Shown here piece after piece: positions 1 to 64,000 of a stretch of DNA of 64,000 bases (positions within the stretch are counted from its first letter, which is position 1; the number at the start of each line of letters is the position of its first letter). Origin of the DNA: Corallococcus exiguus. GTDB lineage: Bacteria > Myxococcota > Myxococcia > Myxococcales > Myxococcaceae. The position numbers and the translations under genes are program-made. Below the pieces are notes generated by a model. It did no database searches and was not told where the DNA came from. It saw only the letters and a list, made by a program, of their open reading frames with translations. Where the stretch lies: the NCBI RefSeq assembly GCF_009909105.1, contig NZ_JAAAPK010000002.1, forward strand, positions 413,827-477,826. Reading direction: 5' to 3'.

Positions 1-675
1 CACGTACTGGAGGATGGAGTCGTCACACGCGACGCGCGCGGCGCGGTCCTGCAGCTCCGTCAGCGTGGCGGCGTCCAGCACTCGGGACACGGCGGGTGGC
101 CGGCCCTCGCGCTGGTGGAAGGCGCGCAGGAGCGAGGTTTCGGCGTCGCCATCCGGATAGCCCACGCGCACGCGCATGAGGAAACGGTCCAGCTGCGCCT
201 CGGGGAGGGGATAGGTGCCCTCCAGCTCCAGCGGGTTCTGCGTGGCGACGACGAAGAAGTGCGGCGGCAGCGCGTGCGTCACGCCGTCGATGGTGACCTG
301 CCGCTCCTCCATGGCTTCGAGGAGCGCCGCCTGCGTCTTGGGCGGCGTGCGGTTGATTTCATCCGCGACCAGGACCTCCGTGAAGACGGGTCCCTTCATC
401 AGGCGGAAGGTCTGCTCCTGCGGCTGGAAGACGTTGGTGCCCAGGATGTCCGCGGGCATCAGGTCCGGGGTGAACTGCACGCGGGAGAAGGACAGGCCCA
501 GCGCCCCCGCCATGCTGCGCGCGGTGAGCGTCTTGGCGACCCCGGGCACGCCCTCCAGCAGCACGTGGCCGCGCGCGAGGAAGGCCGTCACCAGGTCGGC
601 CAGCACGCGGGGCTGGCCCACGACGGCCGAGCCCAGCGCGTCGAGGAGGCGGGAGAGGGGCGTGGCGTCGGACAT
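1..675 (-). CDS. MoxR-family AAA+ ATPase; the N-terminal portion is in the window and the C-terminus lies beyond the window start
   Basis: The reverse complement of 673-675 is ATG, and translation reads MSDATPLSRLLDALGSAVVGQPRVLADLVTAFLARGHVLLEGVPGVAKTLTARSMA...LMPADILGT...VLVADEINRTPPKTQAALLEAMEERQ. These are Walker A/B and MoxR signature motifs. The ORF track misses it because the frame runs off the window edge. Confidence 0.8.
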   Translation of the reverse strand, partial: MSDATPLSRLLDALGSAVVGQPRVLADLVTAFLARGHVLLEGVPGVAKTLTARSMAGALGLSFSRVQFTPDLMPADILGTNVFQPQEQTFRLMKGPVFTEVLVADEINRTPPKTQAALLEAMEERQVTIDGVTHALPPHFFVVATQNPLELEGTYPLPEAQLDRFLMRVRVGYPDGDAETSLLRAFHQREGRPPAVSRVLDAATLTELQDRAARVACDDSILQYV

Positions 676-731
676 GGTGGCGGGCGACGGTAGCCCGCCT
701 CCTGTCCGGCGCGGCAGCGAAATCCTCGGGC

Positions 732-1679
732 CTACTCCTGGCGCTTCAGGCCCATCAGGGTGCCCAGCACCGCGATGACGCCGCCGAGGATGCCCAGGAA
801 ACAGCCGATGCTCGGCGACGAGTTCATCATCTCCGCGTTGCCCATGGGCGACGGCACGAGGGTGGTGTCCGAGGAGAGCTTCAGGAACACCAGCGACCAG
901 ACGAGGGTCACCACGCTGCAGACCATCTGCGCGCCCCACGGCAGCATGGGGTTCACCCACGTCATCACCTCACGCGCCCGCAGGCCCACGAAGACCATGG
1001 TCGCGACGGCGAAGATGAAGGAGATGAACCCCAGGCTGATGAGGCCCAGGAAGTCGCCGCCCTCCGCCGTCTCCTTCCACGGAATGAAGCAGGAGAGCAC
1101 CACCAGCGCCGCGCCCCAGAACGCGATGCGGTCGCCGCCTTGCAGCTCGCCCAGGAACGAGCGCGCGTCGTCCAGCAGCACCTCCGGATCATCGATGGGC
1201 GAGCGAGAGGACTCCAGCTCACGGGCCTCGCGGGACCAGGGATCCGCCACCGCGTCGCCGGCGTCGTCCTCATCCTCCTCGACGGGAGCGGGCGCCGGGG
1301 CGCGGCGGGCCGACGCACGGGCGGGAGCGGCCTTGGCGGCGCCACCGCCCCGGGCGGGAGGAGCGGCACGTTGGGCCTTCTCCCGGGCGATGTCGTCCAT
1401 GCTCCGCACGTTGGTGGCGTCGTCGCTCGGTGGCGGCGCGGCGGGGCGTGCGCCCGTCCTGGCGCGGGCCGGGGCAGGGCGTGCGCGAGGCTCCGGAGCG
1501 GCGCGGGCCGGAGGGGGCCGCGAGCGCGGCGGCGGCCGGACTCCGGTGCTCTCGTCATCGCCGCCAGAGTCCCCCTCATCCCCGGCTCCCCCGAGGAAGG
1601 ACTCGTCGATGATGTGGTCGCAGTGGGGGCAGATGGCGGTGTCTTCCGCGACCTTGCGATTACAGCCTGGGCAGTTCAG
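732..1679 (-). CDS. Zinc-ribbon protein (CxxC-x10-CxxC) with a Pro/Ala/Asp-rich disordered linker and a C-terminal multi-TM domain. The start is uncertain: the first ATG is at 1409, and the in-frame zinc ribbon has only a CTG at 1677-1679.
   Basis: The track ORF 732..1409 ends in hydrophobic TM segments. The same frame stays open upstream to a TGA at 1740-1742 and encodes LNCPGCNRKVAEDTAICPHCDHII. GC3 is high throughout, and a GGAG lies 8 nt upstream of the CTG. Confidence 0.5.
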   Translation of the reverse strand: MNCPGCNRKVAEDTAICPHCDHIIDESFLGGAGDEGDSGGDDESTGVRPPPRSRPPPARAAPEPRARPAPARARTGARPAAPPPSDDATNVRSMDDIAREKAQRAAPPARGGGAAKAAPARASARRAPAPAPVEEDEDDAGDAVADPWSREARELESSRSPIDDPEVLLDDARSFLGELQGGDRIAFWGAALVVLSCFIPWKETAEGGDFLGLISLGFISFIFAVATMVFVGLRAREVMTWVNPMLPWGAQMVCSVVTLVWSLVFLKLSSDTTLVPSPMGNAEMMNSSPSIGCFLGILGGVIAVLGTLMGLKRQE

Positions 1680-1802
1680 GGCCGGTGCTCCGGGAGGGGG
1701 GAAACGGCCCGATATCTTCCCGGCCCCAGCGCGCGGCTGTCAAACCCGTTCAGCGCCATAACCCCTGGATTTTCGCGGGGAATTGACCTAGCCCGTTCGA
1801 GC

Positions 1803-3899
1803 ATGGCCCGCCTGCCCGCCGCCGTGTCCGCCGGTTTCCTCCTCGTGAGCGCCTGTGTCCGGTCGGTGCCGACGCCCGACGTGTCTCCGCCCCCGGTCGA
1901 GCCCTCGAAGGCCATCGCGCAGATCCAGGACTGGGAGGACCGCCGCTCCCTGGGAGGCGGGGACCTGGTGCGGTTCGCCACCTCCGCGCCGGATTGGGCC
2001 GTGCGCGTGCGCGCCCTCCGGGCCCTGGCGCGGATCCAGGACGTGGAGACGCTGGAGGCCGTCCTCGTCGGGCTGACGGCGCGGCGCACTGCCGTGCGCG
2101 ACGAGGCCGCCTTCGCGGCGGGGGAGCTGGCGCAGTCGTGGGAGCCGCTTCCGGAGGCCGCACGGACGGCGCTCACGGAAGCGCTGGTGCGCGCCGAGGC
2201 CTCGGAAGCCTACGCCCGGGTGCACGACACGCTGCTGGAGTCCCTGGGCAAGCTGGCCACGCCTGGCGCCGTGGAGGTGCTGACGGCCCGGCTGTCTCCG
2301 GCCAATGGCCCCTGGTCCGAGGCCGCGGCGACGGCGTTGGGCGTGGCCGCGCGCAAGGCCGGACCCGCGGCCGTGGCGAACGTCCCCCTGGAGACGATCC
2401 GCGCGCTGCTGGATCCCCGCTTGCGGAGCGAAGTGAACGTCGCCGGGGCGTACCTTCTGGCTGCGTCGAAGCGGCTGGACGGCGTGGATGCGCTCCGCTC
2501 CTGCGTGGCCAATTCGATACCGGATGTGATGGCCCCGTGCGTGAAGAGCCTGGGCGACCTGGGCAGCCCGCGGGACGCGCTGGCGCTGAACCTGATGTTG
2601 GGCGAAGCCACGTCCCGCGCGTCGGCGGAGGTGGCGCGTGCGCTGGCGAAGCTCGCCGCGAAGTGCGAGGCCGGCTCACCCTGTGCCCCGCTGAGCGCAC
2701 TGGAAGGCCAGTCGCACCTGGCGAAGCAGGTGGCGGAGGGGAAGGCGGCGAAAGGCCACGTGTTGCTGGCGGTGGCGCAGCAGGGACTTCCGCTCCAGGG
2801 CCGGCCGGTGTTGTCGCGCATGAGGAGTGCGCTGGCGGAAGCAGACCGCACCGCCGTGTCCGACGAAGCCCACACGGACCTCGCCTGGCTGGACTGCCGG
2901 TTCGCGGCGGCGATGGACCGACAGCTGGGCACTCTGGAGCAGGTCCTCCAGTGCGGCTACGGCCGCGTCCCCGAAGCCCGATGGCTCGCGCTGGGACTGC
3001 ACGAGGTGGCGCAGTTCAAGGGGCAGCCCACCGGCGCTGCGTTCGCGGTGCCCTACCTGGACCACGTGAGCCCCATCGTGCGCGGCGCCGCGCTGGACGC
3101 ACTCGCTGAACGCCCCGTGCCCGAAGCGCTGGCGCCCATTCGCGCGCTCATCGGAGGAGGGGACGCGGTGGTGGCGGGACTGGCCGCGTCCGCCGCCGGC
3201 AAGCTGAAGGACGCCGAAGCCCTGCCCGCGCTGGAGGCCCTGGCCGACCGCATCCCCAAGGAGCCGGACCTGGCGGAGGCGGTGGCCGGTGCGCTCGTCG
3301 TGTTGAAGGGCCGCGCGGCGGAACCCCGCCTGCGCGAATGGCTGACCCATCCACACGCCAACGTGCGCCGGATCGCGGCCGAGTCCCTCACCACGCTCAC
3401 GGGAGCGCCGGTTCGCTCTTCCCGCGTGGAGCTGCCTCCGGAGACGTACCGTCCGCCGGCAGCGCCCTCCGGCACGACGCTCACGCTGCGCACGCGCAAG
3501 GGCGACATCACCGCCCTGTTGGATCCGGATGCGCCGCTCACGGGCGGCAACCTGATGGCGCTCGCGAAGCAGGGCTACTTCCGGGGCATCACCTTCCACC
3601 GTGTGGTGCCGGACTTCGTCGCGCAGGGCGGAGATCCGCGCGGAGACGGGGAGGGTGGGCCTGGCTATTCCATCCGCTGCGAGATGACGCGCCGCCCGTA
3701 TGCGCGAGGCACCGTGGGGATGGCGCTGTCGGGCAAGGACACTGGCGGCAGCCAGTTCTTCTTCACCCACTCACCGCAGCCGCACCTGGACGGCCGCTAC
3801 ACGGCCTTTGGTGAAGTGATTCAAGGCATGGACGTGGTGGACGCGCTGCTGGAGGGCACGATCATCGACGATGTCATCGTCGGCACCCGCGCCCCCTGA
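1803..3899 (+). CDS. Lipoprotein with HEAT/armadillo-like repeats and a C-terminal cyclophilin-type peptidyl-prolyl cis-trans isomerase domain
   Basis: The true start is ATG 1803 (MARLPAAVSAGFLLVSAC, a lipobox); the 1140-1802 part of the track ORF is an upstream extension. The C-terminus reads FHRVVPDFVAQGGDP...GTVGMALSGKDTGGSQFFFT...FGEVIQGMDVVDAL, which is a cyclophilin fold signature. Confidence 0.75.
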   Translation: MARLPAAVSAGFLLVSACVRSVPTPDVSPPPVEPSKAIAQIQDWEDRRSLGGGDLVRFATSAPDWAVRVRALRALARIQDVETLEAVLVGLTARRTAVRDEAAFAAGELAQSWEPLPEAARTALTEALVRAEASEAYARVHDTLLESLGKLATPGAVEVLTARLSPANGPWSEAAATALGVAARKAGPAAVANVPLETIRALLDPRLRSEVNVAGAYLLAASKRLDGVDALRSCVANSIPDVMAPCVKSLGDLGSPRDALALNLMLGEATSRASAEVARALAKLAAKCEAGSPCAPLSALEGQSHLAKQVAEGKAAKGHVLLAVAQQGLPLQGRPVLSRMRSALAEADRTAVSDEAHTDLAWLDCRFAAAMDRQLGTLEQVLQCGYGRVPEARWLALGLHEVAQFKGQPTGAAFAVPYLDHVSPIVRGAALDALAERPVPEALAPIRALIGGGDAVVAGLAASAAGKLKDAEALPALEALADRIPKEPDLAEAVAGALVVLKGRAAEPRLREWLTHPHANVRRIAAESLTTLTGAPVRSSRVELPPETYRPPAAPSGTTLTLRTRKGDITALLDPDAPLTGGNLMALAKQGYFRGITFHRVVPDFVAQGGDPRGDGEGGPGYSIRCEMTRRPYARGTVGMALSGKDTGGSQFFFTHSPQPHLDGRYTAFGEVIQGMDVVDALLEGTIIDDVIVGTRAP

Positions 3900-3916
3900 A
3901 GCAGGACCCTCGCGCG

Positions 3917-5038
3917 TCAGGCCCCGGCGGCGCGCGCGGGCACCGGCTCGCCCTGGGCGTTGAGGTTCGCGCCCGTCCAGCGGTGGCTCTCCGCTTCCTC
4001 CATCGTCTCCACCTCACGGCGGATGCGGGCCCACTCCGTCTCCGGCAGGCCGAGGAACGCCTCCGCGAGCATCGGGTCGAACTGCGTGCCCGCGCAGCGG
4101 CGGACCTCGTCGCGCGCCACGCTCATGGGCCGCCCCTTGCGATAGGGCCGGTCGGAGGTGATGGCATCCAGCGTGTCCACGAGGCAGAAGATGCGCGCCC
4201 CGATGACGATCTCCTCGCCCTGGAGCCCCAGCGGGTAGCCCTTGCCGTCCCAGCGCTCCTGGTGCTGCAGGACGATGAGCGCCGCCTCGTGCAGGTAGGG
4301 CATCTTCGCCAGCATCCGGTAGCCGAACTCCGGGTGCAGCTTCATCTCCACCCATTCCTCCGGCGTGAGCGGCCCGGGCTTGAGCAGGATGGAGTCCCGC
4401 ACGCCAATCTTCCCGATGTCGTGCAGGAGCGCGCCCTGCTCCACCACGTCCAGCGCCGGTCCGGTGAGGCCGATCTCCTGCGCCAGCCGCCGCGCGTACA
4501 GCGACACGCGCCGCGAGTGCCACTGCGTCTCCGTGTCGCGGTAGTCCAGCGCGCTGATGAGCCCGTCCAGAAGCCCCGTGGTGCGCTCGATGACCCGGCG
4601 CTCCAGTCCCTCGTTGATGGCCAGGAGCTCCGCGTTCTTCTCCGCGACCTCGCGTGTCAGCCGCTCGTTGGTGGCCACCAGCCGGTGGTGCTCGAAGGCC
4701 TGCCGGATGCTGCTGGTCAGGTCGCTCAGCGACCACGGCTTGCCCAGGAGCCGGAAGACCTCGCCCCGGTTCACCGCCTCCGACGCCGTCTTGAAGTCCG
4801 CCGCCGCCGTCAGCATCAGCCGCACCGCGCGAGGGTTCTTCTCCCGGAGCGCTGACAACAGCTCGATGCCGTTGAGGTACGGCATCATGAAGTCCGTGAG
4901 GACGACGTCGAATCCCTGCTCCCGCGCCGCCACCACCGGGTCGCTGTGTGTCACGACCTCGTAACCCTCCGCCTGGAGGATCCGGGACAGCGCGGCGAGG
5001 ATGAGCACGTCGTCGTCCACCACGAGGATTCGGGCCAT
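3917..5038 (-). CDS. Response regulator with receiver domain plus HD-GYP domain; predicted c-di-GMP phosphodiesterase
   Basis: N-terminus MARILVVDDDVLILAAL...DVVLTDFMMPYLNG (receiver). C-terminal domain carries HD...HHERWDGKGYP (HD and GYP motifs). Confidence 0.85.
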   Translation of the reverse strand: MARILVVDDDVLILAALSRILQAEGYEVVTHSDPVVAAREQGFDVVLTDFMMPYLNGIELLSALREKNPRAVRLMLTAAADFKTASEAVNRGEVFRLLGKPWSLSDLTSSIRQAFEHHRLVATNERLTREVAEKNAELLAINEGLERRVIERTTGLLDGLISALDYRDTETQWHSRRVSLYARRLAQEIGLTGPALDVVEQGALLHDIGKIGVRDSILLKPGPLTPEEWVEMKLHPEFGYRMLAKMPYLHEAALIVLQHQERWDGKGYPLGLQGEEIVIGARIFCLVDTLDAITSDRPYRKGRPMSVARDEVRRCAGTQFDPMLAEAFLGLPETEWARIRREVETMEEAESHRWTGANLNAQGEPVPARAAGA

Positions 5039-5284
5039 GGGCTGATACGCTCCGAGCGAGTGGGCTGCGGTTTTCTCAGACTCTTATAGCCGGTCCACAG
5101 ACAGCCAGACAGGCCCCCCCAAGCTTTCCAGTACCGCCAAACTACCGGAATTCTTGAGGTTTCCCTGAAACAGGCGGTCGCTGGATTCCACGTCCTGCTT
5201 GCCTGCCCGTCGAGCCGTGTTCTATGGTGGCCGCCTACCCAACGTAAATGGCTGTAACCCCTTGGAATTCGGGAGCAATCTCCG

Positions 5285-6286
5285 ATGGCTAGAGCCCCTG
5301 ATGGGCCGGTGCCGGTGGTGGTGATGGGGCTGGGGTTTATCGGGCAGGAGATTGCCAGGGCAGCCCTGTCGTCCACCGAAGTGGAGTTGATGGGCGCGGT
5401 GGACTCGCAGCCCTCCCTGGTGGGTCGTCCCCTGGGCGACGTGCTGGGGCTGGCCGGACCGCGCTTCAAGGTCGCGGACTCGCTGGAGCGCGCCGTGGGG
5501 CGCCGCAAGGGCGTGGTGGTGCTGCACGCCACCAGCTCGCGGCTCTCCCAGGTGATGGATCAGCTGCTGGACGCGCTGAAGCTGGGCCTGCCGGTGGCCA
5601 GCACCTGCGAGGAGCTGGCGTTCCCGCACCTCAAGTACCCGGAGCTGGCGGAGAAGCTGGAGCGCGCCGCGGAGAAGGCGGGCGTCGCCATCGTGGGCAC
5701 GGGCGTGAACCCGGGCTTCGTCCTGGACCGCCTGGTGGCCACCGCCGGTCAGGTGTGCGGCCCCGTGCGCAAGGTGCTGGCCAGCCGCGTGGTGGACGCG
5801 CGCACGCGCCGTGAGGCCCTGCAGCGCAAGGTGGGCGCGGGCCTGACGGAGGAGGAGTTCTTCGACCTGGTGGACCGCGAGGAGCTGGGCCACGTGGGGC
5901 TGGTGGAGTCCGCGGCGCTGGCGGCGGTGGGGCTGGGGCTGGACTGTGACGACTTCGAGGAGGAGGTCGCGCCCGTGTTCGCCGAGGAGGACATCACCGG
6001 CGGTGCATTTGTCGTGAAGAAAGGCCGCGTCGCGGGCATGTTCCAGTCCGTGGTGGGTTTGGAGGAGGGGCAGGAGCGGGTCCGCCTGGAGCTGACCATC
6101 GCGGTAGGGGCGGACAACCCACGGGATCGCATCGAGATCGACGCGGACCCCAGGCTGGTGCTTGAGATACCGGGGGGAGTGGCGGGCGACCGGGCCACCG
6201 CGAACGCGCTGGTGAATGCCGCGCCACGTTTGACGGCCGCGGAGGCCGGGCTCCTGACGGTGCTCGAGCTTCCGTCAGGTCGCTGA
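5285..6286 (+). CDS. DapB-family, Rossmann-type NAD(P)-binding oxidoreductase; dihydrodipicolinate-reductase-like or amine-dehydrogenase-like
   Basis: VVVMGLGFIGQEIARAAL dinucleotide-binding motif, and the overall length and layout resemble DapB-like proteins. Substrate assignment is not possible from the sequence. Confidence 0.5.
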   Translation: MARAPDGPVPVVVMGLGFIGQEIARAALSSTEVELMGAVDSQPSLVGRPLGDVLGLAGPRFKVADSLERAVGRRKGVVVLHATSSRLSQVMDQLLDALKLGLPVASTCEELAFPHLKYPELAEKLERAAEKAGVAIVGTGVNPGFVLDRLVATAGQVCGPVRKVLASRVVDARTRREALQRKVGAGLTEEEFFDLVDREELGHVGLVESAALAAVGLGLDCDDFEEEVAPVFAEEDITGGAFVVKKGRVAGMFQSVVGLEEGQERVRLELTIAVGADNPRDRIEIDADPRLVLEIPGGVAGDRATANALVNAAPRLTAAEAGLLTVLELPSGR

Positions 6287-6306
6287 AGGTTCATCAGGAG
6301 AGGGAA

Positions 6307-6756
6307 ATGCTGGACAAGAACGCGATTGGCCGCGCCTCGCCGCCGACGCTCAACGAGGTGGAGAAGGGCGCCATCCGGCGCTTCGCCGAGGCAATCGGCG
6401 ACTACAATCCCATCTACTACGATGAGGAGTACGCCCGGGCCTCGGGCTACCCCACCATCGTCGCGCCGCCCACGTTCCCCGCGTCGTTCCATTCCGCCGC
6501 GGACCTCCGGGAGCTGTTGGGGGTGGGCATCAAGAGCCTGCTGCACGCCGAACAGGGCTTCGACTACGAGCGGCCCATCTTCGCGGGGGACCGCATCTAC
6601 GTGTCCACCCGCGTGTCGGACGTCTTCGAGCGGCCGGGCATGTCCGGCAAGATGGACATCGCGGTCATCGAGGACGAAGGCCGGGACGAAGAGGGCAACC
6701 TCGTCTTCCGCGCCCGCCGGACCCTCGTGGTGCGTGCCGCCAAGGAGAACGCCTGA
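6307..6756 (+). CDS. MaoC-like hot-dog dehydratase subunit, N-terminal FAS1-like type
   Basis: AIRRFAEAIGDYNPIYYDEEYA motif. It is immediately followed by, and coupled to, a second MaoC gene. Confidence 0.7.
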   Translation: MLDKNAIGRASPPTLNEVEKGAIRRFAEAIGDYNPIYYDEEYARASGYPTIVAPPTFPASFHSAADLRELLGVGIKSLLHAEQGFDYERPIFAGDRIYVSTRVSDVFERPGMSGKMDIAVIEDEGRDEEGNLVFRARRTLVVRAAKENA

Positions 6757-7451
6757 TGCCCGCGCGCAAGCTCTACTTCGAATCCATCCGCGTCGGTGAC
6801 GAGCTGCCGGCGTTGGCCAAGGCCCCGGTGGACCGCGTCCAGCTGTCGCGCTACGCGGGCGCCTCCGGCGACTACAACCCCGTGCACGTGGACGAGCTCT
6901 ACGCCAAGAGCGTGGGCATGCCGTCCGTCTACGCCCCCGGCATGCTCGTCATGGGCATGTTGGGCCAGCTCATCAGCGACTGGGCCCGGGGCGGCCAGCT
7001 GCGGCGCTACAACGTCCGCTTCATCAAGATGGTGTGGCCGGGCGACACCGTGGTCTGCAAGGGCCGCGTGAGCGACCGCCACGGCTCCGGCGGCCGGTAC
7101 TTCGTCGAAATCGACCTCTGGGCGGAGAACCAGAAGGGCGAGCTCGTCATGAAGGGCGGCTCGCAGATCCAGCTCTTCTATTCCCTGGAGGACGAGAACC
7201 GGCAGCGCTCCGGCCAGTCCCCCATCGTGGTGGAAGTGCCCCGCGAGAGCCTGGTCGTCCCGGCCCCCGCCACCCCGGAGGCCGCCACCAGCGCCCCGGC
7301 GCCCGCCGCCCCGGAACGCGACCGGGACGAGGACGACGACGAGGAGACGGACGAGCCCCGCAACGGCGCCTCGTCCAAGAAGACCGCGCCCCGGGAGAAG
7401 CCCGCCGCCAAGACGGCGTCCCTCCCGGCCGCGAAGAAGGCCAAGAAGTAG
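6756..7451 (+). CDS. MaoC-like (R)-specific enoyl-CoA hydratase subunit with a charged Asp/Lys-rich C-terminal tail
   Basis: YAGASGDYNPVHVDELYAKSVGMP motif. The stop of the upstream gene overlaps this start (ATGA at 6753-6758). Confidence 0.75.
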   Translation: MPARKLYFESIRVGDELPALAKAPVDRVQLSRYAGASGDYNPVHVDELYAKSVGMPSVYAPGMLVMGMLGQLISDWARGGQLRRYNVRFIKMVWPGDTVVCKGRVSDRHGSGGRYFVEIDLWAENQKGELVMKGGSQIQLFYSLEDENRQRSGQSPIVVEVPRESLVVPAPATPEAATSAPAPAAPERDRDEDDDEETDEPRNGASSKKTAPREKPAAKTASLPAAKKAKK

Positions 7452-7649
7452 GCTTTCCAGGGGCGTTCCAAGGCGAATTCCCGCGTTCCAGAAGGGCGGC
7501 TTCGACCGCTCGTCAACGCGGGGTGTCATCTTGGGTTGACTCAAAAATCAGTCGACGCCACACTTCCTGCGTCACATGGGCCGCTGACCCTTACTTTTTC
7601 CCGCCCTGCGGGAAGCAGGCAGGCAGCGAGCCCCTACGCAGGAGTGGCC

Positions 7650-9494
7650 ATGTCCGCCGGCATCAACACCTACAAGACCGACCTTCGAGAGATCTTCTTC
7701 ACGCTGTTCGAGCAGTTCGGCTTCGGCCAGGTGGCGGGCACGGCCCCCTATGACGCCTGGGGCCCGGACGAGGCGAAGGCGGTCCTCACGGAGACGTACC
7801 GCTTCGCGCGCGAGGTGCTGGGGCCCCTCAACTCGGTGGGTGACCGTGAGGGCTGCCGGTTGGAGAACGGCTCGGTCTTCACGCCCAAGGGCTTCAAGGA
7901 CGCGTGGAACAAGCTCTACGAGCAGGGCTTCAAGACGGTGGCGGTGAGCCCCGACCACGGCGGCCAGGGCGCGCCGATGATGCTCCAGGTGACGGTGGAG
8001 GAGATCCTCTCCGGCGCCAACACCGCGTTCAACATGTACCCGGGCCTGGCCTTCGGCGCGGCGGAAGTTGTCGCGGAGTGCGGCACGCCCGAGCAGCAGA
8101 AGCAGTTCGTGGAGCGCATGCTCAACGGCACCTGGGGCGGCACCATGTGCCTCACGGAGCCGCACGCCGGCTCCGACGTGGGCGCGGCCAAGTCCACCGC
8201 GAAGCGCAACGGGGACGGCACCTACAGCATCAAGGGCACGAAGATCTTCATCTCCGGCGGCGACCATGACATGGCCGGGAACATCATCCACCTGGTGCTC
8301 GCGCGCATCGACGGCGCGCCGGCCGGCACCAAGGGCCTGTCGCTGTTCATCGTCCCCAAGCTGCGCATCAACGCGGACGGTTCCTCCGGCCAGGCCAACG
8401 ACGTCACCGTGGGGTCCATCGAGCACAAGATGGGCATCAACGGCTCCGCCACCTGTGTCCTCAACTTCGGTGAGAACGACGGCTGTCTGGGCGAGCTCGT
8501 GGGCACGGTCGAGCACGTGGGCATGAGCCAGATGTTCAAGATGATGAACGGCGCGCGCATCGCCGTGGGCATCCAGGGCGTGAGCCTGGCGTCGGCCGCG
8601 TACTACAACGCGCTGGACTACGCGAAGGACCGCAAGCAGGGCTCCCACTTCACCAAGTGGAAGGACCCGTCCGCGCCGCGCGCCTCCATCATCGAGCACC
8701 CGGACGTCCGCCGCATGCTGCTGGACATCAAGGCGCACGTGGAAGGCATCCGCGCGCTGGTCATCAAGCTGGCCATGCACCTGGACAAGGCGAAGCAGCT
8801 GGCGGGCAAGGACGACGACGCGGCCACCTACCACAAGGGCCAGGTGGAGGTGCTGACGCCGCTGGTGAAGTCCTACGGCTCCGACCAGGCCTTCCGCCTC
8901 TGCGCGCAGGCCATCCAGGTGTACGGCGGCGCCGGCTACATCCAGGACTATCCGGTGGAGCAGTACACGCGCGACTCGAAGATCTTCTCCGTCTACGAGG
9001 GCACCAACCACATCCAGGCCATGGACCTGGTGGGCCGCAAGATGGGCCAGGCGGGCGGCGCGCACTTCCAGCAGTTCATGGGCGATGTCGGCAGCTTCGT
9101 TGAAGCGCACCGCGAGCACCCGGTACTGGGTGAGGCCGTGAAGACGCTGGCCGGCGCGCAGGAAGGCCTGATGTCCAGCGCGATGGCGCTGTTCGGCTGG
9201 TCGCAGGACGCGGGCCGCTTCCCGCTCATCCCCCTGTCCGCCAACCGCTTCCTCAACATGATGTCGGAGGTCGCCGTGGGCTGGCTGCTGCTGGACGCGG
9301 CCGTCATCGCGGAGAAGGCCGCCGCCAACGTGGCCGCCGACCACCCGGACAAGGCGTTCTACGAGGGCAAGAAGTTCAGCGCCCTGTGGTACGCGCGCAA
9401 CGTGCTGCCCAACGTGGAGTACGCCGCGCGCCTCATCGCCACCGAGGACACGTCCCCGATGGACATCACCGACGCGGCGTTCGGCGGCGTCTGA
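7650..9494 (+). CDS. Large acyl-CoA dehydrogenase (FadE-type, about 614 aa)
   Basis: Start taken at ATG 7650 (MSAGINTYK) with AGGAG 7 nt upstream; the track start at 7536 is an extension. Contains TEPHAGSDVGA and ...YEGTNHIQAMDLVGRK acyl-CoA dehydrogenase motifs. Confidence 0.85.
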   Translation: MSAGINTYKTDLREIFFTLFEQFGFGQVAGTAPYDAWGPDEAKAVLTETYRFAREVLGPLNSVGDREGCRLENGSVFTPKGFKDAWNKLYEQGFKTVAVSPDHGGQGAPMMLQVTVEEILSGANTAFNMYPGLAFGAAEVVAECGTPEQQKQFVERMLNGTWGGTMCLTEPHAGSDVGAAKSTAKRNGDGTYSIKGTKIFISGGDHDMAGNIIHLVLARIDGAPAGTKGLSLFIVPKLRINADGSSGQANDVTVGSIEHKMGINGSATCVLNFGENDGCLGELVGTVEHVGMSQMFKMMNGARIAVGIQGVSLASAAYYNALDYAKDRKQGSHFTKWKDPSAPRASIIEHPDVRRMLLDIKAHVEGIRALVIKLAMHLDKAKQLAGKDDDAATYHKGQVEVLTPLVKSYGSDQAFRLCAQAIQVYGGAGYIQDYPVEQYTRDSKIFSVYEGTNHIQAMDLVGRKMGQAGGAHFQQFMGDVGSFVEAHREHPVLGEAVKTLAGAQEGLMSSAMALFGWSQDAGRFPLIPLSANRFLNMMSEVAVGWLLLDAAVIAEKAAANVAADHPDKAFYEGKKFSALWYARNVLPNVEYAARLIATEDTSPMDITDAAFGGV

Positions 9495-9576
9495 AGCGGC
9501 ACCTGACACACCTGAAATGAAGAAGGCCCTCCGGCACGTGACGCGCCGGGGGGCCTTTTCCTTTTCGGGCCTGAGC

Positions 9577-10032
9577 CTAGTCGCCTTCGCGCACGCCGAT
9601 GGCGAGCTGCGCGAGGCCGGCCTTCTTCGCCAGCTCCATCACCTGCACCACGGTGCCGTGGGGGACGCCTTCGTCCGCCTGAACAATCACCACGGTGTCG
9701 GGGTTCTGGTTCTTCGCGTTGTCGAAGGCCTGCTTCAGCTCCGCCTCCGCGACGACGTTGCCCGCGAGCACGAAGCGTCCGTCCGCCAGCACCGCCACGG
9801 ACAGGTCCGTGGTGCGCGCGGTGACGTCCGCGGCGCCGCCCTTGGGCAGGTTCACCTTGAGGCCCGCCTTCGCGCCGCCGCCCGGGCCCTGCTGGGTGAT
9901 GACCGAGCTGGTCACCATGAAGATGATGAGCAGCACGAGCATCACGTCCGTCAGCGGCGTGATGTTGATCTCCGCGAAGCCCGCGCCCTCCACCTCGTCA
10001 TCGCCCGAGCCGGGCGTCTTTCCCATGGCCAT
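9577..10032 (-). CDS. exbD: ExbD/TolR biopolymer transport protein
   Basis: Single TM segment (ITPLTDVMLVLLIIFMV) followed by a periplasmic domain. Paired with an upstream ExbB gene. Confidence 0.8.
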   Translation of the reverse strand: MAMGKTPGSGDDEVEGAGFAEINITPLTDVMLVLLIIFMVTSSVITQQGPGGGAKAGLKVNLPKGGAADVTARTTDLSVAVLADGRFVLAGNVVAEAELKQAFDNAKNQNPDTVVIVQADEGVPHGTVVQVMELAKKAGLAQLAIGVREGD

Positions 10033-10047
10033 GGTGGGCGTGTCTCC

Positions 10048-10779
10048 TTACGAGGCGGGCTGCGGATCCGGGCGGGCCGCCGGGGGCGTGGTGCTTTCGC
10101 GCGGGGGCGGCGTGGTGTCCGGCAGCGGGCCGCCGGCCGAGCGCTCCTTGAGCACCTCCGCGAACTCGTCGCCCAACAGGCGCAGCTCCACCAGCACGCG
10201 GGACAGCCGAGCCTGGAAGTAGTTGTAGAAGACCATCGCCTGCACGGCGACGAGGATGCCCACGGCGGTGGCGACGAGCGCTTCGGAGATGCCCGTCATC
10301 ACGGCGGCGGAGCCGCCAGTGCCGCCGGCCTCCACGTCCACGCCCAGGTCCTTGAAGGAGCGCATGATGCCGGCCACGGTGCCGAAGAGGCCCACGAAGG
10401 GCGTCGTCGAACCGATGGTGGCGAGCAGCCACAGGTTGCGCCGCAGCTTGAGCCCCACCTGGGCGCGCTCGCGCTCCACGGCGGACTCGATGCCGTTGCC
10501 GCCAGTGGAGCGGGAGCGCTCCCAGCGGTCGAACCCGGCGAGGAAGATGTCGGCCGCCACGGCGTCGGAGCGCTCGGCGGCGGTGCGGGCGGCGGCCACG
10601 TCACCCCGGAGGAGGTGCTTCTGGACGATTTCGCCCAGGTTGCGGGAGCGCTCGCTCACGCCCCAGAGGGCGATGAGCCGCTCGATGGCCACGCCCAGGG
10701 CCACCACGGAGGCGCCCAGGAGGAGGGCGAGGGTGACGCCGCCCAGGCGAAGGTAATGAAGTAGATCGTTCAGGCTCAT
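10048..10779 (-). CDS. exbB: MotA/TolQ/ExbB proton-channel protein
   Basis: Three TM segments and TIGSTTPFVGLFGTVAGIMRSF, a TolQ/ExbB signature. Confidence 0.8.
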   Translation of the reverse strand: MSLNDLLHYLRLGGVTLALLLGASVVALGVAIERLIALWGVSERSRNLGEIVQKHLLRGDVAAARTAAERSDAVAADIFLAGFDRWERSRSTGGNGIESAVERERAQVGLKLRRNLWLLATIGSTTPFVGLFGTVAGIMRSFKDLGVDVEAGGTGGSAAVMTGISEALVATAVGILVAVQAMVFYNYFQARLSRVLVELRLLGDEFAEVLKERSAGGPLPDTTPPPRESTTPPAARPDPQPAS

Positions 10780-10821
10780 GATGGATGACCGGGCAGGCGG
10801 CCCTGGCTCACACTAGGACAT

Positions 10822-11652
10822 ATGAACCGCGCAGCCGCCGCAATCTTCCTGGCCCTCCTCTGTTCGGCCTGCCCCAAACGTCTCGAGTTCGGTCCGGAGG
10901 GCCGCATCGAGGACGCCCAGACGCTCTACCAGCACGTGCGCGAGCGGCAGGCGAAGGTGGTGACCCTGGAGGGTGACGCCAAGCTGCACGTGGACTCGCC
11001 CCAGGGCAGTGGAACGCTCTCCACGTATCTCTCCATCACCCGGCCGGCCCTCATCCACCTGGAGACGTACGACTTCTTCAACCGCCCGGTGGCCTCGCTC
11101 GTCTCCGATGGCGAGCGCTTCGGGGTCTACCAGGCGGGGGAGAACACGTACCTCCAGGGCCCGGCGAGCGCGGAGAACGTGTCCCGCTTCCTTCCTGTCG
11201 TCCTGCCGAGCGAGGAGCTGGTGGCGGTGATGCTGGGGCAGGTCCCCCTCCTGCCGCCGGAGTCCATGACCCTGGATCTGGACGAGAAGGAGCGGGTGTA
11301 CGTGCTCAAGCTCCAGCGGGGGCCCGCGACGCAGACACTGCGCGTGGATCCCAAGCACCTGCGCGTGGTGAAGAGCGAGGTCCGGGGCGTGCCGGGCTAC
11401 GACCTGGCGTTCGAGGACTTCCAGCAGCGGGGCGACCAATTCTTCCCGGGCAAGGTGCACCTCATCGCCGCCACGGCGGACACGAAGCTGGACCTGAAGT
11501 ACACGGACATCCGCCTCAACGGCCGCCCGGACCTGACGCTCTACGAACTGGGCGCGCCCCAGGGGGCGAAGGTGGTGGACGTCGACGCGCGGGGCCAGGA
11601 GGTCCGCTCGGAGGGGGCGGTGTCCCAGCCGCCCCCCGCGCCGGGTTCCTGA
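10822..11652 (+). CDS. Outer-membrane lipoprotein, LolB-like (DUF4292-like)
   Basis: Signal peptide plus lipobox (LALLCSAC). The size and beta-rich composition suggest LolB-like proteins. Confidence 0.55.
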   Translation: MNRAAAAIFLALLCSACPKRLEFGPEGRIEDAQTLYQHVRERQAKVVTLEGDAKLHVDSPQGSGTLSTYLSITRPALIHLETYDFFNRPVASLVSDGERFGVYQAGENTYLQGPASAENVSRFLPVVLPSEELVAVMLGQVPLLPPESMTLDLDEKERVYVLKLQRGPATQTLRVDPKHLRVVKSEVRGVPGYDLAFEDFQQRGDQFFPGKVHLIAATADTKLDLKYTDIRLNGRPDLTLYELGAPQGAKVVDVDARGQEVRSEGAVSQPPPAPGS

Positions 11653-11711
11653 GCTTCCAGGCGTCGAAAGGCAGCGTCCCGGCGCAAACCGGGTACTATG
11701 GCGCGCACGAC

Positions 11712-12461
11712 ATGGCACAGATCAAGCTTGGAGAACTGCTGATCAAGGCGAACGTCCTGCAGGAGAGCCAGCTCAAGGCGGCGCTCGCCGAGCAGGCCAA
11801 GTGGGGCGGGAAGCTGGGCGAGATCCTCGTCCGGATGAACCTCGTCTCCGAGGACATCCTCGTGCGCGCCTTGTCGAAGCAGCTGGGCATGCCGGCGGTG
11901 AACCTGGACTCCGTGCAGATGGTGCCGCCGCACGTGAAGGCCAAGATTCCTGCGCAGACGGCGCGCGACTTCTCTGTCGTCCCGCTGCAACTGCGCGACG
12001 ACGGCAAGACGCTGGTGGTCGCCATGTCGGACCCGCTCAACGTGCGGGTGCTGGACGAGCTGCGGGCCCTGTCCAAGTGCCGCATCGTGGCCAACGTGGC
12101 CGGGCGCACCTCCGTGGCGCGGGCGTTCGCGCGCCTCTACGAGGAGACGGCGGAGCTGGAGGACGCGGACACCAACTTCAAGGTGGTGGACGCGCAGGGC
12201 CGCACCGTCGTGAAGAACCTCAAGGACCTGGACCCGGCCGCCGCCGTCGCCATGTCCCCCAAGCCCGCCGCCGCGCCGCCTCCCCGCCAGGCCCCCCCGC
12301 CGGAGGCGCCTCGCGCGGCCTCAGGCAGCCCCTCGGAGCTGCTCAAGAGCGTGGAGGATGTCCAGCGCAAGGAAGTCGCGGCGCTGAAGGCCATGGTCGA
12401 GCTGCTCATCGAGAAGGGCGTTTTCTCCCGCGAGGAATACCTCGCCAAGGTCAAGCGGTAG
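11712..12461 (+). CDS. Stand-alone T2SS-E N-terminal (MshEN/GSPII_E_N) domain protein
   Basis: KLGELLIKANVLQESQLKAALAEQ...KLGEILVRMNLVSEDILVRALSKQLGMP, the tandem signature of MshEN domains. Confidence 0.7.
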   Translation: MAQIKLGELLIKANVLQESQLKAALAEQAKWGGKLGEILVRMNLVSEDILVRALSKQLGMPAVNLDSVQMVPPHVKAKIPAQTARDFSVVPLQLRDDGKTLVVAMSDPLNVRVLDELRALSKCRIVANVAGRTSVARAFARLYEETAELEDADTNFKVVDAQGRTVVKNLKDLDPAAAVAMSPKPAAAPPPRQAPPPEAPRAASGSPSELLKSVEDVQRKEVAALKAMVELLIEKGVFSREEYLAKVKR

Positions 12462-12470
12462 CCCCCGGCC

Positions 12471-13477
12471 ATGCGCAAGAAGATTGGTGAACTCCTCGTC
12501 CAGGCCGGAGTGGTGACGGACGAGCAGGTGAAGCAGGCCCTCGCGTCCGGACGGCGCGGCCAGGGCCGCAAGCTGGGTGAGGTGCTGGTGTCCATGGGCC
12601 TGTGCACGGGCCGGGACATCGCGCGGGCGCTGGCGGCGCAGCACGAGCTGCCGTTCGTGGAGATCCCCGAGTACATCCCGCATGCGGTGTCCTCGCTGGT
12701 GTCCATGGACTTCCAGACCGAGCACCGGGTGCTCCTCTTCGCTGCGGAGCAGGACGGCCGCAGCGAGAAGATCCACGTCGCGGTGGAAGACCCGGGCAAC
12801 CTGATGCTCGTGGACGAGCTACGCTTCCAGTTGCGCAAGCCGCTCAAGGTGTTCGTCGTAGCGCCGGACGATCTGGAGCAGGCGCTCGCGCGCGGCCGGG
12901 GCGAGCCCCTGGACATCGTGGAGGCTGAACCGATGGACATGGACGAGGACGATTCGCCGGACATCCTGCCGCCGCCCCCTCCCTCGGCCGCGCGCCCGCC
13001 TCCGCCGCCGCGCCCGCCCGCGCCGCCGACGCTGGACTGGGACCTGCCGCCGCCTCCGCCGCACGACGGCGACGCGTCCGCCGACGGCGCGGAGGTGCTG
13101 GAGGACATCCTGGGCTCCACGCCCCGTCCCAAGGTCCCCAAGGCCCCGCGTCCGCCGCCTCCTCCCGCCGCTGCCCGTCCGCCGCCTCCTCCGCCTCCCG
13201 CGGAGCCGGAGGACCCGAGCAAGCCGCGCGTGCCGGTGGTGCTCTTCGGCGGCGCCGCGCAGGGCGTGAAGCCGTCCGTGGCGCTCACGCCCAAGCCGGA
13301 CTTCTCCGAGGAGGACCTGGCGGTGCTGGACGACATCGACCGCATCTCGCGCGGCGAAGAGGCCAGCCTGGACACGGAGAAGGTGAAGCCCGCGCGCATG
13401 GTCGCGAGCCTCATCCGCCTGCTCATCCGCAAGGGGCTCATCCAGGAGGCGGAGTTCCTGGAGGAGCTGGCCCAGAA

Positions 13478-13481
<4 letters not shown>
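12471..13481 (+). CDS. Second MshEN (T2SS-E N-terminal) domain protein with a polyproline-rich C-terminal region
   Basis: [21 protein letters not shown]...[29 protein letters not shown], followed by [20 protein letters not shown]...[23 protein letters not shown]. Confidence 0.7.
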
Positions 13482-14505
<1,024 letters not shown>

Positions 14506-14509
<4 letters not shown>

Positions 14510-15561
14510 GCGAACCGCTGGTCCAGGTGCGCGACCTGAAGGTGCACTTCCCGGTGAAGGGCGGCTTGTTGGGCCGCACGCGCGGCACGGTGCGCGCGGT
14601 GGACGGCGTGTCCTTCGACGTCGCCCGGGGCGAGACGCTGGGCCTGGTAGGGGAGAGCGGCTGCGGCAAGAGCACCCTGGGGCGCGCGGTGCTGCGCCTC
14701 ATCGACCCGACCTCCGGCTCCATCCGCGTGGCCGGGCGTGAGCTGACCGGCCTGTCGCAGCGCGAACTGCGACCGCTGCGCCGCCAGATGCAGCTCGTCT
14801 TCCAGGATCCGTACGCGTCGCTCAACCCGCGCATGACGGTGGGGGACATCCTCGCGGAGCCCTTCGCCATCCACGGGCTCGTGAAGGGCAAGGCTCGCGA
14901 GGACGAGGTGCTGGCGCTGCTCGACGCCATGGGGCTGCCCCGCGAGGCGCGGCACCGCTACCCGCACGAGTTCTCCGGCGGCCAGCGTCAACGCATTGGG
15001 ATTGCACGTGCCATCGCGTTGCGTCCGGAGCTGGTGGTGGCGGACGAGCCCATCAGCGCGCTGGACGTCTCCATCCAGGCGCAGATCGTCAACCTGCTGG
15101 TGGACCTGCAGCGCGAGCGCGGGCTCACCTACGTCTTCATCGCGCACGACCTGAAGATTGTTGAGTACGTGTCCACGCGCGTGGCGGTGATGTACCTGGG
15201 CCGCATCGTGGAGGTGGCGCCGTCCCGGTCGCTGTACGCAGGACCGCGCCATCCGTACACGCAGGCGCTGCTGTCCGCGGTGCCCGTGCCGGATCCGGAG
15301 CGTCCCCCCACGCGGCTGCTGCTGCCGGGAGAGCCGCCTTCGCCCCTGTCGCCGCCGACCGGCTGCGCGTTCCATCCGCGCTGCCCGCATGTGATGGAGC
15401 GCTGCCGGCGCGAGTCACCCCCACTGTATCCCCTGGGTGGAGGCCACGCCGCGGCGTGCTTCCTGGCCGAAGGGGATTCGCGCAACGTGCAGGAAGGGCC
15501 CGCTGTTTCCACGTCCGGAGGAGGTGCCGGTGTTCTGGCTCAGCCATCATCACCCGGATGA
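14506..15561 (+). CDS. ABC transporter ATP-binding protein, DppF/OppF-like
   Basis: True start ATG 14506 ([11 protein letters not shown]); the track start at 14026 is an extension. Contains [20 protein letters not shown] and [12 protein letters not shown]. Confidence 0.85.
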
Positions 15562-15937
15562 GTACAACCGCACGTACGTGCTCGCGGGCGTGCGCGTGTG
15601 CGCGCGGTGCCTGGGCACGTACCCGGTGCTCGCGGGCGTGTTCCTCGCGCTGTTCGCGCTGAAGGCGCCGCTCCAGTGGGAGTGGGACGTGCCGGTGGTG
15701 CTGGGGCTCACGCTTCCCGCGCTCGTGGACTGGGCGGTGGGACGCTTCCGGCCCGCCTCGGGTTCCAACGCGGTGCGCACGCTGACGGGCATCCTGTTGG
15801 GAGTGGGGCTCGGCCGCTCGCTGTACGTGCACGTGCAGCGCCCACTGCCGGCGGTATTACTTGCGCAGGCACTTCTGGTGACAGGGGTGGCGGTCCCTGT
15901 CATTCTCGCCACTTACCGGCGGCCACGGCCGGAATAG
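15530..15937 (+). CDS. Small polytopic membrane protein, DUF2085-like
   Basis: GTG at 15530 preceded by GGAGG. CxxC (VCARCLG) followed by several hydrophobic helices. The track start at 15437 overlaps the C-terminus of the preceding ABC gene. Confidence 0.45.
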
Positions 15938-15968
15938 ACCTTTCGCGCACGGCTGTCCGTTACAGGCC

Positions 15969-16649
15969 TTGGGCGGTGAAGGGGATGGCACCCGTGGCTT
16001 CATGGGCACTGGGGGAAGTTTGGCACCCGAAACCTCAGACGAGCAGCTGATGCTCGCCTTCCAGGCGGGAAACGCGCGTGCGTTCGATGCGTTGGTGCGC
16101 AAGCACCGCGCGCCGGTGTTCAACTTCATCCTGCGCTTCGTGGGGCACCGGGCGCGAGCGGAGGACGTGCTGCAGGAGACCTGGCTCAAGGTGGTCCGTA
16201 GCGCCCGGGAATACGAGCCCAAGGCCCGGTTCACGACCTGGCTGTACACCATCGCGAGGAACCTCTGCGTGGACAGCACGCGCAAAGAGAGCTACCGCCA
16301 GACGACGTCCCTGGAAGCCCCCTCGGCCGGTGCCGACGGCGACGAGGGACGTCCGTTGGGCGAGGGGCTGCCGGACGCCGGGGCCAGCCCGGAGCGCGGC
16401 GCGCACAACGCCCGCCTCCGGCCCCTGCTGGAGCGGGCCCTGTCCGCCCTGCCGGAGGAGCAGCGCGAGGTGTTCGTGCTGCGCGAGTACAGCGGCATCC
16501 CGTTCAAGGAGATCGCCGAGGTGACAGGCGTGTCCGAGAACACGGTGAAGAGCCGCATGCGCTACGCGTTGGAGGGCCTGCGCCGCCGCCTGGGTGAGCT
16601 GGGCGTGGACGGCGACCTGTCGGAGGATGGAAGGACGGTGGCGGGATGA
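15969..16649 (+). CDS. ECF-type RNA polymerase sigma-70 family factor
   Basis: Region 2 (FDALVRKHRAPVFNFILRFVGHRARAEDVLQETWLKV) and region 4 (EVFVLREYSGIPFKEIAEVTGVSENTVKSRMRYAL). Confidence 0.85.
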   Translation: MGGEGDGTRGFMGTGGSLAPETSDEQLMLAFQAGNARAFDALVRKHRAPVFNFILRFVGHRARAEDVLQETWLKVVRSAREYEPKARFTTWLYTIARNLCVDSTRKESYRQTTSLEAPSAGADGDEGRPLGEGLPDAGASPERGAHNARLRPLLERALSALPEEQREVFVLREYSGIPFKEIAEVTGVSENTVKSRMRYALEGLRRRLGELGVDGDLSEDGRTVAG

Positions 16650-18076
16650 GTGCCCAGAATGCCCACGCGCACGAGGACCGGCTCCTCGACTTCGCCTACG
16701 GCGAGCTGCCTGCGTCGGAGGCCCATGTGCTGGAGCAGCACGTCCAGGGCTGTGCGCGCTGCACGAAGGCGCTGGCGGACATCCGCGGCGTGCGCACCAC
16801 CATGGCGCAGCTGTCGTCGGAGCCCGCGCCGGACGCCGGCCTGGAGTCGCTGCTCGCGTACGCGCAGCAGTCCGCGCGCCGAGCCGCCGCGGGCCCCGAG
16901 CCGAAGCCCTCGCGCTGGCGCCGCTTCCTGCTGCCCGCGGTGGGCCTGGCCACGGTGGGCACCTTCGGCCTCCTGACGTTGACGGTGAGCGAGAACCTGG
17001 ACCTGGCGCCGAACCTGTCGCAGCGGGCTCCCAGCCCGACGATGGCCGCGGCGAAGCAGGAGTCGCCGCCGCGGGAGAAGCGCGCCCCGAGCGCCCTGGC
17101 CCCCGCTCCTTCGAGCGCGACCCTCGAAGTGGACGTGCCCGAGGGTGCCTCGGACGAACTGGCGGCCGCGCCCGCGCCGGACGTGATGAAGAACCAGGTG
17201 GAGGCCAAGGTGCAGCGCAAGGGCACCGCCGCGGCCCGTCCGTCCGACTGGATGAACTCGGGCAGTGGTGGCGCGCTGCTGGAGCGCCGCGCGGAACCCG
17301 AGGCTCCCAAGAAGAAGATGTCCAAGGCCGTCCGGGACGCGGACGACGAGTTCGCCGCGCTCTCGCAGGCGACGGCCGGGGTGGCCGAGCAGGAGGCGCC
17401 TCCGAAGGAAGAGCAGGCCAACGACGGCTCCCTCGCGAAGGATGAGCCCGCGGCGCGGCGCTCCTCGGGAAAGCTCAGCGACAAGGCCATGGGCGCGAAG
17501 GGCGACTCCCTGCGGCTGGGTGAAGCGGCCTATGGCCGTGGGCTCAGGACGGATGACGACCAGGGAGTGGCCGCGGGCGCGGCTCCGCCGCCTCCTGCCG
17601 TGGCCTCCGCGCCCGTGGTCCAGGCCGTGCCCATGGCCCCCGCCGCCGTGGGCTCCATCGGCGGTGCGACGCCTCCGTCCACGCCCAAGCGGGAGTCCGC
17701 CCAGGCCCAGGCCGCGAAGCCTGCCTCCGCGGAGAAGTCCGCCGCCAAGGAAGCGATGACGGCGCGCGACCTGTCCGCCCAGGCCCAGGCCGCGGCGAAC
17801 CAGGGTGACCGCGCCCGGGAGGCCCAGCTGCTGCGCGCCGCGCTCGCGGCTGGAGCCAGCGGCAGCGAGCGGCTGGCCCTGCTCTCACGGCTCTGCGAGT
17901 CGGAGTCCGTCCAGGGCCGGACCCAGGAGGCCGCCGCCGTCTGCGGGCAGATCGTCACCGAGGCCCCCGGCTCCAGCGCGGCGCAGTTGGCCCAGCGCCG
18001 CCTGCGTCAGGCCTCGCCCGCCACGGCTCCGGAGTCTGATCCGGCCAGGGCCGCCCCTTCCCAGCCCGCGCAGTAG
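16646..18076 (+). CDS. Anti-sigma factor: zinc-finger N-terminus, TM segment, long disordered Ala/Pro-rich region and a C-terminal TPR-like segment
   Basis: Overlaps the sigma gene stop. HVLEQHVQGCARCTKAL (HxxxCxxC anti-sigma motif), then a TM helix (FLLPAVGLATVGTFGLLTL). Confidence 0.7.
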   Translation: MSAQNAHAHEDRLLDFAYGELPASEAHVLEQHVQGCARCTKALADIRGVRTTMAQLSSEPAPDAGLESLLAYAQQSARRAAAGPEPKPSRWRRFLLPAVGLATVGTFGLLTLTVSENLDLAPNLSQRAPSPTMAAAKQESPPREKRAPSALAPAPSSATLEVDVPEGASDELAAAPAPDVMKNQVEAKVQRKGTAAARPSDWMNSGSGGALLERRAEPEAPKKKMSKAVRDADDEFAALSQATAGVAEQEAPPKEEQANDGSLAKDEPAARRSSGKLSDKAMGAKGDSLRLGEAAYGRGLRTDDDQGVAAGAAPPPPAVASAPVVQAVPMAPAAVGSIGGATPPSTPKRESAQAQAAKPASAEKSAAKEAMTARDLSAQAQAAANQGDRAREAQLLRAALAAGASGSERLALLSRLCESESVQGRTQEAAAVCGQIVTEAPGSSAAQLAQRRLRQASPATAPESDPARAAPSQPAQ

Positions 18077-18094
18077 GGGAGGGCGGCAGTCCAC

Positions 18095-18397
18095 ATGACC
18101 GATGCTTCCGGGGCCTGGGTCCTGGATAATGGGAGCATGACGTCGGACGTGCACGCTCCCCCCGTGAACAGCCCCCGGAAGTCGCCGCCGCGCTCCCCGC
18201 GCCGGGCCCGCCGTGGCCAGGCCATGGTGGAGTACTCGATGATCAACTGGGTGTTGATCGTCGGGCTCGTCGTTGGCGCCACGGTGAAGATCCGCTGGAC
18301 GGACGACCGGCAGACCAACGTCATCGACCTGTTCCTCGAGGCGTACCAGATCTACTACGACTCGTTTTACTTCGTGCTGAACCTGCCGTTCCCCTGA
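18095..18397 (+). CDS. Flp/Fap-family type IVb prepilin with an unusually long leader
   Basis: RRARRGQAMVEYSMINWVLIVGLVVGATV matches the Flp prepilin G/xxxxEY processing motif plus a hydrophobic stem. It lies immediately upstream of cpaB-tadB-tadC. The true start may be an internal ATG. Confidence 0.65.
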   Translation: MTDASGAWVLDNGSMTSDVHAPPVNSPRKSPPRSPRRARRGQAMVEYSMINWVLIVGLVVGATVKIRWTDDRQTNVIDLFLEAYQIYYDSFYFVLNLPFP

Positions 18398-18509
18398 GGG
18401 ACGGAAGGCCGCGGATCAACTCACTGCGTCGAGCCGTCCTCCCCCCTGGGCGGACAGGCTCCGCGAGCTCCGGGCGTCCCGGGATTCCGCTTTGTCACGA
18501 GAGGTGGTT

Positions 18510-18539
18510 TTGACACCTGCTCTGGGGCATGGCTAACAT
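18510..18539 (+). promoter_or_regulatory. Candidate sigma-70-type promoter upstream of cpaB
   Basis: TTGACA (18510-18515), an 18-nt spacer, then TAACAT (18534-18539), about 90 nt upstream of the cpaB start. Confidence 0.25.
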
Positions 18540-18629
18540 CTTGCCTCGTTCGCGCCCTGGCATCGCCCCCTCGTCCAAAGCAGTCCTGCCGCCACGACGG
18601 CGCCCCACCGTTCTGGAGGACTTTGAACC

Positions 18630-19448
18630 ATGTTGAAGGGTAAGACCCCACTCGTCGTCGCACTGGTGCTCGGTTTGCTCGCGGGCATCGTGGCCTACTC
18701 GGCCATCAAGAAGAAGGAATCCGATGTGCGCCGCGGGTGGAACCTGGTTCCCGTGGTGGTGGCGGGCCAGGACATGCCCGAGGGCTCGGTCATCACGTAC
18801 GAGATGATCTCCCAGCGCTCGGTGCCGGAGCAGTTCGTCACCTCGTCGGTGGTGAAGCCGGACTCCGCCAACTACATCGTGAACCAGAAGGTGCTGGTGG
18901 CGCTGCAGGCCGGCGACCCCATCCTCTGGAGCCAGTTCGAGACGACGAAGGCCGCCGAGCGCCTGTCCACGAAGGTGCAGAAGAAGGCGCGCGCCATCAC
19001 CATCGAGGCGAAGCAGACCACGTCCGTGGGCGGGTGGATTCGCCCGAACGACCACGTGGACATCATCGGCACGTTCCGCGATCCGCAGACGGACGAGAGC
19101 GTCGCGGTGACGCTGCTGCAGAACATCATCGTGGTCGCCACGGGTAAGATCACCGGCACCACGAACATCAACCTCATCCCGGAGAACCAGCGCGAGTACT
19201 CCAACGTCTCGCTGATGGTGCTGCCAGAAGAGGCGGAGATCCTGGTGCTGGCGGCGGAACTGGGCCAGCTGACGTTGTCCCTGCGCAACGAGGACGACGT
19301 GGACCTCATCGAGGAGCGTGGCCGCGCGACCATCAGCACGCTGCTCTCCGGTGAACGCACCCGTGTGCTGGAGCAGAAGCGCCGGGAGATCATCCAGATC
19401 ATCAAGGGCAGTGGCGGCGGCGAGAAGGCCTCGGCCGGCTCTCCGTAG
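18630..19448 (+). CDS. cpaB: Flp pilus assembly protein CpaB/RcpC
   Basis: N-terminal TM segment, then a SAF/CpaB-type domain (VPVVVAGQDMPEGSVIT...). Gene order is pilin-cpaB-tadB-tadC. Confidence 0.8.
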   Translation: MLKGKTPLVVALVLGLLAGIVAYSAIKKKESDVRRGWNLVPVVVAGQDMPEGSVITYEMISQRSVPEQFVTSSVVKPDSANYIVNQKVLVALQAGDPILWSQFETTKAAERLSTKVQKKARAITIEAKQTTSVGGWIRPNDHVDIIGTFRDPQTDESVAVTLLQNIIVVATGKITGTTNINLIPENQREYSNVSLMVLPEEAEILVLAAELGQLTLSLRNEDDVDLIEERGRATISTLLSGERTRVLEQKRREIIQIIKGSGGGEKASAGSP

Positions 19449-19526
19449 TCCTGCGCGCGGGGCCGCTTCGCTCACGGCTGAAGCGGCCCTGCCGACCCCT
19501 CCCTCATCCCCCGGGGATTCGCGCCC

Positions 19527-20372
19527 ATGCTCGCAGGTATCGTCCTCCTTCTCGTCACCGGCTCGGTGTTCTTCTTCAGCCTGGTGATCTTCAGCGTCCT
19601 GTCGAAGGCGTATGAGCAGTACCAGGAGCGGTACGTCGCCAAGTCGATGAACGACTTGAGCGACATGTTCCTCTTCATCGACGCGCGGCAGATGTTGATC
19701 CTCAACATCGCCTGCATGTGCCTCCTGGGCATCCTCAGCTACATCGTCTTCAACCCCATCCTCGCGGTGCTCGCGACCATCTTCGGCTTCTTCCTGCCGA
19801 TGCTGCTCGTGAAGCACTACCGCAAGCGCCGCATCAAGAAGTTCAACGTGCAGCTGGTGGATGCGCTGCAGGCCATGGCCAACGCGTTCAAGGCGGGCCT
19901 CACGTTCCCCCAGGCCATCGAGCACGTGGCGCGCGAAGCGATGCCGCCCCTGTCCCAGGAGTTCGGCCTCTTCGTGAAGGAAGTGAAGCTGGGCGTGCCG
20001 CTGGAAGAAGCGCTCGTCAACATGGGCAAGCGCGTGGGCAGCGACGACCTGGAGCTGGTGGTGGTGTCCACCAACATCGCGCGCCAGCTGGGCGGCAACA
20101 TGGCGGAGATGTTCGAGACCATCTCCACGGTGATCCGCGAGCGCTTCCGTCTGGAAGGCAAGATCGACGCGCTGACCTCCCAGGGCAAGCTTCAAGGGTG
20201 GATCGTCGCGGCCATGCCGGCGGTGCTGGGCATGGTTCTCAACTACATGCGTCCGGACCTGATGGAGCCGATGATGAACCACATCTTCGGCTACATCCTG
20301 GTGACCATCATCGCCATCATGGAGATCATGGGCATCCTCATCATCCGGCGCATCGTCAACATCGACATCTGA
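19527..20372 (+). CDS. tadB: Tad/Flp pilus inner-membrane platform protein TadB (T2SS-F domain)
   Basis: GspF-like domain with flanking TM helices. Confidence 0.8.
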   Translation: MLAGIVLLLVTGSVFFFSLVIFSVLSKAYEQYQERYVAKSMNDLSDMFLFIDARQMLILNIACMCLLGILSYIVFNPILAVLATIFGFFLPMLLVKHYRKRRIKKFNVQLVDALQAMANAFKAGLTFPQAIEHVAREAMPPLSQEFGLFVKEVKLGVPLEEALVNMGKRVGSDDLELVVVSTNIARQLGGNMAEMFETISTVIRERFRLEGKIDALTSQGKLQGWIVAAMPAVLGMVLNYMRPDLMEPMMNHIFGYILVTIIAIMEIMGILIIRRIVNIDI

Positions 20373-20385
20373 AACGAGGCGCACC

Positions 20386-21276
20386 GTGCAGGAAGTCCTG
20401 ACATTTCTGCTGATGGGCGGCTCGGCACTGCTGACCGCGGGCGCGGTGGCGTTCCTGGGCATCGGCCTGTACTCCAACCTCCTGGAGCGCTTCCTCACGG
20501 AAGTCCGCGACGAGTCCGCGGGCGGCATGAAGGGCGCGGGCTCCGTCGCCGTCCGCAAGCTGGGCTCGATGAACCGGCGCTTCATGTGGCCGGGCTACGA
20601 GTCCAAGACGCGCCGCAAGCTGATCAAGGCGGGCGAGCCGTCGCAGTACAAGCCCGAGGACATCATGGCGCTGCAGGAGATCAGCGCCTTCTTCGCGCTC
20701 CTGGCCGGCCTGTTCGTCGTCAACGGCATGGGCATGAACCTGGCCTGGTCGCTGCTGGTGATGCTGCTGGGCCTGTTCTATCCGCTCATCTGGTTGAACG
20801 ATCAGGTGAAGCGCCGTCACCTGGCCATCAGCCGCGCGCTTCCGTACAACCTGGACCTGCTGACGCTGTCGGTGGAAGCGGGCATGGACTTCACGGGCGC
20901 GCTGGCGAAGGTGGTGGAGAAGGGCCGCCAGGGTCCGCTGCGCGAAGAGCTGCAGCTGGTGCTCAAGCAGCTCAAGATGGGCAAGACGCGTGAAGAGGGG
21001 CTCAAGAGCATGATCGTGCGCGTGGACCTGCCGTCGCTGACGACGTTCGTCACGGCGCTGATCCAGGCGGACAAGATGGGTACGAGCCTGGGCAAGGTGC
21101 TGCGCATCCAGTCCACGCAGATGCGCATCGACCGCACGCAGCGCGCCGAGAAGCTGGCGGGCGAGGCGCCGGTGAAGATGCTCTTCCCGCTCATCGCCTG
21201 CATCTTCCCGACGGTGTTCATGGTGCTCTTCGGGCCCATCGTGTTCCAGTTCATGTTCGGCAACGTCGGGGGCTAG
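20386..21276 (+). CDS. tadC: Tad/Flp pilus inner-membrane platform protein TadC (T2SS-F domain)
   Basis: Second GspF-like paralogue, LTLSVEAGMDFTGALAKV... Confidence 0.8.
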   Translation: MQEVLTFLLMGGSALLTAGAVAFLGIGLYSNLLERFLTEVRDESAGGMKGAGSVAVRKLGSMNRRFMWPGYESKTRRKLIKAGEPSQYKPEDIMALQEISAFFALLAGLFVVNGMGMNLAWSLLVMLLGLFYPLIWLNDQVKRRHLAISRALPYNLDLLTLSVEAGMDFTGALAKVVEKGRQGPLREELQLVLKQLKMGKTREEGLKSMIVRVDLPSLTTFVTALIQADKMGTSLGKVLRIQSTQMRIDRTQRAEKLAGEAPVKMLFPLIACIFPTVFMVLFGPIVFQFMFGNVGG

Positions 21277-21349
21277 TCCTCTGCCCATCCTGCTCACCAT
21301 CACCCAGGGGCTCCAGGTCGGACGGGAGCTCGCCTTCGAGCAGGCCGAA

Positions 21350-24300
21350 GTGAAGATCGGCCGGACCTCGGAGAACGACCTGGTGCTGCATGACCACGGT
21401 GTCTCCCGGCGTCATGCCCGCATCACGGCGAAGGATGGGCGCTACTTCGCCGCGGACGTTGGCAGCGCGAACGGCACGCAGCTGAACGGCCAGCCCCTGG
21501 CCGGTGAGAAGCAGCTGCGCGACGGCGACCGCATCACCGTGGGCCCGGTGGAGTTCACCTTCGTGTGGATGCCGCCGGAGGATGACGACGACGTCACCCG
21601 GCCCATCCGGCGGATGCTCGCGCCGCCCCACGCGAACGTGTCGCCGCAGGGCATGGGGCAGGCCTCGCTCGCGGAAATCGAAGCGGCGCCCACGAGCTAC
21701 CAGCAGTCGATGCCGGCCATGGCCCGGCCTGCATCCCCGCCGCGCCCGGGAATGGCGGTGCCCGTGGTGAAGGGTGGGGCCACCCCTGCGATGCCGGTGC
21801 CGGCCGCCACACCGAAGCGGCCCTCCGCTCCGGATCTGCCGGCGGTCAGTGCCCCCGCGCCGGTCCGGCCTCCACCGGGGCCTGTGCTCAGCGCTTCCGT
21901 GCCGGGTGCGGCGACTCCTCCCAAGCCTCCCGCCGGGCCTCCTGTGCTGGGAGCTTCCTCGCCGGCATCCGCTGCGCCTGTCCGGGCTGCATCGGGAGCT
22001 CCCGTCCTGGGGGCTTCCGCGCCGGCATCCGCTGCGCCGGCCCGGCCTGCACCGGGAGTTCCCGTGCTGGGGGCTTCCTCGCCGGGTGTGGCGACTCCGC
22101 CCAGGCCTCCTTCGGGCCCGCCTGTGCTGGGTGCCTCCGCGTCGGCTGCTTCGGGCAAGGTTCCCGCCGCGCCTCCTGTGTTGGGTCCTTCGGCGCCGGG
22201 AGCGACCGCGCCCGCCAGGACTCCGTCAGGGCCCCCGGTGTTGGGGCCTGCCGCTTCGGGCGCGGGTGCGCCGGCCAAAACTCCCGCTGGCCCCCCGGCG
22301 CTGAGCGCTCCGGCCGCGAACAAGGCTCCGGGACCTTCCGCCTCCGTCCGAGCCTCCGGGCCGGGACTGTCAGCGGTCGGTGCCTCGGGACCGGGCCGGT
22401 CATCCGCGCTGGAGGCTGCCCCGGCCCCCTCGCCCCCCACCGCGAGCGAACTTCCCGCGGCTGGAACTCCTGTCTCGACGGCGACCTCCGCGCCGGGGAG
22501 GGTCGCCGCTTCAGCTCCTGTCGAGCCCGCGGCTCCCGCCAAGCGGAACGGCGTCGCGAACCTTCCTGGTGTCGGTGCGCCCGCGCTGAACCGTCCCTCG
22601 CTGGGGCTTGGCGCCGCGCGCGCGTCCGCTGCTCCGGTGTCCCGGGACGCCGCGGCTTCCGCGCCCGGCCTGCCGTTGATGTCGCCGCCGGGGCTCATGG
22701 CTCCGCCGCCTCCGGCTCGGCCTTCCGTCGTACCGCCTCCCGTGGACCTGGCCCCCGTGGTGCCGGATGAACCCGAGGAGCGCACGCTGATGGCGATTCC
22801 CACGGCGGACGCACCCTCCGTGGCGCTGCCTCCCGTGCTGCCGCTCCCGGAGCTGGACGAGCCCGAGGAGCGCACGCTGATGGCGATCTCCACGGTGGAC
22901 TCGCTCGTGCCCGCTGCGGTGCCGTCCCCCGTGCTGTCGCTCCCGGAGCTGGACGAGCCCGAGGAGCGAACGTTGATGGCGATTCCGGCGACCCTGGAAG
23001 CGCCGCCCGTAGAAGCCGCGGCGCCGCCACAGGAGGCCTCGCCCGCGCTGCCTCCGCCGATGATGGAGGAGCCCGAGGAGCGGACCGTTCTCGACCTCCG
23101 GCCCATCACTCCGGTCAGTCCGCTCGTGGCCCCTCCGGTGCGCGTCGCGAGCGCTCCCGTCCCCGCGCCCGACTCCAGCGAGCCCTCGACCTTCGTCGGC
23201 CAGGACGATGACCTCTTCGCGACCCCCGAGGAGACCCGGGCTTCGGGGACCTTCACGGGCCAGCTCGCGCCTGGCCCCGTGGCGCCTCCTCCGGCCTGGA
23301 GCCCTCCCGTCCCGCCGCCTTCGCCGGAGCCGGTGACGTTCGTCGGCCGGGACCGGGCCGCGCCTGCCCCGACCCTGGACCCCGGCCCGCTGCCGGGCGA
23401 GTTCCCACTGGCCCCCGTGCCCTCCTCGGACGTGGAGGGGGACGCCACCCAGCCCGTGCCGGCCGACCTGGAGGACTCCTTCGTCCAGCCCGTGTCCAAC
23501 GGCCCGGTGACGGTCGTCGCGAAGGTCGAGCCCTCGTCCGCCGCCGACAAGGCCCGTCAACGGCGTCAGCTGGGCAAGTCACTCCAGGGCCGGTTCATCC
23601 TCTTCTGGAAGCGCCAGTCGCTGCCCAAGCGGATCGCCTTCGCGTCGCTGGCGGGCGTGGCCGTGCTGTGCGTGGTGACGCTGCTCGTGGCGCTCGCGGT
23701 CCCCACGGCCATCCGGCTCCCGGGCAGCGAACCCTTCAAGCTGGGCATGGAGCCGGTGACGGACTCCTTCGGCCTGGGCGACGGCGTGCGCTGGGTCCAC
23801 GCGGACGACAAGCTCTTCGACTTCCGCTTCGTGTCCCCCACGCGCGCCGTGGCGGTGCTGCACTACCAGGCCAGCAGCATCGCCCGGGACGAGGTCAACC
23901 TGTCCCTCAACGGCGTGTCCCTGGGCTGGGTGCCCCCGGACACTGCGCAGACGGCCGAGCGTGAGCTGGAGCAGATCCTCCCGCCCAGCCTCCTGCGGCG
24001 CAACGCCAACAACCAGCTCCTCTTCGACAACGCCCTCAACCCGCCCGGCCGCGACCCGTGGCGCATCTGGAACCTGCGGCTGGAGATCATCCCGGTGCCG
24101 GAGGCGCCGCCGGATCAGCTGGTCGCCTCCGCCCGGGAGGCCGCGACGGCGGGGGCCCGCTTCTACGAGCTCAAGGATGTGGGCGCGGAGAACCTGTTCA
24201 AGGCGTGGCGGGAATACCGCGCCGCGTGGATCACCCTGGAAGCGCTGGACGACAAGCCGGAGCTCTACGAGGACGTCCGGGAGCGGATCGCCCAGATTTC

Positions 24301-24475
24301 AATGGAGCTGGACCACCGCTGCAGCCAGCTGATGATGCAGTTCCAGCGGGCGGTTCAGTTCCGCAGCCGACGGGATGCGGTCGCGACCCTGGAAGACGTA
24401 CGGAGACGCTTCCCTACGGCCGAGCATCGCTGCCACAATCTCGCGCTGGAAAAAGCCTATGAGCACGAGCTTTAG
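21350..24475 (+). CDS. FHA-domain protein, about 1040 aa, with long Pro/Ala-rich tandem repeats, one TM segment and a C-terminal globular domain. The real N-terminus probably lies about 23 codons upstream, at CTG 21281.
   Basis: FHA signature GRTSENDLVLHDHGVSRRHARI...GSANGTQLNG. The in-frame upstream PILLTITQGLQVGRELAFEQAEV is the first beta-strand of an FHA domain but has no ATG, GTG or TTG. TM helix at IAFASLAGVAVLCVVTLLVALAV. Confidence 0.75.
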   Translation: MKIGRTSENDLVLHDHGVSRRHARITAKDGRYFAADVGSANGTQLNGQPLAGEKQLRDGDRITVGPVEFTFVWMPPEDDDDVTRPIRRMLAPPHANVSPQGMGQASLAEIEAAPTSYQQSMPAMARPASPPRPGMAVPVVKGGATPAMPVPAATPKRPSAPDLPAVSAPAPVRPPPGPVLSASVPGAATPPKPPAGPPVLGASSPASAAPVRAASGAPVLGASAPASAAPARPAPGVPVLGASSPGVATPPRPPSGPPVLGASASAASGKVPAAPPVLGPSAPGATAPARTPSGPPVLGPAASGAGAPAKTPAGPPALSAPAANKAPGPSASVRASGPGLSAVGASGPGRSSALEAAPAPSPPTASELPAAGTPVSTATSAPGRVAASAPVEPAAPAKRNGVANLPGVGAPALNRPSLGLGAARASAAPVSRDAAASAPGLPLMSPPGLMAPPPPARPSVVPPPVDLAPVVPDEPEERTLMAIPTADAPSVALPPVLPLPELDEPEERTLMAISTVDSLVPAAVPSPVLSLPELDEPEERTLMAIPATLEAPPVEAAAPPQEASPALPPPMMEEPEERTVLDLRPITPVSPLVAPPVRVASAPVPAPDSSEPSTFVGQDDDLFATPEETRASGTFTGQLAPGPVAPPPAWSPPVPPPSPEPVTFVGRDRAAPAPTLDPGPLPGEFPLAPVPSSDVEGDATQPVPADLEDSFVQPVSNGPVTVVAKVEPSSAADKARQRRQLGKSLQGRFILFWKRQSLPKRIAFASLAGVAVLCVVTLLVALAVPTAIRLPGSEPFKLGMEPVTDSFGLGDGVRWVHADDKLFDFRFVSPTRAVAVLHYQASSIARDEVNLSLNGVSLGWVPPDTAQTAERELEQILPPSLLRRNANNQLLFDNALNPPGRDPWRIWNLRLEIIPVPEAPPDQLVASAREAATAGARFYELKDVGAENLFKAWREYRAAWITLEALDDKPELYEDVRERIAQISMELDHRCSQLMMQFQRAVQFRSRRDAVATLEDVRRRFPTAEHRCHNLALEKAYEHEL
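21895..22310 (+). repeat. Tandem array of about 60-nt repeats, roughly 7-8 copies, encoding xxPPVLGASxPASAAPxRxxSG
   Basis: The near-identical repeat unit is visible directly in the DNA and in the protein. Confidence 0.6.
22766..23095 (+). repeat. Four dispersed-tandem copies of a motif encoding (L)DEPEERTLMAI(P) separated by spacers of about 70 nt
   Basis: gacgagcccgaggagcgcacgctgatggcgat recurs four times with minor variants. Confidence 0.55.
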
Positions 24476-24502
24476 GGCCCGTGCCCCCCTCAGCAGGACG
24501 CG

Positions 24503-26251
24503 GTGACCGCCATGTCGAACGCACCTCCCCCCGCCCGCCGACGGCCTACGTCCGGTACGCCCTCCTCCGGGAGCGGTTCGCGCGCGCCGGTCCGCCGGTC
24601 GACCTCCGGTGCCGCCGCGGCCCGCCCCGCGAAGCTCGTCGTCGTCGCCGGCCCCATGGAGGGTGAGGAGTTCGCGCTCTCCGAGCTCGAGTACACGGTC
24701 GGCCGCTCCGCCGACAACCCCATCTGCATCCAGGACACGTCCGTCTCCCGCAAGCACGTGACGCTGCGCAAGGAGTCCTCGGGCTGGATGGTCAGTGACA
24801 TGGGCTCCGGCAACGGAACCATCCTCAACGGCGAGCCCATCGCCGAGGAGACGCTCCTCGCCAACGGCGATGTCATCACGCTGGGCGACTCGGAGCTGCG
24901 CTACGAGGACACCGCCAACAGCACCGCGAAGGTGCAGGCCCCCACCGGCTCCCGGCCCCGTCCGTCCACGGCGGCGGGCCGCGGTCCCACGGCCGTGCCC
25001 ACGCGTCCCGCCCGGGAGGGCCGCGCGCGCCCGCAGACGTCGCGCGCCGCCGCCGCCGCGGAGCTCACGCCGGAAGCGCAGCGCAAGCGCATGCGGATGA
25101 AGCTCGCGGGCGTCGCCGTGCTGGTGCTGCTCTTCGCGGGCCTGGGTGTCGCGCGCTCGCGCATGCGGCAACAGGCGGAGGAGCAGGGCCGCATCGAGGC
25201 GGAGCAGCGCGAATACCGCGCGCAGCTGGGCGGCCTCTTCCAGGAGGCCAAGAACCTGGTGCGCGAGGGCCAGTGGGAGCAGGCCAAGGCGAAGCTGGAG
25301 GAGCTCCACACGCGGGCGTCGGACTATCCCGGCGTCGAGGACTACCTGAAGGCCGCGGAGCGGGAGATTCCCAACCAGAAGCACCTGGGCACGGCCCAGG
25401 CGGCGCTGGACAAGGGCGAGCTGGCCAGCGCGAAGGCGTCCATCGAGAAGGTGACCAGCGACACCCAGCAGTACGAGCAGCTGAAGACGGCACGCAAGAA
25501 CCTGACGGACGCGGCCGACAAGCGCACGAAGGAGGCCAAGGGGCTCCTGGACACCCGCGCGCTGGAGAACGTGCAGAAGGCCAAGGCCATCACCGACGAC
25601 GTGCTCGCGACCTTCCCCGAGCACCGCGACGGCAAGCTGGTCAATGACGACGCCGTGCGCGTCATCGCGGACCTGACGCGTCCGGACCCCGTGCGCGTGG
25701 CCGCGACGCCCAAGCCGTGGGAGCCCGCGGTGGACCGCTTCCGCGACGCGGACATCACCGGGGCGGTGGCCATCCTCAACGCGTGCTCGGCCAAGACGTC
25801 CCAGTGCAAGCAGCTGATGGCGCAGATGACGGAGTTCGGCAACCTCTACAAGAAGCTGGAGGACCTGGACGCCAAGGGCCTCACCCGCCTGCTCGCGCTG
25901 GACAAGGAAATCACCGAAGGGCGCACGAGCAAGATGGCGCGCAACGCGGGCACCCGCGCGGGCAACATCTATTACAAGAGCGCCGCGGGCGCGAAGGCCG
26001 CCGGCCAGTGGTCGCGCGCCATGGAGTTCGCTCGCCGTGCCCTCCAGGCGGACCCCAGCCACACGGGCGCCGCCAACATCGTCAACGACCTCAAGGGCAA
26101 GGCGAAGGACCTGTACATGCAGGCCTACTCCATCAAGGACTCCAGCCCGGAGGACGCGCTGCCCAAGTTCCGCGACGTCGTCGCGATGACGCCGCCCGAC
26201 GACGAGCTGCACGGCAAGGCCCAGGGCTGGGTCGAGAAGCTGTCGCGATGA
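24503..26251 (+). CDS. FHA-domain protein with a TM helix and a C-terminal alpha-helical, TPR-like domain
   Basis: GTG start. FHA signature YTVGRSADNPICIQDTSVSRKHVTLRK...GSGNGTILNG. TM helix at LAGVAVLVLLFAGLGVA. Confidence 0.8.
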   Translation: MTAMSNAPPPARRRPTSGTPSSGSGSRAPVRRSTSGAAAARPAKLVVVAGPMEGEEFALSELEYTVGRSADNPICIQDTSVSRKHVTLRKESSGWMVSDMGSGNGTILNGEPIAEETLLANGDVITLGDSELRYEDTANSTAKVQAPTGSRPRPSTAAGRGPTAVPTRPAREGRARPQTSRAAAAAELTPEAQRKRMRMKLAGVAVLVLLFAGLGVARSRMRQQAEEQGRIEAEQREYRAQLGGLFQEAKNLVREGQWEQAKAKLEELHTRASDYPGVEDYLKAAEREIPNQKHLGTAQAALDKGELASAKASIEKVTSDTQQYEQLKTARKNLTDAADKRTKEAKGLLDTRALENVQKAKAITDDVLATFPEHRDGKLVNDDAVRVIADLTRPDPVRVAATPKPWEPAVDRFRDADITGAVAILNACSAKTSQCKQLMAQMTEFGNLYKKLEDLDAKGLTRLLALDKEITEGRTSKMARNAGTRAGNIYYKSAAGAKAAGQWSRAMEFARRALQADPSHTGAANIVNDLKGKAKDLYMQAYSIKDSSPEDALPKFRDVVAMTPPDDELHGKAQGWVEKLSR

Positions 26252-27978
26252 AGAAGCGCAAGGGGCTGGAGCCGCCCCCGGCCGAAGAGCCGGGGCAGGG
26301 CGACCTGTTCGGCACGTCGCTGCTACCCCCCTTGCGTCCCGCGCCCGCGAAGGCCGCCAGCGGAGGCAAGACGCCTCCGGCCCCCCCGGCTCCCCTGGCT
26401 CATTCGACCGCGCCGGTGGCCGAAATCGCCGCGACGCCCCCTGCCGCCGTCACCCCGCCGCCGCGCCCGGAGCGCACGGTGTTGTCGGTGGGCGAGCTCA
26501 CCCGGCAGATCAAGCAGACGGTGGAGACGCGCTTCCCGCGCGTGATGGTGCGCGGTGAGGTGTCCAGCTTCCGGGGCGCCAACGCGCGCGGCCACTGGTA
26601 CTTCACGCTCAAGGACGCGGACGCCTCCATCGACGCGAAGGTGTGGGCGTCCATGGCGGGGCGGATCCGCTTCGCGTTGCGCGACGGCATGGAGGTGGTG
26701 GCCGAGGGCAGCGTGGACCTGTACGAGCCGCAGGGCCGCTACAGCCTCATCGTGTCCCGGCTGGAGCCGGTGGGCGAGGGCGCGCTGGCGCTCGCGTTCG
26801 AGCAGCTCAAGCAGCGGCTGGCGGCGGAGGGGCTCATCGGCGACCGGCGCGTGAGGCCGCCCCGGCCCGTGCCGTTTCTGCCCCGGCGCATCGGCGTCGT
26901 CACCAGCCGCACCGGCGCGGCGCTCCAGGACTTCCTGCGCGTGCTGCACTCGCGCAACCCCCGGCTGGGCGTGCTGCTGGCGGACGCGCGCGTGCAGGGC
27001 GAGGGCGCCGCGGAGGACGTGGCGCGGGCCATCGAGCGGCTTTCGCGCACCGACGTGGACGTCATCGTCGTGACGCGCGGCGGAGGCTCCGTGGAGGACC
27101 TCTGGACGTTCAACGAGGAGCGGGTGGCGCGCGCCATCTTCGCCTCGCCGGTGCCGGTGGTGTCCGCCATCGGCCACGAAATCGACTTCACCATTTCGGA
27201 CTTCGTCGCGGACCTGCGCGCGCCCACGCCCAGCGCGGCGGCGGAGCGGCTGGCGCCGGTGCTCGCGGACCTGGAGCTGACGCTGGCCACGCAGTCCGGC
27301 CGCCTGCGCCGGGCCATGGAGCGCCGGGTGCTGGAACTGCGTCAGAGCCAGGGCCAGCTTCGCGCGCGGCTGCCGGATCCTCGCCGCGAGGTGAACCATC
27401 AGCGCCTGCACCTGTCCGAACAGGTGGAGGCGATGATGCGCGTGCTGCGCCCTCGCGCGCGCGCGCACCGGGAGACCTTGCGCGCCCTGCAGGAGCGGCT
27501 GCAGCGGGCGCGGCCCCAGACGCGGCTGTCGGAACAGCGGGCCCACCTGCTCAAGCTGGCCATGCGCCTGTCGGAGGCGGCACGCGCGGGCGTCACCCGC
27601 CGGCGGGGCGCGCTGGCGGACGCGCGGCTGGGGCTGGAGCGGCAATCCCCCACGGCGCGGGTGGCGGCCGAGCGGGCGAAGGTGGCCCAGACGCGCTCGC
27701 GGCTTCTGGAGCTGCAGCGGGGCATGCTGGCGTCCGCGCAGACGCACTTCGGACGGTTGGGGGGCCGCCTGGACGCCCTGAGCCCCCTGAAGGTGATGTC
27801 TCGCGGCTACGCGGTGACGTTCCGCCAGCGGGACGGCGTCGTGGTGCGCTCCACGGCGGACGTGGTGGTGGGGGACGTGCTGGGCATCAAGCTGGCGGCC
27901 CACGGGGCGAAAACCCTGGGCGGGTGTGAAGAAATCGAAGCCACCGTTACCAGCCTGAAAGGCCCGGTGGACTGCTAG
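26248..27978 (+). CDS. xseA: Exodeoxyribonuclease VII large subunit
   Basis: True start ATG 26248, overlapping the upstream stop in an ATGA. OB-fold N-terminus (HWYFTLKDADASIDAKVW) and catalytic core (IGVVTSRTGAALQDFL...RGGGSVEDLWTFNEE). Confidence 0.9.
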   Translation: MKKRKGLEPPPAEEPGQGDLFGTSLLPPLRPAPAKAASGGKTPPAPPAPLAHSTAPVAEIAATPPAAVTPPPRPERTVLSVGELTRQIKQTVETRFPRVMVRGEVSSFRGANARGHWYFTLKDADASIDAKVWASMAGRIRFALRDGMEVVAEGSVDLYEPQGRYSLIVSRLEPVGEGALALAFEQLKQRLAAEGLIGDRRVRPPRPVPFLPRRIGVVTSRTGAALQDFLRVLHSRNPRLGVLLADARVQGEGAAEDVARAIERLSRTDVDVIVVTRGGGSVEDLWTFNEERVARAIFASPVPVVSAIGHEIDFTISDFVADLRAPTPSAAAERLAPVLADLELTLATQSGRLRRAMERRVLELRQSQGQLRARLPDPRREVNHQRLHLSEQVEAMMRVLRPRARAHRETLRALQERLQRARPQTRLSEQRAHLLKLAMRLSEAARAGVTRRRGALADARLGLERQSPTARVAAERAKVAQTRSRLLELQRGMLASAQTHFGRLGGRLDALSPLKVMSRGYAVTFRQRDGVVVRSTADVVVGDVLGIKLAAHGAKTLGGCEEIEATVTSLKGPVDC

Positions 27979-28019
27979 CGGGCCACCCTCTACATTCCGC
28001 GCCCCGCTCGGGGAGGTGG

Positions 28020-28358
28020 ATGGCCGTGGCGAAGTCGGACAAGAACCCCAAGGTGGAGCCCGCTCCGGAGCAGTACGGAGACGTGGTGTCGCGCCTGGAA
28101 GACACGGTGGCGCGGCTGGAAAGCGGCGACCTGTCGTTGGAAGAGTCGCTCAAGGCGTTCGAGGAGGGCATCCGCCTCGTCCGCCGGGGTGAGAAGCTGC
28201 TCACGGAGGCCGAGCAGCGAATCGAACAGCTGCTGGTGGACGAGGACGGCCAGGACGTGGCGGCGCCGCTGGCGGTGGCGGCCCGGCCCGCTCCGCAGGC
28301 TGCCCCCCGGACGACCGCGCAGGCGCGTCCGCCACCGGAGGACGATGTCCCGTTCTAG
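28020..28358 (+). CDS. xseB: Exodeoxyribonuclease VII small subunit
   Basis: FEDTVARLESGDLSLEESLKAFEEGIRLVRRGEKLL, the XseB signature. Confidence 0.85.
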   Translation: MAVAKSDKNPKVEPAPEQYGDVVSRLEDTVARLESGDLSLEESLKAFEEGIRLVRRGEKLLTEAEQRIEQLLVDEDGQDVAAPLAVAARPAPQAAPRTTAQARPPPEDDVPF

Positions 28359-28385
28359 GTATCAGGGGAAGGGTGGAGGCCGGGC

Positions 28386-28775
28386 ATGTCGAAGCCGAAG
28401 ATTACGATTGTCGATGACGACCGCGACACGCGCGAGCTGCTCGCCGAGGCCCTGGGGGCCGAGGGGTTCGAGGTCATGTCCGCGGCCAATGGCCTGCGGC
28501 TCGTCGCGTCGCTGGAACTGCACCGGCCGCACGCCATCCTCCTGGACGTGAACATGTCCTGGATCAACGGCTTCGAGCTGTGTCAGGCCGTGAAGCAGAA
28601 CAAGCAGTTCCGGGACATCCCCATCATCTTCATCAGCGGGCGGGGAGACCCGGAGGACAAGCGGCGAGGCATGGAGGTCGGCGCGGCCGACTACTTCGTG
28701 AAGCCGCTGGAGCTGGACGCGCTCGTCAAGCGCATCCGCGAACTCATCCCCGCCGACGTGGCGAAGGAGCCCTGA
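28386..28775 (+). CDS. Single-domain CheY-like response regulator
   Basis: KITIVDDDRDTRELL...HAILLDVNMSWINGFEL...DYFVKP, receiver motifs. Confidence 0.85.
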   Translation: MSKPKITIVDDDRDTRELLAEALGAEGFEVMSAANGLRLVASLELHRPHAILLDVNMSWINGFELCQAVKQNKQFRDIPIIFISGRGDPEDKRRGMEVGAADYFVKPLELDALVKRIRELIPADVAKEP

Positions 28776-28780
28776 CGCCG

Positions 28781-29674
28781 ATGGCCGCTTTCAACCTGGA
28801 CCCCTTCATGCGCACGCAGCATTCGCGGGTGGAGGCGCTCCTGCTCGAACGCGCGGACCGCCTGGGTCCCGCGGGCACGCCGCCCCGGCTGGCGGAGTCC
28901 ATGCGCTACTCGCTGCTCGCGGGCGGCAAGCGCCTGCGCCCGGTGCTGTGCCTGGCCTTCGCGGACGCGGTGTCCAAGTCGAGCACCGAGGCCGCCGTGG
29001 TGGCGGACGCGGCCTGCGCGCTGGAGTACGTGCACACCTATTCGCTGGTGCACGACGACCTGCCCTCCCTGGACAACGACGACCTGCGCCGGGGCCTGCC
29101 CACGAACCACAAGGTCTACGGCGAGCCGGTGGCGCTGCTGGCCGGGGACGGGCTGTTGACGGAGGCCTTCAACGTGCTCGCCTCGGGGCCGGAGCCGGTG
29201 CGCGGCATCCTGTGCGCGGAGCTGGCGCGCGCGGCGGGCGCGAGCGGGATGGTGGGCGGGCAGGTGCTGGACATCGCGGCGGACCGGGCAGCGGCCCTGG
29301 ACTACCTCCTGCGGCTGCACCGGATGAAGACGGGCGCGCTCATCCTCGCGGCGTGCCGGATGGGCGTCCTGGCGGCCGGGGGCGACGCGGCGGCGCTCGC
29401 CAGCGCGGTGACGTACGGTGAAGCGGTGGGCCTGGCCTTCCAGATCGCCGACGACGTGCTGGACGTGACCTCCAGCGCGGAGGCCATGGGCAAGCCGGTG
29501 GGCGCGGACGCGGAGGCCGGGCGCTTCACCTTCCCGGCGGTGGTGGGCCTGGACGAGTCCCGCCGCATGGCCGACGAGCTGGTGGCCCGGGCGGAGGCGG
29601 CGGTGCGCCCGCTGGAGGGCGTGGACGGTCCGCTGGCGGCGCTGGCGCGCTACTCGGTGGAGCGGAAGTCCTGA
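28781..29674 (+). CDS. ispA: Farnesyl-diphosphate synthase (geranyltranstransferase)
   Basis: Start ATG 28781; the track start at 28580 is an extension. LVHDDLPSLDNDDLRRG (first DDxxD) and FQIADDVLD (second DDxxD). Confidence 0.85.
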   Translation: MAAFNLDPFMRTQHSRVEALLLERADRLGPAGTPPRLAESMRYSLLAGGKRLRPVLCLAFADAVSKSSTEAAVVADAACALEYVHTYSLVHDDLPSLDNDDLRRGLPTNHKVYGEPVALLAGDGLLTEAFNVLASGPEPVRGILCAELARAAGASGMVGGQVLDIAADRAAALDYLLRLHRMKTGALILAACRMGVLAAGGDAAALASAVTYGEAVGLAFQIADDVLDVTSSAEAMGKPVGADAEAGRFTFPAVVGLDESRRMADELVARAEAAVRPLEGVDGPLAALARYSVERKS

Positions 29675-31500
29675 TGGCGGACGTGCTGTCCGGTGTCGCG
29701 TCTCCCGCGGATGTGCGCGCGCTCCCCGAGGACGCGCTGCCCGGCCTGTGCGAGGCGCTGCGCGAGGCCATCATCACCACGTGCGGCCGCGTGGGAGGCC
29801 ACCTGGGCGCGTCGCTGGGCGCGGTCGAAGTGGTCGTGGCCCTGCACCGCGTCTTCCACACGCCGCAGGACGCGCTCCTCTTCGACGTGGGGCACCAGGC
29901 GTACGCGCACAAGCTGCTCACCGGCCGGCGCGACCGGATGCACACGCTGCGGCAGGCGGACGGCATCGCGCCGTTCCTGGATCCACGGGAGAGCCACCAC
30001 GACGCGCTGGCGGCCGGTCATGCGTGCACGGCCATCTCCGCGGCGCTGGGTCTGCTTGCCGGCCGGCGGCAGCTGGGGCACTCGGGCCACGTGGTGGCGG
30101 TGGTGGGCGACGGCGCGCTCACCGGGGGCCTGAGCTTCGAAGGGCTCAACAACGCGGGGGGCAGCCCGCTGCCGCTCGTGGTGGTGCTCAACGACAACCA
30201 GATGTCCATCAGCGCGAACGTGGGCGCCATCCCCGCGCTCCTGCGCACGCGCAACGCCCGCGCCTTCTTCGAATCGCTGGGCTTCACCTACCTGGGCCCG
30301 GTGGACGGGCACGACCTGGGCGCGCTCACGCGGGCGCTGCGCGAGGCGAAGGCGTCATCACGCCCGGTGGTGGTGCACGCGCTGACGAAGAAGGGGCGCG
30401 GCTTCCCGCCCGCGGAGGCGGACGAGCAGACGCGCGGCCACGCGATGGGGCCGTACGAGTGGCGCGACGGAAAGCTGGTGCGCTCGCGCGGAGGACGGCC
30501 CACGTACAGCGAGGCCTTCGCCCAGGTGTTGGGTGACGCGCTGGAACGGGACCCGCGCGTGGTGGCCGTGACGCCCGCGATGCTGGAGGGCAGCGCGCTC
30601 ACCGGCTTGAAGGCGCGCTTCCCTGACCGCGTGCACGACGTGGGCATCGCGGAGCAGCACGCGGTGACGTTCTGCGCGGGGCTGGCCGCGGCGGGCGCGA
30701 AGCCGGTGTGCGTCATCTACTCCACCTTCCTCCAGCGCGCGTACGACCAGGTGGTCCACGACGTGTGTCTACCGGGGCTGCCCGTCGTCTTCGCGGTGGA
30801 CCGGGCGGGGCTCGTGGGCGCGGACGGCGCCACGCACCAGGGCGCCTACGACGTGTCCTTCCTCCGGCCGCTGCCGGGCCTCACGCAATGGGCTCCGGTG
30901 GTGGGGGAGGACCTGGGGCCCATGCTCGCCACCGCGCTCCAGGCCTCCGGGCCCTCCGTGCTGCGCTTCCCGCGCGGCACTCTGCCGGACCTGCCGCCGG
31001 AGTTGGCACGGGACGGGACTGAGGCGCACGACGCGCGCGCTGGCGCGGAGGGGGGCAAGAGTTCCACGGCCTCGCGGCTGACACCGGCCGCGCTCCCCAT
31101 GCCGGGCGCCCGCTGGCTGAAGCGTGTGCCCGGCTCACGGCTGACCTTGGTGACACTCGGACCTCTGGGTTTGTCCGCGCTGGAGGCCGTGCGGAGCGAG
31201 CCGGACTGGAGCGCGCTGGACGCGCGCCGGGCGTGGCCCTTGGATGAAGCCGCGCTCCTGGAGGCCGCTGCGGGCGGGCACGTGGTGGTGGCGGAGGAGG
31301 GCACCGTCCGGGGCGGCCTGGGCAGCGCGGTGCTGGAGCTGTACGCCGCGTCGGGCGTGTCTCCCCGGGTGACGCTCCTGGGCATGCCGGACGTCTTCCT
31401 GCCGCATGGGGACGCGCGGGTGCAGCGCACACAGCTGGGACTGGATGCGGCGGGCCTGCTGCGCGCGGGCCGTGCGCTGCTGGGAGAGGAGAACCGGTGA
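29674..31500 (+). CDS. dxs: 1-deoxy-D-xylulose-5-phosphate synthase
   Basis: GGHLGASLGAVE...DVGHQAYAHKLLTGRR...GDGALTGG, the thiamine-diphosphate (TPP)-binding DXS motifs. The xseB-ispA-dxs order is conserved. Confidence 0.9.
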   Translation: MADVLSGVASPADVRALPEDALPGLCEALREAIITTCGRVGGHLGASLGAVEVVVALHRVFHTPQDALLFDVGHQAYAHKLLTGRRDRMHTLRQADGIAPFLDPRESHHDALAAGHACTAISAALGLLAGRRQLGHSGHVVAVVGDGALTGGLSFEGLNNAGGSPLPLVVVLNDNQMSISANVGAIPALLRTRNARAFFESLGFTYLGPVDGHDLGALTRALREAKASSRPVVVHALTKKGRGFPPAEADEQTRGHAMGPYEWRDGKLVRSRGGRPTYSEAFAQVLGDALERDPRVVAVTPAMLEGSALTGLKARFPDRVHDVGIAEQHAVTFCAGLAAAGAKPVCVIYSTFLQRAYDQVVHDVCLPGLPVVFAVDRAGLVGADGATHQGAYDVSFLRPLPGLTQWAPVVGEDLGPMLATALQASGPSVLRFPRGTLPDLPPELARDGTEAHDARAGAEGGKSSTASRLTPAALPMPGARWLKRVPGSRLTLVTLGPLGLSALEAVRSEPDWSALDARRAWPLDEAALLEAAAGGHVVVAEEGTVRGGLGSAVLELYAASGVSPRVTLLGMPDVFLPHGDARVQRTQLGLDAAGLLRAGRALLGEENR

Positions 31501-32237
31501 AGCCGAAGAAGGAACGCCTGGACGTGCTGGTGGTGGAGCGCGGGCTCGCCGAGTCGCGCACCAAGGCCCAGGCGCTCATCCTCGCCGGCCAGGTGGTGGT
31601 GGCGGACCAGCGCGTGGACAAGCCCGGCTCCCTGGTGCCGGTGGAGGCCGAGCTGCGCCTCAAGGGCGAGGTGATGCCGTACGTGTCGCGCGGCGGCCTC
31701 AAGCTGAAGGGGGCCATGGACCGCTTCGGCCTGGACGTGACGGGCCGCGTGGGCGCGGACATCGGCGCCAGCACGGGCGGCTTCACCGACTGCCTGCTCC
31801 AGCACGGCGCGGTGCGGGTGCACGCCATCGACGTGGGCTACGGCCAGCTGCACGAGAAGCTGCGCGTGGATCCGCGCGTGCGCTCCCGCGAGCGGGTCAA
31901 CGCGCGCTACCTCACGGACGAGGACCTGCCGGAGAAGGTGGGCGTGGTCGTCATCGACGTGAGCTTCATCTCGCTCACCCAGGTGCTGCCGTCGGTGCTG
32001 CCGTTCCTCTCACCGGGCGGGCTGCTCATCGCCCTGGTGAAGCCCCAGTTCGAGGTGGGCCCGGAGCGCGTGGGCAAGGGCGGCGTGGTGCGCGACCCGG
32101 AAGCGCGGCAGGACGCCATCGACACCGTGACGGCCTTCGTGCGCGAGCACGGGCTCAGCGTGCGCGGGTTGATGGACTCGCCCGTGCCCGGGCCCGCCGG
32201 CAACGTGGAAGCGCTCCTCGTCGCCGACAGGCCCTGA
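31497..32237 (+). CDS. tlyA: TlyA-family rRNA 2'-O-methyltransferase (haemolysin A-like)
   Basis: S4 domain (RLDVLVVERGLAESRTKAQALI) plus FtsJ-type methyltransferase (DIGASTGGFTDCLLQHGA). Confidence 0.85.
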   Translation: MKPKKERLDVLVVERGLAESRTKAQALILAGQVVVADQRVDKPGSLVPVEAELRLKGEVMPYVSRGGLKLKGAMDRFGLDVTGRVGADIGASTGGFTDCLLQHGAVRVHAIDVGYGQLHEKLRVDPRVRSRERVNARYLTDEDLPEKVGVVVIDVSFISLTQVLPSVLPFLSPGGLLIALVKPQFEVGPERVGKGGVVRDPEARQDAIDTVTAFVREHGLSVRGLMDSPVPGPAGNVEALLVADRP

Positions 32238-32246
32238 GGCCCGCCG

Positions 32247-33809
32247 TCACGGCTTGACGGCGCGGTATTCAGGCAGCGTGAGGGCCTGGACCAGGTTGTT
32301 GCCCACGCGCATCCACAGCCGCCCGCTGTCATCCACGGAGCAGGACAGGCTGCTGGAGACCTCGTAGCGGAACAGCTCGCCCTGTTCGGCGGAGTCCACC
32401 GCGACAATTTCCTGGGGCAGGGCGCCCGCCACGTTCGGGCCGGTGAGCAGGTAGAACTCCGCGCTCGTCGGCTGGCCCAACTGCACCTGGAGGATGCGCA
32501 GCTGCCCGGACGCGTCCACGGACGTGCCGCCCTTGTTCATGACGAGGCCGCTCGTCGAGTTCAGGAACCACACGCGCTGGTCTCCAATGGCCGCCACCTT
32601 CGAGCCGCCATTGAACGGCAGCAGGAAGCGGATGGGCACCGGGAAGGTGGTGCTGGACCACCGGTACGCGTTGCCCTCGCAGCCCGCGGCCTCCGTGGAG
32701 CAGGCCTCGATGCGCGACTGGTTGTTGTTGAAGTCGAAGGACATGAAGAGCGTGGAACCATCCACGCTGAACGACGCGGGCGGCGGCGCGCTGATGAGGC
32801 CGTTGTACTGGTAGATGATGCGCGTGCTCACCGGCTGGAGGTCCTGGCTCGTGGCGTTCGCGTCCAGGGTGGCGACCTCGATCTGCAAGGCGGGCCCGCC
32901 GCCACCCGCGGTGTTCGGATAGGCCACCAGCACCTGCTGGCCCTTCTCCTTGGGCGGGGTGATGGGCTGCAGCGGCGCGTTCTCGAACATCCACTGGAAG
33001 GAGCCGCCGGACGACGTGTGCTTGAGGCGCGACACCGTGTACAGGTCGTTCACCAGCGCGTCGCCGTTGGCCATCACCGACAGCTGCTGCAGCTTGTACG
33101 TGGCCGCGGTGCGACCGGAGGTGGCGAAGTTGGAGTCCACCGCCACGGCGCCCGAGCCCGGCGTCCACACCCACCGCTTGCCGCTCGTCGGGTTGATGCT
33201 GGTGATGACCGTCGAGGAGCTGCACGGGATGCCCAGCTCCACCGAGTTTCGCACCACGCCCGTCGAGTCCACGCGGAAGAGCGTGCCGGAGCCCGTGGTG
33301 GGGTTGCCGCACCCGATGAAGGCGACGTTGGTGCCGCTGCCCTCGGCGATGAAGAAGTCCGTCACCACCTGGCCGTTGGGGTCCGGATCCTTGATGACCT
33401 TCGTCACCGGCAGGAACGTGGCCGCCTGCGGCTGGGACGAGTTTGTCCGGCCGTCGGAGCACGTCGCCCGCGCGTTGAGCGACAGGCTCACGGCGAGGCC
33501 GCGGGTGTACTTGATTTCATTCGAGGCCAGCTCGAAGTCCATGGACCCGCTGGTGTAGGGCACGGTCTTCAGGAACGTGTCCTTGTCGTAGATGTCCACC
33601 CGCGACACGGCGTCACACCCGGACACGATGACCCGCACCGTCAGCGACGGGGCCGCCGTGTTGGGCTGCGGCACGGTGAGGGTCACCGTCGGCGGGTCCG
33701 GAGTGGGAGCCGGCTTCTCACCACCACAGGCGGCGAACACGGAAGCGCAGAAGGTCAGCGAGGCCAGGAAGGCCCGCGGCGCGAACGGGCGCGAAGGGAC
33801 GGAGTGCAT
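32247..33809 (-). CDS. Secreted lipoprotein of unknown function, beta-rich
   Basis: Start taken at ATG 33807-33809 (MHSVPSRPFAPRAFLASLTFCASVFAACGG, signal peptide plus lipobox). The track start at 33854 adds 15 residues. Confidence 0.6.
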   Translation of the reverse strand: MHSVPSRPFAPRAFLASLTFCASVFAACGGEKPAPTPDPPTVTLTVPQPNTAAPSLTVRVIVSGCDAVSRVDIYDKDTFLKTVPYTSGSMDFELASNEIKYTRGLAVSLSLNARATCSDGRTNSSQPQAATFLPVTKVIKDPDPNGQVVTDFFIAEGSGTNVAFIGCGNPTTGSGTLFRVDSTGVVRNSVELGIPCSSSTVITSINPTSGKRWVWTPGSGAVAVDSNFATSGRTAATYKLQQLSVMANGDALVNDLYTVSRLKHTSSGGSFQWMFENAPLQPITPPKEKGQQVLVAYPNTAGGGGPALQIEVATLDANATSQDLQPVSTRIIYQYNGLISAPPPASFSVDGSTLFMSFDFNNNQSRIEACSTEAAGCEGNAYRWSSTTFPVPIRFLLPFNGGSKVAAIGDQRVWFLNSTSGLVMNKGGTSVDASGQLRILQVQLGQPTSAEFYLLTGPNVAGALPQEIVAVDSAEQGELFRYEVSSSLSCSVDDSGRLWMRVGNNLVQALTLPEYRAVKP

Positions 33810-34253
33810 GGTTTCGCACTCTACCGCGCTCCCCCGGGAAGCGGGCGGGGCCACGTCCCTTACCGCGCCCGTCCCCCGGAATCCTGATCGCGAGAGCCCT
33901 GAAAACCCCCGCCGGCGCTTGCCCGCCCACCCTGCCTCCGGCCGGGCGGCGAGGGTGGTGCTGGAAGAAAGTGACAGTATGACTGTTTTCGTGGGATTCC
34001 ACCGCTACATAGGGGTGGGCGGGCGGTTTCCGGTCACCGGACCGTCACGCGTGTGCGGGATTCCGGAGGAAGAACACCGGTCCGGGGTATACGTCGCGCG
34101 CCTTTTCCCACCCCTCTCGCTTGAGGAGAGCCCCGTTCAACCGCTGGCCCGCGGACGGGTTAGACGGCATGATCCGGAATCGACCATGACCCCTTTCGCA
34201 CCCAACGGGTTTTCGCGACGTCGTTCCCAGTCTGGGCGGGGCGGAGGCGCGCC

Positions 34254-36767
34254 GTGAGGATCGAGATGTTGTCGTCTGAGCAGAGGGGGCGGGTGCTGGT
34301 GCTCGCGGCCAAGGCCGCGGGTGACGCGTTGGTGGAGCGGCTCACGGCGAGTGGCTACCAGTGCGCCTCCACGGAACGGGAGACCGGGCTGGCGGAGATG
34401 GTGGATCAGCTCCAGCCGGAGGTGGTGCTCCTGGCGGTGACGGCCAAGCGGGCGGCGGAGTTGCTGGAGACGGTGCGCAAGACGGACAAGCTCCAGCGCC
34501 TGCCGGTGCTGGTGGATCAGGGCCGCGCGCGCTCGGCGGAGGCCTTCAAGCGGCTGGCGGTGGACGACTTCGTGCGCGGCGCCGACGAACTGGTGCCCCG
34601 GCTGGAGTCCGCCCTGCGCGCCTGGAGGCTCAAGGAGCGCGAGGAGCGCATCCGGATGCGCATGGGGATGCTGCTCGAAATCACCCAGGCGGCCACCAGC
34701 TCGCTGGAGCTGGAGGAGATCCTCCGCATCGCGGTGGAGAAGGTCGGCCAGGTGACGGGCACGGACCGCTGCTCCGTGGTGTTGGTGGAGGGCAGCCACG
34801 CGCGCACGGCCACGGTCGTCGCGACGCAGGAGGACCCGAGCCTCGTCCAGCTGGACATCGAGGTGGCGCGCTACCCGGAGCTGCGCCGCGCGCTGGAGAC
34901 GCGGCAGCCCGTCCTGATTGAAGAGGCGCAGCGCGACCCGCTGATGGCGGAGGTGCGCACGTCGCTGCTACCGCAGGGCGTGAAGTCCATCCTGGTGCAG
35001 CCGCTCATCTGCCAGGACGACCTGCTGGGCGCGCTCTTCCTGCGCGTGTCCAAGGGCGAGGCGTCCATCGGCCGCGACGAACAGGAGTTCGCGGAGGCGG
35101 TGGCGGGCGTGCTCGCCAACTCCATCCGCAACGCGCGCCTGCACACGGCGGTGAAGAAGAAGCGCGAGGACCTGGAGCTGGCGTACGTGGAGCGCTACCG
35201 CGAGCTCAACGACGCGAACCGCCGCCTGAAGGAACTCAACCGCCTCAAGGATGAGATCATCGCGGTGTGCAGCCACGACCTGCGCGCGCCGCTCCAGGTG
35301 CTCCTGGGGCACGGCCGGCTGCTCCTGGAAGGGCCGCTGGAGACGCAGCAGAAGCAGTCCGCGGAGGCGATGATCCGCCAGGGCCGGAAGATCCTCACCC
35401 TGGTCGAGTCCCTGCTGGAGAAGGGCAAGGGCGAGGCGGCGCGGCTGTCCATCGAGCCTCGCGTGCTGGACGTGGCGCAGCTGTGCCGCGACGCCGTGGC
35501 GGAGCTGGAGATCCTGGCGGCGGAGAAGGCCGTGTCGCTGCGCTCCGAGTGCCCCGACAGCCTGATGCTGATTGGCGACGAGGTGAAGCTGCACGAGGTG
35601 CTGCAGAACCTCATCAGCAACGCCATCCAGCACGCCAGCGACCCGGGCGTGGTGGTGGTGCGCACGCAGCGGCTGTCGCGGCCGGACGGCGACGCGGTGC
35701 GGGTGATGGTGAGCGACAACGGGGTGGGGATTCCCCCGGACGAGCTGCACCTCGTCTTCGACCGCTACCGTCACGGGCCCAAGGGCACGGGGCTGGGGCT
35801 GGCCATCTGCAAGGAGTTCGTGGAGCTGCACGGCGGTGAAATCTGGGCGGAGAGCCCGGCCGACGGTGGCTGCACCTTCGTCTTCACGCTGCCCCTGGCG
35901 CAGGAGGCCGCGCGCAACCCCCGGCCGCAGCCCGCGCCCGGCGCCGCGCCCGAGCAGCCTCGCGTGCTGGTGGTGGAGGACGAGCCCGAAATCGCCGCGG
36001 TGCTGTCGGAGGTGCTGCGCTCGAAGTACCGCGTGGAGGTGGCGCGCGACGGCGCGGAGGGCCTGGCGAAGGCGCGCGCTTCACGGCCGGACCTGGTCGT
36101 GATGGACGTGTTCCTGCCCAAGCTGGACGGCCTGGACGCGGCCATGGCGCTCAAGTCCTCGTCGGACACTGCGCACATCCCGGTCATCCTCCTGTCCGCC
36201 CACCAGGGCGTGGCCGACAAGGTCCGCGCGCTCAACCTGGGCGCGGTGGACTACATGGCCAAGCCCTTCAACGCGGTGGAGCTGCTCAACCGCACCGAGC
36301 GCGCCCTCAAGCTGAGCCGGGGTGAGAAGGATCAGCAGGACAAGACGAACTCGCTGCAGCGGCGCACCGGCAGCGATCCGGTGACGGGCCTGCTCGACCG
36401 CCGCGGCCTGCTCCTGCGCTTGGAGCAGGAGGTGGCCCGCAGCCGCCGCTACCACCGCGCCCTCACGCTGGCGGTGCTGCGTCCGGACCGCGACCTGGAC
36501 GCCATGCCGCCCAACATGGCGGAGGTGATGCGCAAGCGCGTGCGCCACCCGGACTCCATCGCCCATCTGGGGCTGGGCGTCTTCGCGGTGGTGCTGCCCG
36601 AGTGCAACGCGGACGCGGCGCGCACGGTCATCAACCGCCTGATGCCGGACGTGGAGAACGTGACCTCCATCGAGTACCGGGCCGCCATGGCGGACGTCAG
36701 CCAGGACAGCGATCCGGTGGAGAAGCTGCTGGAGAAGCTGGGAGCCCCCCCGCCCGAGGCCCACTAG
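34254..36767 (+). CDS. Hybrid sensor histidine kinase: pseudo-receiver, GAF, HisKA/HATPase, receiver and a degenerate C-terminal GGDEF domain
   Basis: HisKA H-box (AVCSHDLRAPLQ), ATPase G-boxes (DNGVGIP, GTGLGLAICKEFV), receiver (VLVVEDEPEIAAVL...DLVVMDVFLPKLDG). In the C-terminal GGDEF-like fold, GLGVF replaces GGDEF. Confidence 0.85.
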   Translation: MRIEMLSSEQRGRVLVLAAKAAGDALVERLTASGYQCASTERETGLAEMVDQLQPEVVLLAVTAKRAAELLETVRKTDKLQRLPVLVDQGRARSAEAFKRLAVDDFVRGADELVPRLESALRAWRLKEREERIRMRMGMLLEITQAATSSLELEEILRIAVEKVGQVTGTDRCSVVLVEGSHARTATVVATQEDPSLVQLDIEVARYPELRRALETRQPVLIEEAQRDPLMAEVRTSLLPQGVKSILVQPLICQDDLLGALFLRVSKGEASIGRDEQEFAEAVAGVLANSIRNARLHTAVKKKREDLELAYVERYRELNDANRRLKELNRLKDEIIAVCSHDLRAPLQVLLGHGRLLLEGPLETQQKQSAEAMIRQGRKILTLVESLLEKGKGEAARLSIEPRVLDVAQLCRDAVAELEILAAEKAVSLRSECPDSLMLIGDEVKLHEVLQNLISNAIQHASDPGVVVVRTQRLSRPDGDAVRVMVSDNGVGIPPDELHLVFDRYRHGPKGTGLGLAICKEFVELHGGEIWAESPADGGCTFVFTLPLAQEAARNPRPQPAPGAAPEQPRVLVVEDEPEIAAVLSEVLRSKYRVEVARDGAEGLAKARASRPDLVVMDVFLPKLDGLDAAMALKSSSDTAHIPVILLSAHQGVADKVRALNLGAVDYMAKPFNAVELLNRTERALKLSRGEKDQQDKTNSLQRRTGSDPVTGLLDRRGLLLRLEQEVARSRRYHRALTLAVLRPDRDLDAMPPNMAEVMRKRVRHPDSIAHLGLGVFAVVLPECNADAARTVINRLMPDVENVTSIEYRAAMADVSQDSDPVEKLLEKLGAPPPEAH

Positions 36768-36772
36768 CCCGC

Positions 36773-38659
36773 GTGCGCCCGCTCCCGCTCCTCAGCCGTG
36801 CCGCCGTGATGTGCCTCGCGCTGGCCGCCGGAGGTTCGGGGGCCGCGCCCGCGAGGAAGGCCCCGGCCCCGCACGTCGACCGCGAGGCGATGCGCGAGGC
36901 CATGGATTCGAGCGACCGTGACGACGAGCCGTCCGCGTCGTCCGCCAGCTACGCGCACTACCTCCAGGCGCGGCTGATGCACCTGGAGGGCAACCACCGG
37001 GCCTCGGTGGACGAGCTGCGGCTGGCGCTCGCCACCGACGACGGCAACCCGACCCTCCTCACCCAGCTGGGCGAGGAGTACGCGCGCCTGGGTGACCTGG
37101 AGCGCGCCGAGCGCGAACTTCGCCGGGCCGTGGAGAAGGCCCCCACGCACTACGCCGCCCACGTGCTCCTGGGCCGGGTGTTGCTGGAGTCCGGCCGCAC
37201 GGCGCGCGCGAAGCAGCACCTGCGCCGCGCGGTGGCCCTGCGTCCCCGCGAGCCTGAGGCGTACCTCGTCCTGTCGCAGCTGTACCTGGACGCGAAGGCC
37301 CCCGACGATGCGGTGAAGGTGGTGGAGTCGCTGGCCCACGCGCTGCCGGGAGAGGCCTCCGGCTACCGGCGGCTGGGGCTCGTCCTGGCCGAGCGCGGCG
37401 ACGCGGCCCGCGCCGAGCGCCTGCTCGCGAAGGCCTCCGAGCGCGACCCGGGTGACGTGGAGGTGTGGTCCACGCTGGCCCGTCTCTACGAGGACTCCGG
37501 CCGTCCGAAGGAGGCGGAGGACGCGCTGGCCCGCGCGCTGGAGGCGGATCCGGACAGCCGCGAGGTGCTGCTGTCCGCGGGCCGTGCCGCGCTGAAGGGC
37601 GGGTCGGCGACCCGGGCGCGGGCTTACTTCGACCGGTTGCTGTCGCTCTCCGCGTCGCCGGAGTTGGCCGTGCGGGTGGCCTTCAGCTACCTGGCCTCCG
37701 GAGAGCCCGCCGCCGCGAAGGAGGTGCTGGACGCCGCGCGCAAGGACGCGCCGGACGAGCCCCGCCTCGCGTACTACGCCGGCCTGGTCGCGGAGCGCAC
37801 CCGCCGCTTCTCCGTCGCCGCCGCGGACTTCGCGAGCGTGCCCCCGGACTCGGAGGTGTTCCCCGACGCCCGCGTGCGCCAGGCCCGCTGTCTGTCGCTG
37901 GTGGGAGACCACCCGCGCGCGCTGGTGCTCTACCGCATGGCCATGTCGGAAGCGCCCGACGACGTGGAGGTACACGTCGGCTACGCCCGGGCGCTGGAGC
38001 GCAGCGGGGACGCGACGCGAGCGGAAGGCGTGCTGCGCGAGGCGCTGGCGGGGGAGGGCGGGGCGCTGGCGTACGACGCGCTGGCCACCCTGCTGGAGCG
38101 CCAGGGCCGGGCTCCGGACGCGCTCGCGCTCTTGAGGGACGCTGTCGCGAAGACGCCGAGGAACCAGGACCTGCAGTTCGCCCTGGCCACCCTGCTGGAG
38201 CGCCAGGGCGACGTGGCCGGAGCGCTGTCGCGCATGCGGGGGGTGCTCGCGTTGAAGCCGGACCATTCCGCCGCGCTGAACTTCATGGGTTACGTGATGG
38301 CGCAGCGGGGCCGGGACCTGGACGAGGCGGAGCGGTTGGTGCGCCGCGCGCTGGCGCTCCGGCCGGACAACGGGGCCTACGTGGACTCGCTGGGGTGGGT
38401 CCTCTTCCAGCGCGGCGACGCGAAGAAGGCCGTGGAGGTCCTGGAGCGCGCGGTGGAGCTGGCCCCGGACGACCCCGCCATCCTGGAGCACCTGGGGGAC
38501 GCGTACCTCAAGGCGGGCCGCGCCCCGGAGGCCGTCCGGACCTGGAAGCGCGCGCTGGAGGTGCTGACGCTGGAGCCGGAGGCCGCCGAGCCCGCGGACC
38601 AGCGCACCACCCTGGAGCGCAAGTTGAAGGCGCTACCCTCGACCGCGCCGGGCCGCTAA
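36773..38659 (+). CDS. Secreted TPR-repeat protein
   Basis: GTG 36773 lies just after the kinase stop; the track start at 36602 overlaps the kinase. Signal-like N-terminus, then many TPR units (AAHVLLGRVLLESGRTARAKQHLRRAVAL...). Confidence 0.7.
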   Translation: MRPLPLLSRAAVMCLALAAGGSGAAPARKAPAPHVDREAMREAMDSSDRDDEPSASSASYAHYLQARLMHLEGNHRASVDELRLALATDDGNPTLLTQLGEEYARLGDLERAERELRRAVEKAPTHYAAHVLLGRVLLESGRTARAKQHLRRAVALRPREPEAYLVLSQLYLDAKAPDDAVKVVESLAHALPGEASGYRRLGLVLAERGDAARAERLLAKASERDPGDVEVWSTLARLYEDSGRPKEAEDALARALEADPDSREVLLSAGRAALKGGSATRARAYFDRLLSLSASPELAVRVAFSYLASGEPAAAKEVLDAARKDAPDEPRLAYYAGLVAERTRRFSVAAADFASVPPDSEVFPDARVRQARCLSLVGDHPRALVLYRMAMSEAPDDVEVHVGYARALERSGDATRAEGVLREALAGEGGALAYDALATLLERQGRAPDALALLRDAVAKTPRNQDLQFALATLLERQGDVAGALSRMRGVLALKPDHSAALNFMGYVMAQRGRDLDEAERLVRRALALRPDNGAYVDSLGWVLFQRGDAKKAVEVLERAVELAPDDPAILEHLGDAYLKAGRAPEAVRTWKRALEVLTLEPEAAEPADQRTTLERKLKALPSTAPGR

Positions 38660-38671
38660 GGTCCCGGGCTC

Positions 38672-39508
38672 ATGGCCCGCCACGACGAAGGCTTCTTCAC
38701 CGGGAAGGACAACACCCGGCTGTTCTGGACGCTCGACCTGCCGGACGCGCCCCCGCGCGCGCACGTCGCCATCGTCCATGGCTACGGCGACCACATCGGC
38801 CGCTACCGGCCCGTCATCGACGCGCTGGTGCAGGACGGCTTCGCCGTGCACGGCTTCGACTACCGGGGCCACGGCCGCGCGGACGGACGGCGCGCCTACG
38901 CCGCGAAGTGGACCGAGTTCCTCGACGACCTGGACGGCTTCTGGCAGCGCGTGCGCAAGGCCGCGGGCAACGAGAAGATCTTCCTGCTCGCCCACAGCCA
39001 CGGCGGCCTGATGGCCGCGCACGCCCTGACCGGGAGACTGGAAGGCCTCTCCGGCGCCATCCTCTCCGCGCCCTACCTCAAGCTGGCCATCAGCCCGCCG
39101 GCCGCGAAGGTGCTCGCCGCGCGCATGGTGGGCACCTTGGTGCCGTGGATGAAGGTCCCCTCGGGCCTGGCCCCGGAGATGCTCAGCACCGACCCGGACA
39201 TCCAGAAGGCAGTCGGGGCGGACCCGCTCTACGTTCCCTTCGCCACGCCCCGCTGGTTCGTGGAGTCCACGGCCGCCCAGGCGCAGACGCTCGGGCTGGC
39301 GCCGAAGATTCAAGTGCCGCTGTTCGTGCTGTGCGGCCAGGAGGACGGGGTGGCGCTGCCAGCGGCGGCGCGGGCCTTCTTCGAGGCGGCGGGGACGGCG
39401 GACAAGAAGTTCAAGGAGTACCCCGGCATGCGGCACGAGCCGCTCAACGAGCGGGACCGCGCGACGGTGTTCCAGGACATCTCCGGCTGGATCTCCGCGC
39501 ATCTCTGA
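38672..39508 (+). CDS. Alpha/beta hydrolase, lysophospholipase/monoacylglycerol-lipase-like
   Basis: HGYGDH...LLAHSHGG (GxSxG-type nucleophile elbow), plus C-terminal Asp and His positions. Confidence 0.8.
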   Translation: MARHDEGFFTGKDNTRLFWTLDLPDAPPRAHVAIVHGYGDHIGRYRPVIDALVQDGFAVHGFDYRGHGRADGRRAYAAKWTEFLDDLDGFWQRVRKAAGNEKIFLLAHSHGGLMAAHALTGRLEGLSGAILSAPYLKLAISPPAAKVLAARMVGTLVPWMKVPSGLAPEMLSTDPDIQKAVGADPLYVPFATPRWFVESTAAQAQTLGLAPKIQVPLFVLCGQEDGVALPAAARAFFEAAGTADKKFKEYPGMRHEPLNERDRATVFQDISGWISAHL

Positions 39509-39561
39509 CATAATCAGGTCGCCCCGCTCCCGACGGAGCAGGCGCTGGCGAGGATCACCTC

Positions 39562-39903
39562 ATGGCACAGGGTGAAACGGGCATCATTGGCAAGGGCATC
39601 GTCATCAGGGGCAACCTCACGGGCGGAGGGGACCTGGTCATCGAAGGACGCGTGGAGGGGCAGATCGCCCTGAAGAACCACCTCACCATCGAAGGCACCG
39701 GGAAGGTGCAGGCGGACATCCGCGCCGAGGAACTGACCATCAACGGCGAGGCGAGCGGCAACATCGACGCCTCCACGCGCGTGGCCATCAACGCCTCGGC
39801 GAAGGTGGCCGGCGACATCAAGGCCCCACGGGTCGTCATCGAGGATGGTGCCGTGTTCAACGGCTCCATCGAGATGGACGTGAAGTTGCCGGACGACATC
39901 TAG
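39562..39903 (+). CDS. bacN: Bactofilin
   Basis: DUF583 beta-helix repeats (IIGKGIVIRGNLTGGGDLVIEGRVEGQIAL...). First of three tandem bactofilin genes upstream of a ParB-like gene and pyrE, as in the M. xanthus bacNOP-padC locus. Confidence 0.7.
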   Translation: MAQGETGIIGKGIVIRGNLTGGGDLVIEGRVEGQIALKNHLTIEGTGKVQADIRAEELTINGEASGNIDASTRVAINASAKVAGDIKAPRVVIEDGAVFNGSIEMDVKLPDDI

Positions 39904-39966
39904 CATCCACCGGGGACCGACCCACGGCCCCCCAGGCGCACAGCTTCGAGAAGGCGGACAACACTC

Positions 39967-40290
39967 ATGGCGAATACGATCATTGGCTCGAGCATCGTCA
40001 TCGATGGGGAGATTTCCGGGGACGAGGACCTGGTCATCCAGGGCACCGTGAAGGGGAAGATCTCCCTCAAGGAGAGCCTCTACGTGGAGGGCTCGGGCGT
40101 CGTCGAGGCGGACATCGAGACGCAGAACGTGGAGATCGCCGGCCGCGTGACGGGCAACATCGCCGCCACCGACAAGGTCGAGCTGAAGACGGACTGCCGC
40201 GTGGTGGGCGACATCAAGGCCCCGCGCATCCTCATCGCCGACGGTGCCTCCTTCAAGGGCAACGTCGACATGGACATGAAGGAGCGCTGA
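39967..40290 (+). CDS. bacO: Bactofilin
   Basis: DUF583 repeats (IIGSSIVIDGEISGDEDLVIQGTVKGKISL...). Confidence 0.7.
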   Translation: MANTIIGSSIVIDGEISGDEDLVIQGTVKGKISLKESLYVEGSGVVEADIETQNVEIAGRVTGNIAATDKVELKTDCRVVGDIKAPRILIADGASFKGNVDMDMKER

Positions 40291-40293
40291 TCC

Positions 40294-41007
40294 GTGGCGA
40301 CCGCGAAGGATCTTGCAGGCAACTCCGTCGACAACACCGTGGTGGGGCCTTCCATCCTCATCAGCGGTCGGCTCACGGGTGACGAGGACCTCACGGTCCG
40401 CGGGCGCGTGGAGGGTGAGCTCACCCTCAGCCGCACCCTCATCGTGGAGCCGTCCGGCGTGGTGAAGGCCAACGTGGCGGTGAGGAACGCCATCGTCAGC
40501 GGCGTGGTGGTGGGCAACATCAACGCCACGGAGAGCGTGGAGCTCACCCGCGAAGGCCGCATGGTGGGCGACATCCGCGCCCCCCGCGTCATCATCGTGG
40601 ACGGGGCCAGCTTCCGCGGCCGCGTGGACATGGGAGACGTGGAACCGGGCCGGCTGCCGTCCGAACGCCCCGCCGTGGCCCGTCCGCAGGCGGTGACGCG
40701 TCCCACGGTGCGTCCGGGCGCCACCCCGCCGCGTCCTCCGACGCCGCCGGCCGCTCCGCCTCGCGCCGCCCCGACGCCGCCCCCGCCTCCCGCGCGCACG
40801 CAGCCCGCGTCGGCGCCGGCCACCGTCGTGGCCCGTCCGTCGGCCAAGCCGCTGCCGCCGCCCCCGCCTCCCGCCGCGACCACGACCCGGGCTCCGGAGC
40901 CTCCGCGTCCGGCAGTCACTGAGCAGGCGAGCAGTGCCGGCGCGCCCCTTACCCGCGTGATGGGTGCTGGCGCGAAGAAGAAGGTCGTGGTGAAGAAGTC
41001 CCGTTAG
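40294..41007 (+). CDS. bacP: Bactofilin with a Pro/Ala-rich C-terminal extension
   Basis: DUF583 core plus a tail of about 120 aa ([28 protein letters not shown]...). Confidence 0.7.
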
Positions 41008-41068
41008 AGCCCGCCCGCCGCGCCGTCGTTTCCGGCGGCGCGGGGGTGGAACAACCGGGGGTGCCACC

Positions 41069-42394
41069 ATGGACGCCGAGCACAGGGCCGAGGGACAGGA
41101 AGGGATGCCGGGCACACCTGGAGAGAATTCGATGCCGTCCCAGCAGGAGGGAGCGGCTGACGCGTCCGCGCCGAAGCATGGCGAGGGCGCGAGTGGAGAC
41201 GTGACGCCGGAAGGTGCCCCCCAGGCCGAAGCGGGTGGGGCGCAGACCGACCTGCCTGGAGAGGGTGGGCAGGCCACCGCGAGCGCGACCGAGGCCAGCA
41301 CGGCCGCCGGAGCCTCCAGTGAGCCGGAGACACGCACCGAGGGCGGCGAGTCGCCGGGCCGCACCGGGGAAGAGACTCCCGCCGGGGACGCCGCGACGTC
41401 GGGTGGAGCATCCGCCCAGGGCGGCGAACCGGAAGGCTCCGGGGCGACCGTGCAGGGCGAGAGCACCAGCACCCCGGCGGACGCGGAGGCCTCTTCGGGC
41501 CCCGGCCGCTACGTGGAGCTGTCCTCGGGCGAGAGCGTCCAGGACGCCTCCGGCACGGGCAGCGACGGTGGCGGGGAGGCGAAGGACGTGGTGACGGAGC
41601 CGAGCTCCGGTCCGGTGTCGGGCGCGGATGACGCGCTGCTGAGCGCCGGCATCTGGGACGTGGCGAGCCGTGCGAGCCAGGAGGACGCGGGCTCCATGGG
41701 CTCCGGAGACGGTTCGGAACACAGCGCCAACGACGGCGCGGCGACTTCGGATGGGGAGCCCCACGCGCAGGCCATCGAGCCGCGCGTGATGGGACAGGTG
41801 ACGGCGATGGTGCTGCCGCTGGAGCGACTGGAGGAGGACACCACCTTCCGCCTGCGGGACGAGGGCGACGTGTCCGAGCTGGCGACGGACCTGGCTCGAC
41901 TGGGCCAGCTGTTCCCGGTGGACGTGCGCCCGCGCGGCGAGGAGCGCTACCAGCTCATCTGCGGCTTCCGGCGCGTGGCGGCGCTGCGCTTCCTCAAGCG
42001 CGACCAGGTCCAGGTGCGCGTGCACGAGGAGCTGTCCGACGAGGACGCGCTCCTGTTGTCCCTGGCGGAGGCCATCCACGCCTCGCCGGTGGAGCACGAC
42101 GTGCTGGAGGCCAAGCGCGAGTCGCTGGAGGCCGAAGGCCGGCTGACGGCGCCGGTGCGCGACATGCTGGAGAAGGCGCTCGCCACCGAGGAGACGCTGG
42201 CTCCGGAGGGCGTCGAGGAGGAGATCGACGCGGACGAACTGGCGGCGGACGTCGCGCAGCGCATGGGCGTCCTCAATCAGGAACTGTCGCTGCTCGCGGA
42301 CGTGTTCGCCGCGCTGGACGAATCGCGCAGGGCGGAGTTGCTGATGCAGCTGCGCTACTCGGCGCAGCTGGTGGCGTACCTGGAGGGTCTGTAG
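41069..42394 (+). CDS. padC: ParB/Sulfiredoxin-domain protein with an acidic disordered N-terminal region; bactofilin-associated PadC-like
   Basis: C-terminal ParB-like domain ([62 protein letters not shown]), following bacP. Confidence 0.65.
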
Positions 42395-42397
42395 GCC

Positions 42398-42973
42398 ATG
42401 GCGGAAACGCTCGAACGCGACCGCGCCCGGCTCCTGGAGGTGCTCACGCAGCGCTCCTTCGAGCGCAGGCGCGTGGTGCTCTCCTCCGGCAAGGAGTCGG
42501 ACTTCTACATCGACTGCAAGCGCACGGCGCTGCTCGCCGAGGGCCACTACCTCATCGGCCGGCTGCTCCTGGAGGCCATCCGGCGCGACGCTCCGTCGGC
42601 GGTGGCCGCGGGCGGGCTGACGCTGGGCGCGGATCCGCTCGCGTCCGCGGTGAGCCTGACCAGCTTCCTGGAGGGCGGCGGCCAGAAGCCCCTGCACGCG
42701 TTCATCGTGCGCAAGGAGCCCAAGGGCCACGGCACCGGCCAGTGGATTGAAGGCCTGTCCGCGCTGAGCCCCGGCGCTCCGGTGGCCATCGTGGAGGACG
42801 TGGTGACGACGGGCGCGTCCACGATCAAGGCGATTGAGCGCGCGAAGCTGGAGGGCCTGACGGTGCTGGGCGCCTTCGCGCTGGTGGACAGGCTGGAGGG
42901 CGGACGCGAGGCCGTGGAGTCCGCCGGCCACCGCCTCACCACGCTGTTCACGCGCAAGGACTTCATCCCGTGA
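42398..42973 (+). CDS. pyrE: Orotate phosphoribosyltransferase
   Basis: PRPP-binding motif (VAIVEDVVTTGAST) and overall PyrE layout. Confidence 0.9.
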   Translation: MAETLERDRARLLEVLTQRSFERRRVVLSSGKESDFYIDCKRTALLAEGHYLIGRLLLEAIRRDAPSAVAAGGLTLGADPLASAVSLTSFLEGGGQKPLHAFIVRKEPKGHGTGQWIEGLSALSPGAPVAIVEDVVTTGASTIKAIERAKLEGLTVLGAFALVDRLEGGREAVESAGHRLTTLFTRKDFIP

Positions 42974-43599
42974 GAAGGCTGCTGTTGGCCGCGGTGCTGC
43001 TGGGCGTGCTGGGCGGCTGCTCCACCTCGCCCCCCATCGTCGGTGAGCCCGCGCCCACGCTGGATGACCCGAAGCAGGAGTCCGCCTACATGGCGGTGTT
43101 GGACCGGTACTCGGACCGCAAGGAGATCTACGACGGCTTCGACACGCGCGTCTTCGCGGGGGCCACGTTCCAGACGCCTGCGTTCCGCGAGGCCCGCATC
43201 CACCGCCGCGCCATCTTCCAGACGCTGCCCGCGGCGAAGGTGGAGCAGCTGCTGTCGGAGGAACTGGCCGACGCGGCGAAGTTCCACGAGTTCTTCCTGG
43301 CGGTGCACGTCAACGACTACCGCTACGACGACTTCGCCCACCGCAACAGCATCTGGCGGATCGCGCTGGTGACGCCTGGGGGCGAAATCACGCCCATGGA
43401 GATCCGCCGCCTGGGCCGGGCGGACCTCAACGTGCGCGCCTACTACCCCTACGCCAGCCTCTTCTGGGTGGGCTACCGCGTGCGCTTCCCCAAGACCTTC
43501 ACCGACGGCCAGCCCGTCATCCCCGAGGGCACCGAGCAGGTGATGCTCCGCGTCGCCTCATCGCTGGGGAACGCGGAGCTGAAGGTCCACGCGCGCTGA
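42970..43599 (+). CDS. Lipoprotein of unknown function
   Basis: MRRLLLAAVLLGVLGGCS, signal peptide plus lipobox. Confidence 0.6.
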   Translation: MRRLLLAAVLLGVLGGCSTSPPIVGEPAPTLDDPKQESAYMAVLDRYSDRKEIYDGFDTRVFAGATFQTPAFREARIHRRAIFQTLPAAKVEQLLSEELADAAKFHEFFLAVHVNDYRYDDFAHRNSIWRIALVTPGGEITPMEIRRLGRADLNVRAYYPYASLFWVGYRVRFPKTFTDGQPVIPEGTEQVMLRVASSLGNAELKVHAR

Positions 43600-43616
43600 A
43601 CGCGGCGGGACGGCCT

Positions 43617-44219
43617 TCAGGTCTGCTGGCCGTCCTTCAGCCACTTCGACGTGAGCGGCATCGTGGGCCCCGCGAGCAGGCGGTCCAGGAGCGCGTCCGG
43701 CGAGGCATTCACCGCGAAGGGCACGCCCTGCGTCTCCGGGACGAAGCCCGCCTCCACCATCTGCTTCGCCATCGCGAGCAGCGGCTGGAAGAAGCCGTCC
43801 ACGTCCAGCAGGCCCATGGGCTTCCGGTGCAGGCCCAGCTGCGCCCAGGTGACGATTTCGAAGAGCTCGTCCAGCGTGCCGAAGCCGCCGGGCAGGGCGA
43901 CGAAGGCGTCCGAGCGCTCGGCCATCATCGCCTTGCGCGAGTGCATGGAGTCCACCCGGTGCAACTCCGTCAGCCGCGGGTGGGCCAGCTCCTTCGCGTC
44001 CATGAAGTGGGGGAGCACGCCCACGGTCTTGCCGCCGTTGGCGATGACCGCGTCCGCCACCGCGCCCATCAACCCCACGCTGGCGCCGCCGTAGACGAGC
44101 GTCAGCCCCCGCTTCGCCAGCGCGGCCCCCATCCTGGAAGCGGCCTCGCGGTACTCGGCGCGCACGCCGGAGCGCGAGCCACAGAAGACGCAGACGCTGC
44201 GCACGGTGGGTTCAGCCAT
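43617..44219 (-). CDS. LOG-family protein (cytokinin riboside 5'-monophosphate phosphoribohydrolase, TIGR00730-like)
   Basis: Start ATG 44217-44219 (MAEPTVRSVCVFCGSRSG). PGGFGTLDELFE motif. The track start at 44720 overlaps the rhomboid gene. Confidence 0.85.
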   Translation of the reverse strand: MAEPTVRSVCVFCGSRSGVRAEYREAASRMGAALAKRGLTLVYGGASVGLMGAVADAVIANGGKTVGVLPHFMDAKELAHPRLTELHRVDSMHSRKAMMAERSDAFVALPGGFGTLDELFEIVTWAQLGLHRKPMGLLDVDGFFQPLLAMAKQMVEAGFVPETQGVPFAVNASPDALLDRLLAGPTMPLTSKWLKDGQQT

Positions 44220-44221
44220 CG

Positions 44222-44986
44222 TCAAAAGCCTCCAAGGCGCCCGGGATGGGCGGCGACCACGGCCAGCGCCGCGGCGATGAACAGCAGGACGGGGATGGCG
44301 CGCGCGTAGACCTTCGGGCCCATGCGCAGCGCCATGCCGCACGGCAGGCCGAAGACGAAGCCGCCCAGGTGCCCCGCCCAGCTCACCCCGGGCAGCAGGC
44401 TGATGACCGCCACCTGCACGAGCCAGAACATGTGATCCCTGCGGCCCTGCTGGTTGAGGATGGGCAGCATCGCGCCGCCCCAGCCGAGGATCATTCCGGA
44501 CGCGCCCACCGTCACGATGTCGAAGTTGAAGAAGAGCGCGAACGCGGAGCCGCCCAGCGCGGTGACGAGCGACAGGCCCAGGAACCTCAGGCTTCCAATG
44601 CCGCGCTCCAGCGACGCGCCCAGCGAATAGACGGCGAGCATGTTGAAGAGCAGGTGCATCGCGCCGCCGTGCTCGAACACCATGCCCAGCAGGCGCCAGT
44701 ACTCGCCCGCCTGGACCCACGGCCCGTAGAGCGCCAGCGGCCCCACGATGCCGTAGTTCGTCCCGTCGATGATCAGCGGCCGGCCCAGGGACCGACTGAG
44801 GACGAACATCCCCACCGCGCCCGCGATGATGGCGAAGCTGACGTAGGGCGTGGGCAGCGCGGGCCGGGGCTGCTGGGGGCCCGGGGGCGGTCCGTCCCCG
44901 CCCTGTCCACGTGGCGCGGGGGCCTGCTCATCTCCCAGCCCGGAGGGGCCGGGGAGGTCATCCAGCATGCGGCGCGGACGGGACAT
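44222..44986 (-). CDS. Rhomboid-family intramembrane serine protease
   Basis: GASGMILGWGG (GxSG catalytic Ser) and AGHLGGFVFG (catalytic His), with six TM helices. Confidence 0.8.
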   Translation of the reverse strand: MSRPRRMLDDLPGPSGLGDEQAPAPRGQGGDGPPPGPQQPRPALPTPYVSFAIIAGAVGMFVLSRSLGRPLIIDGTNYGIVGPLALYGPWVQAGEYWRLLGMVFEHGGAMHLLFNMLAVYSLGASLERGIGSLRFLGLSLVTALGGSAFALFFNFDIVTVGASGMILGWGGAMLPILNQQGRRDHMFWLVQVAVISLLPGVSWAGHLGGFVFGLPCGMALRMGPKVYARAIPVLLFIAAALAVVAAHPGRLGGF

Positions 44987-44992
44987 GGGTTC

Positions 44993-46585
44993 TCACAGCT
45001 CCCGTGAAAGGACGGTGTCGCGCGTGCCCTGGTGCTCGTCCGTGTGGGGGTAGTCCAGGGTGTAGTGCAGGCCCCGGCTCTCCTTGCGGCGGCTGGCGCA
45101 GTCCACGATGAGGTGCGCCACCTCCGCGATGTTGCGCAGCTCGATGACGTCGCGGGTGACCTTGAAGCGCCAGTAGTAGTCGCGGATCTCCTCGCGCAAG
45201 AGCTCCAGCCGCCGCCGCGCGCGCATCAGCCGCTTGTCCGTGCGGACGATGCCCACGTAGTTCCACATCAGCCGGCGGATCTCATCCCAGTTGTGGGTGA
45301 CGACCACGCTCTCGTCGGAGTCCACCGCGCTGCCGGAGTCCCAGGCCGGCGGGTCCTCCTTCGGCAGCGTCAGCGAGGACAGCTCCTCCGAGGCCAACTG
45401 CACCGCGCGGTGGCCGTACACCAGGCCCTCCAGCAGCGAGTTGGAGGCGAGCCGGTTCGCGCCGTGCAGGCCCGTGCAGGACACCTCGCCGATGGCGTAG
45501 AGGCCCGGGATGTTGGTGCGCCCATGCAGGTCCGTCACCACGCCGCCGCACTGGTAGTGGGCCGCGGGCACCACGGGGATGGGCTGCACCGCCATGTCGA
45601 TGTTGAAGGCCTTGCAGGTGGCGTAGATGTTGGGGAAGCGCTCGGTGAGGTACGCGCGGCCCAGGTGCGTCATGTCCAGGTAGACGCAGTCATTGCCCGT
45701 GCGCTTGAGCTCCGCGTCGATGGCGCGCGCCACCACGTCGCGTGGGGCCAGGTCCCGCATGGGGTGGTAGCGGTCCATGAACGTCTGGCCGCCCTTGAGC
45801 CGCAGCTTGCCGCCCTCGCCGCGCAGCGCTTCGCTGATGAGGAAGCTCTTGGCCTCCGGGTGGAAGAGGCACGTGGGGTGGAACTGGTAGAACTCCATGT
45901 TCGCCACGCGCGCGCCCGCGCGGTACGCCATGGCCACACCGTCGCCCGTCGCGACGTCCGGGTTGGACGTGTAGAGGTACACCTTGCCCGCGCCGCCCGT
46001 GGCCAGCACCGTCACCTTGGAGAGGAAGCGCTCGATGGAGCCATCCTCCATCAGCGCGTACGTGCCCAGGCACCGGCTGCCGGCCGGGGTGTGCGGACGC
46101 CGGTCCAGGATGAGGTCGATGGCGGCCGTGTTCTGGAAGAAGGTGATGTTGGGCTGCGCGTCGCACGCGGCCAGCAGCGCGCGCTGCACCTCGCGGCCGG
46201 TGATGTCGCCCGCGTGGATGATCCGGCGGGCGGAGTGGCCACCTTCGCGCGTGAGGTCGAACTCGCCGCCGCGCTGGTCGAACGCAGCGCCCAGTGCCAC
46301 CAGCTCCTTGAGGCGCGCGGGGCCCTCCCGCACCGTCACCTCCACCGCGTCGCGGTGACACAGGCCCGCGCCCGCCACGAGCGTGTCCTCGATGTGCGAA
46401 TCGAAGGTGTCCGTGGGGGAAAGCACGCCAGCGATGCCCCCCTGGGCGTAGGCGGTGTTGCCTTCGCCGCGCTCGCGCTTGGTGAGGACGGCGACCGTGC
46501 CGTGCCGTGCCGCCTGGAGGGCGAACGACAGTCCGGCCACGCCGCCGCCCATGACCAGGAAATCGAACCGATGGGGCATGGCCAA
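44993..46585 (-). CDS. nadB: L-aspartate oxidase
   Basis: FAD-binding N-terminus (FDFLVMGGGVAGLSFAL), then HYQCGGVVTD and GLYAIGEVSCTGLHGANRLASNSLLE. Confidence 0.9.
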   Translation of the reverse strand: MAMPHRFDFLVMGGGVAGLSFALQAARHGTVAVLTKRERGEGNTAYAQGGIAGVLSPTDTFDSHIEDTLVAGAGLCHRDAVEVTVREGPARLKELVALGAAFDQRGGEFDLTREGGHSARRIIHAGDITGREVQRALLAACDAQPNITFFQNTAAIDLILDRRPHTPAGSRCLGTYALMEDGSIERFLSKVTVLATGGAGKVYLYTSNPDVATGDGVAMAYRAGARVANMEFYQFHPTCLFHPEAKSFLISEALRGEGGKLRLKGGQTFMDRYHPMRDLAPRDVVARAIDAELKRTGNDCVYLDMTHLGRAYLTERFPNIYATCKAFNIDMAVQPIPVVPAAHYQCGGVVTDLHGRTNIPGLYAIGEVSCTGLHGANRLASNSLLEGLVYGHRAVQLASEELSSLTLPKEDPPAWDSGSAVDSDESVVVTHNWDEIRRLMWNYVGIVRTDKRLMRARRRLELLREEIRDYYWRFKVTRDVIELRNIAEVAHLIVDCASRRKESRGLHYTLDYPHTDEHQGTRDTVLSREL

Positions 46586-46668
46586 CAGCCTTAATGGCGG
46601 TAAGTGCTGGAAACAAGGCGTTTTCTTGAGGACTTTCCGGGCGTTGTCTAAGGTTTCGCACCGCCGCC

Positions 46669-47358
46669 ATGCGTGTCCTGCCCGCCCTCGTCGTCCTGTT
46701 GACCGCCGCCCTGCCGGCCGCTGCCTCGGACGGCATCTACAGCTACGTGGAGAAGGACGGCACCATCGTCTACACGAACGTGCCGCCTGGAGGCGCGCGC
46801 AAGGCCCGCAAGCTGTCGGGGACCTTCACGCCCGCGCCGGCCAAGTCCGCTCCCGTGCGGGGCCGTTCGCGGACGCCCACGGAGTTGGATCCGCACATCA
46901 CCAACGCGGCGCTGCGCTACCGCATCCCGCCGGCGCTGGTGCGCGCCATCATGCACACGGAGAGCAACTTCAACCCGAACGCGCTCAGCCACAAGGGCGC
47001 CAGCGGGCTGATGCAGCTCATGCCGGGCACCGCGTCGGACATGTACGTGAAGGACATCTTCGACTCGAAGGACAACATCGAGGGCGGCGTGCGCTACCTG
47101 CGCGTGCTGGCCAACATGTTCGACGGCGACATGGTGAAGATGGTCGCCGCGTACAACGCTGGGCCGGACGCGGTGAAGAAGTACGGAGGCCAGGTGCCGC
47201 CGTACGCCGAGACGCAGGATTACGTGCGCAAGGTCCTCCAGCTCTACCAACACTACAAGGAGCGCGAGCGGCTCGCCCAGGCCGAGGCCAGCAGCCGTGA
47301 GCCCACACCCGAGAATGACGACGCGCACGAAGGGGACGAAGCCGCCGGGCCCCGATGA
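46669..47358 (+). CDS. Lytic transglycosylase (SLT domain) with an N-terminal DUF4124-like segment
   Basis: Signal peptide, then SLT motifs (IMHTESNFNPNALSHKGASGLMQLMPGTA...AYNAGPDAV). Confidence 0.8.
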   Translation: MRVLPALVVLLTAALPAAASDGIYSYVEKDGTIVYTNVPPGGARKARKLSGTFTPAPAKSAPVRGRSRTPTELDPHITNAALRYRIPPALVRAIMHTESNFNPNALSHKGASGLMQLMPGTASDMYVKDIFDSKDNIEGGVRYLRVLANMFDGDMVKMVAAYNAGPDAVKKYGGQVPPYAETQDYVRKVLQLYQHYKERERLAQAEASSREPTPENDDAHEGDEAAGPR

Positions 47359-49081
47359 CGAGGAGTTCCTGCAGCAGCTCCATCGCGGGAGCGAGCTGCT
47401 GGGCGCCGGCAAGGTCACCGAAGCGAAGGACTTCCTGGAGCGTGCGCACCAGCTCCAGCCTCGCCACGAGAAGGCCCAGAACCTCCTGGGCCTGACGTAT
47501 TTCAAGCTGGGCCTCTTCGACCGCGCCGCCGACCTGTACGAGATGCTCGTGCGGGACAACCCGGTGGACCCGACGCTGCGCGTGAACCTGGGGCTCGTCT
47601 ACCTGAAGACGAACGCGCTCCAGCGCGCGGCGCGCGAGTTCGAGACCGCCACCGACCTGGCCCCGGACCACAAGAAGGCCCACAACTACCTGGGTCTGAC
47701 CTTCGCCCAGATGGGCGAGTACGGCCGCGCGCGCGAGCACTTCCTCCTCTCCGGCAGCGACGCCATGGCGGAGAAGATGTCGCGCGCCATCGCGGGGGAG
47801 GTCTACAGCCGTCCTCCCGCCGCCCCCATGCCGGCCCGTCCGCGCCAGGAGGAGGAGGAGGAGGAGACCGCCGCGCCGCCTGCGTCCGCCTCCGGCGAGA
47901 GTGACTGGGGGGCCCAGTTCGGTCTGGATGAGGCGCCGCGCAGTCCTCGCGCCGCCGCCGCGCCGCCGCCCCAGGTCGCCGCGAAGCCTCCGGACGACGA
48001 CATGCGCTTCGCGGAGGACGAGGGCCCTCCCGCTCCCACGGATGACCACGCCTTCACCTCGGGAGCCGCGACCCAGGTCCAGGAGGACGAGGACCCCAGC
48101 CTGGCCGCGGGCGAGAGCCTCTTTGACGAAGACGCGGAGCTCGCCGCCACCACGGACGCGGACACCTCCGGTGACGACGTCGAGGTCGCCGACGAGCTGC
48201 CCCCCACGCCGGTGTCGGAGGAGATCGAGGTCTCCGAGGAGCCGCCCGTCCTCGCGTCCGACCTGGAGTCGGAGCCCGGCGACGCCTTCGCGGAGACCTT
48301 CGCCGCGCTGGCCACGAGCGAGCCGCCCCCGGCGACCCGGCCTGCCGAGCCGATCCAGCTGACCCGGTCCATCGGGTCGCTCCAGGTGACCCACTCCGCC
48401 GAGCCGCCTTCGTCGCCTGAGGCCGGAACGGGCGCGAGTCCGCCGGTGCTCACCGCGTGGGTGCCCTCGGTGGCGCTGCCGGGCGCGGTGGAGGGCCAGC
48501 CCTTCACCCAAGGTGCGTCCGCGATGGCGCTCGCGGTGGAGGGCGAGCTGCTCACGCGCCTGGAGGGGCTGATCGCCGTGCGCGGGCAGGTCACCTTCGA
48601 GCCGGAGATGAAGCGCTTCCGGGGCCGGGCCACGGACAAGCCCTTTGGCGAGGGCGACCAGTCCATGGTGCGCGCCCGGGGGCAGGGGACGCTGCACCTG
48701 GAGCCCGTGTCCGGGCGGCAGTGGGTGGCCGTCTCCCTGGACGACGAGTCCGTCTACCTGCGCGACGCGTGCGTCTTCGCCTTCGAGGAGCCCGTCGTCT
48801 TCGAGAACGGCCGCGTGCCGTCGGACCTGGCCCAGGACCTGGACCTGGTGCACCTGCGCGGGCAGGGGCGGGTGCTGCTCAGCCTGACGGGCCCGCTGCG
48901 CTCGGTGCCGGTGGCCATGGACCAGCCGGTGACGGTGCCCCTCACGCACCTGGTGGGCTGGGTGGGCAACCTCACGCCCCGCGTGGTGCCGCTCGTGACA
49001 TCCGCTGCCGGGGAGACACTGAAGGCGGCGGTGGAGCTGGGCGGTGAAGGATTTGCCCTCATCGCACTCGGGGTCCGGTAG
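47297..49081 (+). CDS. TPR-repeat protein with an acidic low-complexity middle region and a C-terminal globular domain
   Basis: TPR units (AQNLLGLTYFKLGLFDRAADLYEMLVRDNP...). The start is ambiguous: GTG 47297 or ATG 47315. Confidence 0.65.
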   Translation: MSPHPRMTTRTKGTKPPGPDDEEFLQQLHRGSELLGAGKVTEAKDFLERAHQLQPRHEKAQNLLGLTYFKLGLFDRAADLYEMLVRDNPVDPTLRVNLGLVYLKTNALQRAAREFETATDLAPDHKKAHNYLGLTFAQMGEYGRAREHFLLSGSDAMAEKMSRAIAGEVYSRPPAAPMPARPRQEEEEEETAAPPASASGESDWGAQFGLDEAPRSPRAAAAPPPQVAAKPPDDDMRFAEDEGPPAPTDDHAFTSGAATQVQEDEDPSLAAGESLFDEDAELAATTDADTSGDDVEVADELPPTPVSEEIEVSEEPPVLASDLESEPGDAFAETFAALATSEPPPATRPAEPIQLTRSIGSLQVTHSAEPPSSPEAGTGASPPVLTAWVPSVALPGAVEGQPFTQGASAMALAVEGELLTRLEGLIAVRGQVTFEPEMKRFRGRATDKPFGEGDQSMVRARGQGTLHLEPVSGRQWVAVSLDDESVYLRDACVFAFEEPVVFENGRVPSDLAQDLDLVHLRGQGRVLLSLTGPLRSVPVAMDQPVTVPLTHLVGWVGNLTPRVVPLVTSAAGETLKAAVELGGEGFALIALGVR

Positions 49082-49092
49082 AACGCGCGCTC

Positions 49093-49782
49093 ATGGCCAC
49101 CGAGCGAGCCCTCAGGAAGCAGCGCAAGCGCGAGGAGCGGGCCCGCCGCCGCGCGTCCCGCCGTCCCAGCATCCTGGTGCAGGAGTTCTGGAACCTGCCC
49201 AACATGCTGACGCTGGGGCGCATCCTCCTCATCCCCGTGTTCGTCTGGCTCACCTACGACGCGGACCCCCTGCACTCGCTGCTGGCCGGCCTGGTGTTCG
49301 CCGTGGCCGCCATCACCGACGTGATTGACGGCTACCTGGCGCGCCGCTGGAACCTCATCACCGTCGTCGGCAAGTTCATGGATCCGCTGGCGGACAAGCT
49401 CATCGCCATGGCCGCCCTGGTGATGATGGTGCGCCTGGGTCGCATCGCCGCCTGGGTCGTCATCGTGCTGCTGGCCCGCGAGTTCATCGTCACCGGCCTG
49501 CGCACCATCGCCGCCAGTGAAGGCATGGTCATCGCCGCGGGGCAGGAGGGGAAGTGGAAGACCTCCCTCCAGCTGGTGGGGATCATCTCCCTGTGCGTCC
49601 ACTACGTGCACCCGCTCGACATGGGCTTCCGCGTCGTCACCGTGGACTACAACCAGGTGGGCAAGGTGCTGGTGTACCTGTCGGGTGCGTTCTCCGTGTG
49701 GAGCGCGGTCGTCTACTTCCGCGCGTTCCTCAACATGCTCGCCCGCCGGGGCAGCACGGATCCGGATGCGAAAAGTGTTTGA
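49093..49782 (+). CDS. pgsA: CDP-diacylglycerol--glycerol-3-phosphate 3-phosphatidyltransferase
   Basis: CDP-alcohol phosphotransferase motif (DVIDGYLARRWNLITVVGKFMDPLADK). Confidence 0.85.
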   Translation: MATERALRKQRKREERARRRASRRPSILVQEFWNLPNMLTLGRILLIPVFVWLTYDADPLHSLLAGLVFAVAAITDVIDGYLARRWNLITVVGKFMDPLADKLIAMAALVMMVRLGRIAAWVVIVLLAREFIVTGLRTIAASEGMVIAAGQEGKWKTSLQLVGIISLCVHYVHPLDMGFRVVTVDYNQVGKVLVYLSGAFSVWSAVVYFRAFLNMLARRGSTDPDAKSV

Positions 49783-49867
49783 CGTGTCCGGGAGGCCTCT
49801 GTATATCGCACCCCACCTCCGGCGCTGCACCGACCGGCGGGTGGCAAGCAACACAGCGTTACCTGAT

Positions 49868-49942
49868 GCGGGAATAGCTCAGCGGTAGAGCATCGCCTTG
49901 CCAAGGCGAGGGTCGAGGGTTCAAATCCCTTTTCCCGCTCCA
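49868..49942 (+). tRNA. tRNA-Gly (anticodon GCC), copy 1 of 3
   Basis: GCGGGAATAGCTCAGCGGTAGAGCATCGCCTTGCCAAGGCGAGGGTCGAGGGTTCAAATCCCTTTTCCCGCTCCA. Cloverleaf with anticodon loop TTGCCAA; CCA is encoded. Confidence 0.9.
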
Positions 49943-49972
49943 AACGAAGCACGCAGCACTGCAGTCCCTGAT

Positions 49973-50047
49973 GCGGGAATAGCTCAGCGGTAGAGCATCG
50001 CCTTGCCAAGGCGAGGGTCGAGGGTTCAAATCCCTTTTCCCGCTCCA
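49973..50047 (+). tRNA. tRNA-Gly (anticodon GCC), copy 2 of 3
   Basis: Identical 75-nt sequence, 105 nt downstream of copy 1. Confidence 0.9.
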
Positions 50048-50077
50048 AACGAAGCACGCAGCACTGCAGTCCCTGAT

Positions 50078-50152
50078 GCGGGAATAGCTCAGCGGTAGAG
50101 CATCGCCTTGCCAAGGCGAGGGTCGAGGGTTCAAATCCCTTTTCCCGCTCCA
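50078..50152 (+). tRNA. tRNA-Gly (anticodon GCC), copy 3 of 3
   Basis: Identical 75-nt sequence. The 30-nt spacers are also identical. Confidence 0.9.
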
Positions 50153-50157
50153 ATCAA

Positions 50158-50194
50158 AGGCCCTCTGGGAAACCAGGGGGCCTTTTTCTTTTCC
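50158..50194 (+). terminator. Rho-independent terminator after the tRNA array; possibly bidirectional
   Basis: AGGCCCTCTGG-gaaa-CCAGGGGGCCT stem-loop followed by TTTTTCTTTT. Confidence 0.6.
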
Positions 50195-50279
50195 CCACCG
50201 GCCTTCCACGAAGGGGCGTGAGGGCGGCCGGGCGGGCTTCCATCGCCTCGTGCGTCCGGTTGGCGCCCTCCGGCCGCGG

Positions 50280-52010
50280 CTAGGGCCACATCTGGAACGG
50301 GCCCTTGATGGCGCAGACCGTCACGCGGGTGGCGGTGTTCTCGCCTTCGGCTCGGTGCTGCACCGAGACGCCGGAGTTGGACGCGGCGGTGAGCCATGCG
50401 GCCGCGGGGTACGCACTCAAGGGCGTGATGTCCGCGGAAGAGAAGGTCTCAGAGGCCTGCCACGTCGTGGTGCCTGGCACGTTCGTGCAGAACATGCTCG
50501 CGGACCTGGTGCCCACCTTGGCGGACGACTGGTTGAAGACGGGGCCATTGCAGAACAAGGCCTGGAACTCCACCCACACCCTGGCCACGTACGTGGCGAC
50601 GACCGAAACCGTCACGACGATGTCCTGCCCGTTCGACGCGGGGGCGATCGTGGCGGTGACGTCGCCGAACTGCACCAGCTGCACCGTCACGTCGAACGTC
50701 TTTTGCGTGACCGTGCCGTCCACCCAGGTCGCCTTCAGGACGTAGGGCGAAGCCAGGGTGGCGGGTGGGGGCAGGTCGATGCCAGGGATGCCGGTGTCGG
50801 GGAGATCCCTGGCACCTGGCGTTATCGGGAGCCGTGCCTTGACCGTCGGCCCCGCCAGGCTGAAGTCGACGCCTGCGCCCTGCACGGACACGGACTGCAC
50901 GTGCGCGACGTCCACATTCAGGAACGTGGTCGGATGGTGGACATCGACGCTCGCCGGCGACGCCGAGAAATCGATGATGTTGAGCGGGATGAAGCCCGGT
51001 ATCGCACTGTCGAGCTCGTGCACCGAGGAATGGAGCTCGTGCGTCGCGGCGTTCGCGTTCGCGAAAGCGTACGCCACGAGATGGGTGCCGCCATGGGAGA
51101 GCACCAGCGAAGCCGAACCGTTGCCTGGCTCATGTCTCGTGCGGACACCGTTGACCTCGATGTAGATGCCATCGGCATCGCGAGTCCGCCACGTCACCGT
51201 GGTCGGCGTCGCGTAGTCGAGCTCGACCGGGTCGCATGTGAACTCCAGCATCTCGGGCAGGGTCACCTGGATGGGAATCTGGAGCGTGCGCGTCGCCGAG
51301 GCCTGCGTCGTAGGGTCGGTGTAGGTCGCGTAGACCGTGAAGGTGGTGTTCCCCATGAGGGGCGGCGAGGTCCACGGACCTGCTTCGACCCGAACAGGGC
51401 TGCCGTTGTCGGTGGCGACGCTGTAGAGGGCGTCGGCGGATCCCGCCCAGGTGAGCGTGACCCCCTCTCCGACCCGGACCTTCACCCGGTCCGCGGCCAG
51501 ATTGGAGAAGAAGAACTGGCTCGGGAACTTGACCGCATCCCAGGACCTGCCGCCGGTCGGCTGCTCGGGGACCTCCGAGCCTCGACCCGCGGCAGCCCAC
51601 TCCTTGAGCACGATCTTCGCGGTGCCAACCACGACGTTCACGGGAATCTTGGCGATCGTGATGCGCAGTGATTGGTCGGATATTTCGACGGGACCGCCGT
51701 CGGGTGTGAAGACGAACCAGCCGTTGGTCAGGGCCGGGGTCCACGTGTCCGTGCCAGTCGACGTGAGGGTCGCGCAATCCCTGGTCAACGGCGACGCGCT
51801 CAGGTTCCATGCCTCGGGCTTTGAACTGTCGACCGGCACATGGATCGCGATCTTCCCGACCTGGATGACCTGTCGCGGCGGCGCGTTGACGGCGAACGTC
51901 AACGACGCCAGCGTCGGGGTCGCCGGGTCCGTGCTGACGTGAATCGTCGCTGGATCCACTTCCAGACCATACGTCAACAGCGGCGGTGGCAGCGTGGGGT
52001 CACCTGGCAT
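50280..52010 (-). CDS. Hypothetical beta-rich protein of about 576 aa with no signal peptide; last gene of the five-gene operon
   Basis: Start re-derived as ATG 52008-52010 (MPGDPTLPPPLL), with AGGAGAGG immediately upstream and an 11-nt gap after the stop of the preceding gene. The track start at 52361 would overlap the upstream gene by 340 nt. High-GC3 frame. Confidence 0.6.
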   Translation of the reverse strand: MPGDPTLPPPLLTYGLEVDPATIHVSTDPATPTLASLTFAVNAPPRQVIQVGKIAIHVPVDSSKPEAWNLSASPLTRDCATLTSTGTDTWTPALTNGWFVFTPDGGPVEISDQSLRITIAKIPVNVVVGTAKIVLKEWAAAGRGSEVPEQPTGGRSWDAVKFPSQFFFSNLAADRVKVRVGEGVTLTWAGSADALYSVATDNGSPVRVEAGPWTSPPLMGNTTFTVYATYTDPTTQASATRTLQIPIQVTLPEMLEFTCDPVELDYATPTTVTWRTRDADGIYIEVNGVRTRHEPGNGSASLVLSHGGTHLVAYAFANANAATHELHSSVHELDSAIPGFIPLNIIDFSASPASVDVHHPTTFLNVDVAHVQSVSVQGAGVDFSLAGPTVKARLPITPGARDLPDTGIPGIDLPPPATLASPYVLKATWVDGTVTQKTFDVTVQLVQFGDVTATIAPASNGQDIVVTVSVVATYVARVWVEFQALFCNGPVFNQSSAKVGTRSASMFCTNVPGTTTWQASETFSSADITPLSAYPAAAWLTAASNSGVSVQHRAEGENTATRVTVCAIKGPFQMWP

Positions 52011-52021
52011 CGAAACCTCTC

Positions 52022-55000
52022 CTATTGCGAATCGTCGGTCAGTGAGATGCCGCTCAGTTGCAGCTGTCCTTCCCGCAGGGTCGGTGCGGTCGTCACCACC
52101 GGCGCCGACGCGTCCGTCGGCGCGAGCGGACGCTGCTGCCATTGCTGCCGCGAGTCCTGCTCGAGCCATTGCCAGCGGCCCCGGCGTTCGGCGGGCTTCG
52201 GCAACTGCAGGCCCGACACGGGAACCGTGGCCCCATCGGGCAGCACGGATTGCTCGTGGACCAGGGCCGGACCGACCCGGAACGTCGCGGACATGCCCGC
52301 GAGCGCGGCATCCACCCAGCCACGAGGCAACGCGAGTTCCTTGACCGGCAGGATCCCGCATTGCGCGTGAACGCTCCCCCGTGGATCGATCAGCATCATA
52401 AGTGACGCTGGCGTCCCTGCGCCCTTGGCCGCGAACGACAGCTTCACGGAGGTGTCCGGGCCCATCTGCTTCAGGTAGCCGGCGGGCTCCGGCTCGCCGT
52501 TCCCCGACGCAGGGACGTGGATGGCATTGAAGGTCGTGTAGACGCCCTTGTCGAAGTACCCGACGAGGCCGTCCTCCTGATAGCCGAGATCACCCAGGCG
52601 TACCGGAAAGCGGTAGCCCAGCAGGGCCGGGTCCGGCGGTGTCTTCTCGAAGGTGTATGGCCAGTCGAGATCGCGCACGACCTCGGTCTCCAGCTCCAGT
52701 GAGAGCCGCGTCTCCACCAGGGCCAGCGGCCGGCCGAGGAGCACCGAGAGGTACGCGTCACCGCGCGCGCCCATTGGATCGATGGACCAGAGCGTTTCGT
52801 CCACGCCCCTGAGGAACTCCGCCAGCACGGCTCCGCCACGCTGCTTCAACGTGACCAGGACCTGGATGAAGTCATCCTGCGTCTGCTCGGGGTCTGCGGG
52901 CAGTACCGGCAACGGAGAGCCCGGTGCCGGCAGCCACTCCGCGCGGCTGGAGTCCATCGCCGCCCGCAGCTCGCCATAGGCGATGCCTTCCGCCGAGTAC
53001 GCGGTCAGCGCTCCGTCCAGGTGATTGGGCAGGAGCCAGCCGACGATGGCCGTGGCGCGGTCGCCGCACACCAGCTCCATGTTCAGCCTGGCGGGCTGCA
53101 GCAGTCGCGGCGGCAACTGGGCGAAGCGCGACGAACCGTCGAGTGGCACCGCGGGCGTGAGCCCGTCCGACAGCACGGGCGCGAACACCTGCACGTCGAC
53201 CTGGCCCGGCAGCGGATACGCGAACCGAGGCAGCGCATCCGCTGTCGACGACGGCACGACGACGTCGCACGCCTGGCCGAAGGCGTCGATCAGCGTGAGC
53301 TGCTGGAGTGCAAGCTGGCCGGCCCGCATGCCCTCGAAGCTCGACGGCGGCGGAAACGTGTCCTCATCCGGATCGGACCGTTGTGGATTCGGCGGATGCC
53401 GGGCCTCGTCGCCCACGAGCGCGCCAATCGTCTCCGGACTGTCTTGCAGGGGCTGGTTGACCGAATGGGCGGTGGCCATCGCGGAGCGGCCCTCGAGCTG
53501 GGCCTGAAGCCCGCTGAGCCGCTGGGACATCAGCTGCCACGAGTCGAGACCGTCGAACAGGTTGTCGAGCGCCCGCAGCGACGCCGTCGCCGGGCTGTCC
53601 GGGTAGTCGCTGACGAACTGCGCGATGCGTGTCCGGAGCTCGGTGGCTGGCCGAGAGGTGAGGATCGACCGTCCGGTGTACGTCCGCGACTGCCGCGTCG
53701 TCGGCTTCGGGTTGACGAGTTGGTAGTCGAGACCGTCGAAGGCCCAGTTCGACGTCTTGCCGTCATCCTGCATCAGCGGGATGGGGACCCATTGCACCTC
53801 CCAGTCCAGGTACATCGGCCGCCACGGTTGCCTCCACGGGAAGGGCGGTGACAGGGCCGGGGCGACACCGGCGCCCATGACCGTTGGCGGCGGTGGCGCG
53901 TCCGAGACGGACGGTCGTGCCTGGCCCATCGCCTTCGCGGCCCACCCGAGGTTGCCGGGATCGAGCAGGAGGAACTCGGCGAAGAGGGCGGGCGCCATGG
54001 CGGGAAGGTTCGTCCACGGCGGCGCGGTGACCGCCGCCAGCAGCGACGCGGCGTCCGCGGCGAACGTCCCGCCGGTGGCCGCGCTTCCGGCGACGGCCTG
54101 GGTGACGACCTCGGAGGGCCAGCGGCACGGCAGGAGCTCGGGCGCGGGCATCTCCGTGGGCCCGGTGTTCGACAGCACCACGACCGGGTCGACCGCCGAC
54201 CAGAAGCGCGGGTTCGCGCTCGCCTTGAGGACTCGCGACGCGGGCAGCTTGCCGGCGGCGAACGCCGCGATCGCGTCCACGCTCGACTTCGTCGAGGTGG
54301 CATCCGGCACGAGCGGACTGAGCGCGGCGATCCGGTCCAGCTGCTCCTTCACGCTTCGGGCGAGGCCCTGGATGGCCGGAGCGAACTGAACCGGCGTCGT
54401 CCCCCAGGGATCCGACAATCCGTCGGACTGATCATCGAGCGTCTTCTTGAAGGCCATGTCGAACAGCTGCTGCTGGAGATGGCGCAGCGTCCGCGTGGCC
54501 TCGTCGAGCTGCGTCTGCGTCTCGTTCAGGCCCTGGAGCCAGGCTGCCTCCGCGGCCCGTGCTTCCGCGCTCTGCCGCACGCGCGCCGCGCCATCGGGCG
54601 TCGACTCGGCGTCGACGATCGTCCACGTGGTGCCCCCCGGCGTGGACGCGAACCAGCGGCTGCGAATCGTCTGTTCGACCATCGCCTCCGCGCCGGGGTG
54701 TTGCAGCATCGGCAGCACACCGTACTGGAATGCCTCCAGCAGGTCGGCCGCCGCGTCCGCGGTCAGGCCCTGCGGGGGCGTCGTCATCGCCGATATCGCG
54801 GCACGCGCGAACGCGACCATGCCGTCGATGCTGGTGTTGCCGAGGGCGACGGTCGGCCGGAGCGTGTCCTGTCGCGAGACAGGCGGCGCCGTGCCCGGCC
54901 ATGGAACGCCGAACACGGCGCCGTGATACAGCGACGCGCAGGTGCTCGGTCCAGTCTTGTCCGTCATCGCGCTGACGCTCCACTTGAGCGCCTTCAGCGC

Positions 55001-55750
55001 GGCGAGGAAGTCCGGCCGCCCGTCATCTGGCGCCGTGGCGCGAACGTCGTCCCTGGTGAGAGGCGGAACCGCGCGTCCCGGCGTCAGGATGTCCCACGCA
55101 GGCTGTGAGTACCAACCGGTGACGAAGTAGCTGAGGGTGCCATCGGCCATGGCGTCCTTCGACAGCGGGTCGAAGATCGAGAACACGTCCGCGTTGAACG
55201 GCTGGTGCGTCGCGAACGCCGGGTTGCTCTCGGCCACCGCTGTCAGGAAGTAATCCTCCTGTGGGGCGGGCTCCTGCCACGGCGTCGCCGCATCCAGGTG
55301 GATGCGACGGCCAATCGACGTGGGCATCCTGGTGACGGGATGGATGTACGGCGACGTGCCCTCCGGGCCAAGGAAGTCGCTTTCGACGATCCACGCGGTG
55401 ATGGCTGGAGGTGCCGCCGGGTCGGCTGTCTTCGCGCGGAACGCACGCACGACCAGCCAGCGATTGGGCACCTTGCGGAAATCGATCGACTTCCCGTCGT
55501 GGGTGCCGTGTCGCAAGCCTTTCGGCAGCGTCCACATCACGTAGGCGCCGTGGTTGACGTAGTGCTGCTGGGAGTCCATTCGGCTGGCGAAGGTGCCTCC
55601 GGCATCGTCGCCCAGCGGAGGCGGCGAGGGATCCTCGCCGGGTGCCAGGTTCGAGTAGCGCATGCCCGCGCGCACGAAGCGCATGCCAGGGTTGTTGACG
55701 ACCATCGCCTGGACGTCGGTGGGCACGAGCAGCGGCCCGGGGGCGTTCAT
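52022..55750 (-). CDS. Hypothetical large protein, 1242 aa, no signal peptide and no recognisable motif
   Basis: Long high-GC3 ORF. Its ATG overlaps the stop of the upstream gene in an ATGA at 55747-55750. Confidence 0.65.
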   Translation of the reverse strand: MNAPGPLLVPTDVQAMVVNNPGMRFVRAGMRYSNLAPGEDPSPPPLGDDAGGTFASRMDSQQHYVNHGAYVMWTLPKGLRHGTHDGKSIDFRKVPNRWLVVRAFRAKTADPAAPPAITAWIVESDFLGPEGTSPYIHPVTRMPTSIGRRIHLDAATPWQEPAPQEDYFLTAVAESNPAFATHQPFNADVFSIFDPLSKDAMADGTLSYFVTGWYSQPAWDILTPGRAVPPLTRDDVRATAPDDGRPDFLAALKALKWSVSAMTDKTGPSTCASLYHGAVFGVPWPGTAPPVSRQDTLRPTVALGNTSIDGMVAFARAAISAMTTPPQGLTADAAADLLEAFQYGVLPMLQHPGAEAMVEQTIRSRWFASTPGGTTWTIVDAESTPDGAARVRQSAEARAAEAAWLQGLNETQTQLDEATRTLRHLQQQLFDMAFKKTLDDQSDGLSDPWGTTPVQFAPAIQGLARSVKEQLDRIAALSPLVPDATSTKSSVDAIAAFAAGKLPASRVLKASANPRFWSAVDPVVVLSNTGPTEMPAPELLPCRWPSEVVTQAVAGSAATGGTFAADAASLLAAVTAPPWTNLPAMAPALFAEFLLLDPGNLGWAAKAMGQARPSVSDAPPPPTVMGAGVAPALSPPFPWRQPWRPMYLDWEVQWVPIPLMQDDGKTSNWAFDGLDYQLVNPKPTTRQSRTYTGRSILTSRPATELRTRIAQFVSDYPDSPATASLRALDNLFDGLDSWQLMSQRLSGLQAQLEGRSAMATAHSVNQPLQDSPETIGALVGDEARHPPNPQRSDPDEDTFPPPSSFEGMRAGQLALQQLTLIDAFGQACDVVVPSSTADALPRFAYPLPGQVDVQVFAPVLSDGLTPAVPLDGSSRFAQLPPRLLQPARLNMELVCGDRATAIVGWLLPNHLDGALTAYSAEGIAYGELRAAMDSSRAEWLPAPGSPLPVLPADPEQTQDDFIQVLVTLKQRGGAVLAEFLRGVDETLWSIDPMGARGDAYLSVLLGRPLALVETRLSLELETEVVRDLDWPYTFEKTPPDPALLGYRFPVRLGDLGYQEDGLVGYFDKGVYTTFNAIHVPASGNGEPEPAGYLKQMGPDTSVKLSFAAKGAGTPASLMMLIDPRGSVHAQCGILPVKELALPRGWVDAALAGMSATFRVGPALVHEQSVLPDGATVPVSGLQLPKPAERRGRWQWLEQDSRQQWQQRPLAPTDASAPVVTTAPTLREGQLQLSGISLTDDSQ

Positions 55751-58041
55751 GGCCGCTCCGGTGCGGGAACAACCTGCGGTGGGCGCAGCGCGAACACGAT
55801 CTCCTCCGGTCCCTTGACCATCTGCAACGCGAACTGAGCCGGCCCCACGGTGACGGGGTACCCTATCGCGCTCAGCGCCTGTTCGAGCCTGTTCACCAGA
55901 TCATCGCCGTGCGACGCGCGGAGGTTGAGGACGCGCCGGCCGCCGGACCGCAGCGTCGGCGTGTCGACGCCGGGGTGCTGCGGGTCATAGATCGACACCG
56001 GCTTGTCCTGGTGCTCCTTCGCGACCCCGTCAACGACCCCTCGCGGCTGGATCTGACCTTCGTCGTCCACCCCGAACTCCAGTCCTTCGCAGGGCTCCGA
56101 GAGGATGACGGTGTCCGGGATGCCATTGAACACCGCGATGAGCACATCGGGCGCCAGATGATCGAGCCGGAGCAGCGGAACCTCCGTGCCGGCCGCCATG
56201 CCCTTGACGCCAACGCCGGGCCAGCCGACGACGAGCGACGAGCGCACGAGCAGGCCGGTCGTGGTGTCGGCGAATGCCGTCGGCGCGGGCCGCCGCAGTC
56301 GCGTGGCCCTCGCGGCCAGGGCGGAAGCATGGGCCATCCGCTCGAGCTCGGTGGTGAGCGCCCCCTGCAGGGCCGACTCGTGGCTCGTGCTGAGACCGAT
56401 GGAGAGCGCGCCGTCGATCATCGCGTCGATCCAGCGGGTATCGACGAAGAAGAAGCGGATGGACTCCGGTGGCAACATGCGGAAGTCCGGCACGAGGTGC
56501 GCGAAGGGCACGCCGACGAGCAGGCGGCGGTCACCCAGCCAGGCCGAGACCGTCGGAGCATCGGGATCGTCGCTGAGATTCGCCGCGATCGTCGCGAGCG
56601 CGTCGGGCCGCGCCAGCATCGCCTGCATGGCGTTGGCCGGCGATCCGCTCGAAGGCGCGCGCCGTCGCGGTGCCGGTGGCGCGGCCCCGCCCGGAACGCT
56701 CCCGAACCCGTCGAGCGCGGTCGACGCGAACAACGTGGCCAGCGGTGAGTGCGCGTGCGCGCTCGGGGCGACTGGCGTGGACGTGTCCTGGTGCACCATG
56801 CGGCTGACGGTGTTGCGTGCGCGCTGACGCATCCGCGACAGGGCCACGGCGAAGGTCTCGCTGGACAGCGCCAGGCCGCGGCCGCACTGCCAGGCGGCTG
56901 ACAGGCTGTGATCGAAAACGCCGCGGGTCGGATCGAAGATGGCGCCGGCGGAGGCGCTCGGCATCGGTGCGCGGGCGCCGGCGGCCGGGAGGTTCGGCAC
57001 GAGCGGTCCCCGATACCAGGCGAACGCGTCTTCTCCCGTCGGGGCGTGGTAGCCGAGCGCGACATAGCCGTCGGACAGCCGCTGCCGCGCGGTCATGACG
57101 GCGGCATCGGCGCCGTCGCTGGCGGGCGGCACCGGCAGCCGGAGCGTGAGCGCGGCGGGATCGCGCCGCGTGGCGCCAGCGAAGGCGAGGTTCCTGGCCA
57201 GCCCGCTGAACCGTTGGGATGGGTCGGGCAGGCACGAGAACGTCCAACTGCAGAGCGAGACCATCTTCACCCGCGATTCTCGCGGTTGGACGGGGGTGTC
57301 GCCGCTCAACAGATCTCCGAAGCCCTCCAGCGACACGAGGTGGACGATGGCCTTCGCGCCTCGCGTCGGCGTACCGGGCCGCGGAAAGCGGTTGGCCACG
57401 ACGACGGAGAACCAGTCGTGATCGAGCAGGTCCAGCAGCTTCTTGTTGCTGACGTCGACCTGTCGCGAGTGCGCCAGGTACGGCAGCTCACGCGCCGTTG
57501 GCACGATGGCGGCGAACGTCGCGTTCGACATCGTGATCACCCGGCAGGCGAGCACCTGTTCTTCATCGGTGGCGGTCAGCACGGGGATTCGCGTGTCGGC
57601 TGAGCCCATCTGAAGGAGCGCGCCGACGGTGGTCGTGCTGGCGTAGTTGGCGGTCTCCGCCGCCGTGGCATCGCCTGGGGGACCCTCGGCCACGAGCTCG
57701 CCTTCGTCGAAGACGAGCAAGGCCACCCAGGGGACCGTCCTGTCGAACGAGGAGACAAGGCGCTCCCACGGCAGCAGTCGCTTGCCGAGGACGAGGTGCG
57801 GCAACACCTCCGCGTACTGGCTGGTCGAGCCCTTGGGCGGGAATCGGGCGTGGAGGTCCGCCGGATCCAGGGTGAAGCGCGGTCCGTCCACGATGAGGGT
57901 CTGCGACACCGACTCAATCGCCGTGTCGGGCGCGTCCAGCGTGTGGTCGATCTTCAGGGTGTACTGACCGGCCTGGACCCCTGGCAGGTATGCGTCCACG
58001 AACAACATCTGCCCGAGCGGGGTATCGAACGGATCGCTCAT
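55747..58041 (-). CDS. Hypothetical protein, 764 aa, no signal peptide
   Basis: Long high-GC3 ORF beginning 9 nt after the stop of the giant upstream gene. Confidence 0.65.
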   Translation of the reverse strand: MSDPFDTPLGQMLFVDAYLPGVQAGQYTLKIDHTLDAPDTAIESVSQTLIVDGPRFTLDPADLHARFPPKGSTSQYAEVLPHLVLGKRLLPWERLVSSFDRTVPWVALLVFDEGELVAEGPPGDATAAETANYASTTTVGALLQMGSADTRIPVLTATDEEQVLACRVITMSNATFAAIVPTARELPYLAHSRQVDVSNKKLLDLLDHDWFSVVVANRFPRPGTPTRGAKAIVHLVSLEGFGDLLSGDTPVQPRESRVKMVSLCSWTFSCLPDPSQRFSGLARNLAFAGATRRDPAALTLRLPVPPASDGADAAVMTARQRLSDGYVALGYHAPTGEDAFAWYRGPLVPNLPAAGARAPMPSASAGAIFDPTRGVFDHSLSAAWQCGRGLALSSETFAVALSRMRQRARNTVSRMVHQDTSTPVAPSAHAHSPLATLFASTALDGFGSVPGGAAPPAPRRRAPSSGSPANAMQAMLARPDALATIAANLSDDPDAPTVSAWLGDRRLLVGVPFAHLVPDFRMLPPESIRFFFVDTRWIDAMIDGALSIGLSTSHESALQGALTTELERMAHASALAARATRLRRPAPTAFADTTTGLLVRSSLVVGWPGVGVKGMAAGTEVPLLRLDHLAPDVLIAVFNGIPDTVILSEPCEGLEFGVDDEGQIQPRGVVDGVAKEHQDKPVSIYDPQHPGVDTPTLRSGGRRVLNLRASHGDDLVNRLEQALSAIGYPVTVGPAQFALQMVKGPEEIVFALRPPQVVPAPERP

Positions 58042-58050
58042 GTCGCGGGC

Positions 58051-61000
58051 TCACCCAATGGAGGCGGCGGTAAGGGGAGTGTCAGTGAGCAGGACGTCGG
58101 CCTGCGCCGCGAACAACGACAGGGGATCCGACGTCGGGGGGGCCGCGTTCAGGCTGGCAAGAGCCGCGACGAGCGCCTGTTGCGCCGTGCGGACGTCGTC
58201 ATCCACCGCCTTGCGGATCGCCGCCAACACCCCTGGGTCCGCCGTGGGCGCTGGCGTCGACGGCCGCTGGGTGGAGACGTCCAGGGGCAGCGCGCCAGTG
58301 CCGAGCTCGGTGACGAGCGTCGCCGGTTCGACGGGGCCCGCCATGTCACCGGAGAGCCCCGAGCGCGGCGCGGTGAACGAGACGCCGGTCGGCAGATCGG
58401 GGATCATCACCGCGGTCGGCAACGGCGCGGCGCCGGCAGCCAGCGGTGCTCCCCAGAGTGCTTCCGGCAGGCTGCACGTGACGACCGTCGGCGCCCAGTT
58501 CGACAGGTCGCAGTCTCCTTCCGGCGAGCTCAGCCTGACCGTATGCGTCGCCGTCACGCCGGCCAGACCCATCGGGCGGATGTTGATCGACGCAGGAGCG
58601 GACGACGGCCGCGGGAAGGTCTTGTTCGCGGTGCTCTCCGACGAACCTGGCACCGTGTAGGAATACTGCAGGCAACTGGCCGGCACCGCGGAGTGGGTGG
58701 TGAACATCAGCTCGTCGGCGCGGACGATCCAGATGTCGCCGTCGCGGCGGATGAGCCCACGACCGATCTCGCGGGTCAGGATCGCCGGCTCGCGCGAGTC
58801 CGCTTGGGCGGCCGTAGGCGCCGCCTGACCCGTGGCGGTCGGCAGCAGCGTCTTCATCCGTGACCAGTCGAGCCGCAGGGCGGAGCTGTCCGGCGGATCC
58901 GCACCGAAGGAGATGTTGAAGGAGCAGATCGCCAGATCGATGTGGACCGTCCCGCCGGTCGGCGGTCCCCAGAGCGTCAACGTCGCGTCCAGTTCCACCG
59001 AGAGGGTGACGCTGGTGAAGCCCAGGTTCAGCCGATACGAGGCGCCGATGCCGACGCCGATGTCCGCCTGGAAGAAGAACGGCTTCCAGCGGATCATGAT
59101 GTCGGCATAGGCGGTGAACCACGCCCGCAGGTCGCCGGCATGGAAGAGCACCTCGAGGCTGCCGCCCGCCATGATCGCGGTGGGCGTCAGCGCGAAGTAC
59201 GACCCGCCCTTGACCACGACGGCGCTGCTGACCGACCAGTTGTAGCCGACCCGTGCCGGCCGCGGGTACCAGTCCGGGATGGTGAACGCCGGGTGGTAGC
59301 CGCCGATCGCCAGCACGAAGTCACCGGCATACTGGCTCTTGCCGAACCACAGACAAAAACCGAAGCCGCCGGTGAGTCGCAGGGCGCGCGTGAGGAGGAA
59401 CGAGTTCGGCGTCAGCGAGGCGAGCACGCTGAACGTACCGCCGTCGACGTCGAGCGTCGCCTCGAGCTGCAGCTCCGCGTATGCATAGGCCGAGTCCGGC
59501 GATGCGCCCTGCGGCAGGCTCGCGCTGGCCAGCCCCAACAGCGCCACCTCGAAGCCGTGGCCGAACGTCACCACCACCAGGGCCCGTCCCAGGATCAGCT
59601 CGAACGACCGGAACATCACGCCCGCCGCGATCCAGCCATCCCCCGCCGAGGGGGTGAGCACGGCCGCCTTCCCGCCAGTGCCGTCGAGGGCGTCGAGCAC
59701 GTCGAGCGGCGCGGACGCCGACCCGAGCACCATGGGATCCACGAGCCCCGCCACGAACGGGAATTGATCCACCGCGTCGACGGCGGGCAGAAGCAGCCGT
59801 GAGTTGTAGCCAAAGCCGCCCATCAGCCCGACGACGAAGAACGGCGGTGGCCCGCCGAGCGCGCCAACGACCTGCGCGAAGATGAACAAGGAGGGGCTGC
59901 CGCCCGTCTCCGCGTAGCCCGCCACGCCGCTGATCAGGTAGGGCGGCACCTCGATCGTCACCGCCCCGGCGTATTCGTGGGTGACGCCTGCGCGCTTCGT
60001 ATCGACGCGGAGCAGCGCGCCGTCGATCGCGACCGGCCCCGCGTCGAAGGCCACCGAGAGACCGTCGAGTTGGACCTCCGGCTCGAAGGACGCCAGGGGC
60101 GACCCGAGCCCGAGCCCGTCGAGCCCGAGCGTCAGCGGGCCGAAGGAGAGCGCCGCGTCGAGTAGGAAGAACAGGCTGCCGCCCGAGTACTGCAGACCGA
60201 TCCGCCGGAGTGAGATCGGGCCGAGCGTCTTCTGGAGATCGAACCACTTCGTGGTCCCGCCCGAAGCCCCGGCGGGCGCCGCGGAGGAGGAAGCGGCCCT
60301 GACGCGCGCCGTCGCCTGCCGGCCGCCGTCGCTCGGGTCGGAGAGGCCCAACCGCACGGGGTGCACCGCGTCGCCGCAACGCACGTCCGCGCTGACGCTG
60401 ACGCCCGCCGGCAGGTCTCCCGACGGGAACGGCGTGACGCCGGAGGGCAGCTGGGGGTTGAGCGCCGCGACCTGCGCGGCGCTCAAGGCCGAGGAGCAGT
60501 ACGTCACCTGCAATCCGTCGATGGACAGATCGAGGTCCGGCGGCAGCATGTGGCCCACGACCGGCAGGTCGGACAGCCCCACGGTCATCTTCAGGTCGAG
60601 CCCGAAGGCGAACGACGCGCCCGCGTCGGTGTCCCCCGTCTTTCGGGCGAAGACCAGCTTGGCGTCTTCCAGGTCGATGTCGATGTCCGCCGGCACGTCC
60701 GCCGCCAGGGCGGGTGACACCGCGGCAATCAGCCTTTGCAGGCTGATATGGGACGGGGCTCCCGGTTGCTGGCTGTAGCTGGCGATGAAGCTCGTCGCCG
60801 CCGGGTCCTTGTCGAATCCCAGTGTGAAGCGCAGCGGCCCCACCTGCAGCGTTCCGCCGAACGCGTAGGTGTATTCCGCGTCCTTCTTCGTCAGGTCGAT
60901 CGACAGCAACAGCTTGATCGGCTCGGACTCCACAGTGGTTTCCAGCGAGCAGGCGAATGACGCATTGCCGGAGTGCGTGTCGACGTGCACCTGCACGGCA

Positions 61001-64000: not shown

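What the first reader, a model, noticed from the sequence alone, without database searches (positions are those of the whole stretch)
18095..21276. Tad/Flp-like pilus module (Flp pilin, cpaB, tadB, tadC) lacking ATPase and secretin in cis; resembles the second cluster of the Myxococcus Kil predation apparatus
A Flp-type prepilin (G/QAMVEY motif) precedes cpaB, tadB and tadC. Two FHA-domain proteins follow, and two MshEN-domain proteins and an ECF sigma/anti-sigma pair lie upstream. No CpaF/TadA ATPase, CpaC secretin or TadV peptidase is present in the window. In M. xanthus, a Tad-like 'Kil' machine needed for contact-dependent prey killing is encoded in two separate clusters. One of them lies near the bactofilin locus and contains FHA proteins, which matches this layout. 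The pilin has an unusually long, Pro/Arg-rich leader (30-44 aa before the cleavage Gly) and a mature part of about 55 aa with an aromatic-rich C-terminus (YQIYYDSFYFVLNLPFP).
Basis: partly seen in the sequence, partly recalled or inferred. Interest (0 to 1): 0.6.

Follow-up and report, generated by a model that had tools for sequence, protein, structure and literature searches.

The report
Corallococcus Kil predation-pilus cluster II, Tip4-less
This is the Corallococcus exiguus copy of the second gene cluster of the known Myxococcus "Kil" Tad-like killing pilus, an ordinary ortholog that differs mainly in lacking one set of pilus-tip genes and four unknown genes.

Summary
Window 18137-26251 (+) encodes a small Flp-like prepilin, CpaB, two T2SSF platform proteins and two FHA proteins. 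An ECF sigma/anti-sigma pair and two MshEN proteins lie upstream, and three bactofilin genes lie 13 kb downstream. No ATPase, secretin or prepilin peptidase was found in the 64 kb.

The interpretation also holds. The window is Corallococcus exiguus, and the genes are syntenic orthologs of M. xanthus kil cluster II: KilB 90%, KilG 95%, KilH 82%, KilK 77% identity.

- **Pilin identity.** The pilin is KilK (MXAN_4655), which was shown in 2025 to be an adapter minor pilin. The major pilin, KilP, is encoded elsewhere.
- **Leader length.** The "30-44 aa leader" is an ORF-calling artefact. The ATG at 18095 sits inside a conserved upstream motif. The likely start is ATG 18137 (27-aa leader) or GTG 18164 (18-aa leader).
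- **Difference from Myxococcus.** All true Corallococcus species examined lack Tip4 (kilL4/M4/N4) and MXAN_4653/4654/4656/4657 at this locus. kilK sits directly behind the motif that precedes kilM4 in Myxococcus.
- **Partner genes.** Published tables list KilA/C/F/D about 85-90 genes away in four complete Corallococcus genomes.

Verdict: a known system, a new member with a modest variant, and low-to-moderate interest.

The parts
16002..16649 (+). ECF sigma factor, ortholog of the gene upstream of MXAN_4661 (start is approximate)
   Evidence: Pfam Sigma70_r2/r4_2/ECF. 86% identity to the M. xanthus ortholog. Annotated as 215 aa in near-identical loci. Found upstream of the pilin and kilB genes in nearly all loci with enough flank.
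16646..18076 (+). zf-HC2 anti-sigma-like protein, ortholog of MXAN_4661 (listed as part of kil cluster II)
   Evidence: Pfam zf-HC2. 41% identity over the full length to MXAN_4661. Listed as 'putative zinc-finger' in PMC8460266 Supplementary file 1.
18091..18136 (+). Conserved upstream motif: TCCAcaTGACCGATGC (18091-18106), 18 nt, GATAAT (18125-18130), 6 nt, ATG. Probably the promoter or regulatory site of the pilin gene. It contains the spurious ATG at 18095.
   Evidence: Conserved in all Corallococcus loci. The same motif immediately precedes the kilM4 start in the colinear long-form Myxococcus, Pyxidicoccus, Citreicoccus and Hyalangium loci and in several related MAGs. Single copy in the window. 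Its function is inferred, not shown.
18137..18397 (+). kilK ortholog: Flp-like prepilin of 86 aa. The predicted cleavage is after Gly encoded at 18215-18217. The mature pilin of 59 aa is encoded at 18218-18394. Alternative starts are GTG 18164 (the ancestral kilK start) and ATG 18095 (unlikely).
   Evidence: 77% identity to M. xanthus KilK over the mature part. The M. xanthus homolog P0042 occupies the MXAN_4655 position. The family alignment has invariant RGQ..EYS..NW and YYDS.Y.VLN.PFP. dN/dS is 0.11-0.56. AF2 gives helix 21-49, a hairpin, then helix 62-81, with mean pLDDT 68.6.
18510..18539 (+). Sigma-70-type promoter of kilB (TTGACA, 18 nt, TAACAT), followed by a conserved 5' UTR of about 90 nt with a GC hairpin before the Shine-Dalgarno sequence
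   Evidence: It is the only promoter-like site in 15800-21400, scoring 10 of 12. TTTGAC and TA.CAT are invariant across the 35 aligned Myxococcaceae loci, in both short and long forms. No Rfam family matches the region.
18630..19448 (+). kilB (CpaB/RcpC homolog)
   Evidence: Pfam SAF+RcpC. 90% identity to MXAN_4652. Identical to C. exiguus CpaB.
19527..20372 (+). kilG (TadB-like inner-membrane platform protein)
   Evidence: Pfam T2SSF. 95% identity to MXAN_4651.
20386..21276 (+). kilH (TadC-like inner-membrane platform protein)
   Evidence: Pfam T2SSF. 82% identity to MXAN_4650.
21281..24475 (+). FHA protein, ortholog of MXAN_4649. It is expanded to about 1064 aa by a Pro/Ala-rich repetitive insert. 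The probable start is CTG.
   Evidence: Pfam FHA / Yop-YscD_cpl. tblastn aligns M. xanthus residue 1 at 21281. All Corallococcus loci have CTG where M. xanthus has GTG. Tandem repeats of 60 nt x4 and 96 nt x2.4.
24503..26251 (+). FHA + TPR protein, ortholog of MXAN_4648
   Evidence: Pfam FHA/TPR. 59% identity over the full length.

Best explanation
The region is kil gene cluster II of Corallococcus exiguus. It encodes one half of the Kil machine, the Tad-like (type IVc) pilus that Myxococcaceae assemble at the contact site to kill prey.

**How it most likely works (inferred by orthology).**
- KilG and KilH form the inner-membrane platform.
- KilB (CpaB) links the platform to the envelope and secretin.
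- KilK is a small Flp-like prepilin. After cleavage at RG|QAMVEY it acts as the adapter that joins a KilL/M/N tip complex to the KilP filament and primes polymerisation.
- The two FHA proteins probably belong to the contact-signalling layer.
- The machine is completed by genes outside the window. Cluster I (KilA peptidase, KilC secretin, FHA-fused KilF ATPase, KilD) lies about 85-90 genes away in complete Corallococcus genomes. The major pilin KilP and the Tip1/Tip2-type tip clusters also lie elsewhere.

**How this locus differs from M. xanthus.**
- It is a short form. kilM4-kilN4-kilL4 (Tip4), MXAN_4657/4656 and MXAN_4654/4653 are absent.
- kilK now sits directly behind the conserved motif and ATG that start kilM4 in the long form. 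This gives it a 9-codon N-terminal extension.
- kilB-kilG-kilH keep their own conserved sigma-70-type promoter.

**Shown versus inferred.** Shown here: orthology, synteny, gene losses, motif conservation and purifying selection. Inferred: function in predation, processing of the prepilin, promoter activity, and that the short form in Corallococcus arose by deletion.
For: **Orthology and synteny**
- tblastn of the M. xanthus cluster (L007) against the window gives colinear hits for sigma, anti-sigma, KilK, KilB, KilG, KilH, 4649, 4648, XseA and XseB. Identity is 41-95%.
- The M. xanthus homolog of the pilin occupies the MXAN_4655 slot (one search compared with the gene list).

**Source organism**
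- KilB, KilG, KilH and the pilin are exact matches to C. exiguus proteins.
- The DNA is 99% identical to CP183924.1.

**Published function**
- KilB, KilG and KilH are essential for contact killing (PMC8460266).
- KilP is the major pilin. KilK is the adapter for Tip1, Tip2 and Tip4, and cluster II encodes Tip4 (PMC12075869).

**Partner genes**
- Supplementary Data 1 of PMC12075869 lists KilA/C/D/F, KilP, Tip1 and Tip2 in four complete Corallococcus genomes. Cluster I sits 78-91 gene indices from cluster II.
- The KilH and KilB accessions in that table fall in the same 90% clusters as the window proteins.

**Losses**
- KilM4, KilN4, KilL4, 4657, 4656, 4654 and 4653 give no tblastn hit anywhere in the window.
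- The same short form occurs in the six Corallococcus assemblies that carry an identical KilB (L001-L006) and in all 11 true Corallococcus species representatives.
- No true Corallococcus protein is among the 120 best KilN4 homologs, which reach down to 44% identity.

**Start codon and upstream motif:**

**kilB promoter:**

**Selection and structure**
- dN/dS is 0.11-0.56.
- The AF2 model is a helix-hairpin-helix with a disordered leader.
Against: - No functional data exist for Corallococcus.
- Cluster I, KilP and the Tips were not seen directly in this strain's genome. Their presence rests on a published table for other Corallococcus genomes.
- KilK does not match Pfam Flp_Fap, any PDB sequence or any PDB fold. 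Its pilin nature therefore rests on the motif, the hydrophobic helix, the operon context and the published M. xanthus genetics.
- The AF2 confidence is only moderate (pLDDT 68.6).
- Short-form loci also occur in distant Myxococcaceae lineages (L087, L089, L071, L072). The direction of change (loss versus gain of the Tip4 block) is therefore not proven.
- Only the best 120 of 217 KilN4 hits were visible, so a divergent Tip4-like gene in Corallococcus cannot be excluded.
Confidence: 0.88

Rival explanations
1. The module belongs to an ordinary adhesion or surface-sensing Tad pilus, unrelated to predation, whose other parts happen to be encoded elsewhere.
For: The domain content (Flp-like pilin, CpaB, TadB, TadC) is generic for Tad systems. 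No functional test exists in Corallococcus.
Against: - Identity to the M. xanthus Kil proteins is 82-95%, and the genes are colinear with them, including the flanking sigma, anti-sigma, FHA, FHA-TPR and xseAB genes.
- The split architecture and the FHA proteins are Kil hallmarks (PMC8460266).
- Corallococcus genomes carry the FHA-fused KilF, KilD and KilP orthologs.
Confidence: 0.05
2. The cluster is a decaying remnant. Loss of Tip4 and four neighbouring genes marks a system on its way to pseudogenisation, and the small pilin ORF is no longer expressed or processed.
For: Seven genes of the Myxococcus cluster are missing. The kilK start region is rearranged, and its start codon varies among species.
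Against: - All remaining genes are intact, with GC3 of 0.91-0.95.
- KilG is 95% identical to the Myxococcus protein.
- kilK is under purifying selection, and indels in its leader are all multiples of 3.
- The upstream motif and the kilB promoter are conserved across the genus.
- In M. xanthus, Tip4 is redundant with other Tips (PMC12075869).
Confidence: 0.04
3. The pilin ORF is the major structural pilin of the filament, as a reader might assume from its position ahead of cpaB.
For: It is the only pilin gene in the cluster here and lies first, as flp does in canonical tad loci. It was first proposed as the major pilin in 2021 (PMC8460266).
Against: - In M. xanthus, kilP (mxan_5121) is the major pilin. 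A kilK deletion has a mild phenotype, kilK is transcribed at very low levels, and it behaves as a tip adapter (PMC12075869).
- Corallococcus genomes have a KilP ortholog elsewhere.
Confidence: 0.05

Closest known systems
Myxococcus xanthus kil gene cluster II (mxan_4648-4661) of the Kil Tad-like predation apparatus (Seef et al. 2021, eLife, PMC8460266; Herrou et al. 2025, Nat Commun, PMC12075869)
   Same: Same genes in the same order: ECF sigma, zf-HC2 protein, KilK, KilB, KilG, KilH, FHA (4649), FHA-TPR (4648), xseA, xseB. Bactofilins lie nearby, and the ATPase, secretin and peptidase are encoded in a separate cluster. Identity is 77-95% for the core proteins. The same conserved kilB promoter and the same upstream motif at the head of the pilin genes are present.
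   Different: - It lacks kilM4, kilN4 and kilL4 (Tip4) and MXAN_4657, 4656, 4654 and 4653.
- kilK directly follows the anti-sigma gene, behind the motif that precedes kilM4 in Myxococcus. It carries an N-terminal extension of 9 codons.
- The 4649 ortholog is doubled in size by a Pro-rich repeat insert and has a CTG at the start position.
- Clusters I and II are about 85-90 genes apart in Corallococcus, against about 1,500 in M. xanthus (published table).
Canonical tad/cpa loci (Aggregatibacter flp-tadV-rcpCAB-tadZABCDEFG; Caulobacter pilA-cpaA-F)
   Same: A Flp-type prepilin with the G/XXXXEY motif, a CpaB/RcpC protein, and a TadB/TadC pair of T2SSF proteins.
   Different: - No TadA/CpaF ATPase, RcpA/CpaC secretin, TadV/CpaA peptidase, TadZ, TadD or TadE/F/G in cis.
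- The pilin is not recognised by Pfam Flp_Fap.
- FHA proteins and an ECF sigma/anti-sigma pair are attached.
Kil-like clusters of Bdellovibrio bacteriovorus and Bradymonas sediminis
   Same: Related Tad-derived systems in predatory bacteria, with KilB/G/H/F homologs (PMC8460266).
   Different: They are much more distant in sequence and have a different gene organisation. They were not compared directly here.

Membership tests
Kil cluster II (M. xanthus mxan_4648-4661) | A CpaB homolog (KilB) followed by two T2SSF platform genes (KilG, KilH) | tested here: met
   Pfam domains. 90%, 95% and 82% identity, colinear with M. xanthus.
Kil cluster II (M. xanthus mxan_4648-4661) | A KilK Flp-like minor pilin with a leader and the G/XXXXE motif | tested here: met
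   RG|QAMVEY motif. 77% identity to the protein in the MXAN_4655 slot.
Kil cluster II (M. xanthus mxan_4648-4661) | Two FHA-domain proteins downstream (4649, 4648) and a zf-HC2 protein upstream (4661) | tested here: met
Kil cluster II (M. xanthus mxan_4648-4661) | Tip4 minor pilins KilL4, KilM4 and KilN4 (TadE/TadG-like) within the cluster | tested here: not met
   No tblastn hit in the window. Absent from L001-L006 and from all 11 true Corallococcus species loci. No true Corallococcus protein among the top 120 KilN4 homologs. In M. xanthus, Tip4 is individually dispensable, so this is a variant and not an exclusion.
Kil cluster II (M. xanthus mxan_4648-4661) | A complementary cluster I (KilA, KilC, KilF, KilD) and KilP elsewhere in the same genome | not testable with these tools
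   The rest of this genome could not be fetched. The published table shows all of them in four complete Corallococcus genomes. None is in the window.
Kil cluster II (M. xanthus mxan_4648-4661) | Required for contact-dependent prey killing | not testable with these tools
   Needs genetics in Corallococcus.
Flp/Fap pilins (type IVc, Pfam PF04964) | A short prepilin (about 50-90 aa) with a basic leader, G/XXXXEY, and a hydrophobic N-terminal helix of about 20 aa | tested here: met
   The sequence, and the 36-member alignment with invariant RGQ, EY and NW..L.
Flp/Fap pilins (type IVc, Pfam PF04964) | A match to the family HMM | tested here: not met
   No Pfam hit at E<=10. M. xanthus KilK gives only Class_IIIsignal at E=0.098.
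Flp/Fap pilins (type IVc, Pfam PF04964) | A mostly alpha-helical fold | tested here: inconclusive
   AF2 gives helix 21-49 and helix 62-81 with a short hairpin between, at mean pLDDT 68.6. No Foldseek hit in the PDB.
Canonical tad locus | TadA/CpaF ATPase, RcpA/CpaC secretin and TadV/CpaA peptidase in the same locus | tested here: not met
   No T2SSE, Secretin or Peptidase_A24 domain in any ORF scanned across the window.

The most novel reading that the evidence does not exclude
Corallococcus carries a natural 'delta-Tip4' Kil system. In this reading, two deletions removed the Tip4 tip complex (the only M. xanthus tip able to kill without the needleless T3SS*) and four conserved unknown genes. 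The deletions fused the promoter region and start codon of the Tip4 operon to kilK, creating a chimeric, longer prepilin leader. If so, contact killing in Corallococcus should depend entirely on T3SS*. Its prey range should reflect the remaining tips. MXAN_4653/4654/4656/4657 would be Tip4-specific accessories and not core Kil parts.
Probability: 0.35. Interest if true: 0.45.

Novelty: new member of a known kind. Interest (0 to 1): 0.27.

Why it matters
The finding confirms that a reader working from raw sequence correctly recognised half of a split, experimentally characterised predation machine. In itself it adds little. Kil orthologs in Corallococcus are already tabulated in the 2025 paper's supplementary data.

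The useful increment is comparative:

- The genus-wide absence of Tip4 and of four unknown genes gives a natural experiment. It can show which cluster II genes are core (kilK, kilB, kilG, kilH and the two FHA genes) and which go with one tip.
- Two conserved non-coding elements give concrete handles on how the pilin genes and the platform genes are separately regulated. One is the motif at the head of the pilin genes. The other is the sigma-70-type kilB promoter.
- The corrected start codon matters for anyone modelling KilK or looking for its mature N-terminus.

Tried and rejected
- **Pfam on the pilin.** Scans of the full and mature forms at E<=10 gave no Flp_Fap hit.
- **PDB searches.** A profile search of PDB sequences with the KilK family found only a chance beta-xylosidase hit at E=1.1. 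Foldseek of the AF2 model against the PDB found nothing. This is as expected for a tiny helical protein.
- **Rfam.** The kilK-kilB intergenic region gave no family.
- **Route to cluster I.** I looked for one through the orphan kilB-like loci found in the genome scan (L063, L085). Their neighbours are kinases, a sigma factor and redox enzymes, not an ATPase or secretin. I therefore could not obtain a KilF or KilC query, and could not fetch cluster I from this strain's genome.
- **Second copy of the upstream motif.** A search of the window for TGACCGATGC, for example upstream of the ECF sigma gene as a sign of autoregulation, found only the one site. One hit is below the chance expectation for a 10-mer with one mismatch. 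A link between the ECF sigma and this motif therefore remains speculation.
- **Ideas rejected.**
  - The 100-aa ORF with a 41-aa leader is not real. There is an in-frame TGA in L017, and the ATG lies inside a motif that reads TTG in Myxococcus.
  - The aromatic C-terminus is not unusual. It is invariant in the whole KilK family.
- **Tip4 columns of the published table.** They were cut off in the stored copy, so they could not be read.


Full report
**What is in the window**

The window has about 70% G+C. Codon-position GC analysis supports one run of + strand genes from about 15.9 to 26.3 kb.

Pfam assigns the following:
- 15969-16649: ECF sigma factor
- 16646-18076: zf-HC2 anti-sigma-like protein
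- 18630-19448: SAF+RcpC/CpaB
- 19527-20372 and 20386-21276: T2SSF
- 21350-24475: FHA
- 24503-26251: FHA+TPR

The small ORF 18095-18397 has no Pfam hit, even at E<=10. Its GC3 is 0.91. It carries RG|QAMVEY followed by a hydrophobic stretch.

Two MshEN proteins lie upstream at 11712-13481. Three bactofilins and a ParB_N (PadC-like) protein lie at 39514-42394.

Pfam scans of the other ORFs, together with the annotation of near-identical loci, found no T2SSE ATPase, secretin or A24 peptidase in the 64 kb.

**Source organism**

KilB, KilG, KilH and both the 86-aa and 100-aa versions of the pilin ORF are exact matches to Corallococcus exiguus proteins. KilB is encoded identically in six Corallococcus assemblies. 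The DNA is 99% identical to CP183924.1 and to RAWQ01000018.1.

**Orthology with the Kil system**

The pilin ORF has 265 homologs. Every one that carries an organism name comes from a myxobacterial genus or MAG, and most are 74-77 aa. The M. xanthus homolog (P0042, 75 aa) sits in a locus (L007) with this gene order:
- ABC, ABC, DUF2085, sigma, zf-HC2
- TadE (329 aa), Tad (694 aa), TadE (397 aa)
- two proteins of unknown function (257 and 269 aa)
- the 75-aa protein
- two more proteins of unknown function (248 and 244 aa)
- CpaB, T2SSF, T2SSF, FHA, FHA-TPR, XseA, XseB

This is exactly the published list MXAN_4661 to MXAN_4648. KilM is 4660, the TadG-like protein is 4659, KilL is 4658, KilK is 4655, KilB is 4652, KilG is 4651 and KilH is 4650 (PMC8460266 Supplementary file 1).

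tblastn of these M. xanthus proteins against the whole window gives colinear hits:

| Protein | Identity |
|---|---|
| sigma | 86% |
| anti-sigma | 41% |
| KilK (mature part) | 77% |
| KilB | 90% |
| KilG | 95% |
| KilH | 82% |
| MXAN_4649 | 77% (N-terminal part) and 53% (C-terminal part) |
| MXAN_4648 | 59% |
| XseA | 83% |
| XseB | 76% |

The region is therefore the syntenic ortholog of kil cluster II, not merely something that resembles it.

**What the literature says these genes do**

- Seef et al. 2021 showed that KilB, KilG and KilH, together with the cluster I secretin KilC and ATPase KilF, are required for contact-dependent prey killing. They also showed that the machine assembles at the contact site, and they noted the unusual split into two clusters and the excess of FHA proteins.
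- Herrou et al. 2025 showed that the filament is made of KilP (mxan_5121), which is encoded elsewhere.
- The same paper showed that cluster II encodes the Tip4 complex (KilL4/M4/N4). It also showed that KilK is a poorly transcribed Flp-like adapter minor pilin needed for Tip1, Tip2 and Tip4, and that a kilK kilO double mutant makes no pilus.

The pilin in this window is thus the adapter KilK, not the major pilin.

**Partner genes**

I could not fetch the rest of this strain's genome, and I had no KilF or KilC sequence to search with. Supplementary Data 1 of Herrou et al. lists four complete Corallococcus genomes: two C. coralloides, sp019968905 and sp017309135. For each it lists KilA, KilC, KilD, KilF, KilP, Tip1 and Tip2 orthologs.

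In those genomes KilD-F-C-A sit 78-91 gene indices from KilH-G-B, for example 4689-4692 against 4609-4611. In M. xanthus the distance is about 1,500 genes. The KilB and KilH accessions in that table fall in the same 90% clusters as the window proteins.

Cluster I lies on the kilB/kilK side, where the window has only about 18 kb. Its absence from the window is therefore expected.

**Difference from Myxococcus**

KilM4, KilN4, KilL4 and MXAN_4657, 4656, 4654 and 4653 give no hit anywhere in the window. A scan of species-representative genomes with a KilB alignment returned 80 loci. Mapping the M. xanthus proteins onto them shows these forms:
- **Short form** (sigma, anti-sigma, kilK, kilB...): all 11 true Corallococcus species representatives and one Corallococcus-like MAG, as well as the six Corallococcus assemblies L001-L006.
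- **Long colinear form:** Myxococcus, Pyxidicoccus and Citreicoccus. Hyalangium has this form without 4653.
- **Inverted form:** Archangium, Cystobacter and Vitiosangium carry an inverted Tip4-kilK block.
- **Other short forms:** several distant Myxococcaceae lineages, some with and some without a detectable kilK.

A database search with M. xanthus KilN4 listed 120 full-length homologs, down to 44% identity. They come from Myxococcus, Pyxidicoccus, Hyalangium, Aggregicoccus, Melittangium, Archangium, Vitiosangium and Cystobacter. No true Corallococcus protein is among them. The only entry with that name is 'C. macrosporus'; from my own knowledge this species has also been classified in Myxococcus, and I did not check that here. 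Tip4 therefore appears to be absent from the genus, not relocated.

**Start codon and leader**

The alignment of 19 Corallococcus loci shows the following:
- The sequence around ATG 18095 (TCCAcATGACCGATGC) is conserved.
- The next 17 nt are variable.
- One species (L017) has an in-frame TGA five codons after this ATG.
- From ATG 18137 onward, every indel is a multiple of three (9, 9 and 24 nt).

The block TCCAxTTGACCGATGC, about 20 nt, GATAAT, 6-7 nt, ATG is the sequence that immediately precedes the kilM4 start in the colinear long-form loci. The window's 'ATG' at 18095 corresponds to TTG in Myxococcus. That ATG therefore belongs to a conserved non-coding motif.

ATG 18137 corresponds to the kilM4 start position. 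GTG 18164 (CCCCGTGAAC) is homologous to the kilK start of long-form species (CCCC[A/G]TGAAC).

The prepilin is therefore 86 aa with a 27-aa leader, or 77 aa with an 18-aa leader, and the mature part is 59 aa.

The simplest history for Corallococcus has two deletions. The genus is, from my own knowledge of Myxococcaceae phylogeny, nested among long-form genera. One deletion ran from just after the kilM4 ATG to about 25 nt upstream of kilK. A second removed 4654-4653. This is inference. The presence of short forms with the same motif in distant lineages (L089; partly L087) leaves the direction of change open.

The constant 6-7 nt between GATAAT and the start codon, with no Shine-Dalgarno sequence, suggests a leaderless mRNA. 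This too is inference.

**Is the pilin a real, functional gene?**

- The family alignment has invariant RGQ, EYS, NW..L...L and a C-terminal Y..YYDS.Y.VLN.PFP.
- dN/dS of the mature part against 12 orthologs is 0.11-0.56.
- AF2 with the family alignment gives a disordered leader, a helix at 21-49, a short hairpin and a helix at 62-81, at mean pLDDT 68.6.
- No PDB sequence or fold match was found.

**Regulatory element upstream of kilB**

The 232-bp kilK-kilB spacer contains the only sigma-70-like site in 15.8-21.4 kb: TTGACA, 18 nt, TAACAT at 18510-18539. TTTGAC and TA.CAT are invariant in the 35 aligned Myxococcaceae loci, of both locus forms. No Rfam family matches. The platform genes thus appear to have their own promoter, separate from the pilin genes.

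**Verdict**

This is a known system in a sister genus, and it is already covered in outline by the published comparative tables.

The new details are modest:
- the genus-wide Tip4-less short form
- the relocation of kilK behind the Tip4-operon head motif
- the corrected start codon
- the two conserved non-coding elements

Interest is low to moderate.

Noticed in passing
window 21274-21352: The MXAN_4649 ortholog (FHA protein) aligns to M. xanthus residue 1 at 21281. There, every Corallococcus locus has CTG where M. xanthus has GTG. The first canonical start (GTG 21350) would remove the first FHA strand. This suggests a probable CTG start, and public annotations disagree about it (1026-1064 aa, or split genes).
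   Followed up: partly
window 21893-23331: The same FHA gene carries a Pro/Ala-rich insert of about 580 aa that M. xanthus lacks. The insert contains tandem repeats (60 nt x4.2 and 96 nt x2.4, the latter encoding repeated DEPEERTLMAI motifs). Its length varies among Corallococcus strains, and it breaks gene calls in two assemblies (L003, L004).
   Followed up: partly
window 18540-18629: The 5' UTR of kilB is more conserved among Corallococcus species than synonymous sites are. It contains a GC hairpin (GCCGCC-ACGA-CGGCGC) just upstream of the Shine-Dalgarno sequence. The stem sequence differs between genera, and the alignment by eye suggests that pairing is kept. No Rfam match.
   Followed up: partly
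L006 (JABELA010000158.1) 1-4831 versus window 34173-41007 and 13478: In one Corallococcus contig, the GAF histidine kinase, hydrolase and three bactofilin genes lie directly upstream of the ABC transporter genes. In the window they lie 13 kb downstream of cluster II. This is either a rearrangement or a misassembly.
   Followed up: no
L063, L079, L082, L084, L085: Some Myxococcaceae MAGs carry a second, orphan kilB-like gene (77-80% identical to KilB) with no kilG or kilH next to it. In L063 it sits beside an ECF sigma factor and a Ser/Thr kinase.
   Followed up: partly
Published Supplementary Data 1 of PMC12075869: In the four complete Corallococcus genomes, kil clusters I and II are only 78-91 genes apart. 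In M. xanthus they are about 1,500 genes apart. The 'split' is therefore much narrower in this genus.
   Followed up: no
window 52022-63630 (- strand): Three very large consecutive ORFs (about 1290, 770 and 1860 aa). The only Pfam hit is DUF6603 in the largest, and their function is unknown.
   Followed up: no
L027-L034, L043, L059-L062, L066: In Archangium, Cystobacter and Vitiosangium, the whole block kilM4-kilN4-kilL4-4657-4656-kilK-4654 is inverted relative to kilB. The head motif TGACCGATG...GATAATGG was not detected there with the pattern used.
   Followed up: no
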